Assembly (NCBI GenBank): GCA_905182515.1
Contig: CAJJBW010000001.1
Span: 18,275-82,274 of the forward strand
Direction of reading: 5' to 3'
Length of the DNA stretch: 64,000 nt
From: an uncultured Candidatus Poseidoniales archaeon
GTDB taxonomy: Archaea > Thermoplasmatota > Poseidoniia > Poseidoniales > Thalassarchaeaceae
The translations under genes were made by a program, and so were the position numbers. Positions 1 through 64,000 of the stretch are shown here, one piece after another. Each line of letters begins with the position of its first letter. Position 1 is the first letter of the stretch. The notes under the pieces are model-generated. The model worked only from the letters and a program-made list of their open reading frames with translations, did no database searches and was not told the DNA's origin.

Positions 1-1
1 A

Positions 2-1186
2 TCTGCTTATAGCGGTGAATCTATACAGTTTGGGCCAGACTATATTATTCCAAAGCCTTTTGATGCCCGTGTTTTAATTTGGGAAGCTAGTGCTGTAGCT
101 CAAGCTGCAGTTGATGAAGGAGTAGCAAGAGTTAGTAAAGAGGAGTTTGATATTGATACTTATAGAGAACAACTAGAGGCTAGATTAGGATTGACTCGCT
201 CAATTATGCGTAGAGTGATTAATAGAGCTAAAAATACAAATAAAAAAATTGTATTTTCAGAAGGTGAAAATCCAACTATAATCAAAGCAGCATCTCAATG
301 CATTAATGAAAAAATTTGTCAGCCCATACTTTTAGGTGATGTAAAAAGAATAGAGGCCGTTAAAGCAGATTTGGGACTTAAATTTGAATGCGAATGTATT
401 GATGTTCGATATGATAAAAGAAGAAGAGGGGCATATGCTGATGAATATCACAAATTAAGGGGCCGTAAAGGACTAACAAAGGAAGATGCTGTTAGACTCT
501 TAAAAATGCCAACTCATTTTGCCCCAATGATGGTTCACCTAGGAGATGCAGATGGATATTTAGGAGGGGTTTCACACGATTATCCAGATATTGTCAAACC
601 ATGTTTACATATTATTGGCCCGGATCCTAATTCTCACAGGATTGTAGGGATGTACATGATGACCGTTAATGGAGAATTGTTGTTCATAGGAGATGCAACA
701 ATAAATATCTATCCAGATCCACGAACCTTAGCAGAAATTGCTATTCAAACCGCCAAGGTAGCAAGAAGGTTTGGAGTTAAGCCGAAAGTAGCCATGTTAT
801 CTTTTTCTAATTTTGGAACCTCTGGAGAATTAAGAACAGATAGAATTGAAGAAGCAATACAGATCGTTAGAGAATTAGATCCGGATTTAATAATTGACGG
901 GCCTATGCAAGCAGACACGGCATTAGTTCCTTCGATACAACAAGAATATCCATTTATGACATTTAAGGGTCCAGCAAATGTATTAATTTGCCCTAATCTT
1001 ACCTCTGCAAATATAGCATATAAATTACTTCAAAGAATTGCTGGTGCGGAAATGACTGGTCCAATTTTGGAAGGTTTAGCAAAACCAACCCATGTCCTAC
1101 AAAGAGGCGATAGTGTACGTGATGTGGTGCACATGGTTGCAATATGTGCTGTAGATGCTGTTAGACATGAACAAGAGAAGATCTGA
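2..1186 (+). CDS. maeB: NADP-dependent malic enzyme, C-terminal part including PTA-like domain (5' end cut by window edge)
   Basis: Frame 2 is open from the window edge. The translation reads ..FGPDYIIPKPFDARVL.., then a PTA-like domain (KIVFSEGENPTIIKAA, LSFSNFGTSG, IDGPMQADTAL, ANVLICPNL). This is colinear with the C-terminal half of bacterial MaeB. The ORF-track start at 191 is an internal TTG. Confidence 0.85.
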   Translation, partial: SAYSGESIQFGPDYIIPKPFDARVLIWEASAVAQAAVDEGVARVSKEEFDIDTYREQLEARLGLTRSIMRRVINRAKNTNKKIVFSEGENPTIIKAASQCINEKICQPILLGDVKRIEAVKADLGLKFECECIDVRYDKRRRGAYADEYHKLRGRKGLTKEDAVRLLKMPTHFAPMMVHLGDADGYLGGVSHDYPDIVKPCLHIIGPDPNSHRIVGMYMMTVNGELLFIGDATINIYPDPRTLAEIAIQTAKVARRFGVKPKVAMLSFSNFGTSGELRTDRIEEAIQIVRELDPDLIIDGPMQADTALVPSIQQEYPFMTFKGPANVLICPNLTSANIAYKLLQRIAGAEMTGPILEGLAKPTHVLQRGDSVRDVVHMVAICAVDAVRHEQEKI

Positions 1187-1192
1187 GAAGAA

Positions 1193-2473
1193 TTATATTT
1201 GAGAGTAATAATCTAGTGTAGCTAATTCTAATTCTAAAGCCGCTTGTTCTTCATCAATACTTAACGTTATTCCATCACGACGCAATGCATTTCCGTCTAC
1301 AAATACATCGAGGCAGTTAGTACCCGAATAAATTAAATTTGAAAGTAATCTCTCTCCATTTTTTCCGTATGGCCTCATTCTTATATTGTTAATATCCCAA
1401 GTAATCCAATCTAGTGAATCTTTTGTAGCAATTTTCCATGTTTCGAGAGGATTTAACACCCTGGCATCCCAATGATCGTGTTTTTGTATAATGCTAGCTG
1501 CTTTGGCCTCTGCACGCAAATCTAGACTATTGTTACTAGCCGCACCATCTGTTCCCAATCTAATGTCAACACCTGCTTCCTTCATTGCAGGATATGACAT
1601 TGTGCCACCGCATGCTAGTTTCTGATTGCTAATTGGGCAGTGAACAGCATGGGCTTCGTGAGTAGCCAGTATTCTCATTTCTTTCTTTGTTACCCATCCA
1701 CAATGAGCACACACTGTTCCTTCTGTAAAATAATCTATAGAGTCTAGATACTCGATCGGATACATGCCAGTTTCTGCATGACAATCTGCTACTTCTTTAC
1801 GTGTCTCTGAAGTATGAATACTTAGTGTACAACCAGTTCGTCTCGAAATTTCAGATGCTTTACAAAGAGTTTCTTCTGAACATGCATAAACAGAATGTGT
1901 ACCTATTCCATATTCAACTTTATTTTTACTACCTTTATTTTCTGAAATAAGATTTTGTACTTTTTTGAGAGTGTCTCCTTCAGTATGATTTGACGCATCA
2001 GGAAAGTCTGTAATTGGCCCACATACAATGGCACGAAGTCCACTATCTGAAAGAACTTTACCGATTATATCTGGGTGAAAATACATATCACAAGCAAATG
2101 TTGTTCCAGTACTGATTAATTCTGCTGCTGCTGCTCTAGTTCCAATTTCTATTAGTTCTGGGGTGATATTCTTTTCAAGCGGGAATATTGATTTTTCTAA
2201 CCATTCCATAAGTGGCAATCCCTCCCCCATTGATCTGTTTAGTATCATAGCCAAATGCGTATGCCAATTCTGTAGACTCCGAGTGATTAAACGATTGGAG
2301 CCATCGATAGTTTCTATTACGTCTTCATGACCTTTGCTTACACTATATGTACCCTCATTATTTATTAAAAAATCACCTTTTTTAACTATTCCATCATGAT
2401 CAATTAGATGAGTGTCGGTAATTCTTCTTGGTTCTTTTTCCATAAAATCACAACTTACAGGTTTTTTAGTCAT
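1193..2473 (-). CDS. amidohydrolase superfamily protein, MTA/SAH (nucleoside) deaminase-like
   Basis: 426 aa. It carries the metal-ligand motifs NWHTH, IHTSET and GTDGAASNNSLDL, typical of the chlorohydrolase/MtaD branch of amidohydrolases. Confidence 0.7.
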   Translation of the reverse strand: MTKKPVSCDFMEKEPRRITDTHLIDHDGIVKKGDFLINNEGTYSVSKGHEDVIETIDGSNRLITRSLQNWHTHLAMILNRSMGEGLPLMEWLEKSIFPLEKNITPELIEIGTRAAAAELISTGTTFACDMYFHPDIIGKVLSDSGLRAIVCGPITDFPDASNHTEGDTLKKVQNLISENKGSKNKVEYGIGTHSVYACSEETLCKASEISRRTGCTLSIHTSETRKEVADCHAETGMYPIEYLDSIDYFTEGTVCAHCGWVTKKEMRILATHEAHAVHCPISNQKLACGGTMSYPAMKEAGVDIRLGTDGAASNNSLDLRAEAKAASIIQKHDHWDARVLNPLETWKIATKDSLDWITWDINNIRMRPYGKNGERLLSNLIYSGTNCLDVFVDGNALRRDGITLSIDEEQAALELELATLDYYSQI

Positions 2474-2590
2474 TGATTCAAAATACAGAACAACCTACGC
2501 TCATGGCTTAGCGAGTAATCACTGCATCATTAGTCCATCGATGAATAGATATTCCGAGGGTTGAATAATGTTGTATGACCTAAGAGATGT

Positions 2591-3532
2591 GTGGATGTAG
2601 GGCCGTATGAGGTTTTGGGAGTCTCTAAAGATGCTACGGATGCAGAAATAAAGAGGAATTATCGTCGTTTGGCACGTCAATATCACCCCGATAGGAATCC
2701 AAATGATGTTGCCGCCGAAGATAGATTTAAATCGATTCAGACAGCATATGAGAAAATTGGTGATTCTAGTGCACGTCAAGAATTTGATCAGAAAAAACGT
2801 ATGGAGGACATGTTTCAGAGGAATAGAGGTAATTCATTTGGAGGAGGTTTTGGCGGATTTGACATAGGTGATATGTTCTCTCAATTTAGAGGACGGGGCC
2901 AAGAAAATGTGCAAAATAAATCCAATAATATGAATAATCTAAGTCAGGAAGTAAAAGGCTCAGATATAGAATCAGGCTTGGACATTTCTTTGGAACAATC
3001 CATCAATGGTGCAAATATTAGATTTAGCCATAGAAGGTTTAAAGTTTGTGAAAATTGTAAAGGATCTAGTTTTGGTACTTCAAAAGGTTGTTCTAATTGC
3101 GGAGGTAAGGGAGTAAAAACAAAAAGTAGTACCATTACAATTAAAGTTCCTGCAAACGCAAAACATGGACAATTATTAAGACTAAAAAAAATGGGACATG
3201 AGCATCCTCAAGGAGAGCCAGGGGATTTGATAATTTCTTTACGACTTGATGCTGAAGAAGGAAGAAGATGGGAAAATGGAAGACTTGTACAAGAAGCCCC
3301 CGTCCCAATTACAACTTTGTTGTTAGGAGGTAAGGTGAAGATACTGACTCCGCTTGGTAAAAGAGTGCAAATTGATGTTCCTGCTGGAACAAGGGTGGGC
3401 GATAGAAGAAGATTGCAAGGTCATGGCCATGACGGAGGGCAATTAGACATAGAATTTGTTCTTTCAGAAATTATTGAAATAAATGATAATCAAAGGAAAA
3501 TTTTAGAACAATTACGGAAGGTTGGACTTTAA
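2591..3532 (+). CDS. DnaJ-class J-domain co-chaperone (reduced zinc-finger)
   Basis: It has a J domain (YEVLGVSKDATDAEIKRNYRRLARQYHPDRN), a G/F-rich linker, only two CxxCxG repeats (CENCKGS, CSNCGGKG), and DnaJ-type C-terminal beta domains. The start is GTG. Confidence 0.8.
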   Translation: MDVGPYEVLGVSKDATDAEIKRNYRRLARQYHPDRNPNDVAAEDRFKSIQTAYEKIGDSSARQEFDQKKRMEDMFQRNRGNSFGGGFGGFDIGDMFSQFRGRGQENVQNKSNNMNNLSQEVKGSDIESGLDISLEQSINGANIRFSHRRFKVCENCKGSSFGTSKGCSNCGGKGVKTKSSTITIKVPANAKHGQLLRLKKMGHEHPQGEPGDLIISLRLDAEEGRRWENGRLVQEAPVPITTLLLGGKVKILTPLGKRVQIDVPAGTRVGDRRRLQGHGHDGGQLDIEFVLSEIIEINDNQRKILEQLRKVGL

Positions 3533-6500
3533 AAAAACAACTACTCAAATACATGAAATCTGTGGATTTACTATGAGAGACTTAAGCAATCTAGTAGGCT
3601 TTATTTTTCCAAAAAAGAAGGAAGTTCACATTAGTGTGTTATTAATTTCATGTTTGATGGTTCCAGGCTTTATATCTACTTTAACTCCAATTGATATTGA
3701 ATCCTATAGTTTAGATTCACCAGAATTAGAGGCATCGGAAGTAATGCGTGAAGAATTTGCAGGTGCTGGAAATATCTGGGGCTTTGGGATATTTGTAAAA
3801 GAAGGAGAATATTGGGGAAAGAACCCTAGTGAGGTATCTCAAATTAAAGATTTCAATGGAGAAGGAGAAGGGCTCGAATTTCCGACTGGTGGCATTTTGA
3901 ACCTTACAATTCTAAAAGAAATAGATGATAAAAAAAATTTATTGATGGATCATGAAATATCAAAATTCTATCTTCCCCTTGCTTCAGATATTTCTGGGCA
4001 ACCTATTGAAGGAGTTTTTGATTTAGCTAGTGAATTTAGATTTTTCATGAATGGGGACTCCTTGCTTACAAAACCAAAATTTGATCCTGATGAATTTGTA
4101 ATAAAGCCGGCATCGACTAATTGGAATGATTGTGGAGAATTGGAATGCCTATCATTTGATGATGAGAATACTACGCAGGCACATATTGATTTAGCAGCAC
4201 ATAGAATGGCAAATAATAGCAATGGCGCATTTCTTAGATTTTTATCTATTGATAGGGCATTTTTACCAGATCTAAATAGTAAAGTAATTGGCCCCATTAA
4301 TGGTGAACTGCAAGCAAATGGAACAATAATTGCTGCCGAATGGAGCGCAGGAAGATGGAGCGCATCTTCGGCGTGGTTAATTTTGAATATGAATAGGGAG
4401 TTAATGCAAAAAGAAGGGTGGACCTTTTCATGGATGGATGCAAGTTATGAATTTGGATATACATTAGAGGGCGTCTCTCTTAAAACACAACCGATAAAAT
4501 ATACAAATTCTGAATGTAAAAGTCGTGCAGAAAATGGTTCTGACTTATGTTCTGTAGAATGGCTATATCTATCTTTAGAAGAGGGATTACGTGAAACAGA
4601 TGATATGGTTGTCTCTGTTTTATTAGGAGAAGGCCCAAATGTAGAAGTAAATAGAGAGTTATTATCCAGTGCTTATCTAATTATAATGATGGTTTTTGCG
4701 GTAATAGTTTTACTTTGGTTTAATCTAAGAAGATTATCTGATGTTGTGATAGTAGGCATGGGATTAATTCTTGCTCTATTGTGGATGCAGGGTTTGATAG
4801 GTTGGTGCATGGTATTTGGACAGAAAACAGGACTAGAAATAATATTCAGATCTCAATTTTCAAACCTTCTGCCGATACTAATACTAGCTCTAGGAATTGA
4901 CGATAGTTTACACGCCCTACATAGATATAAAGAAGAAAGAAGAACTGGAAAAAGTCCAGTTGAATCGGCTGAAATATCAATATCTAAAGTAGGTAGGGCG
5001 GTGTTATTAACATCTTTAACAACAATTATGGCTTTTATGGCAAATCTGACCTCAGATATTGCTGCACTAAGATCATTTGGGATTGAGGCTGGATTTGGAG
5101 TTGCTGCAGCATTTATTTTGACTGGCCTATGGGTGCCCATTGTTAGAATGGATGTTGATTTATGGCTTCAAAAAAGAAATAAATTAGATGAAGAAGATGA
5201 AGATGTCTTGCACATGATTCCTAAGGAATGGTTAGGCAATACAGCATCACAGTCCGCAAAGTATGCAACTTTAATAGCATGTTTTTCATTAATAATTACT
5301 ATAATTGCTGCTCCTATGGCTCTTTCTCTAGAAGGAGATTTTGAAATTGATGACTTTCTAGATGACGAATCTGATTTTGTTATTGGGGTAAATCTTGTAA
5401 ATGAAAGATTTAGAGATGGTGAGCCAGGGTACGTACTTATTGAGGGAGATATCGCCAATCCTGCAATAATTTCCGCAATAAGTGAAATGAGAGATAATAT
5501 GAATTCCCACGATACAGATGACCCAAATCAAATTTCAAGAACACCCACAGGAGAAGTTGAATTGATAGCTTTAGATCAAATCTTGATGTTTACACAGGCA
5601 GCATTTTATGTAAATTCCATACCTTTTGAAGACTCAGGATGGGACAGGAATTTGGAAGATGGCGGAATTGAATGTGAAACAATGGAAGTTTCGCATCTGA
5701 TTAAAGGAATAGTTAAGATCCCGATATTGGAAGACAGGGAATGTTTGAATTTTCTTTACGGCTTTATATTGACCAAGGGGGTCCCTGCTACTGCTGGTTA
5801 TCCGGCATTACCTACAACAATAGTTTCAGAATATATCCATACTGAAAACGAACTGAATATTTCTAATCCCTGGCTCACAACTTCTGGAGAAACTCCAAGA
5901 TATTCTAAAATGAGTATGAGATTTGGACTATCAAATCCGGAACAATTTGCACTAATTGAGCCTGCCCTTGCTCAATTACAAAGAGATATGGTACCATTTC
6001 AAAATTTATCTGAATCTAGAATAAATATACGTGGAGATGTTGAAAGGGCGTTTGAAAGTGAAGATTATCCAATTACTTGGGCCATACAAACAGGTGATCC
6101 TGTTATTCGATTTGTAGCGGCTGATTCTATGCAAGATGAAATGCAAGAAACGTTATTACTAGGCCTTGTATTTTGTATGATGACTTTGTGGTGGGGATTT
6201 AGGAGTGAGAATTCTTTACAGGAAAATATCAAATTAATTAAAGAAGATTTGTTTAATTTTTCAATTAAATCTATACTAGTATCAGCATTCATGGGATTAA
6301 TAATTTATATTTTAGTCGGCCTAGATTGGGCAATAATAACCTCAATTGTAACAATATTACTTCTTATTATTTGGGGCACTGAAGCATTTGGAATTGCCAT
6401 GATAACAACAGCACCAATATTCCTAGTTATTATTTGGCTTTATGGGATGATTGAAATGGCGGGATATGGCCTAAATATGGTTACAGTTTCTATTGCGGCC

Positions 6501-6836
6501 ATATCACTTGGAGTCGGAATTGATTATGTAATTCATATAATTGAGCGATTTAGAGAAGAGCGAGAAAATGGTAGAGAGGTGGAGCATGCGCTACGAATTG
6601 TAGGTGCCTCATCTGGGTTAGCATTATTTGGATCTGCAATATCTGACATCGCGGGCTTTGCTGTGATAAATCAATCTGATATGGGTTTCTTCTCTACATT
6701 TGGGTTATTTTGCGCAATAATGATTGGCCTGTCATTAATTGCAAGCATTATTTTAACGCCAGCTGCATTGAGTTTGTCAAACAGGATAAGGTCTAAATTT
6801 AAATCTAATACAGAACTACTGGTGCCGCAGCAATAA
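3522..6836 (+). CDS. RND-superfamily (MMPL/COG1033-like) exporter
   Basis: 1104 aa with two multi-helix membrane bundles and large soluble loops. GIDDSLHALHRYKEER and GVGIDYVIHIIERFREE are typical MMPL/RND exporter motifs. The start is uncertain (TTG 3522 or ATG 3573). Its 3' end overlaps pckA convergently by 32 nt. Confidence 0.7.
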   Translation: MDFKKTTTQIHEICGFTMRDLSNLVGFIFPKKKEVHISVLLISCLMVPGFISTLTPIDIESYSLDSPELEASEVMREEFAGAGNIWGFGIFVKEGEYWGKNPSEVSQIKDFNGEGEGLEFPTGGILNLTILKEIDDKKNLLMDHEISKFYLPLASDISGQPIEGVFDLASEFRFFMNGDSLLTKPKFDPDEFVIKPASTNWNDCGELECLSFDDENTTQAHIDLAAHRMANNSNGAFLRFLSIDRAFLPDLNSKVIGPINGELQANGTIIAAEWSAGRWSASSAWLILNMNRELMQKEGWTFSWMDASYEFGYTLEGVSLKTQPIKYTNSECKSRAENGSDLCSVEWLYLSLEEGLRETDDMVVSVLLGEGPNVEVNRELLSSAYLIIMMVFAVIVLLWFNLRRLSDVVIVGMGLILALLWMQGLIGWCMVFGQKTGLEIIFRSQFSNLLPILILALGIDDSLHALHRYKEERRTGKSPVESAEISISKVGRAVLLTSLTTIMAFMANLTSDIAALRSFGIEAGFGVAAAFILTGLWVPIVRMDVDLWLQKRNKLDEEDEDVLHMIPKEWLGNTASQSAKYATLIACFSLIITIIAAPMALSLEGDFEIDDFLDDESDFVIGVNLVNERFRDGEPGYVLIEGDIANPAIISAISEMRDNMNSHDTDDPNQISRTPTGEVELIALDQILMFTQAAFYVNSIPFEDSGWDRNLEDGGIECETMEVSHLIKGIVKIPILEDRECLNFLYGFILTKGVPATAGYPALPTTIVSEYIHTENELNISNPWLTTSGETPRYSKMSMRFGLSNPEQFALIEPALAQLQRDMVPFQNLSESRINIRGDVERAFESEDYPITWAIQTGDPVIRFVAADSMQDEMQETLLLGLVFCMMTLWWGFRSENSLQENIKLIKEDLFNFSIKSILVSAFMGLIIYILVGLDWAIITSIVTILLLIIWGTEAFGIAMITTAPIFLVIIWLYGMIEMAGYGLNMVTVSIAAISLGVGIDYVIHIIERFREERENGREVEHALRIVGASSGLALFGSAISDIAGFAVINQSDMGFFSTFGLFCAIMIGLSLIASIILTPAALSLSNRIRSKFKSNTELLVPQQ

Positions 6837-8403
6837 CTTCTTCAGTACATTCATCGGTATATTGGTTAAAATTATCAATAAACATTTTAGATAGTAAATT
6901 TGCTACATTGTCAAATTTTTTCTTATCGTTCCATGTATCTCTTGGTTGTAGTATAGATTCAGGCACTCCAACGCACTTTGTAGGAACAGAGAAGCCAAAT
7001 CGTTCATCTATAATAAAATCTGATTCAGCGATTTCGTTATTTAATGCCGCATTTAATAATGCCCTTGTCCATTTAATCTTTATACGGCTACTTTCGCCAT
7101 ATCCACCTGCGACCCATCCGGTATTAATTAGCCAACATTTTGCATCATGTTTCTTGATTTTCTTAGAAAGTAAATTTGCGTAGACGCTTGGGTGTCGGGG
7201 CATGAAGGGGGCACCAAAGCAAGTTGAAAAAGTGGCTTGAGGTTCTTTGATACCCATTTCAGTTCCAGCTACTTTCGCAGTATAACCTGATATGAAATGA
7301 TAAGCAGCTTGTGCAGGAGTTAAGCGTGAAAGAGGAGGTAGCACACCAAAGGCATCGCAAGTTAAGAAAACTACATTCGTTGGGTGTTCAGCCATTGAAT
7401 CAAGAGTTCGATTTGAAATAGATTCTAGGGGATATGACCCTCGGGTATTTTGAGTAAGTGTTTTATTCTTAAAATCCGGAGTTCGGTCAGCATTCAATAC
7501 GACGTTTTCTAAAATAGATCCAGGCATTTTAGTAGTTGCAAAAATTGCTGGTTCATCTTCTTCTTTCAAGTCTATTAATTTTGCATAACAACCTCCTTCA
7601 AAATTAAAAATTCCATCTTCGGACCATCCATGTTCATCATCTCCGACTAAAGCTCTGTTAGGATCAGCAGAAAGAGTGGTTTTACCTGTTCCAGATAAAC
7701 CAAAAAATAGAGCAGATTCGGCCCCTGTATTTGCAGAGCAATGCATTGGCAGTAAACCATTTATTGGAAGAATATGGTTCATAATTGTAAAAATAGCCTT
7801 CTTTATTTCACCTGCGTAATGAGTTCCTCCAATAATAACTAAACCTCTATCTAAAGCTAATATTACAAAAACTTCTGAGTTGATACCATCTTCCTTCGGG
7901 ATTGCTTTTAATTCAGGTGCGTGGAGAATGGTATATTGAGGCACGTGTTGAGAAATTTCTTCCGGGGTTCCTCGGATAAACATATTATGCATAAAAGCTG
8001 CATGCCATGCCTTTTCGGTAACTAGTCTAACGGGCATTCTGTAATTACTATCAGCGCCACAGAATGCATCTTTGACAAAAATATTATTAGCTTTATTTAG
8101 ATGAGTTTGAATTTTTTCTAATAATTTATCAAAGGTATTTATTGTAGTTGAACGATTAACTTCGCCCCACCATACTGAATCGGCTAAACCTGATTCCTTG
8201 ACTATAAAACGGTCATTTGGTGATCTTCCGGTACGTTCTCCAGTTGTAGCCAGTAAAACTCCATCGGCAGTTAAAGTGGCCTCATTTAATTCAATTGCCT
8301 TTGAATGTAATTCTTTCCAACCATCATTAATATGGATTTGACCTTGTGGCTCTAGACCTAGAGAACCCAAAGAAGTGAATAATTCATCAGAGGCCCCTGA
8401 CAT
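6805..8403 (-). CDS. pckA: phosphoenolpyruvate carboxykinase (ATP)
   Basis: 532 aa. It has the P-loop GLSGTGKTTLS, FNFEGGCYAK and IGGTHYAGEIKK, with full-length colinearity to bacterial-type ATP-PEPCK. Confidence 0.92.
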   Translation of the reverse strand: MSGASDELFTSLGSLGLEPQGQIHINDGWKELHSKAIELNEATLTADGVLLATTGERTGRSPNDRFIVKESGLADSVWWGEVNRSTTINTFDKLLEKIQTHLNKANNIFVKDAFCGADSNYRMPVRLVTEKAWHAAFMHNMFIRGTPEEISQHVPQYTILHAPELKAIPKEDGINSEVFVILALDRGLVIIGGTHYAGEIKKAIFTIMNHILPINGLLPMHCSANTGAESALFFGLSGTGKTTLSADPNRALVGDDEHGWSEDGIFNFEGGCYAKLIDLKEEDEPAIFATTKMPGSILENVVLNADRTPDFKNKTLTQNTRGSYPLESISNRTLDSMAEHPTNVVFLTCDAFGVLPPLSRLTPAQAAYHFISGYTAKVAGTEMGIKEPQATFSTCFGAPFMPRHPSVYANLLSKKIKKHDAKCWLINTGWVAGGYGESSRIKIKWTRALLNAALNNEIAESDFIIDERFGFSVPTKCVGVPESILQPRDTWNDKKKFDNVANLLSKMFIDNFNQYTDECTEEVIAAAPVVLY

Positions 8404-8440
8404 TTCTAATCCTCTACAGCCCTTAGGGCGGGCTCATTGG

Positions 8441-8452
8441 TTTCAAGTGTTA
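8441..8452 (-). promoter_or_regulatory. TAACACTTGAAA motif upstream of pckA (identical copy upstream of aceE)
   Basis: This exact 12-mer (read on the gene strand) ends 3 nt before an ATGA. It lies 38 nt upstream of the pckA ATG. A second shared block, GTCTATTT (plus-strand AAATAGAC, 8478-8485), lies further upstream. Confidence 0.35.
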
Positions 8453-8544
8453 CGGGCGAAAACTGGAATTTATGAACAAATAGACGTTACTAAGGGCTCC
8501 TTAAAGGATGTAATTTATGCCACATGTACTTGTCTCATTAACTG

Positions 8545-11500
8545 ATGGATGAGGAGGACCAAGAGGATCGAATTATCCGAGAACGAAAATTTAAAATTGG
8601 TTTTAATATAGATATTGATGAATTAAAAGATCGGAAACCTAGAGTTAAGAAAATATCCAAAGGCAGAAAAAAAGACGGAGATCCAGCCTTAGGAAGCTTT
8701 TTTGATCCCTTTGAGTATACTGATGAAAACTCACCAGGAATTATGCATCAAGACGGTAGCATCAGTTCACCTCCTGAGCGAGATGTTATTACTGAAATAT
8801 CTATTGAAGGTGAGAGAAAAATCAATTGGATAATTATGGTTTCAATGATTGTTATCTACAGTATAATTAGCATACTAGTAGGACTTACATTTGATACAAA
8901 TATTGCAATAATAATCCTATTATTACTAGCTGGATTTGGCTTTACACTTGGTGAAATTTGGATTCCAGATGAAAAAATGAATTTACTTGGAGTTACTTGG
9001 GTCATTATTTCTATGAAGGTATTGTATGGTTTGTCAATAGAGTTACGCAATTGGGACGTTATTGGAGTGGAAACTTTAGTTTTAATACTTATTAGTTTGG
9101 TATCTGTTAATATATATGTTGCATATCGACATAATCACGATGCTATTGCCGCACAATCAACCCTAGTACTTCTGGCAATTGGATCCAGTACCGGTTCGAT
9201 ATTGGGGGAAGAGGGCGTTGCAGGCATGATTTTAATTTCAACGGTCTTGCTACATGGGCTTGCAATCCATAGAAAATCAGGTAATTTGGCTGCTTTGGGT
9301 ATCGCTTCATCGAATCTATGGATAGGAATGCATGCAATCACAGATGGCTTTGTAATTGGTGAGTTAGTGATTATAAAATTAGACTCCTCGTTATTGCTAT
9401 TCTTACTTTTGATGGTAATTACTGGCCTTAATGCTGCAATGGCAGCTAAATTTTCAAAAGAACCTAATTGGTTTTCAAGCGCTTTCAAAGTTAGTGGTTT
9501 AGGGGAGCCCGGACTTTGGGGCGTTTCAGTATCTCTTGGAATGGTTGGTGCACTTCTATCAGTAGCGGCTAATCGTGAAGATTTGGGGTATGCTCTTGGA
9601 ATGGTAACATTCCTTAGTACGGCATTTGGAGGTTCTTATCTTAGTGTAAGGGGGGTTCAAAATATAAGGATTATAAAGCCAATAATATTTTCACTACCAT
9701 TTTTAGTAACTATATTATTATTTAGTAATCAAATTGGCGATAATTTTAGAATTGATGGTTATGATTTATTTACAATATTAGGAACTATTTTGACCGGATA
9801 TATTATTCTCAAAGATCAAAATAATGTTAGCGACAGAGTACTCTGGCTTGGATCAGTAGTTCTCTTGATTTTGTTAGTCTTACTTGTTCCATCTAGCGAT
9901 ACATATTCAGAAGAGGAGAAGGGATTATTTTTACTTGGATCTTTATCAATATTACACATTAGTACTGCAATCCTGTCAATAAAAAGGGATTCGCCATCAT
10001 TAGGAGGAGTGACGGTTATATTACCCTGGGCTTGGATTTTAGTGCATGAAATTACTAGAGAATCAATTAGTACGTTTATGATAGTTAATGATAAATCTGA
10101 AATTGGTAGTGCAATCCAACTTGGGATTTTACCGTTAGTATCATATCTTACATTATGCCTATTATTGATGGTTATTGTGAATCTTAAATTGGGTGCCACC
10201 AATATTAACCTGGCGTCTAAATTCTTAGGGATTACAGAAATATCTGCATTGATTAAAAACTCAGAAATATTACAGTTGTGGAATATTGGCATATGGTTAC
10301 CTCTTATCTCAATTATCACACTGGCACAACTTGGAGGTTTTAACGCCATTACTCTTTTATTCATCCTTACACTTTTAATAATAATTCATACCATTACTCA
10401 GAGACTGGAGAAGAGGGTTGGAAGTGATTCTAACCTATTATTAATAATTATAACATCTATAATTATAATACAATGGCTACATGGATTAAATTCGTTTATA
10501 GTTATATTATCATGTCTTTCAATTGTTATTATAATATCCAAAAATGATATAGGAGATAAAATTGGCACTGGAATGATACTTGTGAGTATGCCAATTCTAA
10601 TCTCAATAAGCAGGAGAGGTGGGCATACTGCTTTGAAAGAAGCAGATAAATTACCAAATTTAGAAATAGAATGGGTCGCGCTAATATGTACAACGATAAT
10701 AATTGGAATTTATTTATGCAAAGCAGATAAACTTGAGAGGATTTTAAAACCAACTTTAGCATCATTGTTTTTAATAATTACAACCATATCTCTTTCTTGG
10801 CAATCAGACATTATTATAACGAAATATATGTCATTAGGACTATTTGTTTTTACTTCTATATGGTTAGTGAGTCGTGGAGAATTAAGATCTGAATTGAAAA
10901 CAATGGCTTTAAAGGATTCTCGAATTGAAATTGCAAAAAAAAGAAAGGACTACTCAGAATACCTACCTAACTTAGTTAGCAATAATGGAATTGGTAATTA
11001 TGATCCCCTGGTTGCATTTTTAAATGAAAGACAAAATAAAAGCAGAGAGCAAAAAAAAGCAGATAATTTAGAAGATTTTTATGTTTCTGACCTCAGTCAT
11101 CGTCCAATCATTCTTTTAGCAATGTTAAGTATCATATTTATTGCTTCAATTGGAAGAGGTTTAATTTCTGGTCCAGAACCAATTGTTCTCCTATGTGTAG
11201 GATTATTTGCTACTTTACTAGTGGGAATTGCTAGATATAGGACTAAATCATTAGATCTCAGCCTACCTCATATCCTAGGAATAGAGATTCCCATTGCTAT
11301 GGCTATTACCGGCCTTGTAATAATCCACAATATTTCACATATCGCTCCATTTAGTAGTAACATAGACCTATTAGACTTAGCAATTTTGAGTATTTTCATA
11401 ATGGGATTAACAATCATATCGATACTAAATCAAAATAATTTAATTGATAGAATTCCAGTTGCGATTGATTGGTTTATTATTCCACTTTTCATTAGCAGAA

Positions 11501-12285
11501 TTGTCGGAGCATTAATGAATGAGTCTTTACCATTTCCTCTTACTGTAGATCCATTTCTTGATACTAATTCCTTAGAAGAATTTTTAGAATGGAATTTGCC
11601 TTGGTTATTGTTAGAATTCTTGTTAATATTAACTTTAATATGTGACTTTTGGATAGTTAACAAAAGAGAGAAAATATCCTCATCAAATAACAAACCAAAC
11701 AGAGGAATTAGAAATTTGGCCATTGTAATGATATCATTTGGCCCAGCTGGCACGTTAGCAGTCATTAGTACGATTCGACAGGGTTATCGCACAAATCAAC
11801 CAAATACCGTTGGCATGGGAATATTTAGTATAGGGTTGGTTATGTTTTCGTTCGGCTCATGGGTTTCTGAATTAATGGATTTAGTCCCCATGCTAGTCCT
11901 ATTTTTAGGTATCTTAATGTTATTATTATGTGCGACAACAATTAAATCAGGGAGAGAGAAATGGACCATCATGGCAACAATAAATTCCCACTTATTGATA
12001 ATAACTGGACTATTATGGACAGGATATTTTGATGAATTATATTTTTCAATGCTAATGATATTAATGTCATCAATAATTTGGATAGTAGGTATACTTCAAT
12101 TACGAAGAATATTAAGAATATTAGGGTTGTTAGATTTGATAATGGCGATATTATTAAGTTTGATATTCGTACCTGAAATATTAGATACAGTGAACCTACT
12201 TATTTGTTTAACAATGATTGCAATAGAATTAGGAATCATTGGATGGTTAGGAATCTATAATGAAAAAGAATTAATAAAAGATTGA
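8545..12285 (+). CDS. very large polytopic membrane protein, unknown function
   Basis: 1246 aa. A charged N-terminal segment of about 90 aa (KKISKGRKKDGD..) is followed by hydrophobic helices along nearly the whole length, on the order of 30 by eye. One basic cytoplasmic loop sits near aa 780-850. I recognise no catalytic motif. Confidence 0.6.
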   Translation: MDEEDQEDRIIRERKFKIGFNIDIDELKDRKPRVKKISKGRKKDGDPALGSFFDPFEYTDENSPGIMHQDGSISSPPERDVITEISIEGERKINWIIMVSMIVIYSIISILVGLTFDTNIAIIILLLLAGFGFTLGEIWIPDEKMNLLGVTWVIISMKVLYGLSIELRNWDVIGVETLVLILISLVSVNIYVAYRHNHDAIAAQSTLVLLAIGSSTGSILGEEGVAGMILISTVLLHGLAIHRKSGNLAALGIASSNLWIGMHAITDGFVIGELVIIKLDSSLLLFLLLMVITGLNAAMAAKFSKEPNWFSSAFKVSGLGEPGLWGVSVSLGMVGALLSVAANREDLGYALGMVTFLSTAFGGSYLSVRGVQNIRIIKPIIFSLPFLVTILLFSNQIGDNFRIDGYDLFTILGTILTGYIILKDQNNVSDRVLWLGSVVLLILLVLLVPSSDTYSEEEKGLFLLGSLSILHISTAILSIKRDSPSLGGVTVILPWAWILVHEITRESISTFMIVNDKSEIGSAIQLGILPLVSYLTLCLLLMVIVNLKLGATNINLASKFLGITEISALIKNSEILQLWNIGIWLPLISIITLAQLGGFNAITLLFILTLLIIIHTITQRLEKRVGSDSNLLLIIITSIIIIQWLHGLNSFIVILSCLSIVIIISKNDIGDKIGTGMILVSMPILISISRRGGHTALKEADKLPNLEIEWVALICTTIIIGIYLCKADKLERILKPTLASLFLIITTISLSWQSDIIITKYMSLGLFVFTSIWLVSRGELRSELKTMALKDSRIEIAKKRKDYSEYLPNLVSNNGIGNYDPLVAFLNERQNKSREQKKADNLEDFYVSDLSHRPIILLAMLSIIFIASIGRGLISGPEPIVLLCVGLFATLLVGIARYRTKSLDLSLPHILGIEIPIAMAITGLVIIHNISHIAPFSSNIDLLDLAILSIFIMGLTIISILNQNNLIDRIPVAIDWFIIPLFISRIVGALMNESLPFPLTVDPFLDTNSLEEFLEWNLPWLLLEFLLILTLICDFWIVNKREKISSSNNKPNRGIRNLAIVMISFGPAGTLAVISTIRQGYRTNQPNTVGMGIFSIGLVMFSFGSWVSELMDLVPMLVLFLGILMLLLCATTIKSGREKWTIMATINSHLLIITGLLWTGYFDELYFSMLMILMSSIIWIVGILQLRRILRILGLLDLIMAILLSLIFVPEILDTVNLLICLTMIAIELGIIGWLGIYNEKELIKD

Positions 12286-12323
12286 TATGTAAGTAATTTT
12301 ATCTTTTAAGGGCTAAACTTGAT

Positions 12324-13301
12324 GTGAGGGAGCCTTTACACCGCATTGTGACTAGGTCGTGGATATCGGACACTGCGGATGAAATAGAGCATCCACCTGT
12401 CCCTCTTGGGCTAAATGAAATGGCAGTACCAAGGGTTACATTAATATTATCCATAATTACATTATTGATGATTATTGTATCATCTACTTGGGTAGGTATT
12501 TCTGCGAAATATTTCATAGAAGATTTGGATCCATTTCAATCGAATAATTCCCAGGTTCTTGAGTCTGATGGACGCTGGTTGTGGGAAGTGGATTTGTTAT
12601 TTGATACTTGTACATCCCGAGAGGACAATTGGGAATGGCCAAATAAATTAGCTGATCAGGATGATTTGTTCCTTTATCCTGGAGAATTAAGGTGCGATTG
12701 GGAACATCAAGGAGAAAATGATAGAGCAAGTGTTGTTATTTATAATAGAGGAAATGTGACAATAGATTTAGTTATCACAATTGATGTTGAAAATATTATA
12801 TTTGCTTCTAATTCAGAATCTAGTATAATAGCGAGTGAAATTGAAAGTGATAATCCTAGGATTTTAGAAATTGTATTATCGGAAGGAATTACAGAAGAAG
12901 ATTTTAGCATAACTGCTAAACATATTAGTGCCCTTAATTCCGAAGTGAGATTGGATGTACATGCCTTTGCGGGAACTGAACAAAGGGATATTCATATTAA
13001 TGATAATGATGCTATTGAGGTTCACTATACTGTCTGGGATGCAGATAGTGGTGAAGAATTGGATAGTGGAGATTTGCCGGTGACGGCTGGAGATGATCCA
13101 AATTATATCAAAGGCTTTGGATGGTCTGCAATTGGCTTAGATATTGATAATGATAGAGGATTAATTCCTAACCTAGATACAGGAACATCTCATATTACAC
13201 TCTTGCCCCCTTGTATAGCATACGGAAATAGTGAGGGACATGAATTACAAAACTCATGGCTTCGATTTGAAATTAAGGTAGATAGGGCCCCAATTTCTTA
13301 A
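12324..13301 (+). CDS. membrane-anchored protein with C-terminal FKBP-type PPIase-like domain
   Basis: It has an N-terminal signal-anchor (VTLILSIITLLMIIVSS). The C-terminal sequence IEVHYTVWDADSGEELDSG...GFGWSAIGL...ITLLPPCIAYGNSEGHELQNSWLRFEIKV follows the FKBP fold pattern. The start may be ATG 12420 rather than GTG 12324. Confidence 0.45.
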   Translation: MREPLHRIVTRSWISDTADEIEHPPVPLGLNEMAVPRVTLILSIITLLMIIVSSTWVGISAKYFIEDLDPFQSNNSQVLESDGRWLWEVDLLFDTCTSREDNWEWPNKLADQDDLFLYPGELRCDWEHQGENDRASVVIYNRGNVTIDLVITIDVENIIFASNSESSIIASEIESDNPRILEIVLSEGITEEDFSITAKHISALNSEVRLDVHAFAGTEQRDIHINDNDAIEVHYTVWDADSGEELDSGDLPVTAGDDPNYIKGFGWSAIGLDIDNDRGLIPNLDTGTSHITLLPPCIAYGNSEGHELQNSWLRFEIKVDRAPIS

Positions 13302-13346
13302 TGGTATTCACGAAAGTGACTTGACTGAAGCCTTTCACGGAGGGCT

Positions 13347-14651
13347 GTGTCTGGAGAAACACATACCGGCCTAATGCCTTCAGAGAATGCTGTAAAAGCC
13401 GCTGAGGAAATTATCAAATCTAAATCAAATAGGAAAGGTGAGCCTGAGTTTTTTATGACTAAAGAAATGCGAAAATTATCCACTCCATGGCCAATTGCAA
13501 TGATGAGATCTGAACAAATTAATCCCAGTGAACTACCTGCAGGTGTTATATTAGACGCTGCTTCTGGATCAGGAGTACAATTGATAGCTTTTTCAAAGGG
13601 ATTGAAACGTCCTGCCCTAGGTATTGAGCTTGATGAACAAGTGGCGAATTTATGTGCCGCTAATATGTATTTAAATGCAAATAAAGACGACTTACAAAGA
13701 ACTATGGACAGAGTACTTATTGGAGATGGAACAAAGGCTGAAGAGGCGATGGATGCATTTTGGAAAAGTCTACGAGACGCTGGAACAAGAGCACATCCTC
13801 CAATAGCAATGTTGCATTTGGATCCTGCTAGGCCGAAAGATGCACAGAATCACAATATAGATGAAATGCAACCTCCTCTAAAGAATCTTCTAGCCTCTTG
13901 GAGTAAATTTTTACAAATTGGCCCAAGAGGGCCGGCTGTTTTATTGGATCTTTCACCTAGATTAAATAGTCAACAGAGGAATATGGTTGATGCAATACTG
14001 GAAACTGTATTTCCAGGAGTTCCGATAACTTGGGAATGGTTAAGTCAAGGAGGAGGGAGAGTTGACAGGTTGTCAGTATGGGTTGGCTCTATATCTTCGA
14101 AGAAAAGTCATAGATGCATTAGAGTTGGTAGAAAAAATATAATGGCGAAAATTGAAGGACTGCCGCAATCATCAAAACTTGTAAAGTTGACAAGTCCCCC
14201 TCCATTTGGATCTTGGATATCAGTAATTGATGCTTCTTTAGTTCAAAGTGGATTGCAAGAATCTTGGCTAGCGAAAGTCATTCCAGCAGGATGCGGCCAT
14301 TCATGGTTGAGACTGGAAGGTAGAAGGCCGTTGTTGATACATACTGAACCACTAATAGATGATGAGTCTTTATCTGGGTTTGTTGTTTGTAGTGGAAAAG
14401 TAGTGCAACATAGATTGACTGCCCCTGAACTAAGAACGATTGGACAAGTGTCATCTGCGGCTTTACGGCATGGCATAAACAAAGTTACACTACGGTGTAA
14501 TATTGATCCTGATATTCACCCAACAGTTCAGCGTAAATTAGATTCATCGCTTAAAGGAAATGAGGGCTCTAGCGCCTTCATGGTAGACATAAATCTTGAA
14601 AGGGGAAAGTCAAGTCATTCACTTTTTATAGTTTGTAAACAGGATAATTAA
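13347..14651 (+). CDS. class I SAM-dependent methyltransferase (RNA guanine-N2 MTase-like, with C-terminal extension)
   Basis: It has motif I (VILDAASGSGVQLIAF), an acidic beta2 end (LGIELD), and a motif IV-like LHLDPARP. The length of 434 aa implies an extra C-terminal domain. Confidence 0.45.
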   Translation: MSGETHTGLMPSENAVKAAEEIIKSKSNRKGEPEFFMTKEMRKLSTPWPIAMMRSEQINPSELPAGVILDAASGSGVQLIAFSKGLKRPALGIELDEQVANLCAANMYLNANKDDLQRTMDRVLIGDGTKAEEAMDAFWKSLRDAGTRAHPPIAMLHLDPARPKDAQNHNIDEMQPPLKNLLASWSKFLQIGPRGPAVLLDLSPRLNSQQRNMVDAILETVFPGVPITWEWLSQGGGRVDRLSVWVGSISSKKSHRCIRVGRKNIMAKIEGLPQSSKLVKLTSPPPFGSWISVIDASLVQSGLQESWLAKVIPAGCGHSWLRLEGRRPLLIHTEPLIDDESLSGFVVCSGKVVQHRLTAPELRTIGQVSSAALRHGINKVTLRCNIDPDIHPTVQRKLDSSLKGNEGSSAFMVDINLERGKSSHSLFIVCKQDN

Positions 14652-14689
14652 GTAATTTCTATCCATAGATTATATTCCGTATATTTGAA

Positions 14690-14755
14690 ATAGGGACGGT
14701 AAGTCGCGAGGACGCCCATTGGGCCACTGGAAACAGTGAACACGGGGGAACCGAC
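14690..14755 (+). promoter_or_regulatory. GC-rich 5' leader of the uS13 operon with a GNRA-capped hairpin
   Basis: The stretch GGGACGGTAAGTCGCGAGGACGCCCATTGGGCCACTGGAAACAGTGAACACGGGGGAACCGAC lies directly before the ATG. It contains a CACTG-GAAA-CAGTG hairpin at 14725-14738. TATA-like TATATTT sits about 10 nt upstream. Confidence 0.35.
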
Positions 14756-15220
14756 ATGGCGAAAGTAAACGAAGCAGAATTAGGAGATGATTTCTCCTAC
14801 ATATTTAGAATAGCAGAAAGTGACATTGACGGATTGAGTCCAATATCAATAGGATTAACCTCAATAAAAGGAATTGGAGTTAGAACATCTCAGCAAATTT
14901 GTAGACTATCAGATATAGATGGGAAGAAATTAGGTGGTTTACTAACTGCTGAAGAAAAAGATTCTCTACGGTCTACAATAGATGACTACGCCACTGTTGC
15001 ACCTTGGTGGTTGATGAATAGACAGCGTGATTTAGAAAGTAATGAGGATGCACATCTAGTTTCTCTTGAAGTTAAATTAACTCGTGATGACGATATATCA
15101 AGATTAGCAGGTATGAAAACTTACAGAGGAATGCGCCACAGAAGTGGACACAAAGTTCGAGGACAGCGTCTTAGAGCCAATGGCCGCTCAGGTACAACGC
15201 TCGGCGTGGTAAAGAAATAA
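14756..15220 (+). CDS. rps13: 30S ribosomal protein uS13
   Basis: 154 aa with IKGIGVRTSQQI and YRGMRHRSGHKVRGQRLRANGR, in the conserved archaeal S13-S4-S11-RpoD gene order. Confidence 0.93.
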   Translation: MAKVNEAELGDDFSYIFRIAESDIDGLSPISIGLTSIKGIGVRTSQQICRLSDIDGKKLGGLLTAEEKDSLRSTIDDYATVAPWWLMNRQRDLESNEDAHLVSLEVKLTRDDDISRLAGMKTYRGMRHRSGHKVRGQRLRANGRSGTTLGVVKK

Positions 15221-15237
15221 TGGAGAGGTGATGAAAA

Positions 15238-15918
15238 ATGGGTGATCCAAAATTTGCAAGGTCTAAGACACAAACGCCAACACATCCTTGGAAACAAGCA
15301 AGGATTGATGAAGAACATGCTCTTAAGGAGAAATACGGCCTTAAGAAAACAGGCGGTATGAAAGAGATCTGGAGAGAAAAGACAGCACTTAGAAGATATC
15401 GAAATCAAGCCATGAAGTTAATAGGAAGAGTAGATACTTCTGAAGGACATTTTGCTAGAGAAAAGGATCAGTTATTGGACTCATTGACGAGAAGAGGATT
15501 ATTGCCTGAGGGGGCAAATGTTGGAGATGTACTTCAAATTGATGTTGATCAGATGCTTTCTAGAAGGTTGCAATCTGTAGTATATAGACGTGGTTTAGCA
15601 CCTACAATGAGGTCGGCAAGACAATTAATAATGCATGGCCATATATCAGTAGGTCAACAAAAGATGACAGTTCCTGGATATCACATATTAAAGGATGAAG
15701 AAGAAGGATTGCAATATAATTCCAATTCCCCATTTATGATTGAAAATTCTACATTCCGTCAAGAATTAGAAAAATTGCGAGTTGTTGATTCAGATGAAGC
15801 GGATCAAGAAGAGGTTTCAGAAGTAAGGCAGGCTACAGAAGAATTTGTGGATAAAATTAAATCTGATGCCGGAGATGCCCCAACAGTTGCAGATACCATA
15901 CCAAAGGAGGCGAAATAA
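15238..15918 (+). CDS. rps4: 30S ribosomal protein uS4 (with acidic C-terminal extension)
   Basis: It has the archaeal S4 N-terminus MGDPKFARSKTQTPTHPW and an S4 RNA-binding domain (SARQLIMHGHISVGQQKMTVPGY). About 45 extra acidic residues lie at the C-terminus. Confidence 0.9.
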   Translation: MGDPKFARSKTQTPTHPWKQARIDEEHALKEKYGLKKTGGMKEIWREKTALRRYRNQAMKLIGRVDTSEGHFAREKDQLLDSLTRRGLLPEGANVGDVLQIDVDQMLSRRLQSVVYRRGLAPTMRSARQLIMHGHISVGQQKMTVPGYHILKDEEEGLQYNSNSPFMIENSTFRQELEKLRVVDSDEADQEEVSEVRQATEEFVDKIKSDAGDAPTVADTIPKEAK

Positions 15919-16298
15919 TGGGACATAAGGCAATTTTACATATTCACAGTACTTTCAATAACGTATTAATAACTGCAACTGACCTTACTGGCTGTGAGAC
16001 AATCTGTAAAGTATCTGGTGGAATGGTAACAAAAGGAGGTAGTGATTCTGGTGGGCAATTTGCTGCCACAAGAGCTGCTGAAAGAATAGCTGAGATGCTA
16101 GCTGAAAAGGAATTCAATCAAGTAATCGTCAAATATAGAGGTGCTGGCGGTAATAGATCAACTAATGCACCGGGTGCTACAGCGGCAATTAGGGCACTTA
16201 CCAGAGCAGGAGTTCAGATAACACGCATTGAAGACGTCACTCCAATACCTACAGATGGTACAAAAAGTAAAGGCGGAAGACGCGGTAGGAGAGTATGA
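15918..16298 (+). CDS. rps11: 30S ribosomal protein uS11
   Basis: 126 aa with ILHIHSTFNNVLITATDLTG and a basic KGGRRGRRV tail. Its start overlaps the S4 stop (ATAATG). Confidence 0.93.
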   Translation: MGHKAILHIHSTFNNVLITATDLTGCETICKVSGGMVTKGGSDSGGQFAATRAAERIAEMLAEKEFNQVIVKYRGAGGNRSTNAPGATAAIRALTRAGVQITRIEDVTPIPTDGTKSKGGRRGRRV

Positions 16299-16307
16299 GG
16301 TGATTAT

Positions 16308-17198
16308 ATGGTTAAAGTAAAAGTTATTAATGAAAAATCAAACAGTATCCAAATTTTATTTGTAGATGCGGATAGGTCATTACTAAGTGGAATTAGGCGT
16401 TCGTTGATGTCCGATACACCTAAAATGGCCATTGATACAGTAAGATTTGAATTAGGATTAGTTGAAGAAGATGGAGAAATATGGGAAAGTAATGGACCGT
16501 TACCTGATGAAACCATTGCTCAAAGGCTTGCAATGATACCAATTGTAACAAGGCATGATGATTTTTACTTCCAAAATGAATGTCCTTCTTGTAAGGATTT
16601 AGTAGATGATCAAAGAGGGTGCCCTCAATGCTCTGTAATCTATGCTTGTAAAGTATTTGGAACTGAAGAAGGAAAAATAATTACTGCGGGAGATATGAAG
16701 CCAATGGGTGATGATTCGCTAAGTATTATAGATGAATTCAAAGATATTCCTCTTACTAAATTATTCAAAGGTCAAATGTTGGAATTTTTTGCAACTGCCA
16801 TAATGGGCCGTGGAAGAGAACATGCAAAGTGGTCTCCAGTTTGTGGAGTTTCATTTACATCTAGGAAAATTGGAGTAATAAACAACAAAACAAAAGCAAA
16901 AATTCTTTGGGATTTAAATTTAAAAATAACATCTAAGGACTTTAAAGCTGGTAAATTAGAAGATTTTGAGAAAGTATACCAACTTGAAAGAGAGTTAAAT
17001 CATGTCGGAGAGGGAACTGAAGAGATGAAAGAATTTAAAGATGCAATCACAATTGAAGACGTCCCTGGGGAATATATTTTAAGTTTTGAAACAGATGGCT
17101 CTATGCCTCCTCAGGTTGCTTTTGAAAAGGCTACACAGGAACTTGCTGGCCGATTTAAATTAATGTCAGAAGATTTCGCAACATCCTTAATTATCTGA
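16308..17198 (+). CDS. rpoD: DNA-directed RNA polymerase subunit D (Rpo3)
   Basis: 296 aa. The position after S11 fits, as do NSIQILFVDADRSLLSGIRRSLMSDTPKMAID (alpha-like dimerisation domain) and the Cys cluster CPSC..CPQC of archaeal subunit D. Confidence 0.88.
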   Translation: MVKVKVINEKSNSIQILFVDADRSLLSGIRRSLMSDTPKMAIDTVRFELGLVEEDGEIWESNGPLPDETIAQRLAMIPIVTRHDDFYFQNECPSCKDLVDDQRGCPQCSVIYACKVFGTEEGKIITAGDMKPMGDDSLSIIDEFKDIPLTKLFKGQMLEFFATAIMGRGREHAKWSPVCGVSFTSRKIGVINNKTKAKILWDLNLKITSKDFKAGKLEDFEKVYQLERELNHVGEGTEEMKEFKDAITIEDVPGEYILSFETDGSMPPQVAFEKATQELAGRFKLMSEDFATSLII

Positions 17199-17238
17199 TT
17201 AGTCAAAGGCTTCTTGTCTAAAAGGTTGTAGCAAAGTC

Positions 17239-18216
17239 ATGGTTGTGAAACTTGGCAAAGGGCAATGCGGTGGCCACGTTACCTTATTATTTGCTATAGC
17301 AGATAATGTTGAAGCGCTGGAGAAGCAGGGAAGTTTAGGGGCAGGTTTATGCTTAAAAGATGGAATTGAAGCAATATCTAGAGGTGAACCAGGTTCCTTT
17401 AAATTGGATATAAATTTTATAAATGGAAATGGAGATGTTGGCCTTTATCAAGATGTTGTAAAAGTTTTATCATTAGAAATACCAGAAATTAAAAATTATT
17501 CTTGGGAATTAAATATTCGTTTTTCATTGCCAGTTTCACAAGGTTTTGGCATGTCTGCATCAGGAGCAATAGCCGCTGCTAGTTCCTTTCAAAGAGCACT
17601 TGGAATTTCACATGAAGAAAGTAGAAGAAGATCATATTTGATAGCCCATATTGTAGAACGTATGAGATCTACGGGGTTGGGGGATACTACTGCATTGGCG
17701 TCGGGAGGAGTAGAGAGAAGAATTGTTGAAGGTTCACCTTATAGTAGTAATTTACTGATTAAAGGGCCCGGAATATCAGAAGGTTGGACAAAAGATATCC
17801 CCTTAATATTAGCTTGGAAGTCAAAGAGTGGCAGCCATACTTCAGATTATATTGATCATGTAGAATGGAAAAAGAAAATTACAAATGCTGGATTGAAAAA
17901 AATGAAGACCATTGGAGAAGGAAAATGGGATTCTTCTAGATGGAGGGAATTATTGGATGCTTCAAAAGATTTTGCTTCTGAAAGTGGATTACTACTCGAT
18001 TCTAAAAGATCAATAATTTTGGAAGATGCGAATAGGGTAATAGAGGCAAATAATTTGGAAGATGAATGTATGGCTTTATTATGTATGCTTGGAGAAAGTA
18101 TCGTAATAGTTCCAAAGAACCTTAGTTCTCTTGACTTTAAAATTGACACAGTTTGTAATGATTTAAGGAAAATAGGATATCAGACCATCATTACTGAAGT
18201 TTCTAAGTTATCATAA
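17239..18216 (+). CDS. GHMP-superfamily kinase (pantoate kinase-like, COG1829-type)
   Basis: It has GHMP motif II (PVSQGFGMSASGAIAAASSF) and an N-terminal GGHVTLLFAI. The specific substrate cannot be assigned from sequence by eye. Confidence 0.5.
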   Translation: MVVKLGKGQCGGHVTLLFAIADNVEALEKQGSLGAGLCLKDGIEAISRGEPGSFKLDINFINGNGDVGLYQDVVKVLSLEIPEIKNYSWELNIRFSLPVSQGFGMSASGAIAAASSFQRALGISHEESRRRSYLIAHIVERMRSTGLGDTTALASGGVERRIVEGSPYSSNLLIKGPGISEGWTKDIPLILAWKSKSGSHTSDYIDHVEWKKKITNAGLKKMKTIGEGKWDSSRWRELLDASKDFASESGLLLDSKRSIILEDANRVIEANNLEDECMALLCMLGESIVIVPKNLSSLDFKIDTVCNDLRKIGYQTIITEVSKLS

Positions 18217-19275
18217 AATATTTTTTTCCCTACTTTTTTCATGAAAATCAGATAATAATGTAAGATCTAGTGGGCTTGCATCTAATTGAATCGCTCCCTT
18301 TAGCCTCAAAGAATCGCAAAATCCATGGCGATAGACAATTCCTCCATGCCCATATTCATTTACATACCTGTCCACTTGTTTTTGTGTTTTCTTTTTTGGA
18401 AATTTTAAATCGGCACCAAAAAAATGTTTTGCGTCAATCCATGCGCATGGGATTCCATTTATTCTTACATCATCTAGAAACAATAAATCGGGAGTTATAA
18501 TTGCTCTTCCTTCTAACTCTTTTTGTTCTTTAAGTAGATCCTCCTGGCGTCTAAATCTAACGCCTAATGAAGAGAAATAATTACACAATATATCTTCAAA
18601 TATTTCCGCTGCAGATTGTGTTTCTGATTGATTTACAGAGCTTACTTTATCATGTTGTTCGGCTAATTGGAATTCTTTTTTATCCCTATCATTAAGTTTA
18701 GAAGGGTTTTTTAGAGTTTCCTTTATTCTTGTTTTAGTCCATCCTCTGCCAGTCAGAATAGCCCGAAAGGTATTAACTGGGGGTGCATCGAATTTTGTGG
18801 AGAGAGATATAATGCCTTGTCCTGCATCATAACGTCTTTTTAGTTCATTGGAGCGACTCATGATTCGACCATGAGAATATACACTTTTTTCTTGGTTCAA
18901 TGCTGAACGGAGGGATAATGCTTGCTCAAGGGAAATGGGATATTTATCAATTTTTTTAGCTATTTCTGTGACTCTGTCTTCTTCTAACCATCCAAATTCT
19001 CCGGGTCTGCATATAAATTCTCCTACCTTCTTTTGAGTTTCTTTCGGAACGCCATTGGTGATCCATTCGAGTTCTATTAGAGCAGGTGGAGGTTCAATTA
19101 TACTAGGTATACCTTGAGGAGGAGGGGATATTTGGAATCTAGATATTGCTTTATCTATTGCTTCAGAATTTTGAACATTTGCTTCTTCATTAGATTTATG
19201 GTTATTATCATCGCGTCGGGTACGTTTTTGACGACGGTTGCGACTTATTTTTCCATCGGAAGGTTCGCTCAACAT
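18211..19275 (-). CDS. PD-(D/E)xK nuclease-like protein of the TPD-motif / CDIN1 (C15orf41) family
   Basis: The C-terminal core AIITPDLLFLDDVRINGIPCAWIDAKHFFG matches the TPD...W(I/V)(D/E)(A/S)K signature. The N-terminus is basic and disordered (RNRRQKRTRRDD). Confidence 0.5.
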   Translation of the reverse strand: MLSEPSDGKISRNRRQKRTRRDDNNHKSNEEANVQNSEAIDKAISRFQISPPPQGIPSIIEPPPALIELEWITNGVPKETQKKVGEFICRPGEFGWLEEDRVTEIAKKIDKYPISLEQALSLRSALNQEKSVYSHGRIMSRSNELKRRYDAGQGIISLSTKFDAPPVNTFRAILTGRGWTKTRIKETLKNPSKLNDRDKKEFQLAEQHDKVSSVNQSETQSAAEIFEDILCNYFSSLGVRFRRQEDLLKEQKELEGRAIITPDLLFLDDVRINGIPCAWIDAKHFFGADLKFPKKKTQKQVDRYVNEYGHGGIVYRHGFCDSLRLKGAIQLDASPLDLTLLSDFHEKSREKNIL

Positions 19276-19338
19276 TTAATCGACTGAGAGGTACTCCATG
19301 AACCCACCGAGTGAATATATATCTAATGGCCAACTTTG

Positions 19339-22194
19339 TCAAGTAAAAGCTATTCCTGGCTCTAGAGGGAAAGCCAATCTGGCTTTCCCTGCGACGTCTT
19401 CGCCCTCTCCTACAGAGTATATTGTAACAAAATCTAATCCTAATTCCTTTGAAATAAAATTTATATTTGATGATAAAAATTCAGATTCGTTGTTCATGTT
19501 AGTGATTAAATTTTTATCATCTTCTGCCCAAGTGAAAATCTTACCTCTTTTCTTCTTAGTGCCAATAGTTAAAATGGTCCATGTTTGGAATATTTCTCCT
19601 CTAATTTGTTCGTTTTTAAAGATAGGCAAGGATTTCAGATACTCTGTACCTTTGGATCTAAAATCAAATCCTTTTGATTGTAATGTTATTGCTTCTCTTG
19701 CTAAATCGTACTTCCATTTAGGCGATGTTTGAATGGTAAGGGTTGTTATTTCCGAGTCAACATGGCGTTCAGCAAGGCCTTTGACGTTTCTAGAAGAATC
19801 GATAACATTGCGTAATAGGGTTTCATAAGATAATATAATATTATCATTATTTGGAATCACATTCTCAGGTAGTTCAAATTTTGCTAGGTACCCTTCTTGA
19901 CCCATGCGATACCAAAATTCCTCAGCCAGATGAGGAGTTATTGGAGATAGCATAGGCAACCAAGTTTTTAGGAATTCAATAGCGATTTCGTAGTTATTGC
20001 CCCCTCTTCTACGGTACCAGTTCCAATCTGAAAGCATAGTGAAATGGCTCAACATTACCCCTTCACGTAAGCTTACGTCGGACATTACTTTTTTCCATTT
20101 TTCTTGATTTTTTCTTAATTTAGCAATAATCCAATTATCCATTTTACTAGAAGATTTGGGCATTAACAATGCTGAACTTAGTGCTTCAATTATTGATTTC
20201 AGTTGCCTATGGTTCGCCTCTAAGACACTGTCTGACCAGTCCATTCCTGCTTCAGGGTTAGCACCAAATAAAATGAATAACCTAACTGTATCGGCACCAT
20301 AAATATCAACCATTTGACCAGGACTGATGGTATTTCCTAATGATTTACTCATTTTTGCTGAGCGTTGCCCTAATAATTCACCACAAGTAGGGCAGTTGCA
20401 ATCAAAAAAATCTATATGATAATCTACATTGCATTTTGAGCAAAATGGCGTAGGAGAATTTAACATTCCCTGACAAACTAATCGCCCAAATGGTTCCCCT
20501 ACTGAAATCATATCAGCATCACGTATAATTTTTGTAAAAAATCTAGCATAAAGTAAATGCATTACTGCATGTTCTATTCCCCCTATGTACAAATCAATTC
20601 CTCCTTTCATCCAATAATCTACAGTTTCTTTATCGAAAGGAGAATTTGCATTATTAGAATCACAATACCTCATAAAATACCAAGAAGAATCATAAAATGT
20701 ATCCATAGTATCAGTTTCTCTTTTGGCTTTATTTCCACATATGGGGCAATTTACATTGATAAAGTCTTTGTGATTATCCAAGGGATTGCCACTTTGATCT
20801 TCCCTAAATATGACATCTAAAGGGAGCATAACAGGTAAAGATGATTTTGGAACCGGAACTACGCCACATGATTTACAATGAATCATTGGTATTGGGGTGC
20901 CCCAGAATCGTTGTCTTGACAGTAACCAATCTTTCAATCTATACTGTACTGCACCCTCACCGGATTGTATATTCTCTAATTCTGAAATTATTGCATTTTT
21001 TGCATCTTCACCATACAATCCATCAAATTTATCAGTATAAGAATTAATCATGGCACCATATCCTTCGAACGCCGATTTTATGTCTCCATCATTATCATCA
21101 TTAAGCTCATTTGATAAAACTTGCTTAATCGGTAAATCATATTTCTTAGCAAAATCAAAATCTCTTTGATCGTGACCCGGTACTGCCATAACAGCTCCAG
21201 TACCATATGAAGCGACAACAAAATTACCTGCATATATTGGGATTTTTTCTTTACTCAGTGGATTTACAGCATATTTTCCTAAAAAAACTCCTTTCTTATC
21301 TTTTAACATATTTATACGTTCGAATTCTGATAATTTAGAACATTCATCATGTAATTTTCTCCATCCTTTTTCCCATTCAGTATTTTTACAAAGTTCTTCA
21401 CATAAGTGGTGCTCAGGTGAAAGGGTAACAAAGGTTGTACCAAATATTGTATCCGGCCTTGTAGTAAAAACACTAATTTTAGAATCTGAATTGAAGACAG
21501 TAAAATCTATATTAGCTCCTTGGGACCTGCCAATCCAGTTTCTTTGCATTGATTTAACATTTTCGGGGAAAGAAATATTATCAAGTTCATCGAGTAATTC
21601 ATCAGAATAATCTGTCATCCTCAAAAACCATTGAGCCATATCTTTCTGTATAACTTCTAATCCACATCTCCAGCAACGATTATTTTTTACTTGTTCATTT
21701 GCTAAGACTGTGTCGCAGTCATTACACCAATTAACTGGTGCATATCTTCTTTCAACAAGTCCTTTTTCATTTAACATTAAGAATATTTCTTGATTCCAAC
21801 GATAATATTCTACGTCTGAAGTTGTTAAAGATCTGCGCCAATCATATGAATACCCCATTCTTTCTTGGTCTGCCCTAATACTTGCGATATTTCTATGAGT
21901 AACGTAATGCGGATGGCCTTGTTCTTTTTTTGCAGCATTTTCTGCAGGCATTCCAAAGGAATCATATCCCATTGGATATAGCACATTTTTCCCCATCAAG
22001 CGTTGAAATCTGGCCATAGAATCACCGATTGAATAATTCCGGACATGCCCCATGTGCATATTTCCAGACGGATAAGGGAACATTTCAAGGCAGTAGAATT
22101 TTGGTTTATTTGAGTTTGCTTCGGTTTCAAAAACTTTGGCTTTTGCCCACTCTTTTTGCCATCGGATTTCAGTTTCTTGGACATCATATTTCAT
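19339..22194 (-). CDS. leuS: leucyl-tRNA synthetase
   Basis: 951 aa with a HIGH-type motif (PSGNMHMGHVRNY), KMSKSLGN, and CP1 editing domain colinearity. Confidence 0.95.
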   Translation of the reverse strand: MKYDVQETEIRWQKEWAKAKVFETEANSNKPKFYCLEMFPYPSGNMHMGHVRNYSIGDSMARFQRLMGKNVLYPMGYDSFGMPAENAAKKEQGHPHYVTHRNIASIRADQERMGYSYDWRRSLTTSDVEYYRWNQEIFLMLNEKGLVERRYAPVNWCNDCDTVLANEQVKNNRCWRCGLEVIQKDMAQWFLRMTDYSDELLDELDNISFPENVKSMQRNWIGRSQGANIDFTVFNSDSKISVFTTRPDTIFGTTFVTLSPEHHLCEELCKNTEWEKGWRKLHDECSKLSEFERINMLKDKKGVFLGKYAVNPLSKEKIPIYAGNFVVASYGTGAVMAVPGHDQRDFDFAKKYDLPIKQVLSNELNDDNDGDIKSAFEGYGAMINSYTDKFDGLYGEDAKNAIISELENIQSGEGAVQYRLKDWLLSRQRFWGTPIPMIHCKSCGVVPVPKSSLPVMLPLDVIFREDQSGNPLDNHKDFINVNCPICGNKAKRETDTMDTFYDSSWYFMRYCDSNNANSPFDKETVDYWMKGGIDLYIGGIEHAVMHLLYARFFTKIIRDADMISVGEPFGRLVCQGMLNSPTPFCSKCNVDYHIDFFDCNCPTCGELLGQRSAKMSKSLGNTISPGQMVDIYGADTVRLFILFGANPEAGMDWSDSVLEANHRQLKSIIEALSSALLMPKSSSKMDNWIIAKLRKNQEKWKKVMSDVSLREGVMLSHFTMLSDWNWYRRRGGNNYEIAIEFLKTWLPMLSPITPHLAEEFWYRMGQEGYLAKFELPENVIPNNDNIILSYETLLRNVIDSSRNVKGLAERHVDSEITTLTIQTSPKWKYDLAREAITLQSKGFDFRSKGTEYLKSLPIFKNEQIRGEIFQTWTILTIGTKKKRGKIFTWAEDDKNLITNMNNESEFLSSNINFISKELGLDFVTIYSVGEGEDVAGKARLAFPLEPGIAFT

Positions 22195-22389
22195 CTAATC
22201 ACTCTCATTAAATGTCTAATAGATAGGTTAAAATCCCCTTAGAATTAGCATAGTTGACAAAATGTCATTAGGTACGATATATGATGGATGTATTCGTGCC
22301 ATATTGTTCGACTTGTAATATCTGATTTGAAGTATACCCTTTTAGCATCCACCGTTAGGCCTATGCATGATGTTCTATTCGGACTAAAT

Positions 22390-23097
22390 ATGCTTAGCAA
22401 GGGAGAGTTTGATATTGATATCAGAGACGATGGAGTTGAAGTTTGGGTCACTCAGATGGGAGATTTTATGAATATGAATACGGCATTTATAGATCGACAA
22501 TCCAAAATTGTGGCAATAATAGATCCATTTAATACAGAACTTTGGATTACAGAGCTTAAAAAGGAGGGTTTAGAGCCTACACATTTACTCTATACACATA
22601 CTCATCGTGATCATACATATGGATATTCTGAAATGATTAATAATTTTCCTGGAATTGAAGTTTTAGGACATGAGGAAGCAAAAGTACCATACTTATTAGG
22701 AGATGGTTTATTTAATAAGGTAGATTTTACTACTACATGGAATAATCCACCAAACAGTACATTAGAGTGGAATATGGGAAAAATACACTTACACATTACT
22801 CATTCCCCTGGGCATGCTCCTGGTCACATAACTTTCCATGGACATGGAGTCTATCATGCTGGAGATTTACTATTTACAGCACATTCAGGAAGGGTAGATC
22901 TACCCGGATCTGATCCTGTTGCTCAAATGAATAGTCTCTCTTTTGCTGATAAATTACTAAATGAGTTACCACCAGAGTGGAGATTGATTCCCGGACATCG
23001 TTATGACTGGATAGATGGGACTACCCCCGACTGGGTATCTATAGAAGAAATTTTAAAATATAATTTTTCATTAAATGATGTTCGTAGCAAAAATTAG
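22390..23097 (+). CDS. MBL-fold metallo-hydrolase (glyoxalase II-like)
   Basis: It has THTHRDHTYG (HxHxDH), HSPGHAPGH and GHRYD. The ORF is open from 22288, but the conserved fold begins near ATG 22390. Confidence 0.75.
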   Translation: MLSKGEFDIDIRDDGVEVWVTQMGDFMNMNTAFIDRQSKIVAIIDPFNTELWITELKKEGLEPTHLLYTHTHRDHTYGYSEMINNFPGIEVLGHEEAKVPYLLGDGLFNKVDFTTTWNNPPNSTLEWNMGKIHLHITHSPGHAPGHITFHGHGVYHAGDLLFTAHSGRVDLPGSDPVAQMNSLSFADKLLNELPPEWRLIPGHRYDWIDGTTPDWVSIEEILKYNFSLNDVRSKN

Positions 23098-23570
23098 TTT
23101 TTATTTCGCCTTAATAGTTTTGTCATTATTCTACTCTCTTTTTCTAGTTCTTTTTTTGGTTTCCCTTCGCGTATCTTTTTTAGGGCATTGATCGGAATCC
23201 ATTCATCAGGAATGAGCCTCCAGGGTGTTACATTAGCAAGAATTCCTAAAAGAATATGGCTACCAGGGATCATAAATACTCGTAATGGTGGTACTATGAT
23301 ACTTAGAGTAGCAAGATCTTCGCGCGCTTTTAATTTATCACTTTTTGAGATTTTGCGCCCTATTAACAAATTCGCTAATGTTGAAGAAGTTTCTTTGAAA
23401 TGTTCAGCTGATATTTTGGAAATATCCCATGCTATTTCTATTGATTTACCCCAACCATCCGGATTATTAGCAACTTCTAATAATTCATTTTTTGATTGTT
23501 CAGGCAATGATCTGTATGTAAAATAAGTTCCTGAGATTACCATAGATATTAATCTTAAAGAATACTTCAT
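23094..23570 (-). CDS. small LETM1-like domain protein (hypothetical)
   Basis: LANLLIGRKISKSDKLKAREDLATLSIIVPPLRVFMIPGSHILLGILANVTPWRLIPDEW parallels the LETM1 core pattern. The ORF is open to GTG 23600, which overlaps the aceE stop; ATG 23570 is the alternative used here. Confidence 0.35.
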   Translation of the reverse strand: MKYSLRLISMVISGTYFTYRSLPEQSKNELLEVANNPDGWGKSIEIAWDISKISAEHFKETSSTLANLLIGRKISKSDKLKAREDLATLSIIVPPLRVFMIPGSHILLGILANVTPWRLIPDEWIPINALKKIREGKPKKELEKESRIMTKLLRRNKN

Positions 23571-23596
23571 ATTATTGAAAAATCTTCCCAAAAAAA

Positions 23597-26257
23597 TCAC
23601 TCAGTTTTATCTTTTTTATCAGTATTTATTTTTAATTTTTTAATCGCAATAGCTACACTTCCCACCGGTAAATTTCCTTCATTCTCTAATGCTGAAATCG
23701 CTCCTAGAATAATATTTTTAGTATCTATCTCAAAAAACTCTCTAAGAGAATCTCGCGTATCGGAACGTCCGTAGCCATCTGTTCCTAAAACAATAAACTG
23801 CCCCCCTATCCATCTATGAATCATCTCTGGTATTGCACATATATGGTCTGAAACGGCTATTGTTGGTAGTTCATCTCCGAAACAATCTTCTACATACGCA
23901 GACATTTTATCTTGAGGATTTAATCTATTGTAACGAGTTGTGGATAATCCTTCTCTACGTAATTCCCCATAAGAGGTTACTGACCATAATTCTGAATCTA
24001 TACCAAAGTCAGTATACAAAATTTCATGTGCTTCTTTAGCGTATTTTAATATGGGCCCTGAACCAAGTAATCTAACTTTCGGCATTTTATTATTTTTTCC
24101 TTCAACTAACTTATATGCCCCTCTAATTATACCTTTATCCACTCCATCGGGCTTGGGGGGCTGTTGTTGATTCTCATTGTATATCATTATATAATGGAAA
24201 ACATCTAATTCTTGGCCCCACATTTCCTTTATACCGTGATTTATTATTGTTGATAATTCATAGGCATAAGCTGGGTCCCATGCCCTGCATGATGGAACCG
24301 TAGATGCAATAAGTAGGCTATGCCCATCTTGGTGTTGTAACCCTTCACCGTTTAGAGTTGTGCGGCCCGCAGTAGCCCCCATCAGAAATCCGCGTGCCCT
24401 TGCATCGGCTGCACTCCAAATTTGATCTGCTACTCTTTGAAAGCCGAACATTGAGTAAAATGTATAAAAAGGTAAAGTTGGTGAATTAGAATGAGAATAG
24501 GAAGTTGCACTTGCTATCCATGATGCAATAGCATTTGCTTCGGAAATTCCCTCTTCTAATATCTGACCTCCTTGTGATTCTTTATAATTTAATAGCATTT
24601 TGTGATCTACAGGAGTATATTTTTGACCTTGGCTGGAAAATATTCCAAATTCACTAAAAAGAGGATCCATGCCAAAGGTCCTTCCTTCATCTGGAATTAT
24701 AGGAACTACTCTGTCACCAATATCCGATTTCATTATTTTCCTAAGTAATCTAACAAAAGCCATAGTTGTAGAAACTTGCTGGCCTTCTGGCGTCCCTTTG
24801 TCGAAATCTGAATATACGTCATAGCCTGGAAGGTTTATATTTATTTTTGGAGATTTTCTAGATGGAAGAAATCCTCCTAATTTATTTCTTTGTGATATCA
24901 AATATTGAAATTCTTCTGAATCTGAATCCAACGCATAAAATGGACTCTTTTCTAGATCAGAATCTGGAATTGGGATTTGTAGTCTATCCTTGTATGCCTT
25001 TAGATCATCAAAATTCATCTTTTTCTTTTGATGAGTAGAGTTTCTTCCCTCAAAAGAATCTATTCCCCATCCCTTTACAGTATGTCCCAATATTACTGCA
25101 GGTCCATTTGCTGCTTCTGCGGCCTTAAATGCTGAATATACTTTTATTGGATCATGTCCTCCTCTTGCTAAATTAGATATTTCTGTATCTGATATTGTGT
25201 TTCCTAAACTTATTAATGCTTCATTACCTGAAAAAAATTCTGATCTGAATAGTGATGGCTTTAAGGTACTCATTCGTTGCCAATCGCCATCATTTATCTC
25301 TTCCATTCTCTTTAATACAATTCCTTTAATATTGGGTTTCATTATTTTATCCCAACCAGAATTCCAAAGTACTTTGATTACCGTCCATCCAGCACCTCTG
25401 TAAAGCCCTTCCAATTCCTGAATAATTTTAGAATTACCTCGAACAGGGCCATCTAATCTTTGGAGGTTACAATTTATTACTACAATTAAATTATCTAAAT
25501 TCTCTCTTCCGGCAACCGCTATTGACGCTATTGATTCTGGTTCATCCATTTCTCCATCTCCCAAAAATGCAAAAACACGACTATCGGAAGTATCTGCCAA
25601 ACCCCTCATGTGAAGGTATTTCCAAAATCTGGCTTGCATTACAGCTGCTAATGGGCCGAGTCCCATTGAAACAGTTGGATATTCCCAAAAATCTTTCATT
25701 AATCTAGGATGAGGGTATGATGACAATCCATCCTCAAATGCTTCTTGACGGAAATTAATTAATTGGTTGTGCGTTATTCGTCCTTCAAGATATGCTCTAG
25801 CATAAATTCCAGGACTGCAATGACCTTGAACATACAATGCGTCACCGATACCATTCATTTCTTTACCTCTAAAGATATGATTGAATCCTACTTCATAAAG
25901 TGTAGAGCTGGATGCATATGACGAAATATGACCGCCTATGCCATCTATTCTTCTATTTGCATCTGAAACTATTAAAGCTGCATTCCACAATATTAAGTTT
26001 TGAATTCTTCTTTCTAATTCTAAATCCCCAGGGTACGCCAGTTGTTGGTTTAATGGAATTGTGTTTAAATATGGTGTTTTAGATATCTGATTAATTGGGA
26101 TAGATAGGTATTCCGCCTCTATCATTAATTCATGTAAAAGCATTCTTGCCCGTTCTGAGCCATGTTTTTGTACAACTGAACGAAGTGACTCCAACCATTC
26201 ATCAGTTTCTTCAACATCATCATCTGGTAGATTTTGATGTGGTTTTAGACCTGACAA
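23597..26257 (-). CDS. aceE: pyruvate dehydrogenase E1 component, homodimeric (AceE) type
   Basis: 886 aa, colinear with E. coli AceE throughout (FLGDGEMDEPES, INCNLQRLDGPVRGN, GTDGYGRSD). It uses a TTG start preceded by GGTGAT. Confidence 0.92.
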   Translation of the reverse strand: MSGLKPHQNLPDDDVEETDEWLESLRSVVQKHGSERARMLLHELMIEAEYLSIPINQISKTPYLNTIPLNQQLAYPGDLELERRIQNLILWNAALIVSDANRRIDGIGGHISSYASSSTLYEVGFNHIFRGKEMNGIGDALYVQGHCSPGIYARAYLEGRITHNQLINFRQEAFEDGLSSYPHPRLMKDFWEYPTVSMGLGPLAAVMQARFWKYLHMRGLADTSDSRVFAFLGDGEMDEPESIASIAVAGRENLDNLIVVINCNLQRLDGPVRGNSKIIQELEGLYRGAGWTVIKVLWNSGWDKIMKPNIKGIVLKRMEEINDGDWQRMSTLKPSLFRSEFFSGNEALISLGNTISDTEISNLARGGHDPIKVYSAFKAAEAANGPAVILGHTVKGWGIDSFEGRNSTHQKKKMNFDDLKAYKDRLQIPIPDSDLEKSPFYALDSDSEEFQYLISQRNKLGGFLPSRKSPKININLPGYDVYSDFDKGTPEGQQVSTTMAFVRLLRKIMKSDIGDRVVPIIPDEGRTFGMDPLFSEFGIFSSQGQKYTPVDHKMLLNYKESQGGQILEEGISEANAIASWIASATSYSHSNSPTLPFYTFYSMFGFQRVADQIWSAADARARGFLMGATAGRTTLNGEGLQHQDGHSLLIASTVPSCRAWDPAYAYELSTIINHGIKEMWGQELDVFHYIMIYNENQQQPPKPDGVDKGIIRGAYKLVEGKNNKMPKVRLLGSGPILKYAKEAHEILYTDFGIDSELWSVTSYGELRREGLSTTRYNRLNPQDKMSAYVEDCFGDELPTIAVSDHICAIPEMIHRWIGGQFIVLGTDGYGRSDTRDSLREFFEIDTKNIILGAISALENEGNLPVGSVAIAIKKLKINTDKKDKTE

Positions 26258-26304
26258 TATATCACCTTCGGGACCTTATTACTACTCGGGGGTGGAATCA
26301 TAGA

Positions 26305-26316
26305 TTTCAAGTGTTA
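26305..26316 (-). promoter_or_regulatory. TAACACTTGAAA motif upstream of aceE (identical copy upstream of pckA)
   Basis: This is the same 12-mer as at pckA, with the same 3-nt spacing to an ATGA. It lies 48 nt upstream of the aceE TTG. GTCTATTT sits upstream (plus-strand AAATAGAC, 26333-26340). Confidence 0.35.
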
Positions 26317-26341
26317 GATTAATTGTCAGTAGAAATAGACA

Positions 26342-26902
26342 TTATATCTCAACTAAATAACATTCATGAACAGTCCTTATTCCTGAAATAGTTATTGCGG
26401 TGTCCCCTTCAATACAACGTTCACCATTCCATTCTTTCACTATTCTAAGAACGGTGCTCCGGCCTGGAACATTTTGAGGGTCGACTTTTAATTCTATACA
26501 TATGGGTTTTCTTTCTCTAATCCAACCCAATGCTGCATCGGCAGACATACGGGCTATTCCATGTTGTTGCTCAGAACTTCTTACCCAGTAACCAAGATTC
26601 CAAACGGCTTTACCTGATCGAGTAATACGATCAAACCCTATCAATCCAAGGGCAAAATTATCCCATGACCTCATCATGACCCAATGATGTAATATTCCTT
26701 TCCTTCCTTTCTCTTCTGTTTCAGTTATGAAATCAGCAATTTGTTGACGTAATGGTTTTTCAGGTACTATCCATGGCATTGCCCAACTAACTTCAGGCCA
26801 TGTCTCTTCAAAGGCTTCAATTAAATCAGAAAGATATTCAAGCGTTACTGGCCTTAAAATTAAATTATCATTGACCCTTATGGATGAAGTGGCTCTGGGC
26901 AT
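26342..26902 (-). CDS. GNAT family N-acetyltransferase (RimJ/RimL-like)
   Basis: 186 aa with LILRPVTLEYLSDL and LGYWVRSSEQQHGIARMSADAALGW, the acetyl-CoA binding motif A region. Confidence 0.7.
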   Translation of the reverse strand: MPRATSSIRVNDNLILRPVTLEYLSDLIEAFEETWPEVSWAMPWIVPEKPLRQQIADFITETEEKGRKGILHHWVMMRSWDNFALGLIGFDRITRSGKAVWNLGYWVRSSEQQHGIARMSADAALGWIRERKPICIELKVDPQNVPGRSTVLRIVKEWNGERCIEGDTAITISGIRTVHECYLVEI

Positions 26903-26957
26903 TCAAATAGGACGCAAGAGTTAATGTAAATGATACCTATGCAAAAATAGATGTCAT

Positions 26958-28091
26958 TTATGGCCTTAATTTTTGTTTTGCTTGTATAACATTTGGATCA
27001 TTAGGAGCATATTTGAAAGCAGAAACTATCATTTTATCAACGGTATTCTTTCTACCTATTGTATCTAAAAGCTTGCCAATTGGGTACATTAAATTAGTTT
27101 GGCCACCTAAATGAGGTCCGACCTCATCAATTATTACCGTAGCCTGTGCTATATTTTTCTCGATAGCAGCCCTCATTGCTGTGAGGACTTGTTCTTTAAG
27201 TTCAGAAAACGGCCACTCATCTTGTTGGTCCCATGGCCAATATGTTGTTTTATGTTCAATTTCAATAAATAAGGGTTCTTGTGCTTCCAATACTGGTATT
27301 ATTGGCGCTGATGGTAAAAATGGGAGGTTATCTTTGACTGCTGGTATTTCTTCTTTCATTTCATCAAATATTTCTTCTGAATGTTCAAAGCGGGGCAGGT
27401 TTAATGGAGCAGGGGGGATAATTGAGGTACTAATGTCTGATTCTAATGTGTTTTCTTCACTAAAGAATGCTTGCTCATAAACATCTACATCGCCATCTCC
27501 ATCAAAATCTGCAGCATCGAAAATTTTAATTTCGCTAATTTCTTCCGTTATTTGTTCAGCAGAAGTTATTTGAACATTGTCCGGGGTTCCTGCGGTTGGC
27601 TGAATCAATCCTACAGGTTTGTATTCTATTTCTTCGACCTCCGTAGTATCTTCTTCAGGGATTTCAAACTTAACAGGTATTGAGGGTGCATCTTCAGGAC
27701 TAAGTTGATAATCTTCTTGTTGGATATTTTTATCTTTAGGGATTTCGATAGCCCCAGAAGTCATGCTTAAGTTTGGTTTACTACTCAAAAATACTTCGTC
27801 TTCTTCTGTGTATTGATTCACATCAACAGTAACATCATCCATTTTGAATGTGGCTTTTGACCAATCGATTATTTCTTCTTCTTTTTCGACATCGGATTCG
27901 TTCATTAATTCATCAAATAAATCATTTGTTTCAGATTCTTCAATACTAGAAATTTGTAGATGGTTTGGCTTATTTAATTGGTATGAACAAGATTTACATA
28001 TTTCTGCTTTAGCAGAATTTTTGTGTTGACATAAAGGGCATACTAAACCATCTGAAGTGTTGTTTTTCCAATTTTTAAACCGTTCCCACAT
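26958..28091 (-). CDS. zinc-ribbon protein with long acidic region, unknown function
   Basis: It has an N-terminal CPLCQHKN..CKSCSYQL ribbon, then about 250 aa rich in D/E. ATG 28091 has a strong GGAGGGGAGG Shine-Dalgarno sequence; the ORF is open to 28130. Confidence 0.5.
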   Translation of the reverse strand: MWERFKNWKNNTSDGLVCPLCQHKNSAKAEICKSCSYQLNKPNHLQISSIEESETNDLFDELMNESDVEKEEEIIDWSKATFKMDDVTVDVNQYTEEDEVFLSSKPNLSMTSGAIEIPKDKNIQQEDYQLSPEDAPSIPVKFEIPEEDTTEVEEIEYKPVGLIQPTAGTPDNVQITSAEQITEEISEIKIFDAADFDGDGDVDVYEQAFFSEENTLESDISTSIIPPAPLNLPRFEHSEEIFDEMKEEIPAVKDNLPFLPSAPIIPVLEAQEPLFIEIEHKTTYWPWDQQDEWPFSELKEQVLTAMRAAIEKNIAQATVIIDEVGPHLGGQTNLMYPIGKLLDTIGRKNTVDKMIVSAFKYAPNDPNVIQAKQKLRP

Positions 28092-28239
28092 GATAGCCTC
28101 CCCTCCTAATACATAGAGTCGTGGAAACATTGCGTATAATTATCACTGGATTATGATATATGGGCTGTCACAATTTTTTAGATACGAATAAGCACAACAT
28201 TGAGAGTGAGGAGGCCGTGGGAACAATAGGGAATATGAT

Positions 28240-28815
28240 ATGAGTAATCACGAATCGCCAATATCAATCAATAAAGGAAAGGATACTCTTGCAAAAGTAA
28301 TTGTTTCCCAGAAACATGATCTTTTAGCTGTCCCAGAAGGGACGATATTGGCTTCAAGAGTAGACAGGCTTGCTTCATTTGTTTTGGATGTAATAGTCAT
28401 AACTACAGTACTTGTAATAATTACAAATGGTAAAATATTCTATGCATGGAATATGAGTATGTGGATATCATATGATTTTCACTATTCACTTATGATGACG
28501 TTTGTTATTTTTACTGCACATTGGCTCTATTGGAGGTTGTCTGGAGTGTATTTATCTAGATCGATTGGACAAAAATTATTCGGTTTGGCTATAGTAGCGG
28601 ACGATGGTTCAGAAATGACTAGTGAGATGTGGGATAAACGTGTTTTGAATAAATTGCTATATTTAATACCATTAATTGGATGGTATAAAGGCATATATGA
28701 TTTAGCAAGAATATCACAACGGCATACGCATCAATCAAATATTGATTTAAAAGTTAATTCTATTGTTGTGAAGGCTTTTTCATTACCTCCATTTAACCGT
28801 AAACATATCAAATAG
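28240..28815 (+). CDS. RDD-family membrane protein
   Basis: The LASRVDRLASFVLDVIVITTV start of an RDD domain is followed by 3 hydrophobic helices. Confidence 0.45.
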   Translation: MSNHESPISINKGKDTLAKVIVSQKHDLLAVPEGTILASRVDRLASFVLDVIVITTVLVIITNGKIFYAWNMSMWISYDFHYSLMMTFVIFTAHWLYWRLSGVYLSRSIGQKLFGLAIVADDGSEMTSEMWDKRVLNKLLYLIPLIGWYKGIYDLARISQRHTHQSNIDLKVNSIVVKAFSLPPFNRKHIK

Positions 28816-28823
28816 GTGAATGC

Positions 28824-29453
28824 ATGGATAAAGTGATAAAACATGTTTTATCGGGTAATTGCATAGTTTATCCAACGACAACCCAACCTGCACTAGGATG
28901 TATGCTTAATTCTGAAGGATTAGATAAACTGTATAAAATTAAACAACGTGATAGTTCTTTTCCTCTCAGTATCGGTGTTGCAAATATTGAACAAGCAAAG
29001 ACAATAGTTGAAGTTCCTGATGATGTTTTAGATATCTTAAGTTATTTCCCAGATGGTTCTTTAACAATAATATTAAAAAGTCATAAAAAGCTTGACTCCC
29101 GTTTAGGAGGGAATAAAATAGCCATTAGAATTATGGCTCATAAAAAAGCAAAGGAGTTGTTATTAAAAACCGGACCTTTGACTGCCACCAGTGCTAATAA
29201 AAGTGGTGTGGCGCCAGTATTAAATTGTAAAGCAGCAGCAAGTATATTATCATCTTCAGAAAACAAAGTTGTCAGTTATATGGGTGAATGTTCAGATGGA
29301 ATACCCAGTACTTTGATATCATGGCACACTGTCTGTGAATCACTCGAGTTGTCGGACATAGTGATACTGAGAGAGGGAATAGTAAAATCGAAGGATGTTC
29401 TAAGATGGTGGAAGAATCAGATCTCAAACAGTGGAGAGACGCTGGTCACGTAG
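28824..29453 (+). CDS. tsaC: L-threonylcarbamoyladenylate synthase, short YrdC/TsaC type
   Basis: VYPTTTQPALGCML, YKIKQRDSSFPLSI and LTATSANKSG are YrdC-domain signatures. At 209 aa it has no Sua5 C-terminal domain. Confidence 0.75.
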   Translation: MDKVIKHVLSGNCIVYPTTTQPALGCMLNSEGLDKLYKIKQRDSSFPLSIGVANIEQAKTIVEVPDDVLDILSYFPDGSLTIILKSHKKLDSRLGGNKIAIRIMAHKKAKELLLKTGPLTATSANKSGVAPVLNCKAAASILSSSENKVVSYMGECSDGIPSTLISWHTVCESLELSDIVILREGIVKSKDVLRWWKNQISNSGETLVT

Positions 29454-30418
29454 CTCGTAGAACCTTAGAAGGCATTAAAGGGGAAATTGTAGAAGGTAAA
29501 ACCTGGTCTGAAGTTATTGACTCTGCAGAGCGCTTTATTCGACGTCATGGAGGGCAGGCTGCATTTCCAGTGACTATTTCCGTAAACAATATTGCAGCGC
29601 ACTATACAACGAGTCATGCTGATAAACCCATGGAAGATTGGGAAAGTGAAATGACGTTTAGAAATGGAGATTTAGTCAAATTAGATGTTGGCGCACATAT
29701 TAAAGGAGCAATAGCAGATAATGCTATGACAATTGAAGTTGGTTCAAAAGGAAAACACACTGATCAAATAAAAGCTGCTAAAGAAGCTCGAGATGCTGCC
29801 ATAGAAAAAATGCATCCAGGTACACCCTGGTACGAAATAGGTGCCGCTGCTGAACAAGTAACAAAGGATGCTGGATTTGAACCCATTAGAAATCTTTGTG
29901 GGCATGAAATGGAGAGATGGAATTTACATGCGGGATTATCAATACCAATGTATGCCTGTGGTAAAAATAATCCTGGTTTTAAAGGAGTAGTAGAAAAGGG
30001 AGGAATATATGCCATTGAACCATTTAATACAACAGGTTCCTCTGGAATGATAGAAAATGTTCCTCCAACTGGATCTTCAAATATTCTAAGAGTTACAGGT
30101 GATGTGAAAATTCGTAAAGCATTAAGTAAAGGTAAATTAAAGCCATTAGGAGCAACAATGGCTAGATATATTGAAGAAAGGTATCAAACTCTTCCATTCG
30201 CCGAAAGATGGGCATATCCATTATTGGAAAAGCCATTTCCCGAACAAGATGAGGAGGCTTTGACCAAAAAATGGAACGCTCTAGTTAAAAAATTAACATC
30301 AATTAGGTTTTTAGAAGTATATCCTGCATTAAGAGATGTTGATGGAGGATTCGTGGGGCAATATGAACACACCGTTATAGTAACCGATGGTGGCCCTGAA
30401 ATATTAACAATAGCATAA
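29405..30418 (+). CDS. map: methionine aminopeptidase, type 2 (archaeal)
   Basis: 337 aa with AFPVTISVNNIAAHYT, DVGAHIKGAIADNA, GHEMERWNLHAG and the EHTVIVT metal ligands. It overlaps tsaC by 49 nt. Confidence 0.9.
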   Translation: MVEESDLKQWRDAGHVARRTLEGIKGEIVEGKTWSEVIDSAERFIRRHGGQAAFPVTISVNNIAAHYTTSHADKPMEDWESEMTFRNGDLVKLDVGAHIKGAIADNAMTIEVGSKGKHTDQIKAAKEARDAAIEKMHPGTPWYEIGAAAEQVTKDAGFEPIRNLCGHEMERWNLHAGLSIPMYACGKNNPGFKGVVEKGGIYAIEPFNTTGSSGMIENVPPTGSSNILRVTGDVKIRKALSKGKLKPLGATMARYIEERYQTLPFAERWAYPLLEKPFPEQDEEALTKKWNALVKKLTSIRFLEVYPALRDVDGGFVGQYEHTVIVTDGGPEILTIA

Positions 30419-30588
30419 ATTATTTTAATATAAACAAAAAATATAGTTAAAATTAAACTATTATCACAAAATGATTATTTATGGTCCTCTAGTATCGAAA
30501 GCCGTACGGGGCCGTAAGGTTCTCGCTGAGTGCATCCCATCCCCTCGCTTTTATCTCTCGCCCTGTACATCAAAACAACAATTAGTCG

Positions 30589-31509
30589 TTAGGTACTTTT
30601 ATTGGGTTTCTCTTCTATCGCTCCAAAGATTGTTACTGCTATAATAGAAATTAGAACTAATATTATTCCTATTGTTTGCTTAAAGGATGGTTGTTCAGAT
30701 AATAATACTATGCCCCATATTAATGTCAATATTGGTTGTAATAAAATTGCAAATGAAGTATGTGCACCAGGAAGACGAGGTAGCGCAAAGGCAATTGCCA
30801 GCCAACCTCCTGTTTGGCAAATGATTGCCAATATTATTATCCAACCATGACCTGGCCACGTAAATGAAAAATTAATACTTTCAATTGAAATTGAAGATAA
30901 AGGCAACAATCCCAATATGAATAATCCTGTTGCAGCCCCCAAAGTTGCATCTAACTGTACAGAGGCTGCTGGAGCTAATTCTTTATTTGAAAATCTAAAA
31001 ATTATTAAAAATGAAGAATAAAAAAATGCAGCTATAATTCCAAATATAACTCCTTTAATTGGATCGTCCCCAAAGGCTTCAGAATCAGAAAATCCTGAAA
31101 TTAGAAATAGGCCTAAGATCACTACAGGGAGTGCTAATAAAATTGTATAATTTGGTTTTTCTCCAAATATCTTCCACGAAATTAATGTTACAATAATAAC
31201 TTGTGAATTTCCTATTAATGTTGCTATACCTATGCCTATGAATTTTAATGAACTAAAATATGCTACCATGTCGGGGGCTAATAAAAGTCCAGCAGAGAAT
31301 GCTAGTAATCTAGTTTTTCTTAATCTTTTATCATTTTTACTTACAAACATTGCAATAATAACAAGTAATGGGATTGCATAGATCATACGAAAAAAGGCTC
31401 CTGTGACTGGATTAAGTTCTGAATAAACAAAAAATATTGGAGCAAAGGAGATTGCTGTAGCTCCACCTAAGGCCATCAACATGACTTTGTTATCGGAAGA
31501 TTCCGACAT
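30589..31509 (-). CDS. EamA/DMT-family transporter
   Basis: 306 aa with about 10 hydrophobic helices in two similar halves, the typical EamA layout. Confidence 0.65.
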   Translation of the reverse strand: MSESSDNKVMLMALGGATAISFAPIFFVYSELNPVTGAFFRMIYAIPLLVIIAMFVSKNDKRLRKTRLLAFSAGLLLAPDMVAYFSSLKFIGIGIATLIGNSQVIIVTLISWKIFGEKPNYTILLALPVVILGLFLISGFSDSEAFGDDPIKGVIFGIIAAFFYSSFLIIFRFSNKELAPAASVQLDATLGAATGLFILGLLPLSSISIESINFSFTWPGHGWIIILAIICQTGGWLAIAFALPRLPGAHTSFAILLQPILTLIWGIVLLSEQPSFKQTIGIILVLISIIAVTIFGAIEEKPNKST

Positions 31510-31520
31510 TATGGTTCACC

Positions 31521-31856
31521 TTATTTAGATTCGTTAGCAGAAATCATTTGTTGTAATTCCCCACTTTCATACATCTCTAAAGCAATGTCTGAACCACCAA
31601 TTAATTCACCATTAATATAAATCTGAGGCATGGTAGGAAAATCGGCCCACGCACAGACAGAGGGTATTGCACGAGGATCAGTAAGAATATTGACACTTAC
31701 AAAGGGTTGCCCGAGTTCATTTAATACGGATGCTGCGCGGTTACTAAAGCCACATCTTGGTTCTTCTGGCGTTCCTTTCATAAACAAAACAATGTTATTA
31801 TTATCAACTATTTCTTGTAATTCTTCTGGTGTCCAATTAAAACTCATTTTATTCAC
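31521..31856 (-). CDS. grxD: monothiol glutaredoxin (Grx4 family)
   Basis: VLFMKGTPEEPRCGFSNRA (CGFS active site) and TMPQIYINGELIGGSD. Confidence 0.9.
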   Translation of the reverse strand: MNKMSFNWTPEELQEIVDNNNIVLFMKGTPEEPRCGFSNRAASVLNELGQPFVSVNILTDPRAIPSVCAWADFPTMPQIYINGELIGGSDIALEMYESGELQQMISANESK

Positions 31857-32199
31857 TCCTTTTTTCTCTTCTGATATGAACGCCGAAGAATTCTACGTCT
31901 CCTCCATGCGGATCAAAAGCGGTTTCACCACTTTTAGACGCTTGTTCGGGAGTCATGCATTTTAAATCCAAAGCATGCACAATGTTTTGTGCAATAAATT
32001 TTTTAAAATGGTTCAAAATAGGTCTTTGACGTTGTAATGGCCTAATTCCTTCATATTCAGGAGAAACGACTCGCACATGAAAATGATCTCCACTTTTATG
32101 TAAGTCGGTCACAGAAATATCAGCGTTAGGTATGACTTTCAAAACCTCTTCCACCACCCACTGTTCTGCTACCATAATGATGATAGCATAAGAGGTCAC
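31849..32199 (-). CDS. bolA: BolA-family protein
   Basis: DHFHVRVVSPEYEGIRPLQRQRPILNHF...VHALDLKCMTPEQ is the BolA fold signature. It overlaps grxD by 8 nt. Confidence 0.8.
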   Translation of the reverse strand: MTSYAIIIMVAEQWVVEEVLKVIPNADISVTDLHKSGDHFHVRVVSPEYEGIRPLQRQRPILNHFKKFIAQNIVHALDLKCMTPEQASKSGETAFDPHGGDVEFFGVHIRREKRSE

Positions 32200-32222
32200 T
32201 ATTGAATTCTTGGTGCAGAGTT

Positions 32223-32903
32223 TTACTTGTGTACCGCTGAAAGTATAGAATCTAAATTGGATTTAATGGATCCTTGGTCGTTTATCAAACCTGAACCGAC
32301 AACGGCAACATCTACTCCCCAATTTGCAACCATAGGGGCATTATGGCTTTTTATTCCGCCGTCTATCATCAATTTGGTTTCACGCCCTCCGGCTGCTATT
32401 TGGATGTCTATAGAGTTTCTAAAATAGCGTACTTTATCTTCAATTTCCGGCATAAAGGATTGGCCTCCTTTGCCAGGGACTACTGACATAACAAGAACTA
32501 AATCTAGATTAGGAAGTAAGTGCATTACTTTCGAAGCATCGGTATTTGGATTGAGTACGCATCCCACTTGTATCCCAAAATCATGTATATCTTCTATTAA
32601 TTTCTCAAAATTATCAACAGCCTCAAAATGGGCTATAATCAAATTAACGCCTGCTTTAGCATATTGTTCCCATGTTTCTTCCGCATTATTTATCATCAAA
32701 TGGCAATCAATGAAAATATCTGGACCTAGTCTATTTCTTGTTGATTGAATTAATGCTGGCCCAAAAGTTATGGTTTTGTTTGTTACCCAATTACCATCCA
32801 TTACATCCATATGAATCCATTTTATCCCTGCTTGTATTGCCGAATCTAAAGTTTTTCCAATTTCACAAAAATCTGCAGTCAAAATACTGGGTGTAATTTC
32901 CAA
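32223..32903 (-). CDS. rpe: ribulose-phosphate 3-epimerase
   Basis: ITPSILTADF, HMDVMDG and MSVVPGKGGQSF. The ORF is open to ATG 33035, but TTG 32903 (GGAG 8 nt upstream) gives the canonical length of about 227 aa. Confidence 0.88.
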   Translation of the reverse strand: MEITPSILTADFCEIGKTLDSAIQAGIKWIHMDVMDGNWVTNKTITFGPALIQSTRNRLGPDIFIDCHLMINNAEETWEQYAKAGVNLIIAHFEAVDNFEKLIEDIHDFGIQVGCVLNPNTDASKVMHLLPNLDLVLVMSVVPGKGGQSFMPEIEDKVRYFRNSIDIQIAAGGRETKLMIDGGIKSHNAPMVANWGVDVAVVGSGLINDQGSIKSNLDSILSAVHK

Positions 32904-33026
32904 AGCAACATCTCCTTTTTTATTTCTAGGGAATGAAGTGTAGTAAATGAATTTACCTAAATATGGTAGTTTTAAAGACACATGTTGATAGGTCGTCAAT
33001 GCTCCGTAGCGTATGTAGGTGTAATA

Positions 33027-33344
33027 ATGGGCCAAGTTGTTGAAGTAAATGATGCTGATTTTGATATGATTACAAGCGGTAATGAATGGGTATTGGTGGA
33101 CTTTTGGGCCCCTTGGTGCGGACCATGTAAAATGATTGCTCCGGTATTGTCTGAAATTGCCACAGAACGAGATATAACTATTGCTAAAGTAAATACTGAC
33201 ATCAATACACTGACACCCGGAAAATATGGAGTTAGGGGGATTCCCAATCTATTGTTATTTCATAATGGTAAAGTGGTTGAACAAATGACAGGTGCAATGC
33301 CTAAACCGGCTATGGATGATTGGCTAAATCGTCACATGTCTTGA
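33027..33344 (+). CDS. trxA: thioredoxin
   Basis: VLVDFWAPWCGPCK active site and GIPNLLLFHNGK. ATG 33027 gives 105 aa; the ORF-track start at 32982 is probably too long. Confidence 0.92.
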   Translation: MGQVVEVNDADFDMITSGNEWVLVDFWAPWCGPCKMIAPVLSEIATERDITIAKVNTDINTLTPGKYGVRGIPNLLLFHNGKVVEQMTGAMPKPAMDDWLNRHMS

Positions 33345-34915
33345 TTTCTAGCATCATATAATTTCTTTACTCTCAACTCATTTGGAGTACCTGTTTCCCT
33401 AAGTAAACGTGCCCTTAATGCTTCATGTATCCACATTCCCTCACTAAGTTCAAACATAAGTCCTCTTTCGATAATTTCGCTAGGTGGCTTACCACTAAAT
33501 CCTGCAGCATGTGCAAGAATTTTCCAAGGAACCGGCCTATCAGACACAGCAAGAAGTGCCAAGATTTCTCTCTGATCGCTAGGCATAACATCTAGAATTT
33601 CTTCATCTAAAAATCGTAACCAATCTTCGTGTAGAGTTTTACCATAAAGCTCTAGAAGTTCTAAGGCCAAAGGATGTCCGCCTGTTGCCTGATGAATTTC
33701 TTCTACCGGAGCATTGGCAGATAAATTCAATGTATTCAGCCAATCAGATATCTCTTCAAGTGTAAGTCCAGAAAGTGTAAGTTCCTTTACTCGATTGCGA
33801 GTATGCACATCTCTTCGATCATAAAATGTTAAATTTTTCCTTGATATCATTAGTAATCTAATTTTAGTATCCTCTGCAACTTGCAATAACATCCCAAAAA
33901 AATTTTCCCCTGATGAATTAAGGTTATGTACATCATCTAATATTATAAGAATTTCATCATTTTCATCATTCCTCAAACCTTTTTTATCAAGTAAATGAGC
34001 AGTGATCCTCCGTCTATAGAGATCTAAATTCAAATCTGCCCCCGGGTTGAAGGGTATTGCCTCTAAAGTACCATAAGGGTCTTGTGATTTTCCTGATGAA
34101 CGAATTCCAAAGCGGTGTAATATACTTGTAGCTATACCAAAAGTCGTATCCCATGGTTGGCAGGGATAATACATTATTTCGGTTTTAGGGTTGTCATTTA
34201 ACACATCATCAATCCAAAATGATACTAAAGTAGTTTTACCGCATCCTGCAATTCCTGAAAGAACAAATAAAGGAGTTGTAGATTTATACCATGTGATTAT
34301 TTTATTTTTCTCTAGTTTTCTTCCATGGACAGTTCGGGTATCTGGAGGGCGTGTATGATAAGTGGAATGAGCGCCAGAAAGCATACTAATTGAACCTGGT
34401 TTTTTACTGTTTTCTGATTTTGTTATTGTACCAAATCTAATATCTCCAAAATTCAATACTCCTTCATGTTGGGCATGCATTAAAATTTGTAATAATGTGA
34501 GATTTGCTCGAAGGTGACTGGCTGCTTCATCGGCTCTAATTTCTAATAGATTGTTGTCTCGGCCTCTAAGCAATACTTTGATGCACCGGAATGTGGCTAT
34601 TCGTTCACTTACTTCATGCCGACCATCTTCAGTTAGTTGCCATGTTTTTTGTCTCCTATCATCACCCCTAATTGACCTAGTATGTTCAGTTGCCCAATCT
34701 TGCGCCATAATTTCTCTCATTGCCCTCGATACATTCGGAGGATGTAATGCACAAATCTCAGCTATTCCTGGCCTAGTCATTTCATATGTCACTAAATAGT
34801 GGTCAGCTTGGTGATCTTGTTCCCATAAATGTAAGAGAATCCTGTCTGTGACAGAGATACTAACACGGGCGTCAGTGCTAACCATGAATTTATGCGGGTG
34901 ATAATCTATCATCAA
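33332..34915 (-). CDS. wHTH-fused STAND/NB-ARC-like (Arch_ATPase-type) NTPase, putative regulator
   Basis: It has an N-terminal winged-helix-like segment (MTRPGIAEICALHPPNVSRAMREI), Walker A (LSGIAGCGKTTLV), Walker B (ILIILDDVH), and a GxP motif (ATGGHPLALELL). Confidence 0.6.
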   Translation of the reverse strand: MMIDYHPHKFMVSTDARVSISVTDRILLHLWEQDHQADHYLVTYEMTRPGIAEICALHPPNVSRAMREIMAQDWATEHTRSIRGDDRRQKTWQLTEDGRHEVSERIATFRCIKVLLRGRDNNLLEIRADEAASHLRANLTLLQILMHAQHEGVLNFGDIRFGTITKSENSKKPGSISMLSGAHSTYHTRPPDTRTVHGRKLEKNKIITWYKSTTPLFVLSGIAGCGKTTLVSFWIDDVLNDNPKTEIMYYPCQPWDTTFGIATSILHRFGIRSSGKSQDPYGTLEAIPFNPGADLNLDLYRRRITAHLLDKKGLRNDENDEILIILDDVHNLNSSGENFFGMLLQVAEDTKIRLLMISRKNLTFYDRRDVHTRNRVKELTLSGLTLEEISDWLNTLNLSANAPVEEIHQATGGHPLALELLELYGKTLHEDWLRFLDEEILDVMPSDQREILALLAVSDRPVPWKILAHAAGFSGKPPSEIIERGLMFELSEGMWIHEALRARLLRETGTPNELRVKKLYDARNQDM

Positions 34916-35018
34916 TAGTTCGGAAATTTGATTGGTTTTTGGATATACTTGTAAATTTTAGTCAATAAATACAGAGTAATGCCGTAACCTATGTGTCTAA
35001 GAACAACCTCGGAGGTTC

Positions 35019-36515
35019 GTGACGGCTTACTCAGAATTGATGGATAAGATTAAAGAGATTGATTTAATTGAACAAATTAATGGATTATTAGGATGGGACC
35101 AGGAAGTTATGATGCCTCCGAAGGCTGCTTCATTGAGGGCGGAGCAAATGGCTTGGTTATCCTCTAGCGGTCATAGTAAAATGACAGATTCAAGAATTGG
35201 TGATCTTTTAATTACATTAGAAAATGATCAAAAATTAAATGAAATTGAACGTGGAAATGTAAGGCTAATAAGAAATTCCTATGATAAAGCAATAAAATTA
35301 CCAACTGATTTTATTATCGAGATTTCGAAACATAGATCAAAGGCAATGGTTACATGGACGGAAGCACGTTCTAAAGATGATTTTTCGATATTTAGAGATG
35401 ATTTGAAAAAAATGATTGATTTGGTAAGGCTAGAGGCTGATTATTTAGGCTATGAAGAATTGCGTTACGATGCTTTACTTGATAATTATGAATCTGGGCT
35501 GACTGTATCTAGGCTAGACCCTCTATTCAAAAATTTAAGAGAGAATGTTGCCCCGTTGATTAAAATGGTAATAAAAAATGGAATAAGACCGAATATGGAC
35601 TGGGTAGACAAGAATAATTGGAAAATTCCTGGTCAAGAATCGTTAAGCCAAAAGGTATCAGAATCAATCGGTTTTGATTTTGCTGCTGGACGAAGAGATG
35701 CTTCAACTCATCCATTTTGTGGAGGGCCAAATCCTGATGATGTCAGATGGACAACCAGATATTCTGATACAGATCCGTTTGGATCTTTATATGGCTCCAT
35801 GCATGAAACTGGGCATGGCCTATACGAACAAGGAAGGCCACGGGAATTGGATTTTCAACCTGCTGGAAAAGCGAATGGCCTAGGAATACATGAAAGTCAA
35901 AGTAGACTATGGGAGAACCAGGTTGGTAGATCTGAAGCCTTTTGCGAATGGTCTTTACCCCTCTGGAAAAAATATTTTCCAGATAATATGAAAGGAGTTA
36001 GTGCTAAAGATTTATGGCGTTCTGTAAATTTAATAGAGCCTAGTTTAATCAGAGTAGAGGCTGATGAAGCAACATATAATCTACATATTATGATAAGATA
36101 TGAAATTGAAAAGATGTTAATTAGTGGTGACATAGAAGTAGATGATTTGCCAAAAGTTTGGAATGAGATGTATGATGAATTTTTAGGAATTAGTGCACCT
36201 AATAATGCATTAGGAGTTTTACAGGATGTTCATTGGTCTATGGGTGCATTTGGATATTTTCCAACATATACTCTTGGTAATCTATATTCTGCTCAACTTT
36301 TAAATGCGGCTAGGAAAGAATTAGGAGATATTGAGGCACAAATTAGGAATGGAAATTTTTCCCCCCTATTGAATTGGATGAGAGATAAAGTACATTCTCG
36401 AGGTAGTATTTTAGAACCTGCACTACTAATAGAAGAAGCAACAGGATCTTTGCCATCATCTGACGAATTTGTGGATTATTTACGGGAAAAAATTAATGAT
36501 TTATATGACTTATAA
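35019..36515 (+). CDS. carboxypeptidase Taq-type metallopeptidase (M32)
   Basis: HETGHGLYEQG (HExxH), IHESQSRLWEN, DVHW and GYFPTYTLGN. Confidence 0.9.
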   Translation: MTAYSELMDKIKEIDLIEQINGLLGWDQEVMMPPKAASLRAEQMAWLSSSGHSKMTDSRIGDLLITLENDQKLNEIERGNVRLIRNSYDKAIKLPTDFIIEISKHRSKAMVTWTEARSKDDFSIFRDDLKKMIDLVRLEADYLGYEELRYDALLDNYESGLTVSRLDPLFKNLRENVAPLIKMVIKNGIRPNMDWVDKNNWKIPGQESLSQKVSESIGFDFAAGRRDASTHPFCGGPNPDDVRWTTRYSDTDPFGSLYGSMHETGHGLYEQGRPRELDFQPAGKANGLGIHESQSRLWENQVGRSEAFCEWSLPLWKKYFPDNMKGVSAKDLWRSVNLIEPSLIRVEADEATYNLHIMIRYEIEKMLISGDIEVDDLPKVWNEMYDEFLGISAPNNALGVLQDVHWSMGAFGYFPTYTLGNLYSAQLLNAARKELGDIEAQIRNGNFSPLLNWMRDKVHSRGSILEPALLIEEATGSLPSSDEFVDYLREKINDLYDL

Positions 36516-36519
36516 ATGA

Positions 36520-37605
36520 GTGTGTTGTATGATAAATATTAGATTAGAAGATGTTGCTTCATTTGTAAGGAATATAGGTAGTGAATGTACATTAATAATT
36601 AACCATAATGATAATTTAATAATCGGTTCCAATACAGGATTATTGATTTGTTGGTCTGTCTCTTCTGGAATTGAAAAATGGAGGAATAGTTTTGAAGGTC
36701 CATGCTCAGAATTAGTTACAGATGAAGAAATATGTTATCTTACAGAAAATGGCAATGTTCATTCGATAAATTTGAAGAGTGGTGAAATAGTATGGAGTTT
36801 AGAACTAGAAGGATTAAGTGATTTTATTCAAGTTAATGGTGAAAATGTTTGGGTTACCTCTTCGACATATGACTTACATATTTCAAATTACTCAGAATCA
36901 ATAGTTTGGCTTATAAATAAAAATGGAGATATAATGGAAAAATGGGCTGTGGAAGGTAAACCTTGGTCCCTTGCAATCACTGACCATGGGGTATTTATTG
37001 GGCTCAGTAGACCCAAATGTGGTTATGCTAAAATCTCTAAAAATAACAATATTGAATATGTATCTCTCAAAAATGAAAATCCAGTTACAATAGGGTTGGA
37101 AAAAGATAAAATGATATTTCTTGGGCATAGCAATGGAAAAGTTACTGTAATAGATCAAGAGGTAACTAGAGAAATAGACATAGGAAAATCCGCAGTAAGT
37201 TCATTAGAAAAGAAAGATGATTTGATCATTGGCTTGGAATCAGGAGAAATATATTCTGAATTAAATGAATGGAATATTAAACTAGATGGGATAATAGATA
37301 GAATAGTCCAGGGGCCATCAATTGAAGGTGTGAGATTTTTATGGTCGTCATCTTGGTCCAATAATTCTACTATATGTGCCATTGATATTAATACAGGATT
37401 GATAAATTATAAGTTACAACATAATTTCAGAATAAGGCAAATGAAAAGTAATGGGAAAATTTTAGTTCTTGGCGATTCAGATGGAAAAATTTTCTTAATT
37501 GAAGATTTGGTTTTAAATCGGCGAATAAAAGCCCCTATTGAACTAATAGAAAATGATGAAAAAAGAGCACTGCTCAAAGACAAGTTACGAAGCTTACGCA
37601 TGTAA
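36520..37605 (+). CDS. PQQ-like / beta-propeller repeat protein
   Basis: 361 aa with repeated units of about 40 aa and G-x-hydrophobic-W patterns (SGIEKWRNSF, GEIVWSLELEG, GDIMEKWAVEG). No signal peptide is evident. Confidence 0.5.
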   Translation: MCCMINIRLEDVASFVRNIGSECTLIINHNDNLIIGSNTGLLICWSVSSGIEKWRNSFEGPCSELVTDEEICYLTENGNVHSINLKSGEIVWSLELEGLSDFIQVNGENVWVTSSTYDLHISNYSESIVWLINKNGDIMEKWAVEGKPWSLAITDHGVFIGLSRPKCGYAKISKNNNIEYVSLKNENPVTIGLEKDKMIFLGHSNGKVTVIDQEVTREIDIGKSAVSSLEKKDDLIIGLESGEIYSELNEWNIKLDGIIDRIVQGPSIEGVRFLWSSSWSNNSTICAIDINTGLINYKLQHNFRIRQMKSNGKILVLGDSDGKIFLIEDLVLNRRIKAPIELIENDEKRALLKDKLRSLRM

Positions 37606-38330
37606 TATTTTTCAGTGGAAATTTACCTAAAGGTAGGGGCATTTCCGGTGTACTGCGAGATTGTTACCGAAAGATTTAAGAGTCATGCATCTCCCTGTTT
37701 GCTTTGCTGCTCCAAGGGAGTGGTGTGGGGACGCTTAGGCTGAACCGCGGGCCACAAAAACTGAGCCTCAAAATTGGGGCAGTAAAATCAACTTCTGAGA
37801 AGAGGTTGAGGAAAGAGTCAAAATTGCCTGTGGGCAATTAAGACGCCGGTAGAACTGGTGTGGAAATAACCAAACGAAAGAATGGTAAAATAGACAACAG
37901 AGGCTGAGGAAAACAAAACCGAACGTTTAGGCGGGGAAAACAAAACCGAATCAGAAACTATACCGCAGAAGTGCACACAAGAAGGGGGAGGAGACAATCC
38001 TGAGTTGTGTCGTGGGGAACAACCAAGTAAAAATGGAAGGGAAACACGCAAAAACGAGCGCGAATAAAATCGTGGAGTGTAATGGTACTGATTTCGTGAA
38101 AAAAAACAGAGAGATCTGACTATGGAAACGAAAACGGCAAATGAGAAAGTAATTAATCAAATGTCGGAAAAGATGGAAACATCAGGCAAAATGAACCTTA
38201 ATGGTTTATGAGTCGCTACCCGGGAAAATGGAAGTCTTAGGACTAAAGTAGAACCGGACCCTGCGGAGTAAACAGAGAACAATGCCCCCCCATAGGTATT
38301 GTTCTCTGTTGCTCCCACCTTTATTCATAT
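37606..38330. ncRNA. candidate large non-coding RNA / unexplained purine-skewed island (strand unresolved)
   Basis: The 777-nt gap lies between convergent genes in an otherwise compact window. There is no credible ORF. It has a plus-strand purine skew, GGAA(A) repeats, a 16-nt direct repeat, and terminal hairpins. Confidence 0.3.
38271..38310. terminator. perfect 13-bp hairpin (possible bidirectional terminator)
   Basis: AACAGAGAACAAT - 14-nt loop (GCCCCCCCATAGGT) - ATTGTTCTCTGTT. It lies 73 nt downstream of the fumC stop and at the end of the ORF-free island. T-rich tracts follow on both strands. Confidence 0.5.
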
Positions 38331-38382
38331 TAGGCTCACATTATCTATAATTTCATAGTTACGAGAGTTTATATCATAAAAG

Positions 38383-39984
38383 TTATTTCTTGGGCCCAGT
38401 CATTTCTTTAGCAATCACCCATTGATTAAATTGTTCATTGGTTAGCAACCCTAATTCAATTGCACTTTGCCTCAATGTTAAATTATTTTCATGTGCATTC
38501 TTGGCAATTTTTGCCGAGTTATCATATCCGATATGCGAATTTAATGCTGTAACCAACATTAATGAATTTTCTAAATGTTCAGATATTTTTTCTTCATTGG
38601 CAGTAATTCCAATTATACAGTTTTTTGTAAACGACTTACAACAATCAGATAATAGTTCAATGCTATGAAGAAGATTGTATATAATCATAGGTTTAAACAC
38701 ATTTAACTCAAAATTACCTTGACTTCCCCCTATTGATATGGCTGTATTATTCCCCATCACTTGGCAGCATACCATAGTCATAGCTTCGGCTTGAGTTGGA
38801 TTTACCTTTCCTGGCATTATACTTGATCCTGGCTCATTTGCTGGAAGAGATAATTCGCCAAATCCACATCTTGGTCCTGACCCTAGCCATCGGATATCAT
38901 TTGCTAACTTCATTAGTGACACTGATAATGTATTTAGTGCGCCCGATGACGATACTATGGCATCATGTGCTGCAAGTTGAGAAAATTTATTATTTGCAGA
39001 TTCAAAAGGTAAACCAGTTTTTTTTGCCATTTTTAAAGCCACTAACTCAGAAAAATCAGGATGTGTATTCAGCCCAGTACCTACTGCTGTACCTCCAAGA
39101 GCAAGCTCAAAGAGATCTATGAGTGTAAATTCAATTCTCTTGATATCTGCATCTAGCATTGCAACATATCCTCCAAATTCTTGGCTAAGCGTTAATGGGA
39201 CTGCATCCATAAGGTGTGTCCTACCAATTTTTACAATACCTTCGAACTCTTTTACTTTATTTGAAAGTTCAGACCTGAGATATCTTACAGATGGTAGTAA
39301 ATCATGATAAATTTCTTCTGCTGCGGCTAAATGCATAGCTGTTGGGAATGTATCATTGCTCGATTGTGCCATATTTACATGGTCGTTTGGATGAACTGGT
39401 TTTTTACTTCCGAGTACTCCATTGACAATTTCTATAGCCCTATTCGCTATTACCTCGTTGGCATTCATATTAGTTTGTGTTCCGGAACCAGTTTGCCAAA
39501 TTCGAAGTGGAAAATGCTCATCCAAACTACCAGATATAACTTCTTCACATACATTGATTATTAATTTACCAATTTCAGAATCTAATTCCCCTAACTCAAC
39601 GTTTACTTCTGCTGCTGACTGTTTCAAAATACCAAATGCCCTAATTATTGACCTAGGCATTAAGTCATTTCCTATATTGAAATTTACCAATGACCTAGCA
39701 GTTTGAGCACCATAATATCTATCAGCAGGAACTTCAATTACGCCCATTGTATCTTCTTCTTTTCTTATCTCCCCCTTGGGTAAACTAGGATTTATTTCTA
39801 TAACAATATCAGAATTTTTAATTTTTGAGATTTTTGAGTTTAACGATTCTAAAATCATCTGGGAAATTGTTGCTGATCTACCAGAATTTTTACCTTTACC
39901 AACGTTTAAGTCTAGTTTTAGCGCTATTTCTTCTGGTACACTAATTGTCATTATTCTACGGTCGCCTGCGCGATGTTTTCCCAT
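38383..39984 (-). CDS. fumC: class II fumarate hydratase with N-terminal ribbon-helix-helix-like extension
   Basis: [13 protein letters not shown], the signature [16 protein letters not shown], and [19 protein letters not shown] mark the canonical N-terminus at about aa 72. Residues 1-56 ([39 protein letters not shown]) look like a CopG/Arc RHH domain. Confidence 0.9.
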
Positions 39985-40039
39985 ATTCTAATTTAATTAA
40001 TAATTATTAATAAAGTATTTCATATTCTGATTTGCAAAA

Positions 40040-40525
40040 TTATTGTATTCTTCTTACTGATATTATTTGTTGAGCAACCTCTGGCTTATCTCTAAAATTT
40101 GTAGGTTGACTTTCTATTACTTTTACTATGTCCATTCCCTTTACTACTTCACCAAATACAGCATGATTCCCATTTAACCACGGAGTGGCGACTGTTGTTA
40201 AGAAAAATTGTGATCCCCCCGTATTCTTACCTGCATTCGCCATTGAAAAAAGACCTGGTTTATCATGTAATTTTGCAAGTGCAGATTCTTCACAAGGTAT
40301 TTGCCAACCCGGGCCTCCTGTTCCTGCAGCCCTACTTTCTGGATCTGAAGATTTGGGGCAACCGCCCTGTATCATAAAATCTTTAATTATACGATGAAAA
40401 TGTAACCCATCATAGAACCCATCATCAACTAACTTAAGGAAATTTGAAGTTGTTTCTGGGCAATCTTTGGTATAGAGCTCAATTTGAATTTCTCCCTGTG
40501 TTGTCAGCATGGTAACATATGTCAT
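40040..40525 (-). CDS. peptidyl-prolyl cis-trans isomerase, cyclophilin type
   Basis: FHRIIKDFMIQGG, SMANAGKNTGGSQFF and HAVFGEV. Confidence 0.92.
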   Translation of the reverse strand: MTYVTMLTTQGEIQIELYTKDCPETTSNFLKLVDDGFYDGLHFHRIIKDFMIQGGCPKSSDPESRAAGTGGPGWQIPCEESALAKLHDKPGLFSMANAGKNTGGSQFFLTTVATPWLNGNHAVFGEVVKGMDIVKVIESQPTNFRDKPEVAQQIISVRRIQ

Positions 40526-40583
40526 ATCTCAAAGGGGAGCAATGAGGCTCATGAGTCTAACGGTCACTCATTAAGAAAATATA

Positions 40584-40982
40584 TCAAGAAATTACGGATC
40601 CAATTAAAGTAGTTCGAGGTACTTCCAAGAGTTTTACTGTTCCATCTGGATCTAAAGCCCCCAGGATTAAAAATTGTGAAACAAATCCTTTCGGTAACGT
40701 CTTATCTCCTAGATTTACTGCACCTACCACTTTACGGCCAATTAATTGGCCCCTGGAGTAATTAGTTACTTGTGCTGAAGTCCAAAGCTTTCCTAAAACT
40801 GGACCAAAATTTGCTTTAATTTTATATGATGGTTTTCTCATTTCAGGAAATTCTTCTACTTCTAATATCTCGCCAACTCTCATATCGAGAGAGAAAAACC
40901 CTTGTACACCCAAATATTCTTTTTTACTAATTTTTTCAGGATGATATGGATTTTGATTTGAATCTATACGATGTTGGGCCAT
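40584..40982 (-). CDS. csaA: tRNA-binding (CsaA/EMAP-type OB-fold) protein
   Basis: LDMRVGEILEVEEFPEMRKPSYKIKANFGP and GRKVVGAVNLGDKTL. Confidence 0.8.
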   Translation of the reverse strand: MAQHRIDSNQNPYHPEKISKKEYLGVQGFFSLDMRVGEILEVEEFPEMRKPSYKIKANFGPVLGKLWTSAQVTNYSRGQLIGRKVVGAVNLGDKTLPKGFVSQFLILGALDPDGTVKLLEVPRTTLIGSVIS

Positions 40983-41567
40983 TCACTCTTCTCCTGTGAT
41001 ATCTGACCTAACGACCAAGGGTATTAATGGTATTTGAGCATCTTTGAATGCCTTAATGCCTCCCTCTTGCCTATCTAGTATGGTTATACAACCGACGACG
41101 ATACAACCAACTTCTTGGAGTCTTTTTGCAGCCTTTAATGCAGAACCACCAGTAGTAGTAACATCTTCTAAAAGAATAATATGATCGTTTTTGTTTAGAC
41201 TTGCCCCCTCGATCCCTGGAGGATTGCCGGTCTTTCTCCCGCCTCTACCTTTAGGTTCCTTACGAATTATAAATCCTTTTAATTTGGAGTCTTTTTCTGC
41301 TTTAGCAATTGCTATTCCTGTCAAGGGTACTGCGCCGAGTTCCAATCCTCCAATAGCATCTACCTTAGTAAAATTTCTAATTGTGTCATGTATCATAATA
41401 CCCAGTAAATGAGCGCATTCTGGGTTCATCATAACTGGTTTCATATCGAAAAAGTGTGGACTAGTTCGACCGCTTGCCAAGGTGAAGAGATCATCAGGAG
41501 AATGAAGGTAAGATAGTTCTTTTATATTGCTAATAAGTTTTAATTTTGCTTCTTGGATAGGAGTCAT
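40983..41567 (-). CDS. pyrE: orotate phosphoribosyltransferase
   Basis: The PRPP-binding motif HIILLEDVTTTGGS is present in a 194-aa protein. Its stop abuts the csaA start. Confidence 0.88.
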   Translation of the reverse strand: MTPIQEAKLKLISNIKELSYLHSPDDLFTLASGRTSPHFFDMKPVMMNPECAHLLGIMIHDTIRNFTKVDAIGGLELGAVPLTGIAIAKAEKDSKLKGFIIRKEPKGRGGRKTGNPPGIEGASLNKNDHIILLEDVTTTGGSALKAAKRLQEVGCIVVGCITILDRQEGGIKAFKDAQIPLIPLVVRSDITGEE

Positions 41568-41640
41568 CTGTGTATTCTCTTAACTATGGAAATACTAGGA
41601 CCGAATGAACGTTATCCTAAATATGTCCTAAAAAAGTTGA

Positions 41641-41679
41641 TATCGCAGTCAATGTTCTTGTGCGACCTATCGCAGTCAA
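41641..41679 (+). repeat. tandem direct repeat TATCGCAGTCAA x2 (27-nt period) upstream of polD DP2
   Basis: Exact 12-mers lie at 41641-41652 and 41668-41679 in the 135-nt pyrE/polD divergent spacer, 30-70 nt upstream of the DP2 start. Confidence 0.6.
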
Positions 41680-41710
41680 GTATTATCGGTGACCGAGGGG
41701 TGTGTATGAA

Positions 41711-44700
41711 ATGTTAGAAAAAAATATTCGTACAATAACATATAATTCCGAAGTTTTGGAACAAGAGTCTAAAAAATATCAAGAATGGTTAGATGAAAAA
41801 ACTGAAGAAGTTTATAATTTAGCTTCAAAAGCGAAATTAAAAAATTTAGATTTTGAAAATTACATAGAAATTCCTAGAGCTTCTGACCTTGCAAGTAGAA
41901 CTGAAAAACTTCTCCAGAAAGACTATTTGAAGGACTTATCAATAGAAGATGATTTACGTAAATTGCTAAAAGAGTATGATAGAGAAACTACATCAATAAA
42001 AATAGGCGTGGATGTAGCCAAGCGTAAATTTGAAGAAACAAAGGACTTGCAAATATCAATAGATTGTGGATTAAGAGTCGGATTGGCTGTCCTTACAGAA
42101 GCAGTTTTAGTAGCGCCATTAGAAGGAATTGGTGATGTTAGAATATTAAATAACGTAGACGGTTCAGAATTTTTATCAATAGATTTCTGTGGGCCGATTC
42201 GTGCTGCAGGAGGGACTGCACAGGCACTCGGCGTACTTATTGGAGATATGATTAGGAGAGAATTAGGAGTAAGCAGATACATACCAACTACAGATGAAGT
42301 TGAAAGAGTAAAAGAAGAATTTGGCCTATATAGAGTTGGGTTACAATACAAACCTCCTCCTGAAGAGATAGAAACAATAGTTAGAGCGTGCCCAGTGATG
42401 ATTAATGGAGAAGAAACCGAAAAAAATGAATGTGCTGGATTCAAAGAAGTTCGGAATGTAATAAATTCTAATGGTACCCCTAGAACAAGAATAAGGGGTG
42501 GTGTAATGCTAGTTATCGGGGAAGGTTTATGCCTCAAAGCGCCAAAAATTAAAAAACATGTAGAGCGCTTAAAAATAGCCGGTTGGGAATTTATTTCTGA
42601 CTTTGCAGATAAAGGGAAAAAAAAGGAAGAGGGCGTGGTTTTCAAGTCAAGAACTATTCCAAAAATTACAAGATTTATGGATGATGTTATTGCTGGAAGG
42701 CCAATTTTTGGAGAACCAGGAGAACCAGGAGGTTTTAGACTCAGATATGGAAGAAGCAGAGTTACCGGATTGGCCGCTGCAGGAATTAATCCAATTACTA
42801 TGGAAGCGATGGGGGGATTTTTATCAGTTGGAACTCAAATGAAAACAGAAAGGCCGGGTAAGGCGTGTGCGGTAACTCCTTGTATCGATATTGATGGCCC
42901 TCTAATACTAGATATTGAAGGTAATTATAAGCTTATCAAAAGCATAGAAGAATGGCACAAGATTGAAAATAAAATACATTCTATTTGGGATTCTGGAGAA
43001 ATATTAATAGGATTTGGAGAGTTTTTGGAAAATAATAAAAATTTAGTTCCTTCATCTTATTCTAAAGATTGGTGGGCTGCTGATCTTGCAGAAGCTTTGG
43101 ATCATCCAGATAAAGTAGATAAATTCGCTAAAATAATAAATATTAAAAAATCAAAATTACCGTTAGGTGTACCATTCACGGGTGCAATTAATCGAGGAGG
43201 GGAGAATCCGATAGATAGGAATTGGAGAAAACGGGATTGGATATCTTTCTTAAAAAATTGTAAATTAAATTGGGACCAAGTCTATGAAATATCACAAAAC
43301 TTTGCTACTGCAGTGCCCCCTCCATGGAACATTTGGTGGTCGGATTTACCAATTGTTGCAGTTCCATTGTTGGTGGATGCATTAGTAACTTCTGGAATAG
43401 AGTATGGTAATTTAAGATTAAAGGAGGTAGTCAAAAATTGGAACATTAATAATGAATTACCGGGGTCAATATCAGAAGAAATATTAGAGGAATTTCCAAA
43501 AACATCCGAAATAAAAATACATGGCGTTATAAAATGTGCGTTGATGACTCTTGGATTAGAACATCATCATGAAGGTCAGGATATAATTATACCCAGAAAT
43601 TGGGAAGGGTTATTGGATGGTTTGGGTTTAAAAATTAAATCTAAATCGATAATAAAAAATTTAAATTATACACCTTATGTAATCGATAGGATATCAAAAT
43701 TAAAAGCTGCAAATATAGTAATTAATGAAGAAAGGGAAAGGTCGAAGATTCTAAAGAAAAAGAGGGAGAATTCGAGAAGGGAGGCAACCACGGGAGCAAT
43801 GCAATCAGGGCTAGACTCTTCCGAAACTGAAAGAGTTGGGGAGACTGCAGCAAATAAAATAATTGATAAAGGACCACGGGATTTAAAGTTGTATCAAAAT
43901 GCTATGAAATTGGTTGATGATAATAAAGTGGAAAAGACATTGTGGCTAGTGAGGAATTTGTCTTCAATTAGATGGGAGGATGCAGTGCCCTGCAGGATTG
44001 GAGCAAGAATGGGGCGACCTGAGAAATCTGGAATTAGGGAGATGAAACCCATGGTGCATGCTTTGTATCCAATTGGAGGAGCAGGGGGGCCTCAAAGACT
44101 AATGCAACAAGCATCAAAGAAGGTTAAAATCACGGTAGAGATGTCTCCAAGAATTTGTGGAAAATGTGGAAAGAATTCGGGTCATATTATTTGTCATAAT
44201 AGAGTTGATCAAAGCAATCCGATTGAATGTGGAGGAAGGACTTCTTTAAGAACGCAAAAAAAACAACAAAGGAGAAGAATTGGAGAAAGAACACATGTCC
44301 CTATTGAATCGATATTAGAGGTGAAAAGGAGATCTTTAGGATTAGAACGTTTGCCTGAAAGAATAAAAGCGATGAAAGAATTGATTTCAAGATTACAAAC
44401 ACCCGAACCAATTGAAAAGGGCATATTGAGGGCAAAGCACAATTTATCTGTATTTAGAGATGGGACAGCCAGATATGATATGATAGATGTTCCAATAACC
44501 CATTTCCGTCCATCGGAAATTGGCACCCCCTGGAAAAGTCTGTATAATTTAGGATATAATTATGACATGTATGGCAAAGAATTAAAATCAAATGAACAAA
44601 TATTAGAATTATTTCCTCAAGATTTTATTCCATCAATAAATGGTAAAGACCATCTAATTTCAACCTGTAAATTTATAGATGAATTATTAATTAGGTTTTA

Positions 44701-45679
44701 TAAAATGGAGCCTTTTTACAATGTTAAAAGTGAATTAGATTTAGTTGGCCAATTGGGTATCGGACTTGCTCCGCACACATCTGGAGGGGTTTTGTGTAGA
44801 ATAATTGGATGGACATCTGCATCTGCAGGTTATGCTCATCCGTTATTTCATGCTGCAAAAAGAAGGAATTGTGATGGCGATGAAGATAGTATTATGCTTC
44901 TTCTTGACGGATTATTAAATTTTTCTAGATCTATTTTACCATCAGGTAGGGGCGGTAAGATGGATGCCCCATTAGTGCTTTCTACTAGAATCAACCCAAG
45001 TGAAATAGATAAAGAAGCACTTAATGTAGATTGTTCATGGAACTACTCTAGTTCTTTTTATGAATCTACGCTTACTCAACCGCATCCTAACGGTATAATC
45101 AATTTAGTTGACTTAGTGTCACATAGAGAAGGTACTATTGGAGATAAAAGAGGGTATGGTTGGACGCATGATTCTGGGCCATTAGATGCTGGCCCAAAAA
45201 ATTCATCTTATAAGACATTAAAAAGTATGAAAGATAAAATGGATGGTCAATTAAATCTTGGAAAACGACTAAGGGCTGTTGATGCAACAAAAGTAGCATC
45301 TAAGGTTATTCAATCTCATTTCTTGCCGGATATGAGAGGCAATATGATGGCATTCACTAGGCAATCCGTCAGATGTGTTAAATGTGGAGAAAAATATAGA
45401 AGAATGCCTTTAGCTGGTAAATGCATCAAAAGAAAAACTATCAGTACTGGATTTGATACCATTTCAAGAGATGATGATGGATCATTATGTAATGGCAATG
45501 TAATATTAACAGTTTCAAAAGGTAATGTTAAAAAGTATATTCAAATTACTAAAGACGTAATTGAAGAATTCGGGGTAGACATGTATACCAAACAGAGAGT
45601 AGAATGGACATCAGACAGTGTTGATTCTTTATTTAATAATGATTCAGTTACTGTTATGACTTTGGAAGATTTCTTTTAA
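41711..45679 (+). CDS. polC: DNA polymerase II (PolD) large subunit DP2
   Basis: About 1320 aa. FCGPIRAAGGTAQA, the C-terminal Zn modules (CGKCG..., RCVKCGEKYRR) and NCDGDEDSIMLL mark the catalytic region. The ATG 41711 start is preferred (GGGGTG Shine-Dalgarno); the ORF is open from GTG 41702. Confidence 0.93.
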   Translation: MLEKNIRTITYNSEVLEQESKKYQEWLDEKTEEVYNLASKAKLKNLDFENYIEIPRASDLASRTEKLLQKDYLKDLSIEDDLRKLLKEYDRETTSIKIGVDVAKRKFEETKDLQISIDCGLRVGLAVLTEAVLVAPLEGIGDVRILNNVDGSEFLSIDFCGPIRAAGGTAQALGVLIGDMIRRELGVSRYIPTTDEVERVKEEFGLYRVGLQYKPPPEEIETIVRACPVMINGEETEKNECAGFKEVRNVINSNGTPRTRIRGGVMLVIGEGLCLKAPKIKKHVERLKIAGWEFISDFADKGKKKEEGVVFKSRTIPKITRFMDDVIAGRPIFGEPGEPGGFRLRYGRSRVTGLAAAGINPITMEAMGGFLSVGTQMKTERPGKACAVTPCIDIDGPLILDIEGNYKLIKSIEEWHKIENKIHSIWDSGEILIGFGEFLENNKNLVPSSYSKDWWAADLAEALDHPDKVDKFAKIINIKKSKLPLGVPFTGAINRGGENPIDRNWRKRDWISFLKNCKLNWDQVYEISQNFATAVPPPWNIWWSDLPIVAVPLLVDALVTSGIEYGNLRLKEVVKNWNINNELPGSISEEILEEFPKTSEIKIHGVIKCALMTLGLEHHHEGQDIIIPRNWEGLLDGLGLKIKSKSIIKNLNYTPYVIDRISKLKAANIVINEERERSKILKKKRENSRREATTGAMQSGLDSSETERVGETAANKIIDKGPRDLKLYQNAMKLVDDNKVEKTLWLVRNLSSIRWEDAVPCRIGARMGRPEKSGIREMKPMVHALYPIGGAGGPQRLMQQASKKVKITVEMSPRICGKCGKNSGHIICHNRVDQSNPIECGGRTSLRTQKKQQRRRIGERTHVPIESILEVKRRSLGLERLPERIKAMKELISRLQTPEPIEKGILRAKHNLSVFRDGTARYDMIDVPITHFRPSEIGTPWKSLYNLGYNYDMYGKELKSNEQILELFPQDFIPSINGKDHLISTCKFIDELLIRFYKMEPFYNVKSELDLVGQLGIGLAPHTSGGVLCRIIGWTSASAGYAHPLFHAAKRRNCDGDEDSIMLLLDGLLNFSRSILPSGRGGKMDAPLVLSTRINPSEIDKEALNVDCSWNYSSSFYESTLTQPHPNGIINLVDLVSHREGTIGDKRGYGWTHDSGPLDAGPKNSSYKTLKSMKDKMDGQLNLGKRLRAVDATKVASKVIQSHFLPDMRGNMMAFTRQSVRCVKCGEKYRRMPLAGKCIKRKTISTGFDTISRDDDGSLCNGNVILTVSKGNVKKYIQITKDVIEEFGVDMYTKQRVEWTSDSVDSLFNNDSVTVMTLEDFF

Positions 45680-45680
45680 T

Positions 45681-46682
45681 TCATATAAAACTTAGAATTA
45701 TTGCAATAGGGTCTCCAATAACAATCAAAGGAAATATCGCAATAAAAAGATACGTCACAAATGGATGTTTGGTAGTGACCCAAATTTTCTCTATATTATG
45801 TTCTTTAAAAATATCAATTTTTTCTTCTATAGTCTTATTTTCACTCTCATTACTAGGCAAAAAACGATTATATGTAGTAATATATTCTCCTTCATCATCA
45901 GTTAAAACTTCAGATAAAATCCAGATATTCTTGCCTAAAGCTTCTGATAATATAACTTTTTTTGCGTGCCATGCAATTTTTAAATCAGATAATGATATAA
46001 TATTTTTTTGCATGATATTTCTAACTAAGTAAATAGGGGGCATAATAATAAAAACACTGCTTCCCCATAAAAATAATATAAATGATGGCGGCAATTGCAT
46101 TATAATATCTTCTTTATCTACAAATGAAGTTTGATAAATATATGGTTGCGGAATAAAGGCCCAGCTGGGAATTAAAAGAGTAGTCCAAATTAATGCCTTA
46201 ATATCAGCACCACCTTGGATCAAACCTAATTTCCATACAAGTATGTAAAAAATCATTGATAATGAGGCGCTTAGTAATGTCCACCACAACATTACATCAT
46301 GGTTTTCAGTTCCAAGAACTAAAGAATAGTAGTCTATTCGAGTGTAATTTAATATTCCTCCACATAAACCTATTATCCCGATTATATAGCATGATATTAT
46401 AAGATAATTAGTTAAATTAATTTTTTTTACTTCTCTTAGATTGGGAAGAATATTAACTGTGGAAGCCGCAATAGAAATTAAAATAAAAACCATAAATAAA
46501 TTCCAAACAGAATATTTGGATATGATGACATCTAAAATAAGTAGTAAAATTGCGAAGGGTGAAAAATATATCCAATGTTTATTTTTTACAAGAAAATTAG
46601 AAAAGTCTGATTTACCAGCAATTAATAAACATGAAATTAGTAAAAACACTCTAGCATAATCAAGTGCGAAGGTACTATTCAC
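45681..46682 (-). CDS. flaK: preflagellin (prearchaellin) peptidase, A24 family (FlaK/ArlK)
   Basis: It is polytopic, with a first catalytic Asp context (GKSDFSNFLVKNKHW), a second in GGADIKAL (GxGD-type), and a soluble insert before the last helix as in FlaK. Confidence 0.75.
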   Translation of the reverse strand: MNSTFALDYARVFLLISCLLIAGKSDFSNFLVKNKHWIYFSPFAILLLILDVIISKYSVWNLFMVFILISIAASTVNILPNLREVKKINLTNYLIISCYIIGIIGLCGGILNYTRIDYYSLVLGTENHDVMLWWTLLSASLSMIFYILVWKLGLIQGGADIKALIWTTLLIPSWAFIPQPYIYQTSFVDKEDIIMQLPPSFILFLWGSSVFIIMPPIYLVRNIMQKNIISLSDLKIAWHAKKVILSEALGKNIWILSEVLTDDEGEYITTYNRFLPSNESENKTIEEKIDIFKEHNIEKIWVTTKHPFVTYLFIAIFPLIVIGDPIAIILSFI

Positions 46683-46741
46683 AAGACGAAGGGGTTATTC
46701 ATCAATCATCAAGACTTCCGTGTTTTATGTCAATAAACACA

Positions 46742-48535
46742 TTAACCAGTGAATATTCCAACTGTGTTAGTAAGAACGAACGCACTTAGGCCACTGGCAA
46801 TTGCAGCAACCCACATCATTTGGATCATTTGACCCAAAGATAGTGTGAAACCGCCACCTTTTATTCTTGCAGTAATAAAACCTAAAACAACTATTACAAC
46901 AATAATTAAGAAAGAGCTTGTAATGTTGAATACCAGAATATTTTGCTGTACGCCTGCCGTGTCGGTTAGTACAGGAAGACCTACTGCTAAGTCCCCTGCA
47001 GCACCGTCGGTACCTGCTTGGACTAAACCGGCGGCTACCTCTGCTATTTGCTCTCCAAGTCCTGCTACGATTTCAATTGTTATATTTAGAGCAATGATCA
47101 TTGCTATTAAAATACCATATGATACACTTTTCATGGTACCCGCAGAAATTTCTCGTCTATGTCTTAATGCTAGTAAAGTTGCTGTGCTTTGAGATACCAG
47201 ATCGCCAACAGTTCCGGCTTCACCGCTTGATTGAGAGCCCTCAAGGAACACTCTAGTAAATCTAGAAACCATCATAGAATTATTATCAGCAGCAAACCAA
47301 TCCCAAGAATAGTCACTATCGATCCTCATAGCCAATCTTTTTTCTAATTGTTCAATTGAGGAGCTTAAAGCACCGAAATCAATACTACTGAGGGCTTTTA
47401 TCATTGCACTTGGTTCTGCTGAACGAGCTTGCGCAGTACCTCCGAAGGCTCGAATAAATTCTGGAAAGGCTTCGTCTCTTCTTCTAACTTTAATTTCTTC
47501 TCGTGATACAAGAAATGAGGGGAGCATCAGAGGAGTCATAGTAAGAGCTATCATGAACAGCCCAATAAATTTCCAATTTTCCAGTAAAAGAGAGCCAAAA
47601 TTGGAGGTTGTTAAGACATATATGAACCCTATACTTTCAAAAAATACCAAAAATGAAGCAATAATCCAAGCCCTTCGTAGGTTTATTTTCTGTTTAGTGT
47701 TAAATGAATGACGTGCAAATAATGGTTCATCAGGTATAACTAATGTAAATAAGAACCATGCGCCAAATTGTAAGAAAGCGAATAGTGCAGAAGCACCGAG
47801 TACATATTTAGATCTTATAACTATAGCAATTAAATCATTAGTTCCATCTCCAACTTGGAATAGAACTAAATGAAGGCCTGATACAACTAAAAGTAACATT
47901 CCGGTTGTTGTAAGAGAGACAAAAGTTTCGCGTAATGTATCTAATTGTTCTAATCTAGCATCATATAATGTCTTATATTGAGATTCGAATGTTTCCTGTT
48001 CACTTTTCATAAAATCCCCTATAGGTTGTCCAACCTCGACAGAGAAGGACATGCGGTCAAGAAAGTCACTCCATATTGGCGATGGGCTTTGTCTTCCTAC
48101 AATTCTTGCTGCTTCGGGAAGGTTGGTGTGCCATTTTGAAACAAGGGTTTCTATTGATTGAACTTCTTCCGCTAAAGCCCCATAATCTCCCATATCCTTT
48201 AGGATATCAAACATACCTCTTTCTGCTTGTTCACCTAATGACAAAATTCCCATACGAGTAATGAACATGTGCATATCTTGCTCTATTGAAGTAGCTAATT
48301 TAGAAGTATTTGATAGAGGATAAAGTAAAACACCTAATAGTGTTATTAATGGAAATAGTAACGTGATAATTAGTTTTGGAAATAATGCTAGACTTGTCCC
48401 TGCAGAATATGAAACGTATCCCCCTACAATAATTGCCAATAATGTTGCAGGTAATGCAAATATTAGTAAATATTGTGAAAATGGCATTCCCAAACGTAGG
48501 AGTGTTATTTGCCATGTTGTTAGTTTAGATTCCAT
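46742..48535 (-). CDS. flaJ: archaellum platform membrane protein FlaJ/ArlJ
   Basis: 597 aa, polytopic, with two cytoplasmic T2SS-F-like domains. It lies directly after flaI. Confidence 0.8.
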   Translation of the reverse strand: MESKLTTWQITLLRLGMPFSQYLLIFALPATLLAIIVGGYVSYSAGTSLALFPKLIITLLFPLITLLGVLLYPLSNTSKLATSIEQDMHMFITRMGILSLGEQAERGMFDILKDMGDYGALAEEVQSIETLVSKWHTNLPEAARIVGRQSPSPIWSDFLDRMSFSVEVGQPIGDFMKSEQETFESQYKTLYDARLEQLDTLRETFVSLTTTGMLLLVVSGLHLVLFQVGDGTNDLIAIVIRSKYVLGASALFAFLQFGAWFLFTLVIPDEPLFARHSFNTKQKINLRRAWIIASFLVFFESIGFIYVLTTSNFGSLLLENWKFIGLFMIALTMTPLMLPSFLVSREEIKVRRRDEAFPEFIRAFGGTAQARSAEPSAMIKALSSIDFGALSSSIEQLEKRLAMRIDSDYSWDWFAADNNSMMVSRFTRVFLEGSQSSGEAGTVGDLVSQSTATLLALRHRREISAGTMKSVSYGILIAMIIALNITIEIVAGLGEQIAEVAAGLVQAGTDGAAGDLAVGLPVLTDTAGVQQNILVFNITSSFLIIVVIVVLGFITARIKGGGFTLSLGQMIQMMWVAAIASGLSAFVLTNTVGIFTG

Positions 48536-48544
48536 GTAAAAGCC

Positions 48545-50293
48545 TCACTGATCGTGATTCTTACCCACCCAAGTTTCAACATTTTCTACAAATGGTTCCC
48601 ATCCCTGAATATAAAATATATCTAGGAGATCAAAGACATCATCAAAGTGAGTTAAGTCACGTTCAACCATTCTTTCAATTACTTCCGTTCTCCTTTGTAA
48701 TTCGTCATATATATGTCTCTTATTTTGGAAACCCATGAAAGGTGCTATTCTATTCTCTAAAATATATGATTGAAACATTCCTCTAAAATAATGAACATCT
48801 TGCACTGGATCCCATTCGAACATGCCCCTAGTTAACACACCATCTGCGAGTTTATTATACCCAATAATCTCATCTACCCCGGTTACTCGTCTAACTATTC
48901 CTTTTCCTTCAGACTCTACCACTTCCTGAAATATAGCAAAATTTAGGTTATCAAAAAATCGTGTTGGAACGTTGATTGGATCTCCAGTGAATCTCTGAAT
49001 CATTTTAACAATTGATGATGCGTGGAAAGTTCCAATCACAGGGTGGCCAGTTTGCATGGCCTGGAATGCAGTTGCACCCTCTACGCCCCTTATTTCCCCA
49101 ATTATTATATATCTAGGTCTTGATCGTAAAGCTGCTTTCAGCAAATCGAACATCTCGACTCTAGAATCTTCATTTTTGGAATCTCGAGTTACTAATCGTT
49201 GCCACAATTTATGTGAAACCTTTACTTCAGGAGTATCTTCTGCAGAATATATCTTAACTTGATGGTCAACAAATGGAAGTATGGCATTTAATGTAGTTGT
49301 TTTTCCTGATGCAGTTTCTCCTGAAACCAACATTGATTGTCCAAACTGTAAACCAAGCCAAATATATGCTGCCTGTTGGGCAGATAATGTCCCCCATTTA
49401 ATTAACTGGATTATAGAGATTGTTTCTTCTGCGAATTTTCTAATTGTAAATGATGGCCCAGAAATTGATACGTCATCACTGTAAATTATATTTATTCTTG
49501 ACCCATCCAATAGTGACCCATCTATGATGGGTTTTGAATCTGAAACTGGCCTTCCTATTCTCTCAGACATTGATCTAAGATATTGGTTCAAGACCGTGGA
49601 GTCCTTAAATCGTATATTTGAAATAACGGATTTAAAAACTTTATGATCCATTATTATTCTCGATAATCCTACAGAATGAATATCTTCTAATTGTTCATCG
49701 GAAAGTAGAGTTTCAAGAGGTCCATTTTTTACTAAATCTCTGGCAATAACATATTTCAATCGTTCTAATTGATCTTCGTTGACATATATTGGTGCTTCGC
49801 CCATACCTATTAATTCTCTAGCTTGAGAAATAAATGGATTATTTAAAAGTGGATTAGTACCTACCTTGCAAGTTTTATCTATCATTGTTTCCAACATATC
49901 AATGAATTCATTATCATCATCAAATCTCTCGGCTTGTGGAGCATCCCTAAGCAATCTTTCAACAATTTGGTCTTTTAAATTTTCTTCCTCTTCGCCGTTT
50001 AAAGTGGGCTCTAGGCCAAACCATAGTGTTTGACCTGCTTCGTCTTCGCCTACAAGAGGTTTGTATACATGCGCAAAACAAGGAGGCCTTGTTGCATAAA
50101 TTAGATTGCACGGTTCTACTTTCCTTGCTCCACTATCCAACCAACCATAATAAATTGGTCTTGAGCCATGTTTCTTTTCGAAGGCTTCCACCCACACTCT
50201 TATGTGAGGGTATCGTGCCATTAGTCCTCCTAAATCTCCAGGCTGAATATCAAATACATCTTCTTTATCTTCAAGATTATTTTCACTGACCAA
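48545..50293 (-). CDS. flaI: archaellum ATPase FlaI/ArlI
   Basis: Walker A (GETASGKTTTLNA), Walker B (RYIIIGEIRG) and the His box of T2SS/T4P-type ATPases. It uses a TTG start with a GGGGGGTGAG Shine-Dalgarno sequence. Confidence 0.92.
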   Translation of the reverse strand: MVSENNLEDKEDVFDIQPGDLGGLMARYPHIRVWVEAFEKKHGSRPIYYGWLDSGARKVEPCNLIYATRPPCFAHVYKPLVGEDEAGQTLWFGLEPTLNGEEEENLKDQIVERLLRDAPQAERFDDDNEFIDMLETMIDKTCKVGTNPLLNNPFISQARELIGMGEAPIYVNEDQLERLKYVIARDLVKNGPLETLLSDEQLEDIHSVGLSRIIMDHKVFKSVISNIRFKDSTVLNQYLRSMSERIGRPVSDSKPIIDGSLLDGSRINIIYSDDVSISGPSFTIRKFAEETISIIQLIKWGTLSAQQAAYIWLGLQFGQSMLVSGETASGKTTTLNAILPFVDHQVKIYSAEDTPEVKVSHKLWQRLVTRDSKNEDSRVEMFDLLKAALRSRPRYIIIGEIRGVEGATAFQAMQTGHPVIGTFHASSIVKMIQRFTGDPINVPTRFFDNLNFAIFQEVVESEGKGIVRRVTGVDEIIGYNKLADGVLTRGMFEWDPVQDVHYFRGMFQSYILENRIAPFMGFQNKRHIYDELQRRTEVIERMVERDLTHFDDVFDLLDIFYIQGWEPFVENVETWVGKNHDQ

Positions 50294-50308
50294 AATAACT
50301 CACCCCCC

Positions 50309-51070
50309 TTAACTGACTGCAGTGATATCCACTATGAAACCCATTTGAGGCATAACTTTCCAACCTATTCTACCTTGTGTTGGGCCGGCTGCACGCAGAA
50401 AACGGGTTACTGCGATGGTCCTGACTGTGTCCCCGCCAACGGTAGCGGTTTCCAAATCTAAAACAACTTCCGCTGAGTTTTTTATTTCCCTCAAAAGTTT
50501 CAAATCTATTTCTTCTTGATCTACAGTGAGTAAAACAGTTCTGCCCAAAGAATTAAATTTCCTTAATTGCGATAACAATAATTGAGCATTTGTTCCTGAA
50601 TTTATTAATTGAGAGGCACGGTCGATTATTATTACCTCTGCATCTTGTAACCCAGATGAATTTAATAGTACAGACAAATCTACATTTTCTTCTGTTTCTT
50701 CTGCAATAACTCCAAAACTTGAGATTAGTAAAAAATTACCATCATCTATTTGTTTATCCATATCATAACCAATACTAGCGACTTGTTCGAGCCATCCCCT
50801 TGTTGTTAATTCAGTAGTCACATATGCTACCTTAACTCCATTTTGGACGAAACCAAACGCTAATCTCTGTGTTATTAGACTCTTGCCGGAACCAATTTCT
50901 CCACTGATAATACCTATTGAACGGTTTGGTATTGCAGCACCCATGCTATTGGCAAGGCTATCTTGAATTATACCAAATTGGAAACCATCTTCAGCTGACG
51001 TCAAGTCTAATGACCTCCGTGAAACTATATGTGCCAATTGGAGAATAAGATAAAGATGAAACACCGACAC
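50309..51070 (-). CDS. flaH: archaellum RecA/KaiC-like protein FlaH/ArlH
   Basis: IPNRSIGIISGEIGSGKSLITQRLAFGF (Walker A) and VIIIDRAS. The longest ORF overlaps flaG by 80 nt, so the real start is probably nearer 51000. Confidence 0.8.
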   Translation of the reverse strand: MSVFHLYLILQLAHIVSRRSLDLTSAEDGFQFGIIQDSLANSMGAAIPNRSIGIISGEIGSGKSLITQRLAFGFVQNGVKVAYVTTELTTRGWLEQVASIGYDMDKQIDDGNFLLISSFGVIAEETEENVDLSVLLNSSGLQDAEVIIIDRASQLINSGTNAQLLLSQLRKFNSLGRTVLLTVDQEEIDLKLLREIKNSAEVVLDLETATVGGDTVRTIAVTRFLRAAGPTQGRIGWKVMPQMGFIVDITAVS

Positions 51071-51470
51071 TTAGAAAATAAGGTGTATCGGATGTAAAGG
51101 TTAAGTCTGTAATTGATTCTATTTTGAATTGTATTACTACCCCGGTTGACCATGTTATTCCTGTTGAGTCGACTGGAGTAACAGTCATGCCATTCCCATC
51201 AAGAAAAATATATGTACTTTCTATATTTAATGAAATTTCCCCAGAATTCTGAACAAAAATAAAAGCCTCGTCCCCAGTATTATCCCATGAAATTGCAGAA
51301 GGATCATTAACAAGTGAAGCTCTAGTTTTTGCATCTTTAATTTCTTGTTCTCCTTGTTTTTCTAACCCTTGCGACATTGTGTCCCAAGTTGAGATTAATA
51401 CACTGGAAACAAGAGTTGCAACGATAAGTCCCGTAGTTAACATAATCAATTCGGACGGCCCATCTCCCAT
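50991..51470 (-). CDS. flaG: archaellum protein FlaG/ArlG-like
   Basis: 159 aa with an N-terminal hydrophobic helix (LIMLTTGLIVATLVSSVLI) and a beta-rich domain (FIFVQNSGEISL). The position is second of the F/G pair. Confidence 0.55.
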   Translation of the reverse strand: MGDGPSELIMLTTGLIVATLVSSVLISTWDTMSQGLEKQGEQEIKDAKTRASLVNDPSAISWDNTGDEAFIFVQNSGEISLNIESTYIFLDGNGMTVTPVDSTGITWSTGVVIQFKIESITDLTFTSDTPYFLSVGVSSLSYSPIGTYSFTEVIRLDVS

Positions 51471-51479
51471 GCTTGCACC

Positions 51480-51884
51480 TCACGCAGTCACTGCAACACT
51501 GGACGAGTATTCAAACACTACCAAAAATACTCTAGCAGGTGATGACCCAAAAGATGCAGAAGCAGTAATTGTTTCACCGGGAAAAATATAATCTAAGTTA
51601 GGATTCGGACTTAACCCAGAACATGATATTGGAGTATCATTATCTACTGTTATGAAAATATGCGCTATTTGAACTTCTTCGGGACCAGTGTTTGTAATCG
51701 TATATGTTAAAGTATCTGCTCCGTTCCAAACGGCAGAAACTAAAGTTATTTCTGGATCCGGTAATTCTACTTGAGATGCTATTGTAGCATCGTTTATACT
51801 ATCAACCATTAAAACCGTTGCAGAAGCAAAAATAACAATAAAAACAGTACCTACAATCATCGCAGCAACACTAGAACCGGACAA
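51480..51884 (-). CDS. flaF: archaellum protein FlaF/ArlF-like
   Basis: 134 aa with an N-terminal helix (VAAMIVGTVFIVIFASATVLMV) and a beta-sandwich-like region (YTITNTGPEEV). The position is first of the F/G pair. Confidence 0.55.
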   Translation of the reverse strand: MSGSSVAAMIVGTVFIVIFASATVLMVDSINDATIASQVELPDPEITLVSAVWNGADTLTYTITNTGPEEVQIAHIFITVDNDTPISCSGLSPNPNLDYIFPGETITASASFGSSPARVFLVVFEYSSSVAVTA

Positions 51885-51887
51885 TAT

Positions 51888-52703
51888 TTATCCCTCCTTT
51901 TGAGATAATTGAGACCTCCAAGCATCGACCATGGCCGCAAAAGTAAGTAAGTTTCTATTTGATAGAGTAGGTTGACCTTCTGACTGCACGCCTGGTTCTG
52001 CTAGGGCAATTATTGCGGATAAAGAATCTCTTTCATTACTAGAGAGAATTCCGGATTCGCTAGCACTTTTAATAAATGTTAGAGCGTCTGATCCAGTCAT
52101 ATTATCAAGAAGAAGGGCGGCTAGTTTTGCTGCATCAATGTGAGGAGTTGACAATAACTCACCTGCATCTGATGACTTTAAAAATGGATTTACGGCAAGT
52201 GATTGGGCTTCATACAAATCCAATAAACTCGGTCCGCCTTTCTTTCCGTGATCAACGTAAGTGAGGCTGTCTGGCAATATATCAATTGCAGGTTTGCTTA
52301 CCACCTCGCCGTCTTGACCAACACTGTGTATCATATCTTGGCTTGTAGATTCCGGCATTGGATTGCTTACTGTAGGAGATACTGCGAAGTTAGCTGTTTG
52401 TTGCTGAGTTATTTTTATGTTAGTTTCCATTAAGTCTAAGGCTGTTTCTAATCTTTCGAATCTATCTTTGATTAATTCTACTAATTCTGGAGTTAGTTCT
52501 GATTGATTATCACCTTGTGGTTCACCAAGAACTCCAACCCGTGTGCCCGCGGGGGCAAACAGCCATGCTTCTAGATCAGTTGGACGGAATTCAGATGGGA
52601 TGTCTACTTGTTCAACTGAAAGTTTTGCGGCTCGTTCCAGTCTTTTGGTAATATCTGAATCTGAACCTAAGCCCCCAAACGGTAAATTATCAAACAATCC
52701 CAT
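51888..52703 (-). CDS. unknown soluble protein in the FlaC/D/E position of the archaellum operon
   Basis: 271 aa, acidic, with no TM segment. It has a strong GGAGGA Shine-Dalgarno sequence. Its stop lies 4 nt from the flaF start. I recognise no FlaC/D/E or FlaX motif. Confidence 0.5.
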   Translation of the reverse strand: MGLFDNLPFGGLGSDSDITKRLERAAKLSVEQVDIPSEFRPTDLEAWLFAPAGTRVGVLGEPQGDNQSELTPELVELIKDRFERLETALDLMETNIKITQQQTANFAVSPTVSNPMPESTSQDMIHSVGQDGEVVSKPAIDILPDSLTYVDHGKKGGPSLLDLYEAQSLAVNPFLKSSDAGELLSTPHIDAAKLAALLLDNMTGSDALTFIKSASESGILSSNERDSLSAIIALAEPGVQSEGQPTLSNRNLLTFAAMVDAWRSQLSQKEG

Positions 52704-52761
52704 CTTAAATCCTCCATTTTGTCATCCTCCATATAGTTAAAAGATGACTCTGGCATGATGA

Positions 52762-53361
52762 TCAGATTAATTTGTCGCCAATTCCTACAGTTTCGATCTC
52801 TAAGGATGCCCTAGTATCTCCGCCACCTGCAACATTCAATGTCAAGGGGATAGCGTTTCCAACAATAGCATTGTCACAAACTGCCAATGTTATAGTGAAG
52901 ATGAACTGCTCACCAGCATTAGGAGTTGCGCTGGGATTTGTAGTTCCATCATCCAATAATACGGTTGCTGCATCCATTTCAACATCTGTTGCAGAAATTA
53001 ATCCTGTGTCTGTACAGATTGCACCGGCTGCTGTAGCTCCAACAGTAGTCCAAGACATTGCAGATGTTGCAGTTGCATCAGATCCTGAGGATAGTTTAAC
53101 TGTCACTTGAACAGTGGTTACAGCACCAGTAGTAACAGTTGCAACGTATGCATCTGTAATAATTAACTTACCAGAGATTTGATCTCTCGTATCATCACCA
53201 GTTTTTTCTGCTCTGTCTTGCAATTCTTCAGCTGTTTTGATAATAACAGTTGAAGCTACGGCTGCAACAAGAATCAAAGCAATGAAAACAATCATCGCTC
53301 CAATACCGATGGAACCGCTCTCATCGTTGGTTTTTGTTGTAATAATTTCGTGTTGGCTCAT
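52762..53361 (-). CDS. flaB: archaellin (FlaB/ArlB)
   Basis: The class III signal peptide and conserved hydrophobic N-terminus read ..DESG/SIGIGAMIVFIALILVAAVASTVIIKTAEELQ. The ORF is open to 53412; ATG 53361 gives a 16-aa prepeptide. Confidence 0.88.
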   Translation of the reverse strand: MSQHEIITTKTNDESGSIGIGAMIVFIALILVAAVASTVIIKTAEELQDRAEKTGDDTRDQISGKLIITDAYVATVTTGAVTTVQVTVKLSSGSDATATSAMSWTTVGATAAGAICTDTGLISATDVEMDAATVLLDDGTTNPSATPNAGEQFIFTITLAVCDNAIVGNAIPLTLNVAGGGDTRASLEIETVGIGDKLI

Positions 53362-53482
53362 AGTGTTACCGTGTCTATCTGAGATGTTATCATTTATGAA
53401 GTTCATGCACATATTTAGTATAAAGGACGTTTGGAATCATATAATACATCCAAGTTTGGTTATATTTTAATTTATGATTTAA

Positions 53483-54520
53483 TTATATGCTTCCTACATT
53501 TAAAACGTCGACATCAGTAAATACTGTTTGCCCGGCTCCTAAGTTCTGAATAAATGGTAATCTAATAGCCTCAAAGCCATCAGGTAGCCATGGCTCTAAT
53601 ATTATTCCCTCTAACGTCTTAAGTGTTCTATTTTCGACTCTAATTTGTACCTTTAAATCTCCATAATTAGACAAATATCCAGTAGTTAAACACAAATTTT
53701 TCCCAAGCATTTTTTCAGAATTAAAAGACCCGCTTGGCCTTATATTCACCCCTATTTCTATGAATCCCTCGGAAGGTATTTCAGGTATTTCTGTCATTTT
53801 TGGATTTGCTACCCAGCCCAACGGAGTAGGTAAAGACATGCGCATTGGAGAGATATTATTTTCGCCTAAATTTTCAATACTAATTACCATTAATCCATTG
53901 TTGGTTTTTTCAGGCCATTTAGCATCTATGGTAAGGAAGAAATGATTGACTAAAAATGGGCTTAATGCCTCTCCAGTTGGAACTGAGCCTAAAACACTAA
54001 TCGCTCTTTCAAAAGCATCGGTTGCAGCAGAAAAATCATCATTTGCTAATTTTTTCCTAGCTTCTCTTATTAAATTTAGAGTTACCTCTTCAGAATCACT
54101 TAAATCACCCAATTCATTTAGATGCCTATTTATTATAGATAGTGATCTTTCTAATCCTTTTGGCCCAAGTGCGGCAATTGCCTTTTCAACAGAGTCGGCT
54201 GCTGCGCCCCAGTTTCCTTCACGCAGAAATTGTAATCCTAATGCAACATGTTCCGATGAATTGATGTCATCTTGATTCATTTCTTCTAATTCATCAAGTT
54301 GCTTTGCTAGTGATGTTAGCGACCTTGATAATCCCAATACCTGTTCTTCTAAGAAATCAGCTTCTCTATTTAACTTCTTTAGCATTCTGTTAGCCTTAAT
54401 TGGCTTATTTTTCCAGATGGCATGTTGAATTTTTTTAGATTCCTCATCTATAAAACTTAACATTTTTAGAGTGGCTTCCGCGCCTCCAATGTTGCCCATT
54501 TTTTTATCTTTTTTAGCCAT
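53483..54520 (-). CDS. TPR-like/coiled-coil plus beta-sandwich protein, unknown function
   Basis: 345 aa with no signal peptide. Two TPR-like units are present (GNWGAAADSVEKAIAALG, DDFSAATDAFERAISVLG), and the C-terminal half has CARDB/NEW3-like strands (MVISIENLGENNISP...PLGWVANP). Its ATG directly follows the TAG of the 1648-aa gene. Confidence 0.5.
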   Translation of the reverse strand: MAKKDKKMGNIGGAEATLKMLSFIDEESKKIQHAIWKNKPIKANRMLKKLNREADFLEEQVLGLSRSLTSLAKQLDELEEMNQDDINSSEHVALGLQFLREGNWGAAADSVEKAIAALGPKGLERSLSIINRHLNELGDLSDSEEVTLNLIREARKKLANDDFSAATDAFERAISVLGSVPTGEALSPFLVNHFFLTIDAKWPEKTNNGLMVISIENLGENNISPMRMSLPTPLGWVANPKMTEIPEIPSEGFIEIGVNIRPSGSFNSEKMLGKNLCLTTGYLSNYGDLKVQIRVENRTLKTLEGIILEPWLPDGFEAIRLPFIQNLGAGQTVFTDVDVLNVGSI

Positions 54521-57500
54521 CTATTCTCGGCCTCCTAGACGGTTTTTTGGTTGAAATCTTTTTGAAACTTGTTGGTTTGCTAGAATCTTCTTTATTTTTA
54601 TTGCTCTTAGCTCAATCATGCCTAATTGTCCATATATCTTACCATATGATCTATCAAGATATCGTAGTACCAAATGTATAAATATAGGAGTGATTAAGAT
54701 ATACAAAAACAAACCTAATATCCCCTTAGTGCTCATATCTATAGATAAATTAGGATTTATCAGCATGACTAATAATAGAGTTAGTGGAGCACATGATATT
54801 ATTGCCCTTAGTTCCTTTAAGGTCTTTTTTGCCTCGATGTCGTGGTTTGACATAGTTGCTCGAGCGCCGGTTAGAGATTTCTTCTTATCATTGTGTATTG
54901 CCTGTAATTCAGAAGAACTAGCCCACGCAATCGTTATAGACCCTAATACAGTCAAAATAGCACAAATTAGAGGCAGCATTGAGAACCAGTTTGTTAATGC
55001 GAGTGCAGCCATACTGGCAGCAAAGGAATATGCTGATAAGTGAATATAAGAAGGTGTAAAGTCTAATTTTCCATTTCTATACAGATATAATGCTACAAGT
55101 AAAAATATCACAGAAATTAAGGCTGAAATAGGTATTTCAATATTATTTGAACCAACTTTAAGTATATATTTTGGAGGCGTCCAAGAATCTATGCTTAATT
55201 CTAATGTCAATATGTCGTTATCAATATGATTTCCTTTTACGCCAATGGCTGTTCCTGTTAGTTGTGCAATACATTCCAATGGTTCTGAAGCTGACCACCA
55301 GGGTATAGATTTAGCACTTATTTCCCAAGAAGAATTAAATGATTGTTGAGAAGCAAGGGCTGGTACTATCTGGTTTCCAGATTTAAACGAATCGATATAT
55401 TTTCCATTGCATGAAACTTGTACTTCTGCACCTAAAGGCATGACTGCATCGCCAGCATTCTTTATTTCGACTATTAGCGTGGAACTGCTACTTTCTAATA
55501 AGCTTCCAGTACTAAAATACATACTTTTAATCATCGGATCTGATGTTGTAGTTGTTACTATATCTACTGTAAAATCTGTCCAATACGCAGCAGTATTGGG
55601 CTCATTAGGATTTTTTAACCTAAATGTTATTGACCATCCATCTCCAGGGGCTAGATTTTCAGTTTCTGGAATAATAAATGTTAGGTCAAATTTTGACCCT
55701 GTGTCATAAGGTTGGACTGCTTCAGAAGTTACACCGAAGCCTAATGTAGACATAAGAAGGCTATCTTCTACATAAAATGTCCATAATGAATTGGGATAAG
55801 CATTTTCATCTATATGTCTCTCAAGTTTTAAAACTGTGAGATTATAGTTTACTGGAGTAGCATCTGTTGAACCCAAAGAAGGCACGTGCATCCAAGGTAT
55901 CCTAAATATACTACATCTTTGCTCTATATTAGGATCGGTAAAAGATGCACAAGGTAGGAGTCCATCTCCTTGGCCCAATGAACCTGGATCAACTATGACT
56001 TCATCATCAGTCTGTACTCTGATTACTTGTACTATTGTACTAAATGACATTGTTTCTTCAGCATCATCAGATGAAGTGAATATAATATCAAAAGTACCTG
56101 ATTCACCAACATAATGATCTGATGCTATAGGAGTTATCTCCAATTCTATTTCATATGTTTCTCCAATTGGAATAGTAAATGAGGTAGAGGGTAAATTTGG
56201 AAATGTTACTTGCCATCGTGAATTATCTGATACCGCTAAATTATAGTTCATATTCACTAATGCAGGAGCGTTGCCAGCATTTAAAACACTATAACTGAAT
56301 GTCCTAGTTTGATGTGGAACGAGATTCATGCTATCAGAAGAGGCTTCGACATGTAATTCAAAGTACGGTTCAATATTGACTACAATGTTATTTGTTCCTA
56401 AAACTATGTAATTACCATCAAATCCGGTAAAGTCATATGAAAATATTTGAATTGGAATATTATAGACCCCTCCTGCTTCAAGCATAACATTTGGGCCAAT
56501 GTCTGGTATTGTGATATTCATAATTATATCAAGGCTATTTTCAACACCGGGTGAAATAGAAAGGTTGTTTATTGTATCGAAAATCCAAACACCCGTCTGA
56601 GGGCCATCTGGTAAATTTGCATTAAAAGATATATTTTTTTCCAATAAATTACCCAAATTTTGTAAATTAAAAGATGCTTGAATAGTTGTACCGGGTTGAG
56701 CATAATAAACAGTATTACCCTGCAGATTTAATGCATGATCGGGGTTAACAGTTACAGTCATTGTTTTCCTAGATAGTTCATTAAGATTATTGCTTAATAT
56801 TAAATCAAATGTTGTTGATTGATCCGCCCTTGCATCTTTAGATGCTTTAGAATAAACCCTTATTATAGCGGTTGAACCAGAGTTTACTAACATAGTTTTT
56901 TCAGTTTGGATAACAGTATCATCTTCTGAAAAAGAAACTTGAAGATAATTATTGTCTGAATTCTCAAGTTTTAAATCGAATGTTTGATTTGAATTACCGG
57001 TATTATTTAATTCGAACATTATAGTAGAAGTACCCAATCTATCTAAAATTGATGTTGAGGCCCCTGTGTTTAGGTTTGCCGAAATTAGTTCATCTAATTT
57101 GAAATCTGCACTGGCATATGCTAAAATTTCTCCAGTATCTAATGATGAAGCGTATATCCAAATATTGTGTATTTTATCTGCACTGGCTGTTTCTGGAGGG
57201 GTTGCGGTGACTGTAAAAGATTTTTCGATAGGTATAGTGCCGACATCATATCCCCATGAATCTGACCAAGATTTAATTGTTCCAGGATTAGTTACTGAAA
57301 TGGTCCACCCTGGTTCAGCGATGTAACTCACATTAAAATTATTTGGAGAATTACCATAATTGATTAATATCATTTCTGCAGTTATAGCAGTTCCTGGTGT
57401 ACCTTCTCCCCTAGATTTTAGTGTCATTTCTGCTTGTTCTAATTCTGGTATGTCAAATTTTATTGAAGAGTTATTGACACCTGTAATTGGCGCATTACCA

Positions 57501-59467
57501 TTAAAATCTGATATATCAAAAACTGTATTTGCTGTGACGTCTACCTTGAATTGGCCTGCTCCAACATAGGGAGATGATGGAGGATCCAGAGAATCAATAG
57601 TTAATACTCCGTAGCCAATTTCTCCAATTTCTAAGTCAAAATTTCCATTAGTTCCCCCAGCTATTGTTACTGGCCATTTGTTTTCCTCATTTGGTGCAGC
57701 GCCAACAACCAGTGGAGTGTGTGAATGGGTTTGAGATACAGATACTATCGCACTGCCTTCGCCTGTAGCGTCAAGATTGTGTTTTGCTTGCACTTCAAAA
57801 TTTATAAATCTTTGAGCTTGTCCTGAATAAATTTCTTCCTCGGTAATATCACCAGGACAGAAGGAAAAGGTGCCATCGGAGTTTGATTCCGGGCATAAAT
57901 CCAAATCAATATAATCAATATCAATCATTACTGCAGGTAAGACGGTGATGTATGTTGAGGCAACAACGTCTATTCCTCCCGCGGTGGGTATTGCTTGAAT
58001 CCTGAGTTGTAACTGGAGTCCTGCATCTATTTTCCAAGATGATTGGAGAGGCATTTCCAATTCAGGAAGAGTTATTGTTACAGGAATAGTTATATTTTCA
58101 CCTGGAAGTATTAAATTGGTTAATTCAACAGGTGAGTAGATTTGCCAATATGGTGCTGCTTGTAACATTCCAACATTTATTTCATATTGTGCTGGTGCTG
58201 TTCCAGTATTGTTCAATTCATAATCAATAGTAACTTTGTTTTCCATACCTGGACCTATGTCAACATAATTCACTCCTAATGGGTTGGTACTGGATTGTAT
58301 TATTGTGCCTTCATAAGTTTCACCTGCACTCACGATAGCACTGCTTGTCAAGTCATATTGATTTGAAATACTATGAACATCTATTGTTATTCGATCTGTG
58401 GCTGCTACTGCTGCATCTAAAGGGACTTCCACTTCAATCTGAATAATTGAAGATTCACCACTACCCAGTGATAATGGACTGGATATAGTAAATATTTCTG
58501 CTACGCTTTTTGCCCATCCTGTTAAATTAGATTGAGTCACAGTAAAAGTATCAGCACCTTGGCCACTGTTAATTAATAAAAATGAAAGAATTGTGCTCTG
58601 CCCTGGATCTATATTTCTATTTACTGGTGATGACAATGTGGCTGTTAATCCTTCAAACTCAACTGTAACAGTAGGTAAGCTATCAGTCGTTACACTTCCG
58701 TCCGCGCCTGATGTTTGAACAAAGCCTGAAATTATATAGAGTCCTTCTAGTGAGGTTGCATCAAAAGAAATATCCACATTAGTCACAGCAGCTGGGTTAG
58801 ATAGACTGCCGACAGGTGGTTGAACTATTGTTGAATAAATTGAGATAGGATTCGCCCCTTGTGCTGTAGAAACTAGAGACATTTGTGCAGTGACGTCTAC
58901 AGGTAAAGTACCTGAGTTTTGTACAGCAATAATACCCGACCATGGTGCTCTAGCCAATGTAGTTCCTTCGTTTGGAAGAGTTGTTGCTAAAATTTCTGCA
59001 TCTTCGATATCATATACATCCACAAGAAGGGATAAATAATCATTTGAAGAATCAGAATCAACTTCGGATGGATCAATTGTAAAAATGGCGTTTAGAGAAA
59101 TATCTGTTGCAGAATATGCGTCCCAATATAGTAAATGGTTTTCCTGTTGTCCTGCTAATATGTATATATCACGAGTATCTACTTCGGTTGAACTGGAACC
59201 ATCATCAATGGACAACGTCAATGTGCCATTTGCGTCTGAACCGCCATAATTAACTAATGAAATCCTAATTATATGTTCCATAGGTGAGAGTACATTTATC
59301 CCTAATAGAGAGACTGAGGGGGTTGTGATAGTTAGTTCTGAAACCGAGACATCCGCATTTGATGCCCCTGAAGATAATTTGTTATCTGGATTTAAGAGCA
59401 TGTCGGGAGAATAAGGCATAGTTGAAATGAGTATTAATGCAATTAGTAAAATTGCTTTTCTTTTCAT
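54521..59467 (-). CDS. giant secreted multi-domain (CARDB/NEW3-like Ig-fold repeats) surface protein with multi-pass C-terminal membrane anchor
   Basis: 1648 aa. A signal peptide (MKRKAILLIALILISTMP) is followed by about 1390 aa of repeated beta-sandwich-type segments (e.g. FTVTQSNLTGWAKSV, FNVSYIAEPGWTISV, FDLKLENSDNNYLQVSF). About 5 hydrophobic helices lie in the last 250 aa or so. Confidence 0.65.
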   Translation of the reverse strand: MKRKAILLIALILISTMPYSPDMLLNPDNKLSSGASNADVSVSELTITTPSVSLLGINVLSPMEHIIRISLVNYGGSDANGTLTLSIDDGSSSTEVDTRDIYILAGQQENHLLYWDAYSATDISLNAIFTIDPSEVDSDSSNDYLSLLVDVYDIEDAEILATTLPNEGTTLARAPWSGIIAVQNSGTLPVDVTAQMSLVSTAQGANPISIYSTIVQPPVGSLSNPAAVTNVDISFDATSLEGLYIISGFVQTSGADGSVTTDSLPTVTVEFEGLTATLSSPVNRNIDPGQSTILSFLLINSGQGADTFTVTQSNLTGWAKSVAEIFTISSPLSLGSGESSIIQIEVEVPLDAAVAATDRITIDVHSISNQYDLTSSAIVSAGETYEGTIIQSSTNPLGVNYVDIGPGMENKVTIDYELNNTGTAPAQYEINVGMLQAAPYWQIYSPVELTNLILPGENITIPVTITLPELEMPLQSSWKIDAGLQLQLRIQAIPTAGGIDVVASTYITVLPAVMIDIDYIDLDLCPESNSDGTFSFCPGDITEEEIYSGQAQRFINFEVQAKHNLDATGEGSAIVSVSQTHSHTPLVVGAAPNEENKWPVTIAGGTNGNFDLEIGEIGYGVLTIDSLDPPSSPYVGAGQFKVDVTANTVFDISDFNGNAPITGVNNSSIKFDIPELEQAEMTLKSRGEGTPGTAITAEMILINYGNSPNNFNVSYIAEPGWTISVTNPGTIKSWSDSWGYDVGTIPIEKSFTVTATPPETASADKIHNIWIYASSLDTGEILAYASADFKLDELISANLNTGASTSILDRLGTSTIMFELNNTGNSNQTFDLKLENSDNNYLQVSFSEDDTVIQTEKTMLVNSGSTAIIRVYSKASKDARADQSTTFDLILSNNLNELSRKTMTVTVNPDHALNLQGNTVYYAQPGTTIQASFNLQNLGNLLEKNISFNANLPDGPQTGVWIFDTINNLSISPGVENSLDIIMNITIPDIGPNVMLEAGGVYNIPIQIFSYDFTGFDGNYIVLGTNNIVVNIEPYFELHVEASSDSMNLVPHQTRTFSYSVLNAGNAPALVNMNYNLAVSDNSRWQVTFPNLPSTSFTIPIGETYEIELEITPIASDHYVGESGTFDIIFTSSDDAEETMSFSTIVQVIRVQTDDEVIVDPGSLGQGDGLLPCASFTDPNIEQRCSIFRIPWMHVPSLGSTDATPVNYNLTVLKLERHIDENAYPNSLWTFYVEDSLLMSTLGFGVTSEAVQPYDTGSKFDLTFIIPETENLAPGDGWSITFRLKNPNEPNTAAYWTDFTVDIVTTTTSDPMIKSMYFSTGSLLESSSSTLIVEIKNAGDAVMPLGAEVQVSCNGKYIDSFKSGNQIVPALASQQSFNSSWEISAKSIPWWSASEPLECIAQLTGTAIGVKGNHIDNDILTLELSIDSWTPPKYILKVGSNNIEIPISALISVIFLLVALYLYRNGKLDFTPSYIHLSAYSFAASMAALALTNWFSMLPLICAILTVLGSITIAWASSSELQAIHNDKKKSLTGARATMSNHDIEAKKTLKELRAIISCAPLTLLLVMLINPNLSIDMSTKGILGLFLYILITPIFIHLVLRYLDRSYGKIYGQLGMIELRAIKIKKILANQQVSKRFQPKNRLGGRE

Positions 59468-59624
59468 TATCTATTCACAACCAAATTGCCTGATGTACTA
59501 AAATCGTACGGGCTAAACTGAATCCGCCCGTATACAGAGGGGCGTTGACTGGGATATGAAACACACGGTGATAAAATCTATTTGACACCTCTAATGCAGT
59601 TAATTTGACCGATGTTATGAAAAG

Positions 59625-60806
59625 ATGTTGCACAAGTTCAGAACTGTGGACCTCGCATCGCTTGTCATTGTTGTAGTGGTTGCGGGACTATTTTTTCAAG
59701 GAATTTATAGATTAATTTTTAGTTCATCAAGGAGAACCATTTTACCCCCTACAGAGATTAATTTGGATGAGTTTGAATCAGAAGCAGTTAAGATTCGAAG
59801 GGAAAGACGGTCAGGTCGTAGAGCAGATAGGTCAAACGTTTCGATCCCTTCAGAAGGCTTAGGCAAAGGAAGTGGAATATTAGGCAAAGGAATACATGAA
59901 GCTTTAGTCAATGACGCAGGTGCATCTGCGTTTAGTGAGAGATTAAAAAGAGAAGGTGCGAAAAAAGGTGCTGTTCAGGTTAGTTTATTGTGGAATAATT
60001 GGAATGATTTGGATTTGCACCTTATAACGCCATCTGGTGAACATATTTTCCATGATAACAGAATATCAGCATGTGGCGGTGAATTAGATTTAGACATGAA
60101 CTTTAAACCAACATCTAAAACTCCTATTGAAAACATAGTTTGGACAAAAACCCCTCCTCCTGGGACTTACAGAGTTGGAGTAAGGCATTATAAAGTTCAA
60201 CACAAAAATGCCATATTGTCTAAAATGCCCCTCATATCTCGGCTTTTCCTAAAGAATGAGACCGATTTCAAAGTTAGTGTAACTGTTGGAGATAATCAAA
60301 GAGTGTATGAAGGTGTAATTGAGCATCATAAAGTAACTAGTGAATTGTTATTTGTTGCTAAATTTGCAATAGCGGAATCAAAAGTTGGTGACTTAAAGCC
60401 AAAAGAAATTATCCTAACAGATAGTAAAATTGAAGACAAGGAGGATTTGGAACAAGAATCAGAATTAGGTACCGGGCTGTCTGTTTCATTATCATGGGAC
60501 ACGCCAAATGATTTGGGACTATCTCTACTTTCCCCAAGTGGGGAAAAGATATCTTTCTTAGATATGGGAAATAATGATGGTTTCTTATTTAATTTGAATA
60601 AAGAAGAAAATAAACAATCAATTTCATGGGACAAAACCCCAAGGGACGGTAAATACGCTATTTTGATAAATCAATATGAAATATCAGCACAAAGTGAAAA
60701 AACAATTTTCAAAGTAGTCGTCAATAATGAAGGAGATGTTGAAGAATTTGTGGGAACTATCAATGATGATGGCGAAGTTATGGAAGTTGGTAGTTTTAAT
60801 GTTTAA
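59625..60806 (+). CDS. membrane-anchored protein with two DUF2135-like beta domains
   Basis: It has an N-terminal TM segment (LASLVIVVVVAGLFF). Two copies of a motif are present: VQVSLLWNNWNDLDLHLITPSGEHIF...GTYRVGVRHY and LSVSLSWDTPNDLGLSLLSPSGEKISF...GKYAILINQY. Confidence 0.5.
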   Translation: MLHKFRTVDLASLVIVVVVAGLFFQGIYRLIFSSSRRTILPPTEINLDEFESEAVKIRRERRSGRRADRSNVSIPSEGLGKGSGILGKGIHEALVNDAGASAFSERLKREGAKKGAVQVSLLWNNWNDLDLHLITPSGEHIFHDNRISACGGELDLDMNFKPTSKTPIENIVWTKTPPPGTYRVGVRHYKVQHKNAILSKMPLISRLFLKNETDFKVSVTVGDNQRVYEGVIEHHKVTSELLFVAKFAIAESKVGDLKPKEIILTDSKIEDKEDLEQESELGTGLSVSLSWDTPNDLGLSLLSPSGEKISFLDMGNNDGFLFNLNKEENKQSISWDKTPRDGKYAILINQYEISAQSEKTIFKVVVNNEGDVEEFVGTINDDGEVMEVGSFNV

Positions 60807-60822
60807 TAATATAACGATTAAA

Positions 60823-61587
60823 TTACTTTGAATATTTCATATTCAATAATTTAAATATTTTTGACATCCATTGTAATTTTAATAATTTTAATTCTTTATT
60901 TGTTTTTCCTGACCATTTGCCAACTATGTCAGTCCTGGAGCCGGTCATGATAATTTTTTCATTAGAAATTCCTGTTGATCGTACAAAACAGGCTGCTCTA
61001 TCTCCATCTGTAAAACCCCCTATATTGTACATTCCTTCTATTTTTTGGGGAATTTGATGAGTTAGAACTATTTTGGTATTTTGAATATTATTAATATCTA
61101 AAGTTAAGAAATTGCGCCACGAATGTTGGTTATCTCCATGGGCGTGAAGAATGATAGGAATTCCTTTTTTAAATGCATTTTCGGTACCAATTCCTCCATC
61201 TGCATCACTCACAACACATACCAACCTGGACCACGCCATATCTATCAATTCATCGGGTAAGGCAGAAAAGACTCCGGCAGCCCCATCCGCGGCCACAAAT
61301 AAATTGTCAGATTTTAGCATTTGTATGATATTGTCAGTAGTTATTGCGGCTCCTACTATTACAATTTTATTTTTATTGTTATTTAATTTCTTAATTATAT
61401 CTAATAATGTCCTATTACGATTAATCCTAGTCCAATTTTCAGGGGGTAAATTTTCAACTAAGTGCAATAAATTTACGGCACTATCGATATCTTCTTGTAA
61501 GTCCCAATTGAAGAATTTCCTTATTTCAGATTGAATTGATATTAAGTCACAATTTATTGCATTAAATTCAATATTTCGACTTGACAT
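60823..61587 (-). CDS. MptE-like 6-hydroxymethylpterin diphosphokinase (DUF115 family)
   Basis: IVIVGAAITT, VAADGAAGV, VVSDADGG and ILHAHGDN match the archaeal MptE/DUF115 pattern. Confidence 0.6.
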   Translation of the reverse strand: MSSRNIEFNAINCDLISIQSEIRKFFNWDLQEDIDSAVNLLHLVENLPPENWTRINRNRTLLDIIKKLNNNKNKIVIVGAAITTDNIIQMLKSDNLFVAADGAAGVFSALPDELIDMAWSRLVCVVSDADGGIGTENAFKKGIPIILHAHGDNQHSWRNFLTLDINNIQNTKIVLTHQIPQKIEGMYNIGGFTDGDRAACFVRSTGISNEKIIMTGSRTDIVGKWSGKTNKELKLLKLQWMSKIFKLLNMKYSK

Positions 61588-61635
61588 AGTAAACTATCAC
61601 ACAGGAGCACTTGGTGAGCATTCAAGAACCTAAGG

Positions 61636-62820
61636 TTGTATTGGCGGTTAATGCCAATGCCGCTTGAGCCGCCAGAGATTGGTGACGAGATGTTATTGTC
61701 TCGTTATGCATTTTTACCTCAAAGTACAAAATATGTAAGAGAATTATTAATCAAGAATGGGATAACCATTGAGCAGTTAATAGAAGCCACTTGGTTAGAA
61801 GACATTAGGGCACGCGGTAGAGTAAGACTTGTAGAGTGTATAATGCATAAAGATGGGATAGATGCTGCAACAACCGTAGACTTGTCAACTGATATTGGTA
61901 AAATGACTGAGTCATTATCTTTTCTTCATGCAATGTTAGTAGTTTGTGCCTCTTTTGATGAAAGATTACTTGCCCGATGGATAGAGGGAGAGGCTAGTAG
62001 AGCAGATCAATTATTGGGAATGGATAAAGAAAACTTCATGCAAGTTGCAAGGTCCTATTTCTCTGGCATCAGAGAAGAAATAAATGTCGGCTTAGAAAGT
62101 ACGTTTTGGATTTCGATAAGTGATTTTATTGAATTGTGCCCAAGAATATCTGGAGATTATTGGAGATTAATTAACCGTCCAGTCAAAGATGGTTGGGTGT
62201 GCATGAATGCAGCAGTAGGTGAAAATAGTAGACAGCGTACTGCTAGATTGATGAAAGAAAGGATAAGAGAGAACTTGACTGAAATATGTAACCAGAGGAT
62301 AGAGAAAATGGATGATGAGTTTGCTGCTCAATTTTCTGACTCAATTGAAAGAATAATCGGTTTATTTTCAGAAAGAGTGCATGCGGAAATGCCAATTAGT
62401 GCTGCGAAAAGAACAGAATGGCCTCCTTGTTTTGAGATGGCGGTCTCAGAATTAAACCAGGGAATAAACGTAAATCATACTGGTCGTGTTTTCCTAGCAG
62501 CAATGTCTAGATCTATGGGTCATTCTCAAGATGAAACTTTATCATTTTTTTCGAATGCTCCGGATTTTAATGCAGATACTAGTGCGTATCAGATAAATCA
62601 AATATATGAAAGAGAATATACTCCCCATGGCTGTTCGGCTTTGAAGACTGGGGCTAGATGCCCAGTTCAAAGAGGTGATAATTCACTATGTGATCAAGAG
62701 TGGATGTCGCATCCACTAAAATATTTACGTGCAAAGCAACGACAAAGATATAATGAAGTAGATGTGGTAAAAAATAGAGTTGAGGATAAAGAATTGAACG
62801 AAACGTCAAATTCTTCATAG
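61636..62820 (+). CDS. priL: DNA primase large subunit PriL
   Basis: WPPCFEMAVSELNQGINVNHTGRVFLAAM...YTPHGCSALKTGARCP is the Fe-S domain signature. The start may be ATG 61651. Confidence 0.85.
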   Translation: MYWRLMPMPLEPPEIGDEMLLSRYAFLPQSTKYVRELLIKNGITIEQLIEATWLEDIRARGRVRLVECIMHKDGIDAATTVDLSTDIGKMTESLSFLHAMLVVCASFDERLLARWIEGEASRADQLLGMDKENFMQVARSYFSGIREEINVGLESTFWISISDFIELCPRISGDYWRLINRPVKDGWVCMNAAVGENSRQRTARLMKERIRENLTEICNQRIEKMDDEFAAQFSDSIERIIGLFSERVHAEMPISAAKRTEWPPCFEMAVSELNQGINVNHTGRVFLAAMSRSMGHSQDETLSFFSNAPDFNADTSAYQINQIYEREYTPHGCSALKTGARCPVQRGDNSLCDQEWMSHPLKYLRAKQRQRYNEVDVVKNRVEDKELNETSNSS

Positions 62821-62822
62821 GT

Positions 62823-62841
62823 AACCTCTTGCTAAGAGGTT
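62823..62841 (+). terminator. 8-bp hairpin immediately after the priL stop
   Basis: AACCTCTT-GCT-AAGAGGTT starts 3 nt after the TAG. The next gene starts 21 nt later, so this may instead modulate coupling. Confidence 0.3.
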
Positions 62842-62861
62842 CGAAAGGGCTGGGAGACTAT

Positions 62862-64000
62862 ATGGTTCGAACTTTAGTAATGACTGTAGATAGAGATAAT
62901 GATCTTGGAGTCAAGGCTGGAATCAGAGGCCCGGTTATTGGCAGGAAAAATGCACTTAATGCTGTCTTAAGGTTAGGGATAGCGGATCCAGAAGAATCTG
63001 ACTCAAATGCTATCTTTGGCGCTTTGCATCATCATGATAAAATGATAGAAAACGCAAAAGGGAATGATGAAGTAGAAATTGCAATATTAACAGGAGATGT
63101 GAGAGTTGGCCCTCGTAGCGATAGAGCAATTGCTAGCCAATTAGAAGAGGTTATTCAAGAATTTCAACCTGATTCTGCTGTTTTAGTTATAGATGGTGCA
63201 GATGACGAAGCATCATTACCAATAATAACCTCAAGAGTTAGAGTAGATCATATTGAAAAAATAATAGTTAGGCAAAATAGAGGCATAGAAAGTACATATT
63301 ATTACATTATAAAAGCTGTAGAAGATCCAAGATGGCGTGCTAGATTACTAGTCCCAGTTGCTTTATTTTTAATGATTTTTGGACTTGGTATAATTTTACC
63401 AAATGGCGGAATATTAATTGGTGCAATGCCATTAATAATGGGAATTTGGGTATTAGCCAAAGGCCTAGGTTGGGAACAGCAATTAGACCGACTGTTAAAT
63501 GATATGAGGGAAAGTGCCACTGGAGGTATTTGGTCTTCATTGTTATGGGGTCTGGCGATTGTTTCAATACTTTTCTCAATCTTAACTGTTTGGCAAGTAT
63601 TAACGGGCACTACAATAGAGCTCAATAATTATGTTGCTGAAAGTTATAGCAGTATCACAGTGTTTGACTTAGATGCTGTAAATAGAGATATTGCCGTATG
63701 GGTAATAGCTTTTGATCAAGCACTAACGTGGATAGTAGTATCTACTTTCTCCTTTGCACTGTCATTAGGAGTTCTTCGATGGAAAGAAGGAACCTTTACA
63801 GGAAGGAGTATACAATTAATTGGACTTGGGGCGGTTATATACACCACATCCAAAGCAGTAATTGAGGTTCTCCTAACAGAGTTATCTGGAGATGACTATA
63901 GCCTTGCGTTTGGCGAAATATCAAATCAATGGTTTGTTCCAATAATGGCCACTGTACTTTATTATCTTTTGAGGACCGTAGTGCAATCTTTTGAAGAAGG
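62862..64000 (+). CDS. DUF373-family membrane protein (3' end beyond window)
   Basis: This ORF is not in the track because it has no stop inside the window. My hand translation from ATG 62862 is open to 64000: MVRTLVMTVDRDNDLGVKAGIRGPVIGRKNALNAVLRLGIADPEESDSNAIF.., followed by several TM helices. GGAG lies 6 nt upstream. Confidence 0.65.
   Translation, partial: MVRTLVMTVDRDNDLGVKAGIRGPVIGRKNALNAVLRLGIADPEESDSNAIFGALHHHDKMIENAKGNDEVEIAILTGDVRVGPRSDRAIASQLEEVIQEFQPDSAVLVIDGADDEASLPIITSRVRVDHIEKIIVRQNRGIESTYYYIIKAVEDPRWRARLLVPVALFLMIFGLGIILPNGGILIGAMPLIMGIWVLAKGLGWEQQLDRLLNDMRESATGGIWSSLLWGLAIVSILFSILTVWQVLTGTTIELNNYVAESYSSITVFDLDAVNRDIAVWVIAFDQALTWIVVSTFSFALSLGVLRWKEGTFTGRSIQLIGLGAVIYTTSKAVIEVLLTELSGDDYSLAFGEISNQWFVPIMATVLYYLLRTVVQSFEE

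Follow-up and report, generated by a model that had tools for sequence, protein, structure and literature searches.

The largest gap between long open reading frames (ORFs) in the 64,000-nt stretch of DNA that we analysed (the window) is a spacer of 777 nt at 37606-38382; the next-largest such gaps are 296, 170 and 157 nt. It separates a gene encoding a PQQ/BamB-like β-propeller protein from the convergent gene fumC, whose class II fumarase product has an N-terminal extension of about 70 aa (Table 1). On the + strand of the spacer there is no ORF of 60 aa or more (the longest are 45, 42 and 35 aa), and the minus strand carries two overlapping ORFs rich in S, F, L and P, of 77 aa (37818-38051) and 69 aa (37951-38160). 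The G+C content is 0.427, compared with 0.364 for the whole window, and purines make up 0.61 of the + strand, reaching 45 of 60 nt in 37861-37920. An earlier note, made without database searches, had described a 777-nt spacer with no + strand ORF of at least 60 aa and two overlapping minus strand ORFs, had counted 45 of 60 A+G in 37861-37920 by hand and had called the island G+C-enriched; all of this held, the count exactly and the enrichment as 43% versus 36%. The purine skew lies between the 95th and 99th percentiles of 700-nt windows within the same 64 kb and is high but not unique, because the coding strands here are purine-rich too.

The motifs that the earlier note had listed were likewise all found in the places where it had put them. 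They comprise the pair CAGTGGAAAT / ATTTCCGGTG (the first inverted repeat), the BRE/TATA-like CCGAAAGATTTAAG, the hairpins CTCCCT..AGGGAG and AATTGCC-TGTG-GGCAATT, an exact 16-nt repeat, GGAAAACAAAACCGAA, starting at 37908 and at 37935, and a 13-bp hairpin at 38271-38310. The first inverted repeat and the BRE/TATA-like box are real, but they lie upstream of the RNA described below and not within it. For CTCCCT..AGGGAG the letters are present, but their pairing would span the inferred start of transcription and finds no support in relatives.

A spacer of 660-1020 nt was retained downstream of the same propeller gene in all 85 informative related loci; this gene always directly preceded the RNA and was on its strand. 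Spacers of 710-893 nt downstream of the orthologous propeller gene were collinear with that of the window and 73-78% identical. With an internal motif search we recovered 120 marine metagenome loci, in which nhmmer found one copy per locus; in the window it found a single copy, at 37609-38356 (E = 3e-201). Full-length copies numbered 99, of which 73 were less than 96% identical. The 99 copies come from genomes of about 35-56% G+C; the RNA copies themselves have a G+C content of 42-62% and 59-71% purines, always on the same strand, and their length, about 640 nt here, ranges from about 560 to 900 nt in relatives. Downstream of the RNA lay fumC in 121 loci and PTH2 in its place in two. The expectation of the earlier note that a genuine element should be conserved where the flanking genes persist was thus met.

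All sampled propeller homologues of 34-99% identity had the RNA downstream, and one of 29% identity (L091) did not. This linkage could be mere conservation of gene order. The propeller protein as partner of the RNA was considered and not adopted; it is acidic, its pI of 5.1 therefore lending no support to RNA binding, it has no RNA-binding domain, and perfect synteny is the only point in its favour. An origin as a mobile element, intron or phage was ruled out by the single copy per contig and the fixed locus. Searches of IMG/VR gave no match to the 3' motif and a single match to the 5' motif (L212, 69% G+C), which shows no similarity and is a chance match.

Table 1. Coordinates of the genes, the proposed RNA and its predicted helices in the window (a colon joins the two sides of a helix)
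Feature	Position	Strand	Remarks
PQQ/BamB-like β-propeller protein gene	36520-37605	+	cytoplasmic, 361 aa, pI 5.1; Pfam PQQ_2, Beta-prop_ACSF4
Conserved inverted repeat	37610-37656	none	upstream of promoter
BRE/TATA promoter of RNA gene (inferred)	37669-37682	+	GAAAGATTTAAGAG; family consensus GAAAgGTTTAtg
Non-coding RNA gene (very likely)	37704-38340	+	about 640 nt; both ends inferred, not measured
5' domain, three-way junction	37704-37785	+	alignment A1, RNAalifold
5' domain P1	37704-08:37781-85	+	
5' domain H1	37710-13:37717-20	+	
5' domain H2	37722-34:37739-53	+	UUCG-type loop on top
5' domain H3	37765-69:37776-80	+	
Two hairpins, H4 and H5	37788-37844	+	
H4	37788-91:37806-09, extended by 37795-96:37801-02	+	GNRA loop cap
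H5	37817-19:37842-44 around 37824-28:37833-36	+	conserved CUGUGG loop
Sub-domain A	37847-37965	+	closing helix 37847-50:37962-65
Small GNRA hairpin module	37870-85	+	CC-AAA-C-GAAA-G-AAU-GG, within sub-domain A
Exact 16-nt repeats	37908-23 and 37935-50	+	flank hairpin 37924-26:37932-34, sub-domain A
Sub-domain B	37970-38089	+	closing helix 37970-74:38085-89
Sub-domain B inner helices	37984-86:37999-38001, 38011-14:38045-48, 38049-51:38082-84, 38060-64:38069-73	+	
Hairpin series	38095-38217	+	three units
Hairpin-series helices	38095-97:38128-30 with 38106-10:38115-19	+	
Hairpin-series helices	38135-38:38163-66 with 38143-48:38153-58	+	
Hairpin-series helix	38191-95:38204-08	+	
3' domain	38220-38320	+	alignment A2
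3' domain helix	38220-24:38253-57	+	around UUCG-type hairpin 38229-36:38241-47
3' domain long hairpin	38262-79:38302-17	+	conserved C-rich apical loop GC(U/C)CCCCCAU
Conserved GGCYC	38333-38337	+	GGCCC in most relatives; variable spacer before, T-rich runs after (relatives)
Class II fumarase gene fumC	38383-39984	-	convergent, downstream; Pfam Lyase_1, FumaraseC_C

Within the promoter the string GAAAgGTTTA at 37669-78 stands out between variable flanks, with G37669 and the TTTA at 37675-78 present in 73 of 73 sequences. It lies about 26-30 nt upstream of the onset of RNA conservation and the first helix. A conserved BRE/TATA element at the right distance, as judged from general knowledge of archaeal promoter spacing, supports an independent archaeal transcription unit, although this is an inference from sequence without expression data. 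In the other spacers between long ORFs the strict BRE/TATA pattern is absent, and the TATA-like boxes upstream of other genes are weaker; comparison of promoters within the window is uninformative for validating that of the RNA.

About 45 bp upstream of the TATA box stands the inverted repeat, with arm 1 reading (T)TTCAGTGGAAAT and arm 2 ATTTCC(A/G)GTG.ACTGC. The arms are nearly invariant (GGAA and TTTCC in 73 of 73 sequences), whereas the spacer of about 18 nt between them varies. Both arms resemble the cores of archaeal origin-recognition boxes (ORB / mini-ORB); the mini-ORB of Pyrococcus is TTCCAGTGGAACT, with the core TTCC/GAA (PMC1904270), and the mORB of Sulfolobus is GATTTTCAGATGAAACG (PMC3089459). 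The pattern TTYCAGTGGAAAY has a single match without mismatch in the window, which is this inverted repeat. A protein may bind the repeat, or the propeller mRNA may end in it as a 3' hairpin, and we could not decide between these possibilities.

We placed the 5' end of the RNA at 37700-37706 and its 3' end just past the conserved GGCYC, where relatives have T-runs; both placements are inferred. Comparison of relatives supported about 30 helices. In 31 sequences of less than 90% identity the whole-RNA consensus of 134 pairs was 92.0% canonical, compared with 36-45% in slid controls, and 84 of the 134 pairs had changes on both sides, compared with 30-35 in the slid controls. Shuffle controls ignore phylogeny, and the slid controls are the fairer comparison. 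The pairs were 91.9% canonical when read on the + strand and 84.9% on its complement, with G-U accounting for 8.9% of paired cells. The RNA was assigned to the + strand because of near-invariant G-U pairs and the conserved BRE/TATA box. Several helices never vary, so that covariation neither supports nor refutes them, and two folds compete for the first 25 nt. A scan for tertiary contacts by mutual information reflected mainly clade structure; apart from P1, it brought out a single possible lone pair between loops. By eye only, we saw no convincing match to K-turn (L7Ae) motifs in the RNA. A similar inspection by eye of its 3' tail against the 3' end of 16S rRNA (h45 / anti-SD) revealed no convincing likeness.

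Support was strong in the 5' domain, with 95.4% of pairs formed compared with 37-49% in slid controls, 23 double-change pairs and none of 500 shuffles equalling the observed value. In P1, 56 sequences have C-G and 16 have U-A at 37708:37781. Positions 37716 and 37775 (GC 34 / UA 25 / GU 10) may form a lone tertiary pair. All pairs of H4 and H5 showed compensatory changes, e.g., 37818:37843, which is CG in 35 sequences and UA in 33; H5 is the AATTGCC..GGCAATT hairpin picked out above, and in one relative (L193) H4 occurs in three tandem copies. The closing helix of sub-domain A was 100% paired, with double changes in four of four pairs. The motif of its small GNRA module occurred 126 times inside the elements and not at all in 1.9 Mb outside them. 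The region of the 16-nt repeat was found in 48 of 73 relatives, without covariation support, and GC-rich relatives carry additional GA-rich modules of about 55 nt in this sub-domain.

The helices of sub-domain B were 85-99% paired, with 37971:38088 being AU in 38 sequences and GC in 27, and 38063:38070 being GC in 49, AU in 9 and CG in 9. In the hairpin series, double changes affected six of six pairs of 38143-48:38153-58 and four of five of 38191-95:38204-08; the hairpin at 38106-19 was weaker (73% paired). In the 3' domain, the helix and UUCG-type hairpin of 38220-57 are followed by invariant GGACCCUGCGGAGU, the long hairpin, which includes the 13-bp hairpin mentioned above, and UGCUCCCACCU. 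Here 97.8% of pairs formed, compared with 32-54% in slid controls, with 10 double-change pairs, and 0 of 500 shuffles equalled the observed value; the pair 38272:38309 is GC in 38 sequences and AU in 31. Because GGACCCTGCGGAG and GCTCCCACC served as the search pattern, their invariance in the metagenome loci is built in; the 11 copies recovered via synteny showed no variation in them either. The GGCYC at 38333-37 might pair with GGGCC at 37749-53, or might belong to the 3' end or terminator, and this remains undecided. Such 5'-3' pairing (GGGCC:GGCCC) was canonical in 59-69 of 73 sequences, but it lacked covariation and competes with the local pairing of H2.

We compared the region with Rfam 15 (4227 covariance models, including those for OLE, GOLLD, ROOL, HEARO and raiA). 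In gathering mode there was no match in the 64-kb window. In E-value mode only chance-level matches were found in 37300-38700, with neither RNase P nor SRP RNA at E<=10; the best match in the region, on the minus strand, was to a Betaproteobacteria toxic sRNA (E = 0.1, 22 bits compared with a gathering score of 50). Fifteen homologous loci gave no Rfam match at E<=5, and we came upon no account of this RNA in the literature searched. Archaeal RNase P RNA (RF00373 / RF02357) was ruled out by the absence of a covariance-model match and by the local pairing of a CR-I-like string, and archaeal SRP RNA (RF01857) was ruled out for want of a covariance-model match. Canonical RNAs of both kinds are present in metatranscriptomes of Marine Group II (MGII), RNaseP_arch at 292-306 nt and Archaea_SRP at 305-315 nt (PMC5069720). 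Because there is no Rfam match and MGII has canonical versions of both, the RNA is neither RNase P nor SRP, in keeping with the earlier note, which could match it to neither. Like RNase P and SRP RNAs it appears to be a single-copy, promoter-driven, G+C-enriched and structured RNA of housekeeping type, but it is twice their size. The P4 helix of RNase P joins CR-I (GAGGAAAGUCC) with CR-V (ACAGAA..GGCUUA). Positions 37808-19 carry a string that resembles CR-I, GAGGAAAGAGUC, but its GUC pairs locally, with covariation, to 37842-44, there is no P4, and we found no CR-V-like partner for the string.

Other explanations of the locus need to be weighed against an RNA gene. That the minus strand ORFs encode a low-complexity protein, frameshifted in this AT-rich genome, or are the remains of one, can be all but excluded. 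In its favour, gene callers place minus strand ORFs across the element in GC-rich relatives (200 aa in L086, 184 aa in L089 and 155 aa in L213), and relatives have stop-free stretches of up to 304 codons. However, long open minus strand frames are expected from composition, because the purine-rich + strand lacks TTA, CTA and TCA. The called ORFs have no Pfam matches, and the island in the window has multiple stops in all six frames. Between copies of 85-97% identity, indel lengths modulo 3 were 1 in 840 cases, 2 in 222 and 0 in 143, and the element is taken as RNA rather than coding because most indels are not multiples of three. The compensatory pairs, + strand G-U pairs and + strand promoter all conflict with a minus strand gene. 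A decayed protein gene explaining the island, which the earlier note had proposed looking for, was not found. It is also very unlikely that the spacer is a DNA-level element, i.e., a replication origin or a control region bound by Orc1/Cdc6 near PolD and primase genes. The resemblance of the invariant inverted repeat to mini-ORB/ORB cores speaks for it, as does the presence in the window of genes for PolD DP2 (41702-45679) and the primase large subunit (61636-62820). Against it, there are just two ORB-like arms, 18 nt apart, with no cluster and no match above chance elsewhere in the window; the region is G+C-rich and not an AT-rich unwinding element; no orc1/cdc6 was found among the 28 larger ORFs scanned with Pfam/NCBIfam (not every ORF of the window); the flanking genes are convergent, the opposite of a typical origin; TGGAAA/TTTCCA palindromes are also common transcription-factor sites; and a DNA-level function cannot explain compensatory changes across 600 nt. 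We therefore rejected oriC as the main explanation. The ORB-like repeat remains an open lead, and an RNA gene and an Orc1-regulated promoter may be mutually compatible.

The two remaining alternatives accept an RNA. The earlier note had suggested, with hedging, a protein-sponge RNA. On that view many short GGA/GGAA motifs, in loops or GA-rich modules, would titrate an RNA-binding regulator, in the way that CsrB/RsmZ titrate CsrA. GGAAA does occur 10 times compared with 4.1 expected (dinucleotide shuffles, 3 of 500 reaching the observed number) and ATGGAA four times compared with 0.6; there is an exact 16-nt repeat within the island; and the copy number of the GA-rich / GNRA-hairpin module varies from 1 to 6 or more among relatives. 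Enrichment of GGAA was modest (13 compared with 8.9 in dinucleotide shuffles, 34 of 500 reaching the observed number), and GGA was not enriched (21 compared with 19.9). AT-rich and GC-rich lineages have different repeat units, which act as expansion modules, the 16-nt repeat region is missing in 25 of 73 relatives, and conservation is strongest in helices, junctions and loops of unique sequence, with about 30 covarying helices. Known sponges are short arrays of similar hairpins. Thus, although repeated short purine motifs and a variable count of small hairpin modules recall CsrB/RsmZ, this RNA is much larger and consists mostly of unique conserved helices, and its repeats are not kept across lineages. 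We found no candidate for a titrated protein, the product of the neighbouring propeller gene is acidic, and to our knowledge there are no CsrA-type partners in this archaeal group. On the counts of GGA, the lineage-variable repeats and the unique helices, the sponge suggestion found little support, and we regard it as unlikely. It is possible, on the other hand, that the RNA represents, at full length, Tan1 (Thalassoarchaea ncRNA 1; Hou et al., 2016, PMC5069720), an abundant 229-nt RNA of unknown function from Red Sea MGII metatranscriptomes, in which case the finding would extend a described RNA; this identity is untested. Tan1 shares its host group (MGII / Thalassoarchaea) and its lack of known function with the present RNA. 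It ranked fifth in RNA-Seq, was described as having a "complex secondary structure", and has homologues in Thalassoarchaea fosmids of 75-79% identity (PMC5069720), a divergence similar to that seen here. Genomes of MGII are compact, and the 64 kb contain no long non-coding island other than 37606-38382. Reads mapped to divergent reference contigs could have yielded only the conserved 5' 190-230 nt or so. The difference in length, 229 nt as against about 640 nt, is nearly three-fold, however, and neither the window nor its homologues matched any family in Rfam 15. Should Tan1 prove to be a fragment of this RNA, the novelty would be reduced.

Taken as a structured non-coding RNA gene of a new family, the reading that we consider very likely, 37704-38340 on the + strand rests on conservation, compensatory changes, + strand G-U pairs, an archaeal promoter and non-triplet indels; its transcription, ends and abundance are inferred. 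The proposal in the earlier note that this ORF-free, G+C-enriched and purine-skewed island holds the gene for a large non-coding RNA is thereby strongly supported. In all likelihood the RNA founds a new family, whose members occupy one fixed locus in Marine Group II (Poseidoniales, at least Thalassarchaeaceae). What the RNA does can only be inferred. It would act in trans as a stable folded RNA, and the core of a ribonucleoprotein (RNP) or an RNA machine is the function that we most favour, although its being this rather than a sponge or antisense regulator falls a little short of probable. The invariant GGACCCUGCGGAGU, GCUCCCCCAU, UGCUCCCACCU, CUGUGG and GCGGGCCAC, in junctions and loops, would be functional surfaces, and the purine-rich middle would consist of GNRA-capped mini-hairpins and GA-rich linkers that, like expansion segments, grow and shrink from lineage to lineage. 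A regulatory protein would probably bind the invariant inverted repeat upstream of the TATA box (an inference from sequence; there are no binding data), possibly one of Orc1/Cdc6 type because the repeat is ORB-like.

The closest likenesses are to the bacterial "ornate large" non-coding RNAs (OLE, GOLLD, ROOL and raiA). The RNA resembles them in size (about 550-900 nt) and in having dozens of covarying helices, strong conservation of the nucleotides in junctions and loops, numerous loops of the GNRA and UUCG types and no obvious mRNA target; like OLE, which lies beside oapA, it is a single copy at a fixed locus adjoining a particular protein gene. Unlike them, it matches no covariance model, has an archaeal host and an archaeal BRE/TATA promoter, shows a strong purine skew and lineage-specific GA-rich expansion modules, and has no phage or prophage association (no true IMG/VR matches) and no known partner proteins. 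A bolder reading, which we consider unlikely, is that it represents the first archaeal counterpart of these RNAs, a housekeeping RNA machine wired to the cell cycle via the ORB-like element and peculiar to the planktonic archaea that are most abundant in the surface ocean; it would then be either a ribozyme or a self-assembling architecture of RNA or RNP, with a control element possibly bound by Orc1/Cdc6.

New classes of large folded non-coding RNA are rare, and RNase P, OLE, GOLLD/ROOL and HEARO/omega RNAs have led to unexpected biochemistry. Apart from rRNA, we know of no RNA this large that is specific to one archaeal lineage, including from Rfam 15 and the literature searched. The alignment from the present analysis could seed an Rfam family, and the compact versions of about 560-640 nt from AT-rich genomes are good targets for probing and cryo-EM. 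The "hypothetical protein" calls opposite the RNA in public assemblies are spurious, and deserve removal. Marine Group II archaea, though uncultured, rank with the most abundant surface-ocean microbes. Although there are no expression data, an RNA of about 640-900 nt that is conserved, present in single copy and driven by a promoter is likely to be important to MGII biology, and would be expected to be abundant in ocean metatranscriptomes.

The 777 nt that separate the stop of the β-propeller gene (37605) from that of fumC (38383) hold a conserved, single-copy gene, with a promoter, that, judged from sequence comparison, encodes an RNA of ~640 nt whose complex fold has been kept by selection. 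Nowhere else in the 64-kb window do long ORFs lie so far apart as across this spacer (37606-38382), the runner-up being 296 nt. Its longest plus-strand ORF is 45 aa, and its minus strand carries just two ORFs, overlapping and of low complexity, of 77 and 69 aa. The G+C content is 42.7%, versus 36.4% for the window, with local values of 44-47% and an AT skew reaching +0.53, and 61% of the plus strand is purine. The purine skew is high (95th-99th percentile), yet not unique in the window, because the coding strands of this genome are likewise purine-rich. An earlier note had described an ORF-free, G+C-enriched, purine-skewed island of 777 nt; this held on ORF, spacer and composition counts, and the motifs it listed were all found, correctly placed.

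A fumC scan with one genome per species yielded three Poseidoniales loci, among them one with 54% G+C (L001) and an 868-nt spacer collinear with that of the window, in blocks 73-78% identical. By a second route, contigs were fetched for homologues of the propeller protein. The earlier note had staked its proposal on conservation in related genomes keeping the flanking genes, and the spacer was indeed kept: all homologues of 34-99% identity with long enough flanks had a spacer of 710-893 nt that aligned over its full length. The sole propeller homologue without it was the most distant (L091, 29% identity), in which only 1 nt lies between the propeller gene and fumC, so that fumC is kept with no RNA beside it. 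In a Thermoplasmatota MAG (L003), fumC is also kept without the adjoining RNA; there the next ORF (176 aa) is unrelated, and the region examined (4001-7733) had no propeller gene and no M32 peptidase gene. These two loci (L091, 3001-5710, and L003, 4001-7733) may mark the edge of the distribution of the RNA family, or may be rearranged genomes.

Scanning metagenome contigs for the exact internal pattern GGACCCTGCGGAG-N30-58-GCTCCCACC returned at least 120 marine loci. Exactly one copy per locus was found by nhmmer, that in the window spanning 37609-38356 (E = 3e-201). The 99 full-length copies, 73 of them <96% identical, were 663-1021 nt long with 42-62% G+C, and all were purine-rich (59-71%), on the same strand every time. 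In each of the 85 informative loci the gene directly upstream was the propeller gene, in the same orientation as the RNA; downstream came fumC, convergent, in 121 loci, with PTH2 in its place in 2. The hosts were Candidatus Poseidoniales, several being named Thalassarchaeaceae. In IMG/VR viral contigs the element was absent, a lone pattern match being due to chance. The window's fumC (38383-39984, minus strand) has an N-terminal extension of ~70 aa (encoded at ~39775-39984), without a detectable Pfam domain, that is kept in Poseidoniales homologues (matches span residues 1-533) and missing from bacterial ones (matches begin at about residue 66-74).

Features of the RNA gene and its upstream region, with base pairs showing compensatory change
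Feature	Position	Strand	Details
Inverted repeat	37610-37656		Just upstream of RNA promoter; arms nearly invariant, ~18-nt variable spacer
BRE/TATA promoter	37669-37682	+	TTTA invariant in 73/73 copies
RNA start	37704-06	+	Inferred: first helix and RNA conservation begin here, ~26-30 nt downstream of TATA box
5' three-way junction	37704-37785		Helices P1, H1, H2, H3
Two hairpins	37788-37844		One with conserved CUGUGG loop
Sub-domain A	37847-37965		GNRA mini-hairpin and 16-nt repeats
Sub-domain B	37970-38089
Three more hairpin arms	to 38208
3' domain	38220-38320		Invariant strings GGACCCUGCGGAGU and UGCUCCCACCU; long hairpin with conserved C-rich apical loop
GGCYC	38333-37		Conserved; followed by T-runs in relatives
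Pair	37728:37745		GC 48 / AU 25
Pair	37818:37843		CG 35 / UA 33
Pair	37971:38088		AU 38 / GC 27
Pair	38063:38070		GC 49 / AU 9 / CG 9
Pair	38272:38309		GC 38 / AU 31

The distance from TATA box to inferred RNA start is that expected for an archaeal start site, and the GGCYC with its T-runs probably marks the 3' end. Because they formed the search pattern, the two 3' strings could not vary among the metagenome loci; the 11 copies obtained through synteny, too, had both strings unchanged. The first ~25 nt of the RNA have two competing pairings, and a 5'-3' closing pair (GGGCC:GGCCC) showed no covariation in the 73-sequence alignment.

From that alignment RNAalifold predicted about 30 helices, many with textbook compensatory changes. 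When the 5' domain was tested (31 sequences), 95.4% of cells were paired, versus 37-49% for slid controls, and 23 pairs had changed on both sides; the corresponding values for the 3' domain (30 sequences) were 97.8%, 32-54% and 10 pairs. For each domain, 0 of 500 shuffles matched the observed result. Across the entire RNA (31 sequences, <90% identity; 134 pairs), 92.0% were canonical, versus 36-45% in slid controls, with double changes in 84 pairs versus 30-35. G-U pairs, several of them nearly invariant, made up 8.9% of paired cells, and the canonical share of the identical pairs dropped to 84.9% on the complementary strand; the plus strand is therefore the functional one. GNRA and UUCG-type tetraloops abound in the loops.

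A protein-coding element was ruled out, since all reading frames are closed across it in the window and indels among closely related copies are not in triplets (840 and 222 not multiples of three, versus 143 that are). Gene callers annotate hypothetical proteins of 155-200 aa on the minus strand in G+C-rich relatives, where long open frames are a by-product of the purine-rich plus strand. Such calls over the RNA gene occur on the minus strand (L086:4120-4722, L089:4180-4734, L213:3965-4432) and on the plus strand (L088:4450-4755, L090:4451-4760) of comparison loci; none of these ORFs has a Pfam match, and we regard them as almost certainly spurious, arising from purine-rich composition.

The arms of the upstream inverted repeat (TTTTCAGTGGAAAT and consensus ATTTCCAGTGGAC) resemble the cores of archaeal origin recognition boxes (ORB/mini-ORB, Orc1/Cdc6-binding), of which the Pyrococcus mini-ORB is TTCCAGTGGAACT, with TTCC and GAA conserved (PMC1904270), and the Sulfolobus mORB is GATTTTCAGATGAAACG (PMC3089459). 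We do not read the locus as a replication origin, because there is no ORB cluster elsewhere in the 64-kb window, no AT-rich unwinding element at the RNA locus and no orc1/cdc6 gene among the window ORFs scanned (not all ORFs), and because the flanking genes converge. Judged from sequence alone, the repeat may be a regulatory protein site for the RNA promoter, perhaps of Orc1/Cdc6 type. Alternatively, it could fold as RNA into a hairpin that ends the propeller mRNA, a reading still possible since its spacer is itself self-complementary in the AT-rich clade.

Elsewhere in the window, the short spacer that precedes the PolD DP2 gene holds two exact copies of a 12-nt direct repeat, TATCGCAGTCAA (~41641-41652 and ~41668-41679, at an interval of 27 nt), possibly a regulatory site. 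The 104-nt spacer upstream of ORF 14756 (14652-14755) is conspicuously G+C-rich (GGGACGGTAAGTCGCGAGGACGCCCATTGGGCCACTGG...) for an AT-rich genome; it had no Rfam match at gathering thresholds, and on composition might be a small structured RNA or leader. The window's contents are archaeal (PolD DP2, primase large subunit, archaellum genes), with bacterial-type enzymes at 19339-22194, 23597-26257 and 6805-8403. Its leucyl-tRNA synthetase (leuS_bact 890 bits versus leuS_arch 281), homodimeric-type pyruvate dehydrogenase E1 (aceE) and ATP-dependent PEP carboxykinase look like inter-domain transfers.

What the RNA does can be inferred only tentatively. It would be a stable folded RNA, most likely an RNP core or RNA machine whose functional surfaces would be the invariant strings in its loops and junctions, a reading we would stop just short of calling probable. 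The earlier note had raised the possibility of a sponge that titrates a protein. We consider this unlikely, because GGA is not enriched in the spacer over dinucleotide shuffles and GGAA and GGAAA are only modestly so, and because of the pattern of the modules. A GA-rich module of ~55 nt, GUGGAGAGAACCGGAGAGAACUGGACGCAAGGAAAGGGAAGGAAGGGGAAGGAAGC, has up to six dispersed copies in G+C-rich relatives, and the mini-hairpin at its core (CC-RRR-C-GNRA-G-RAD-GG) was counted 126 times within elements and 0 times in 1.9 Mb of flanking DNA. In one relative (L193, 700-920) the GNRA-capped hairpin H4 is triplicated in tandem (GGGGAACCGGAAUCCGAAAGGAGGAA x3), so module duplication occurs within the RNA. The window's version is close to the minimal form, and 25 of 73 relatives lack its 16-nt repeat region. 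The modules have the look of expansion segments added to a conserved core, and not of a series of identical binding sites. The unbroken linkage to the propeller gene might signal a protein partner; we treat it as synteny only, because the propeller protein lacks an RNA-binding domain and has an acidic pI of 5.1.

Searches of Rfam 15 gave no match in the whole window at gathering thresholds and only chance-level matches in permissive mode (best E = 0.1); for 15 homologous loci they gave none at E<=5. RNase P and SRP RNA were ruled out, because metatranscriptomes of Marine Group II (MGII, the Poseidoniales) contain canonical versions of both, of 292-306 and 305-315 nt, respectively (Hou et al., 2016, PMC5069720). 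No account of this RNA was found in the literature searched. The single candidate precedent is Tan1, an MGII ncRNA of 229 nt that is abundant, folds in a complex way and has no known function (Hou et al., 2016); it could be a fragment of the ~640-nt RNA, although we think this less likely than not. Were it so, the full extent (~640-900 nt), fold, promoter, modular expansions and Poseidoniales distribution would still be new. The RNA class is new relative to curated families. In size and complexity it ranks with OLE, GOLLD and ROOL, and among archaea it would be the first lineage-specific RNA to do so; its hosts belong to one of the most abundant archaeal groups in the ocean.
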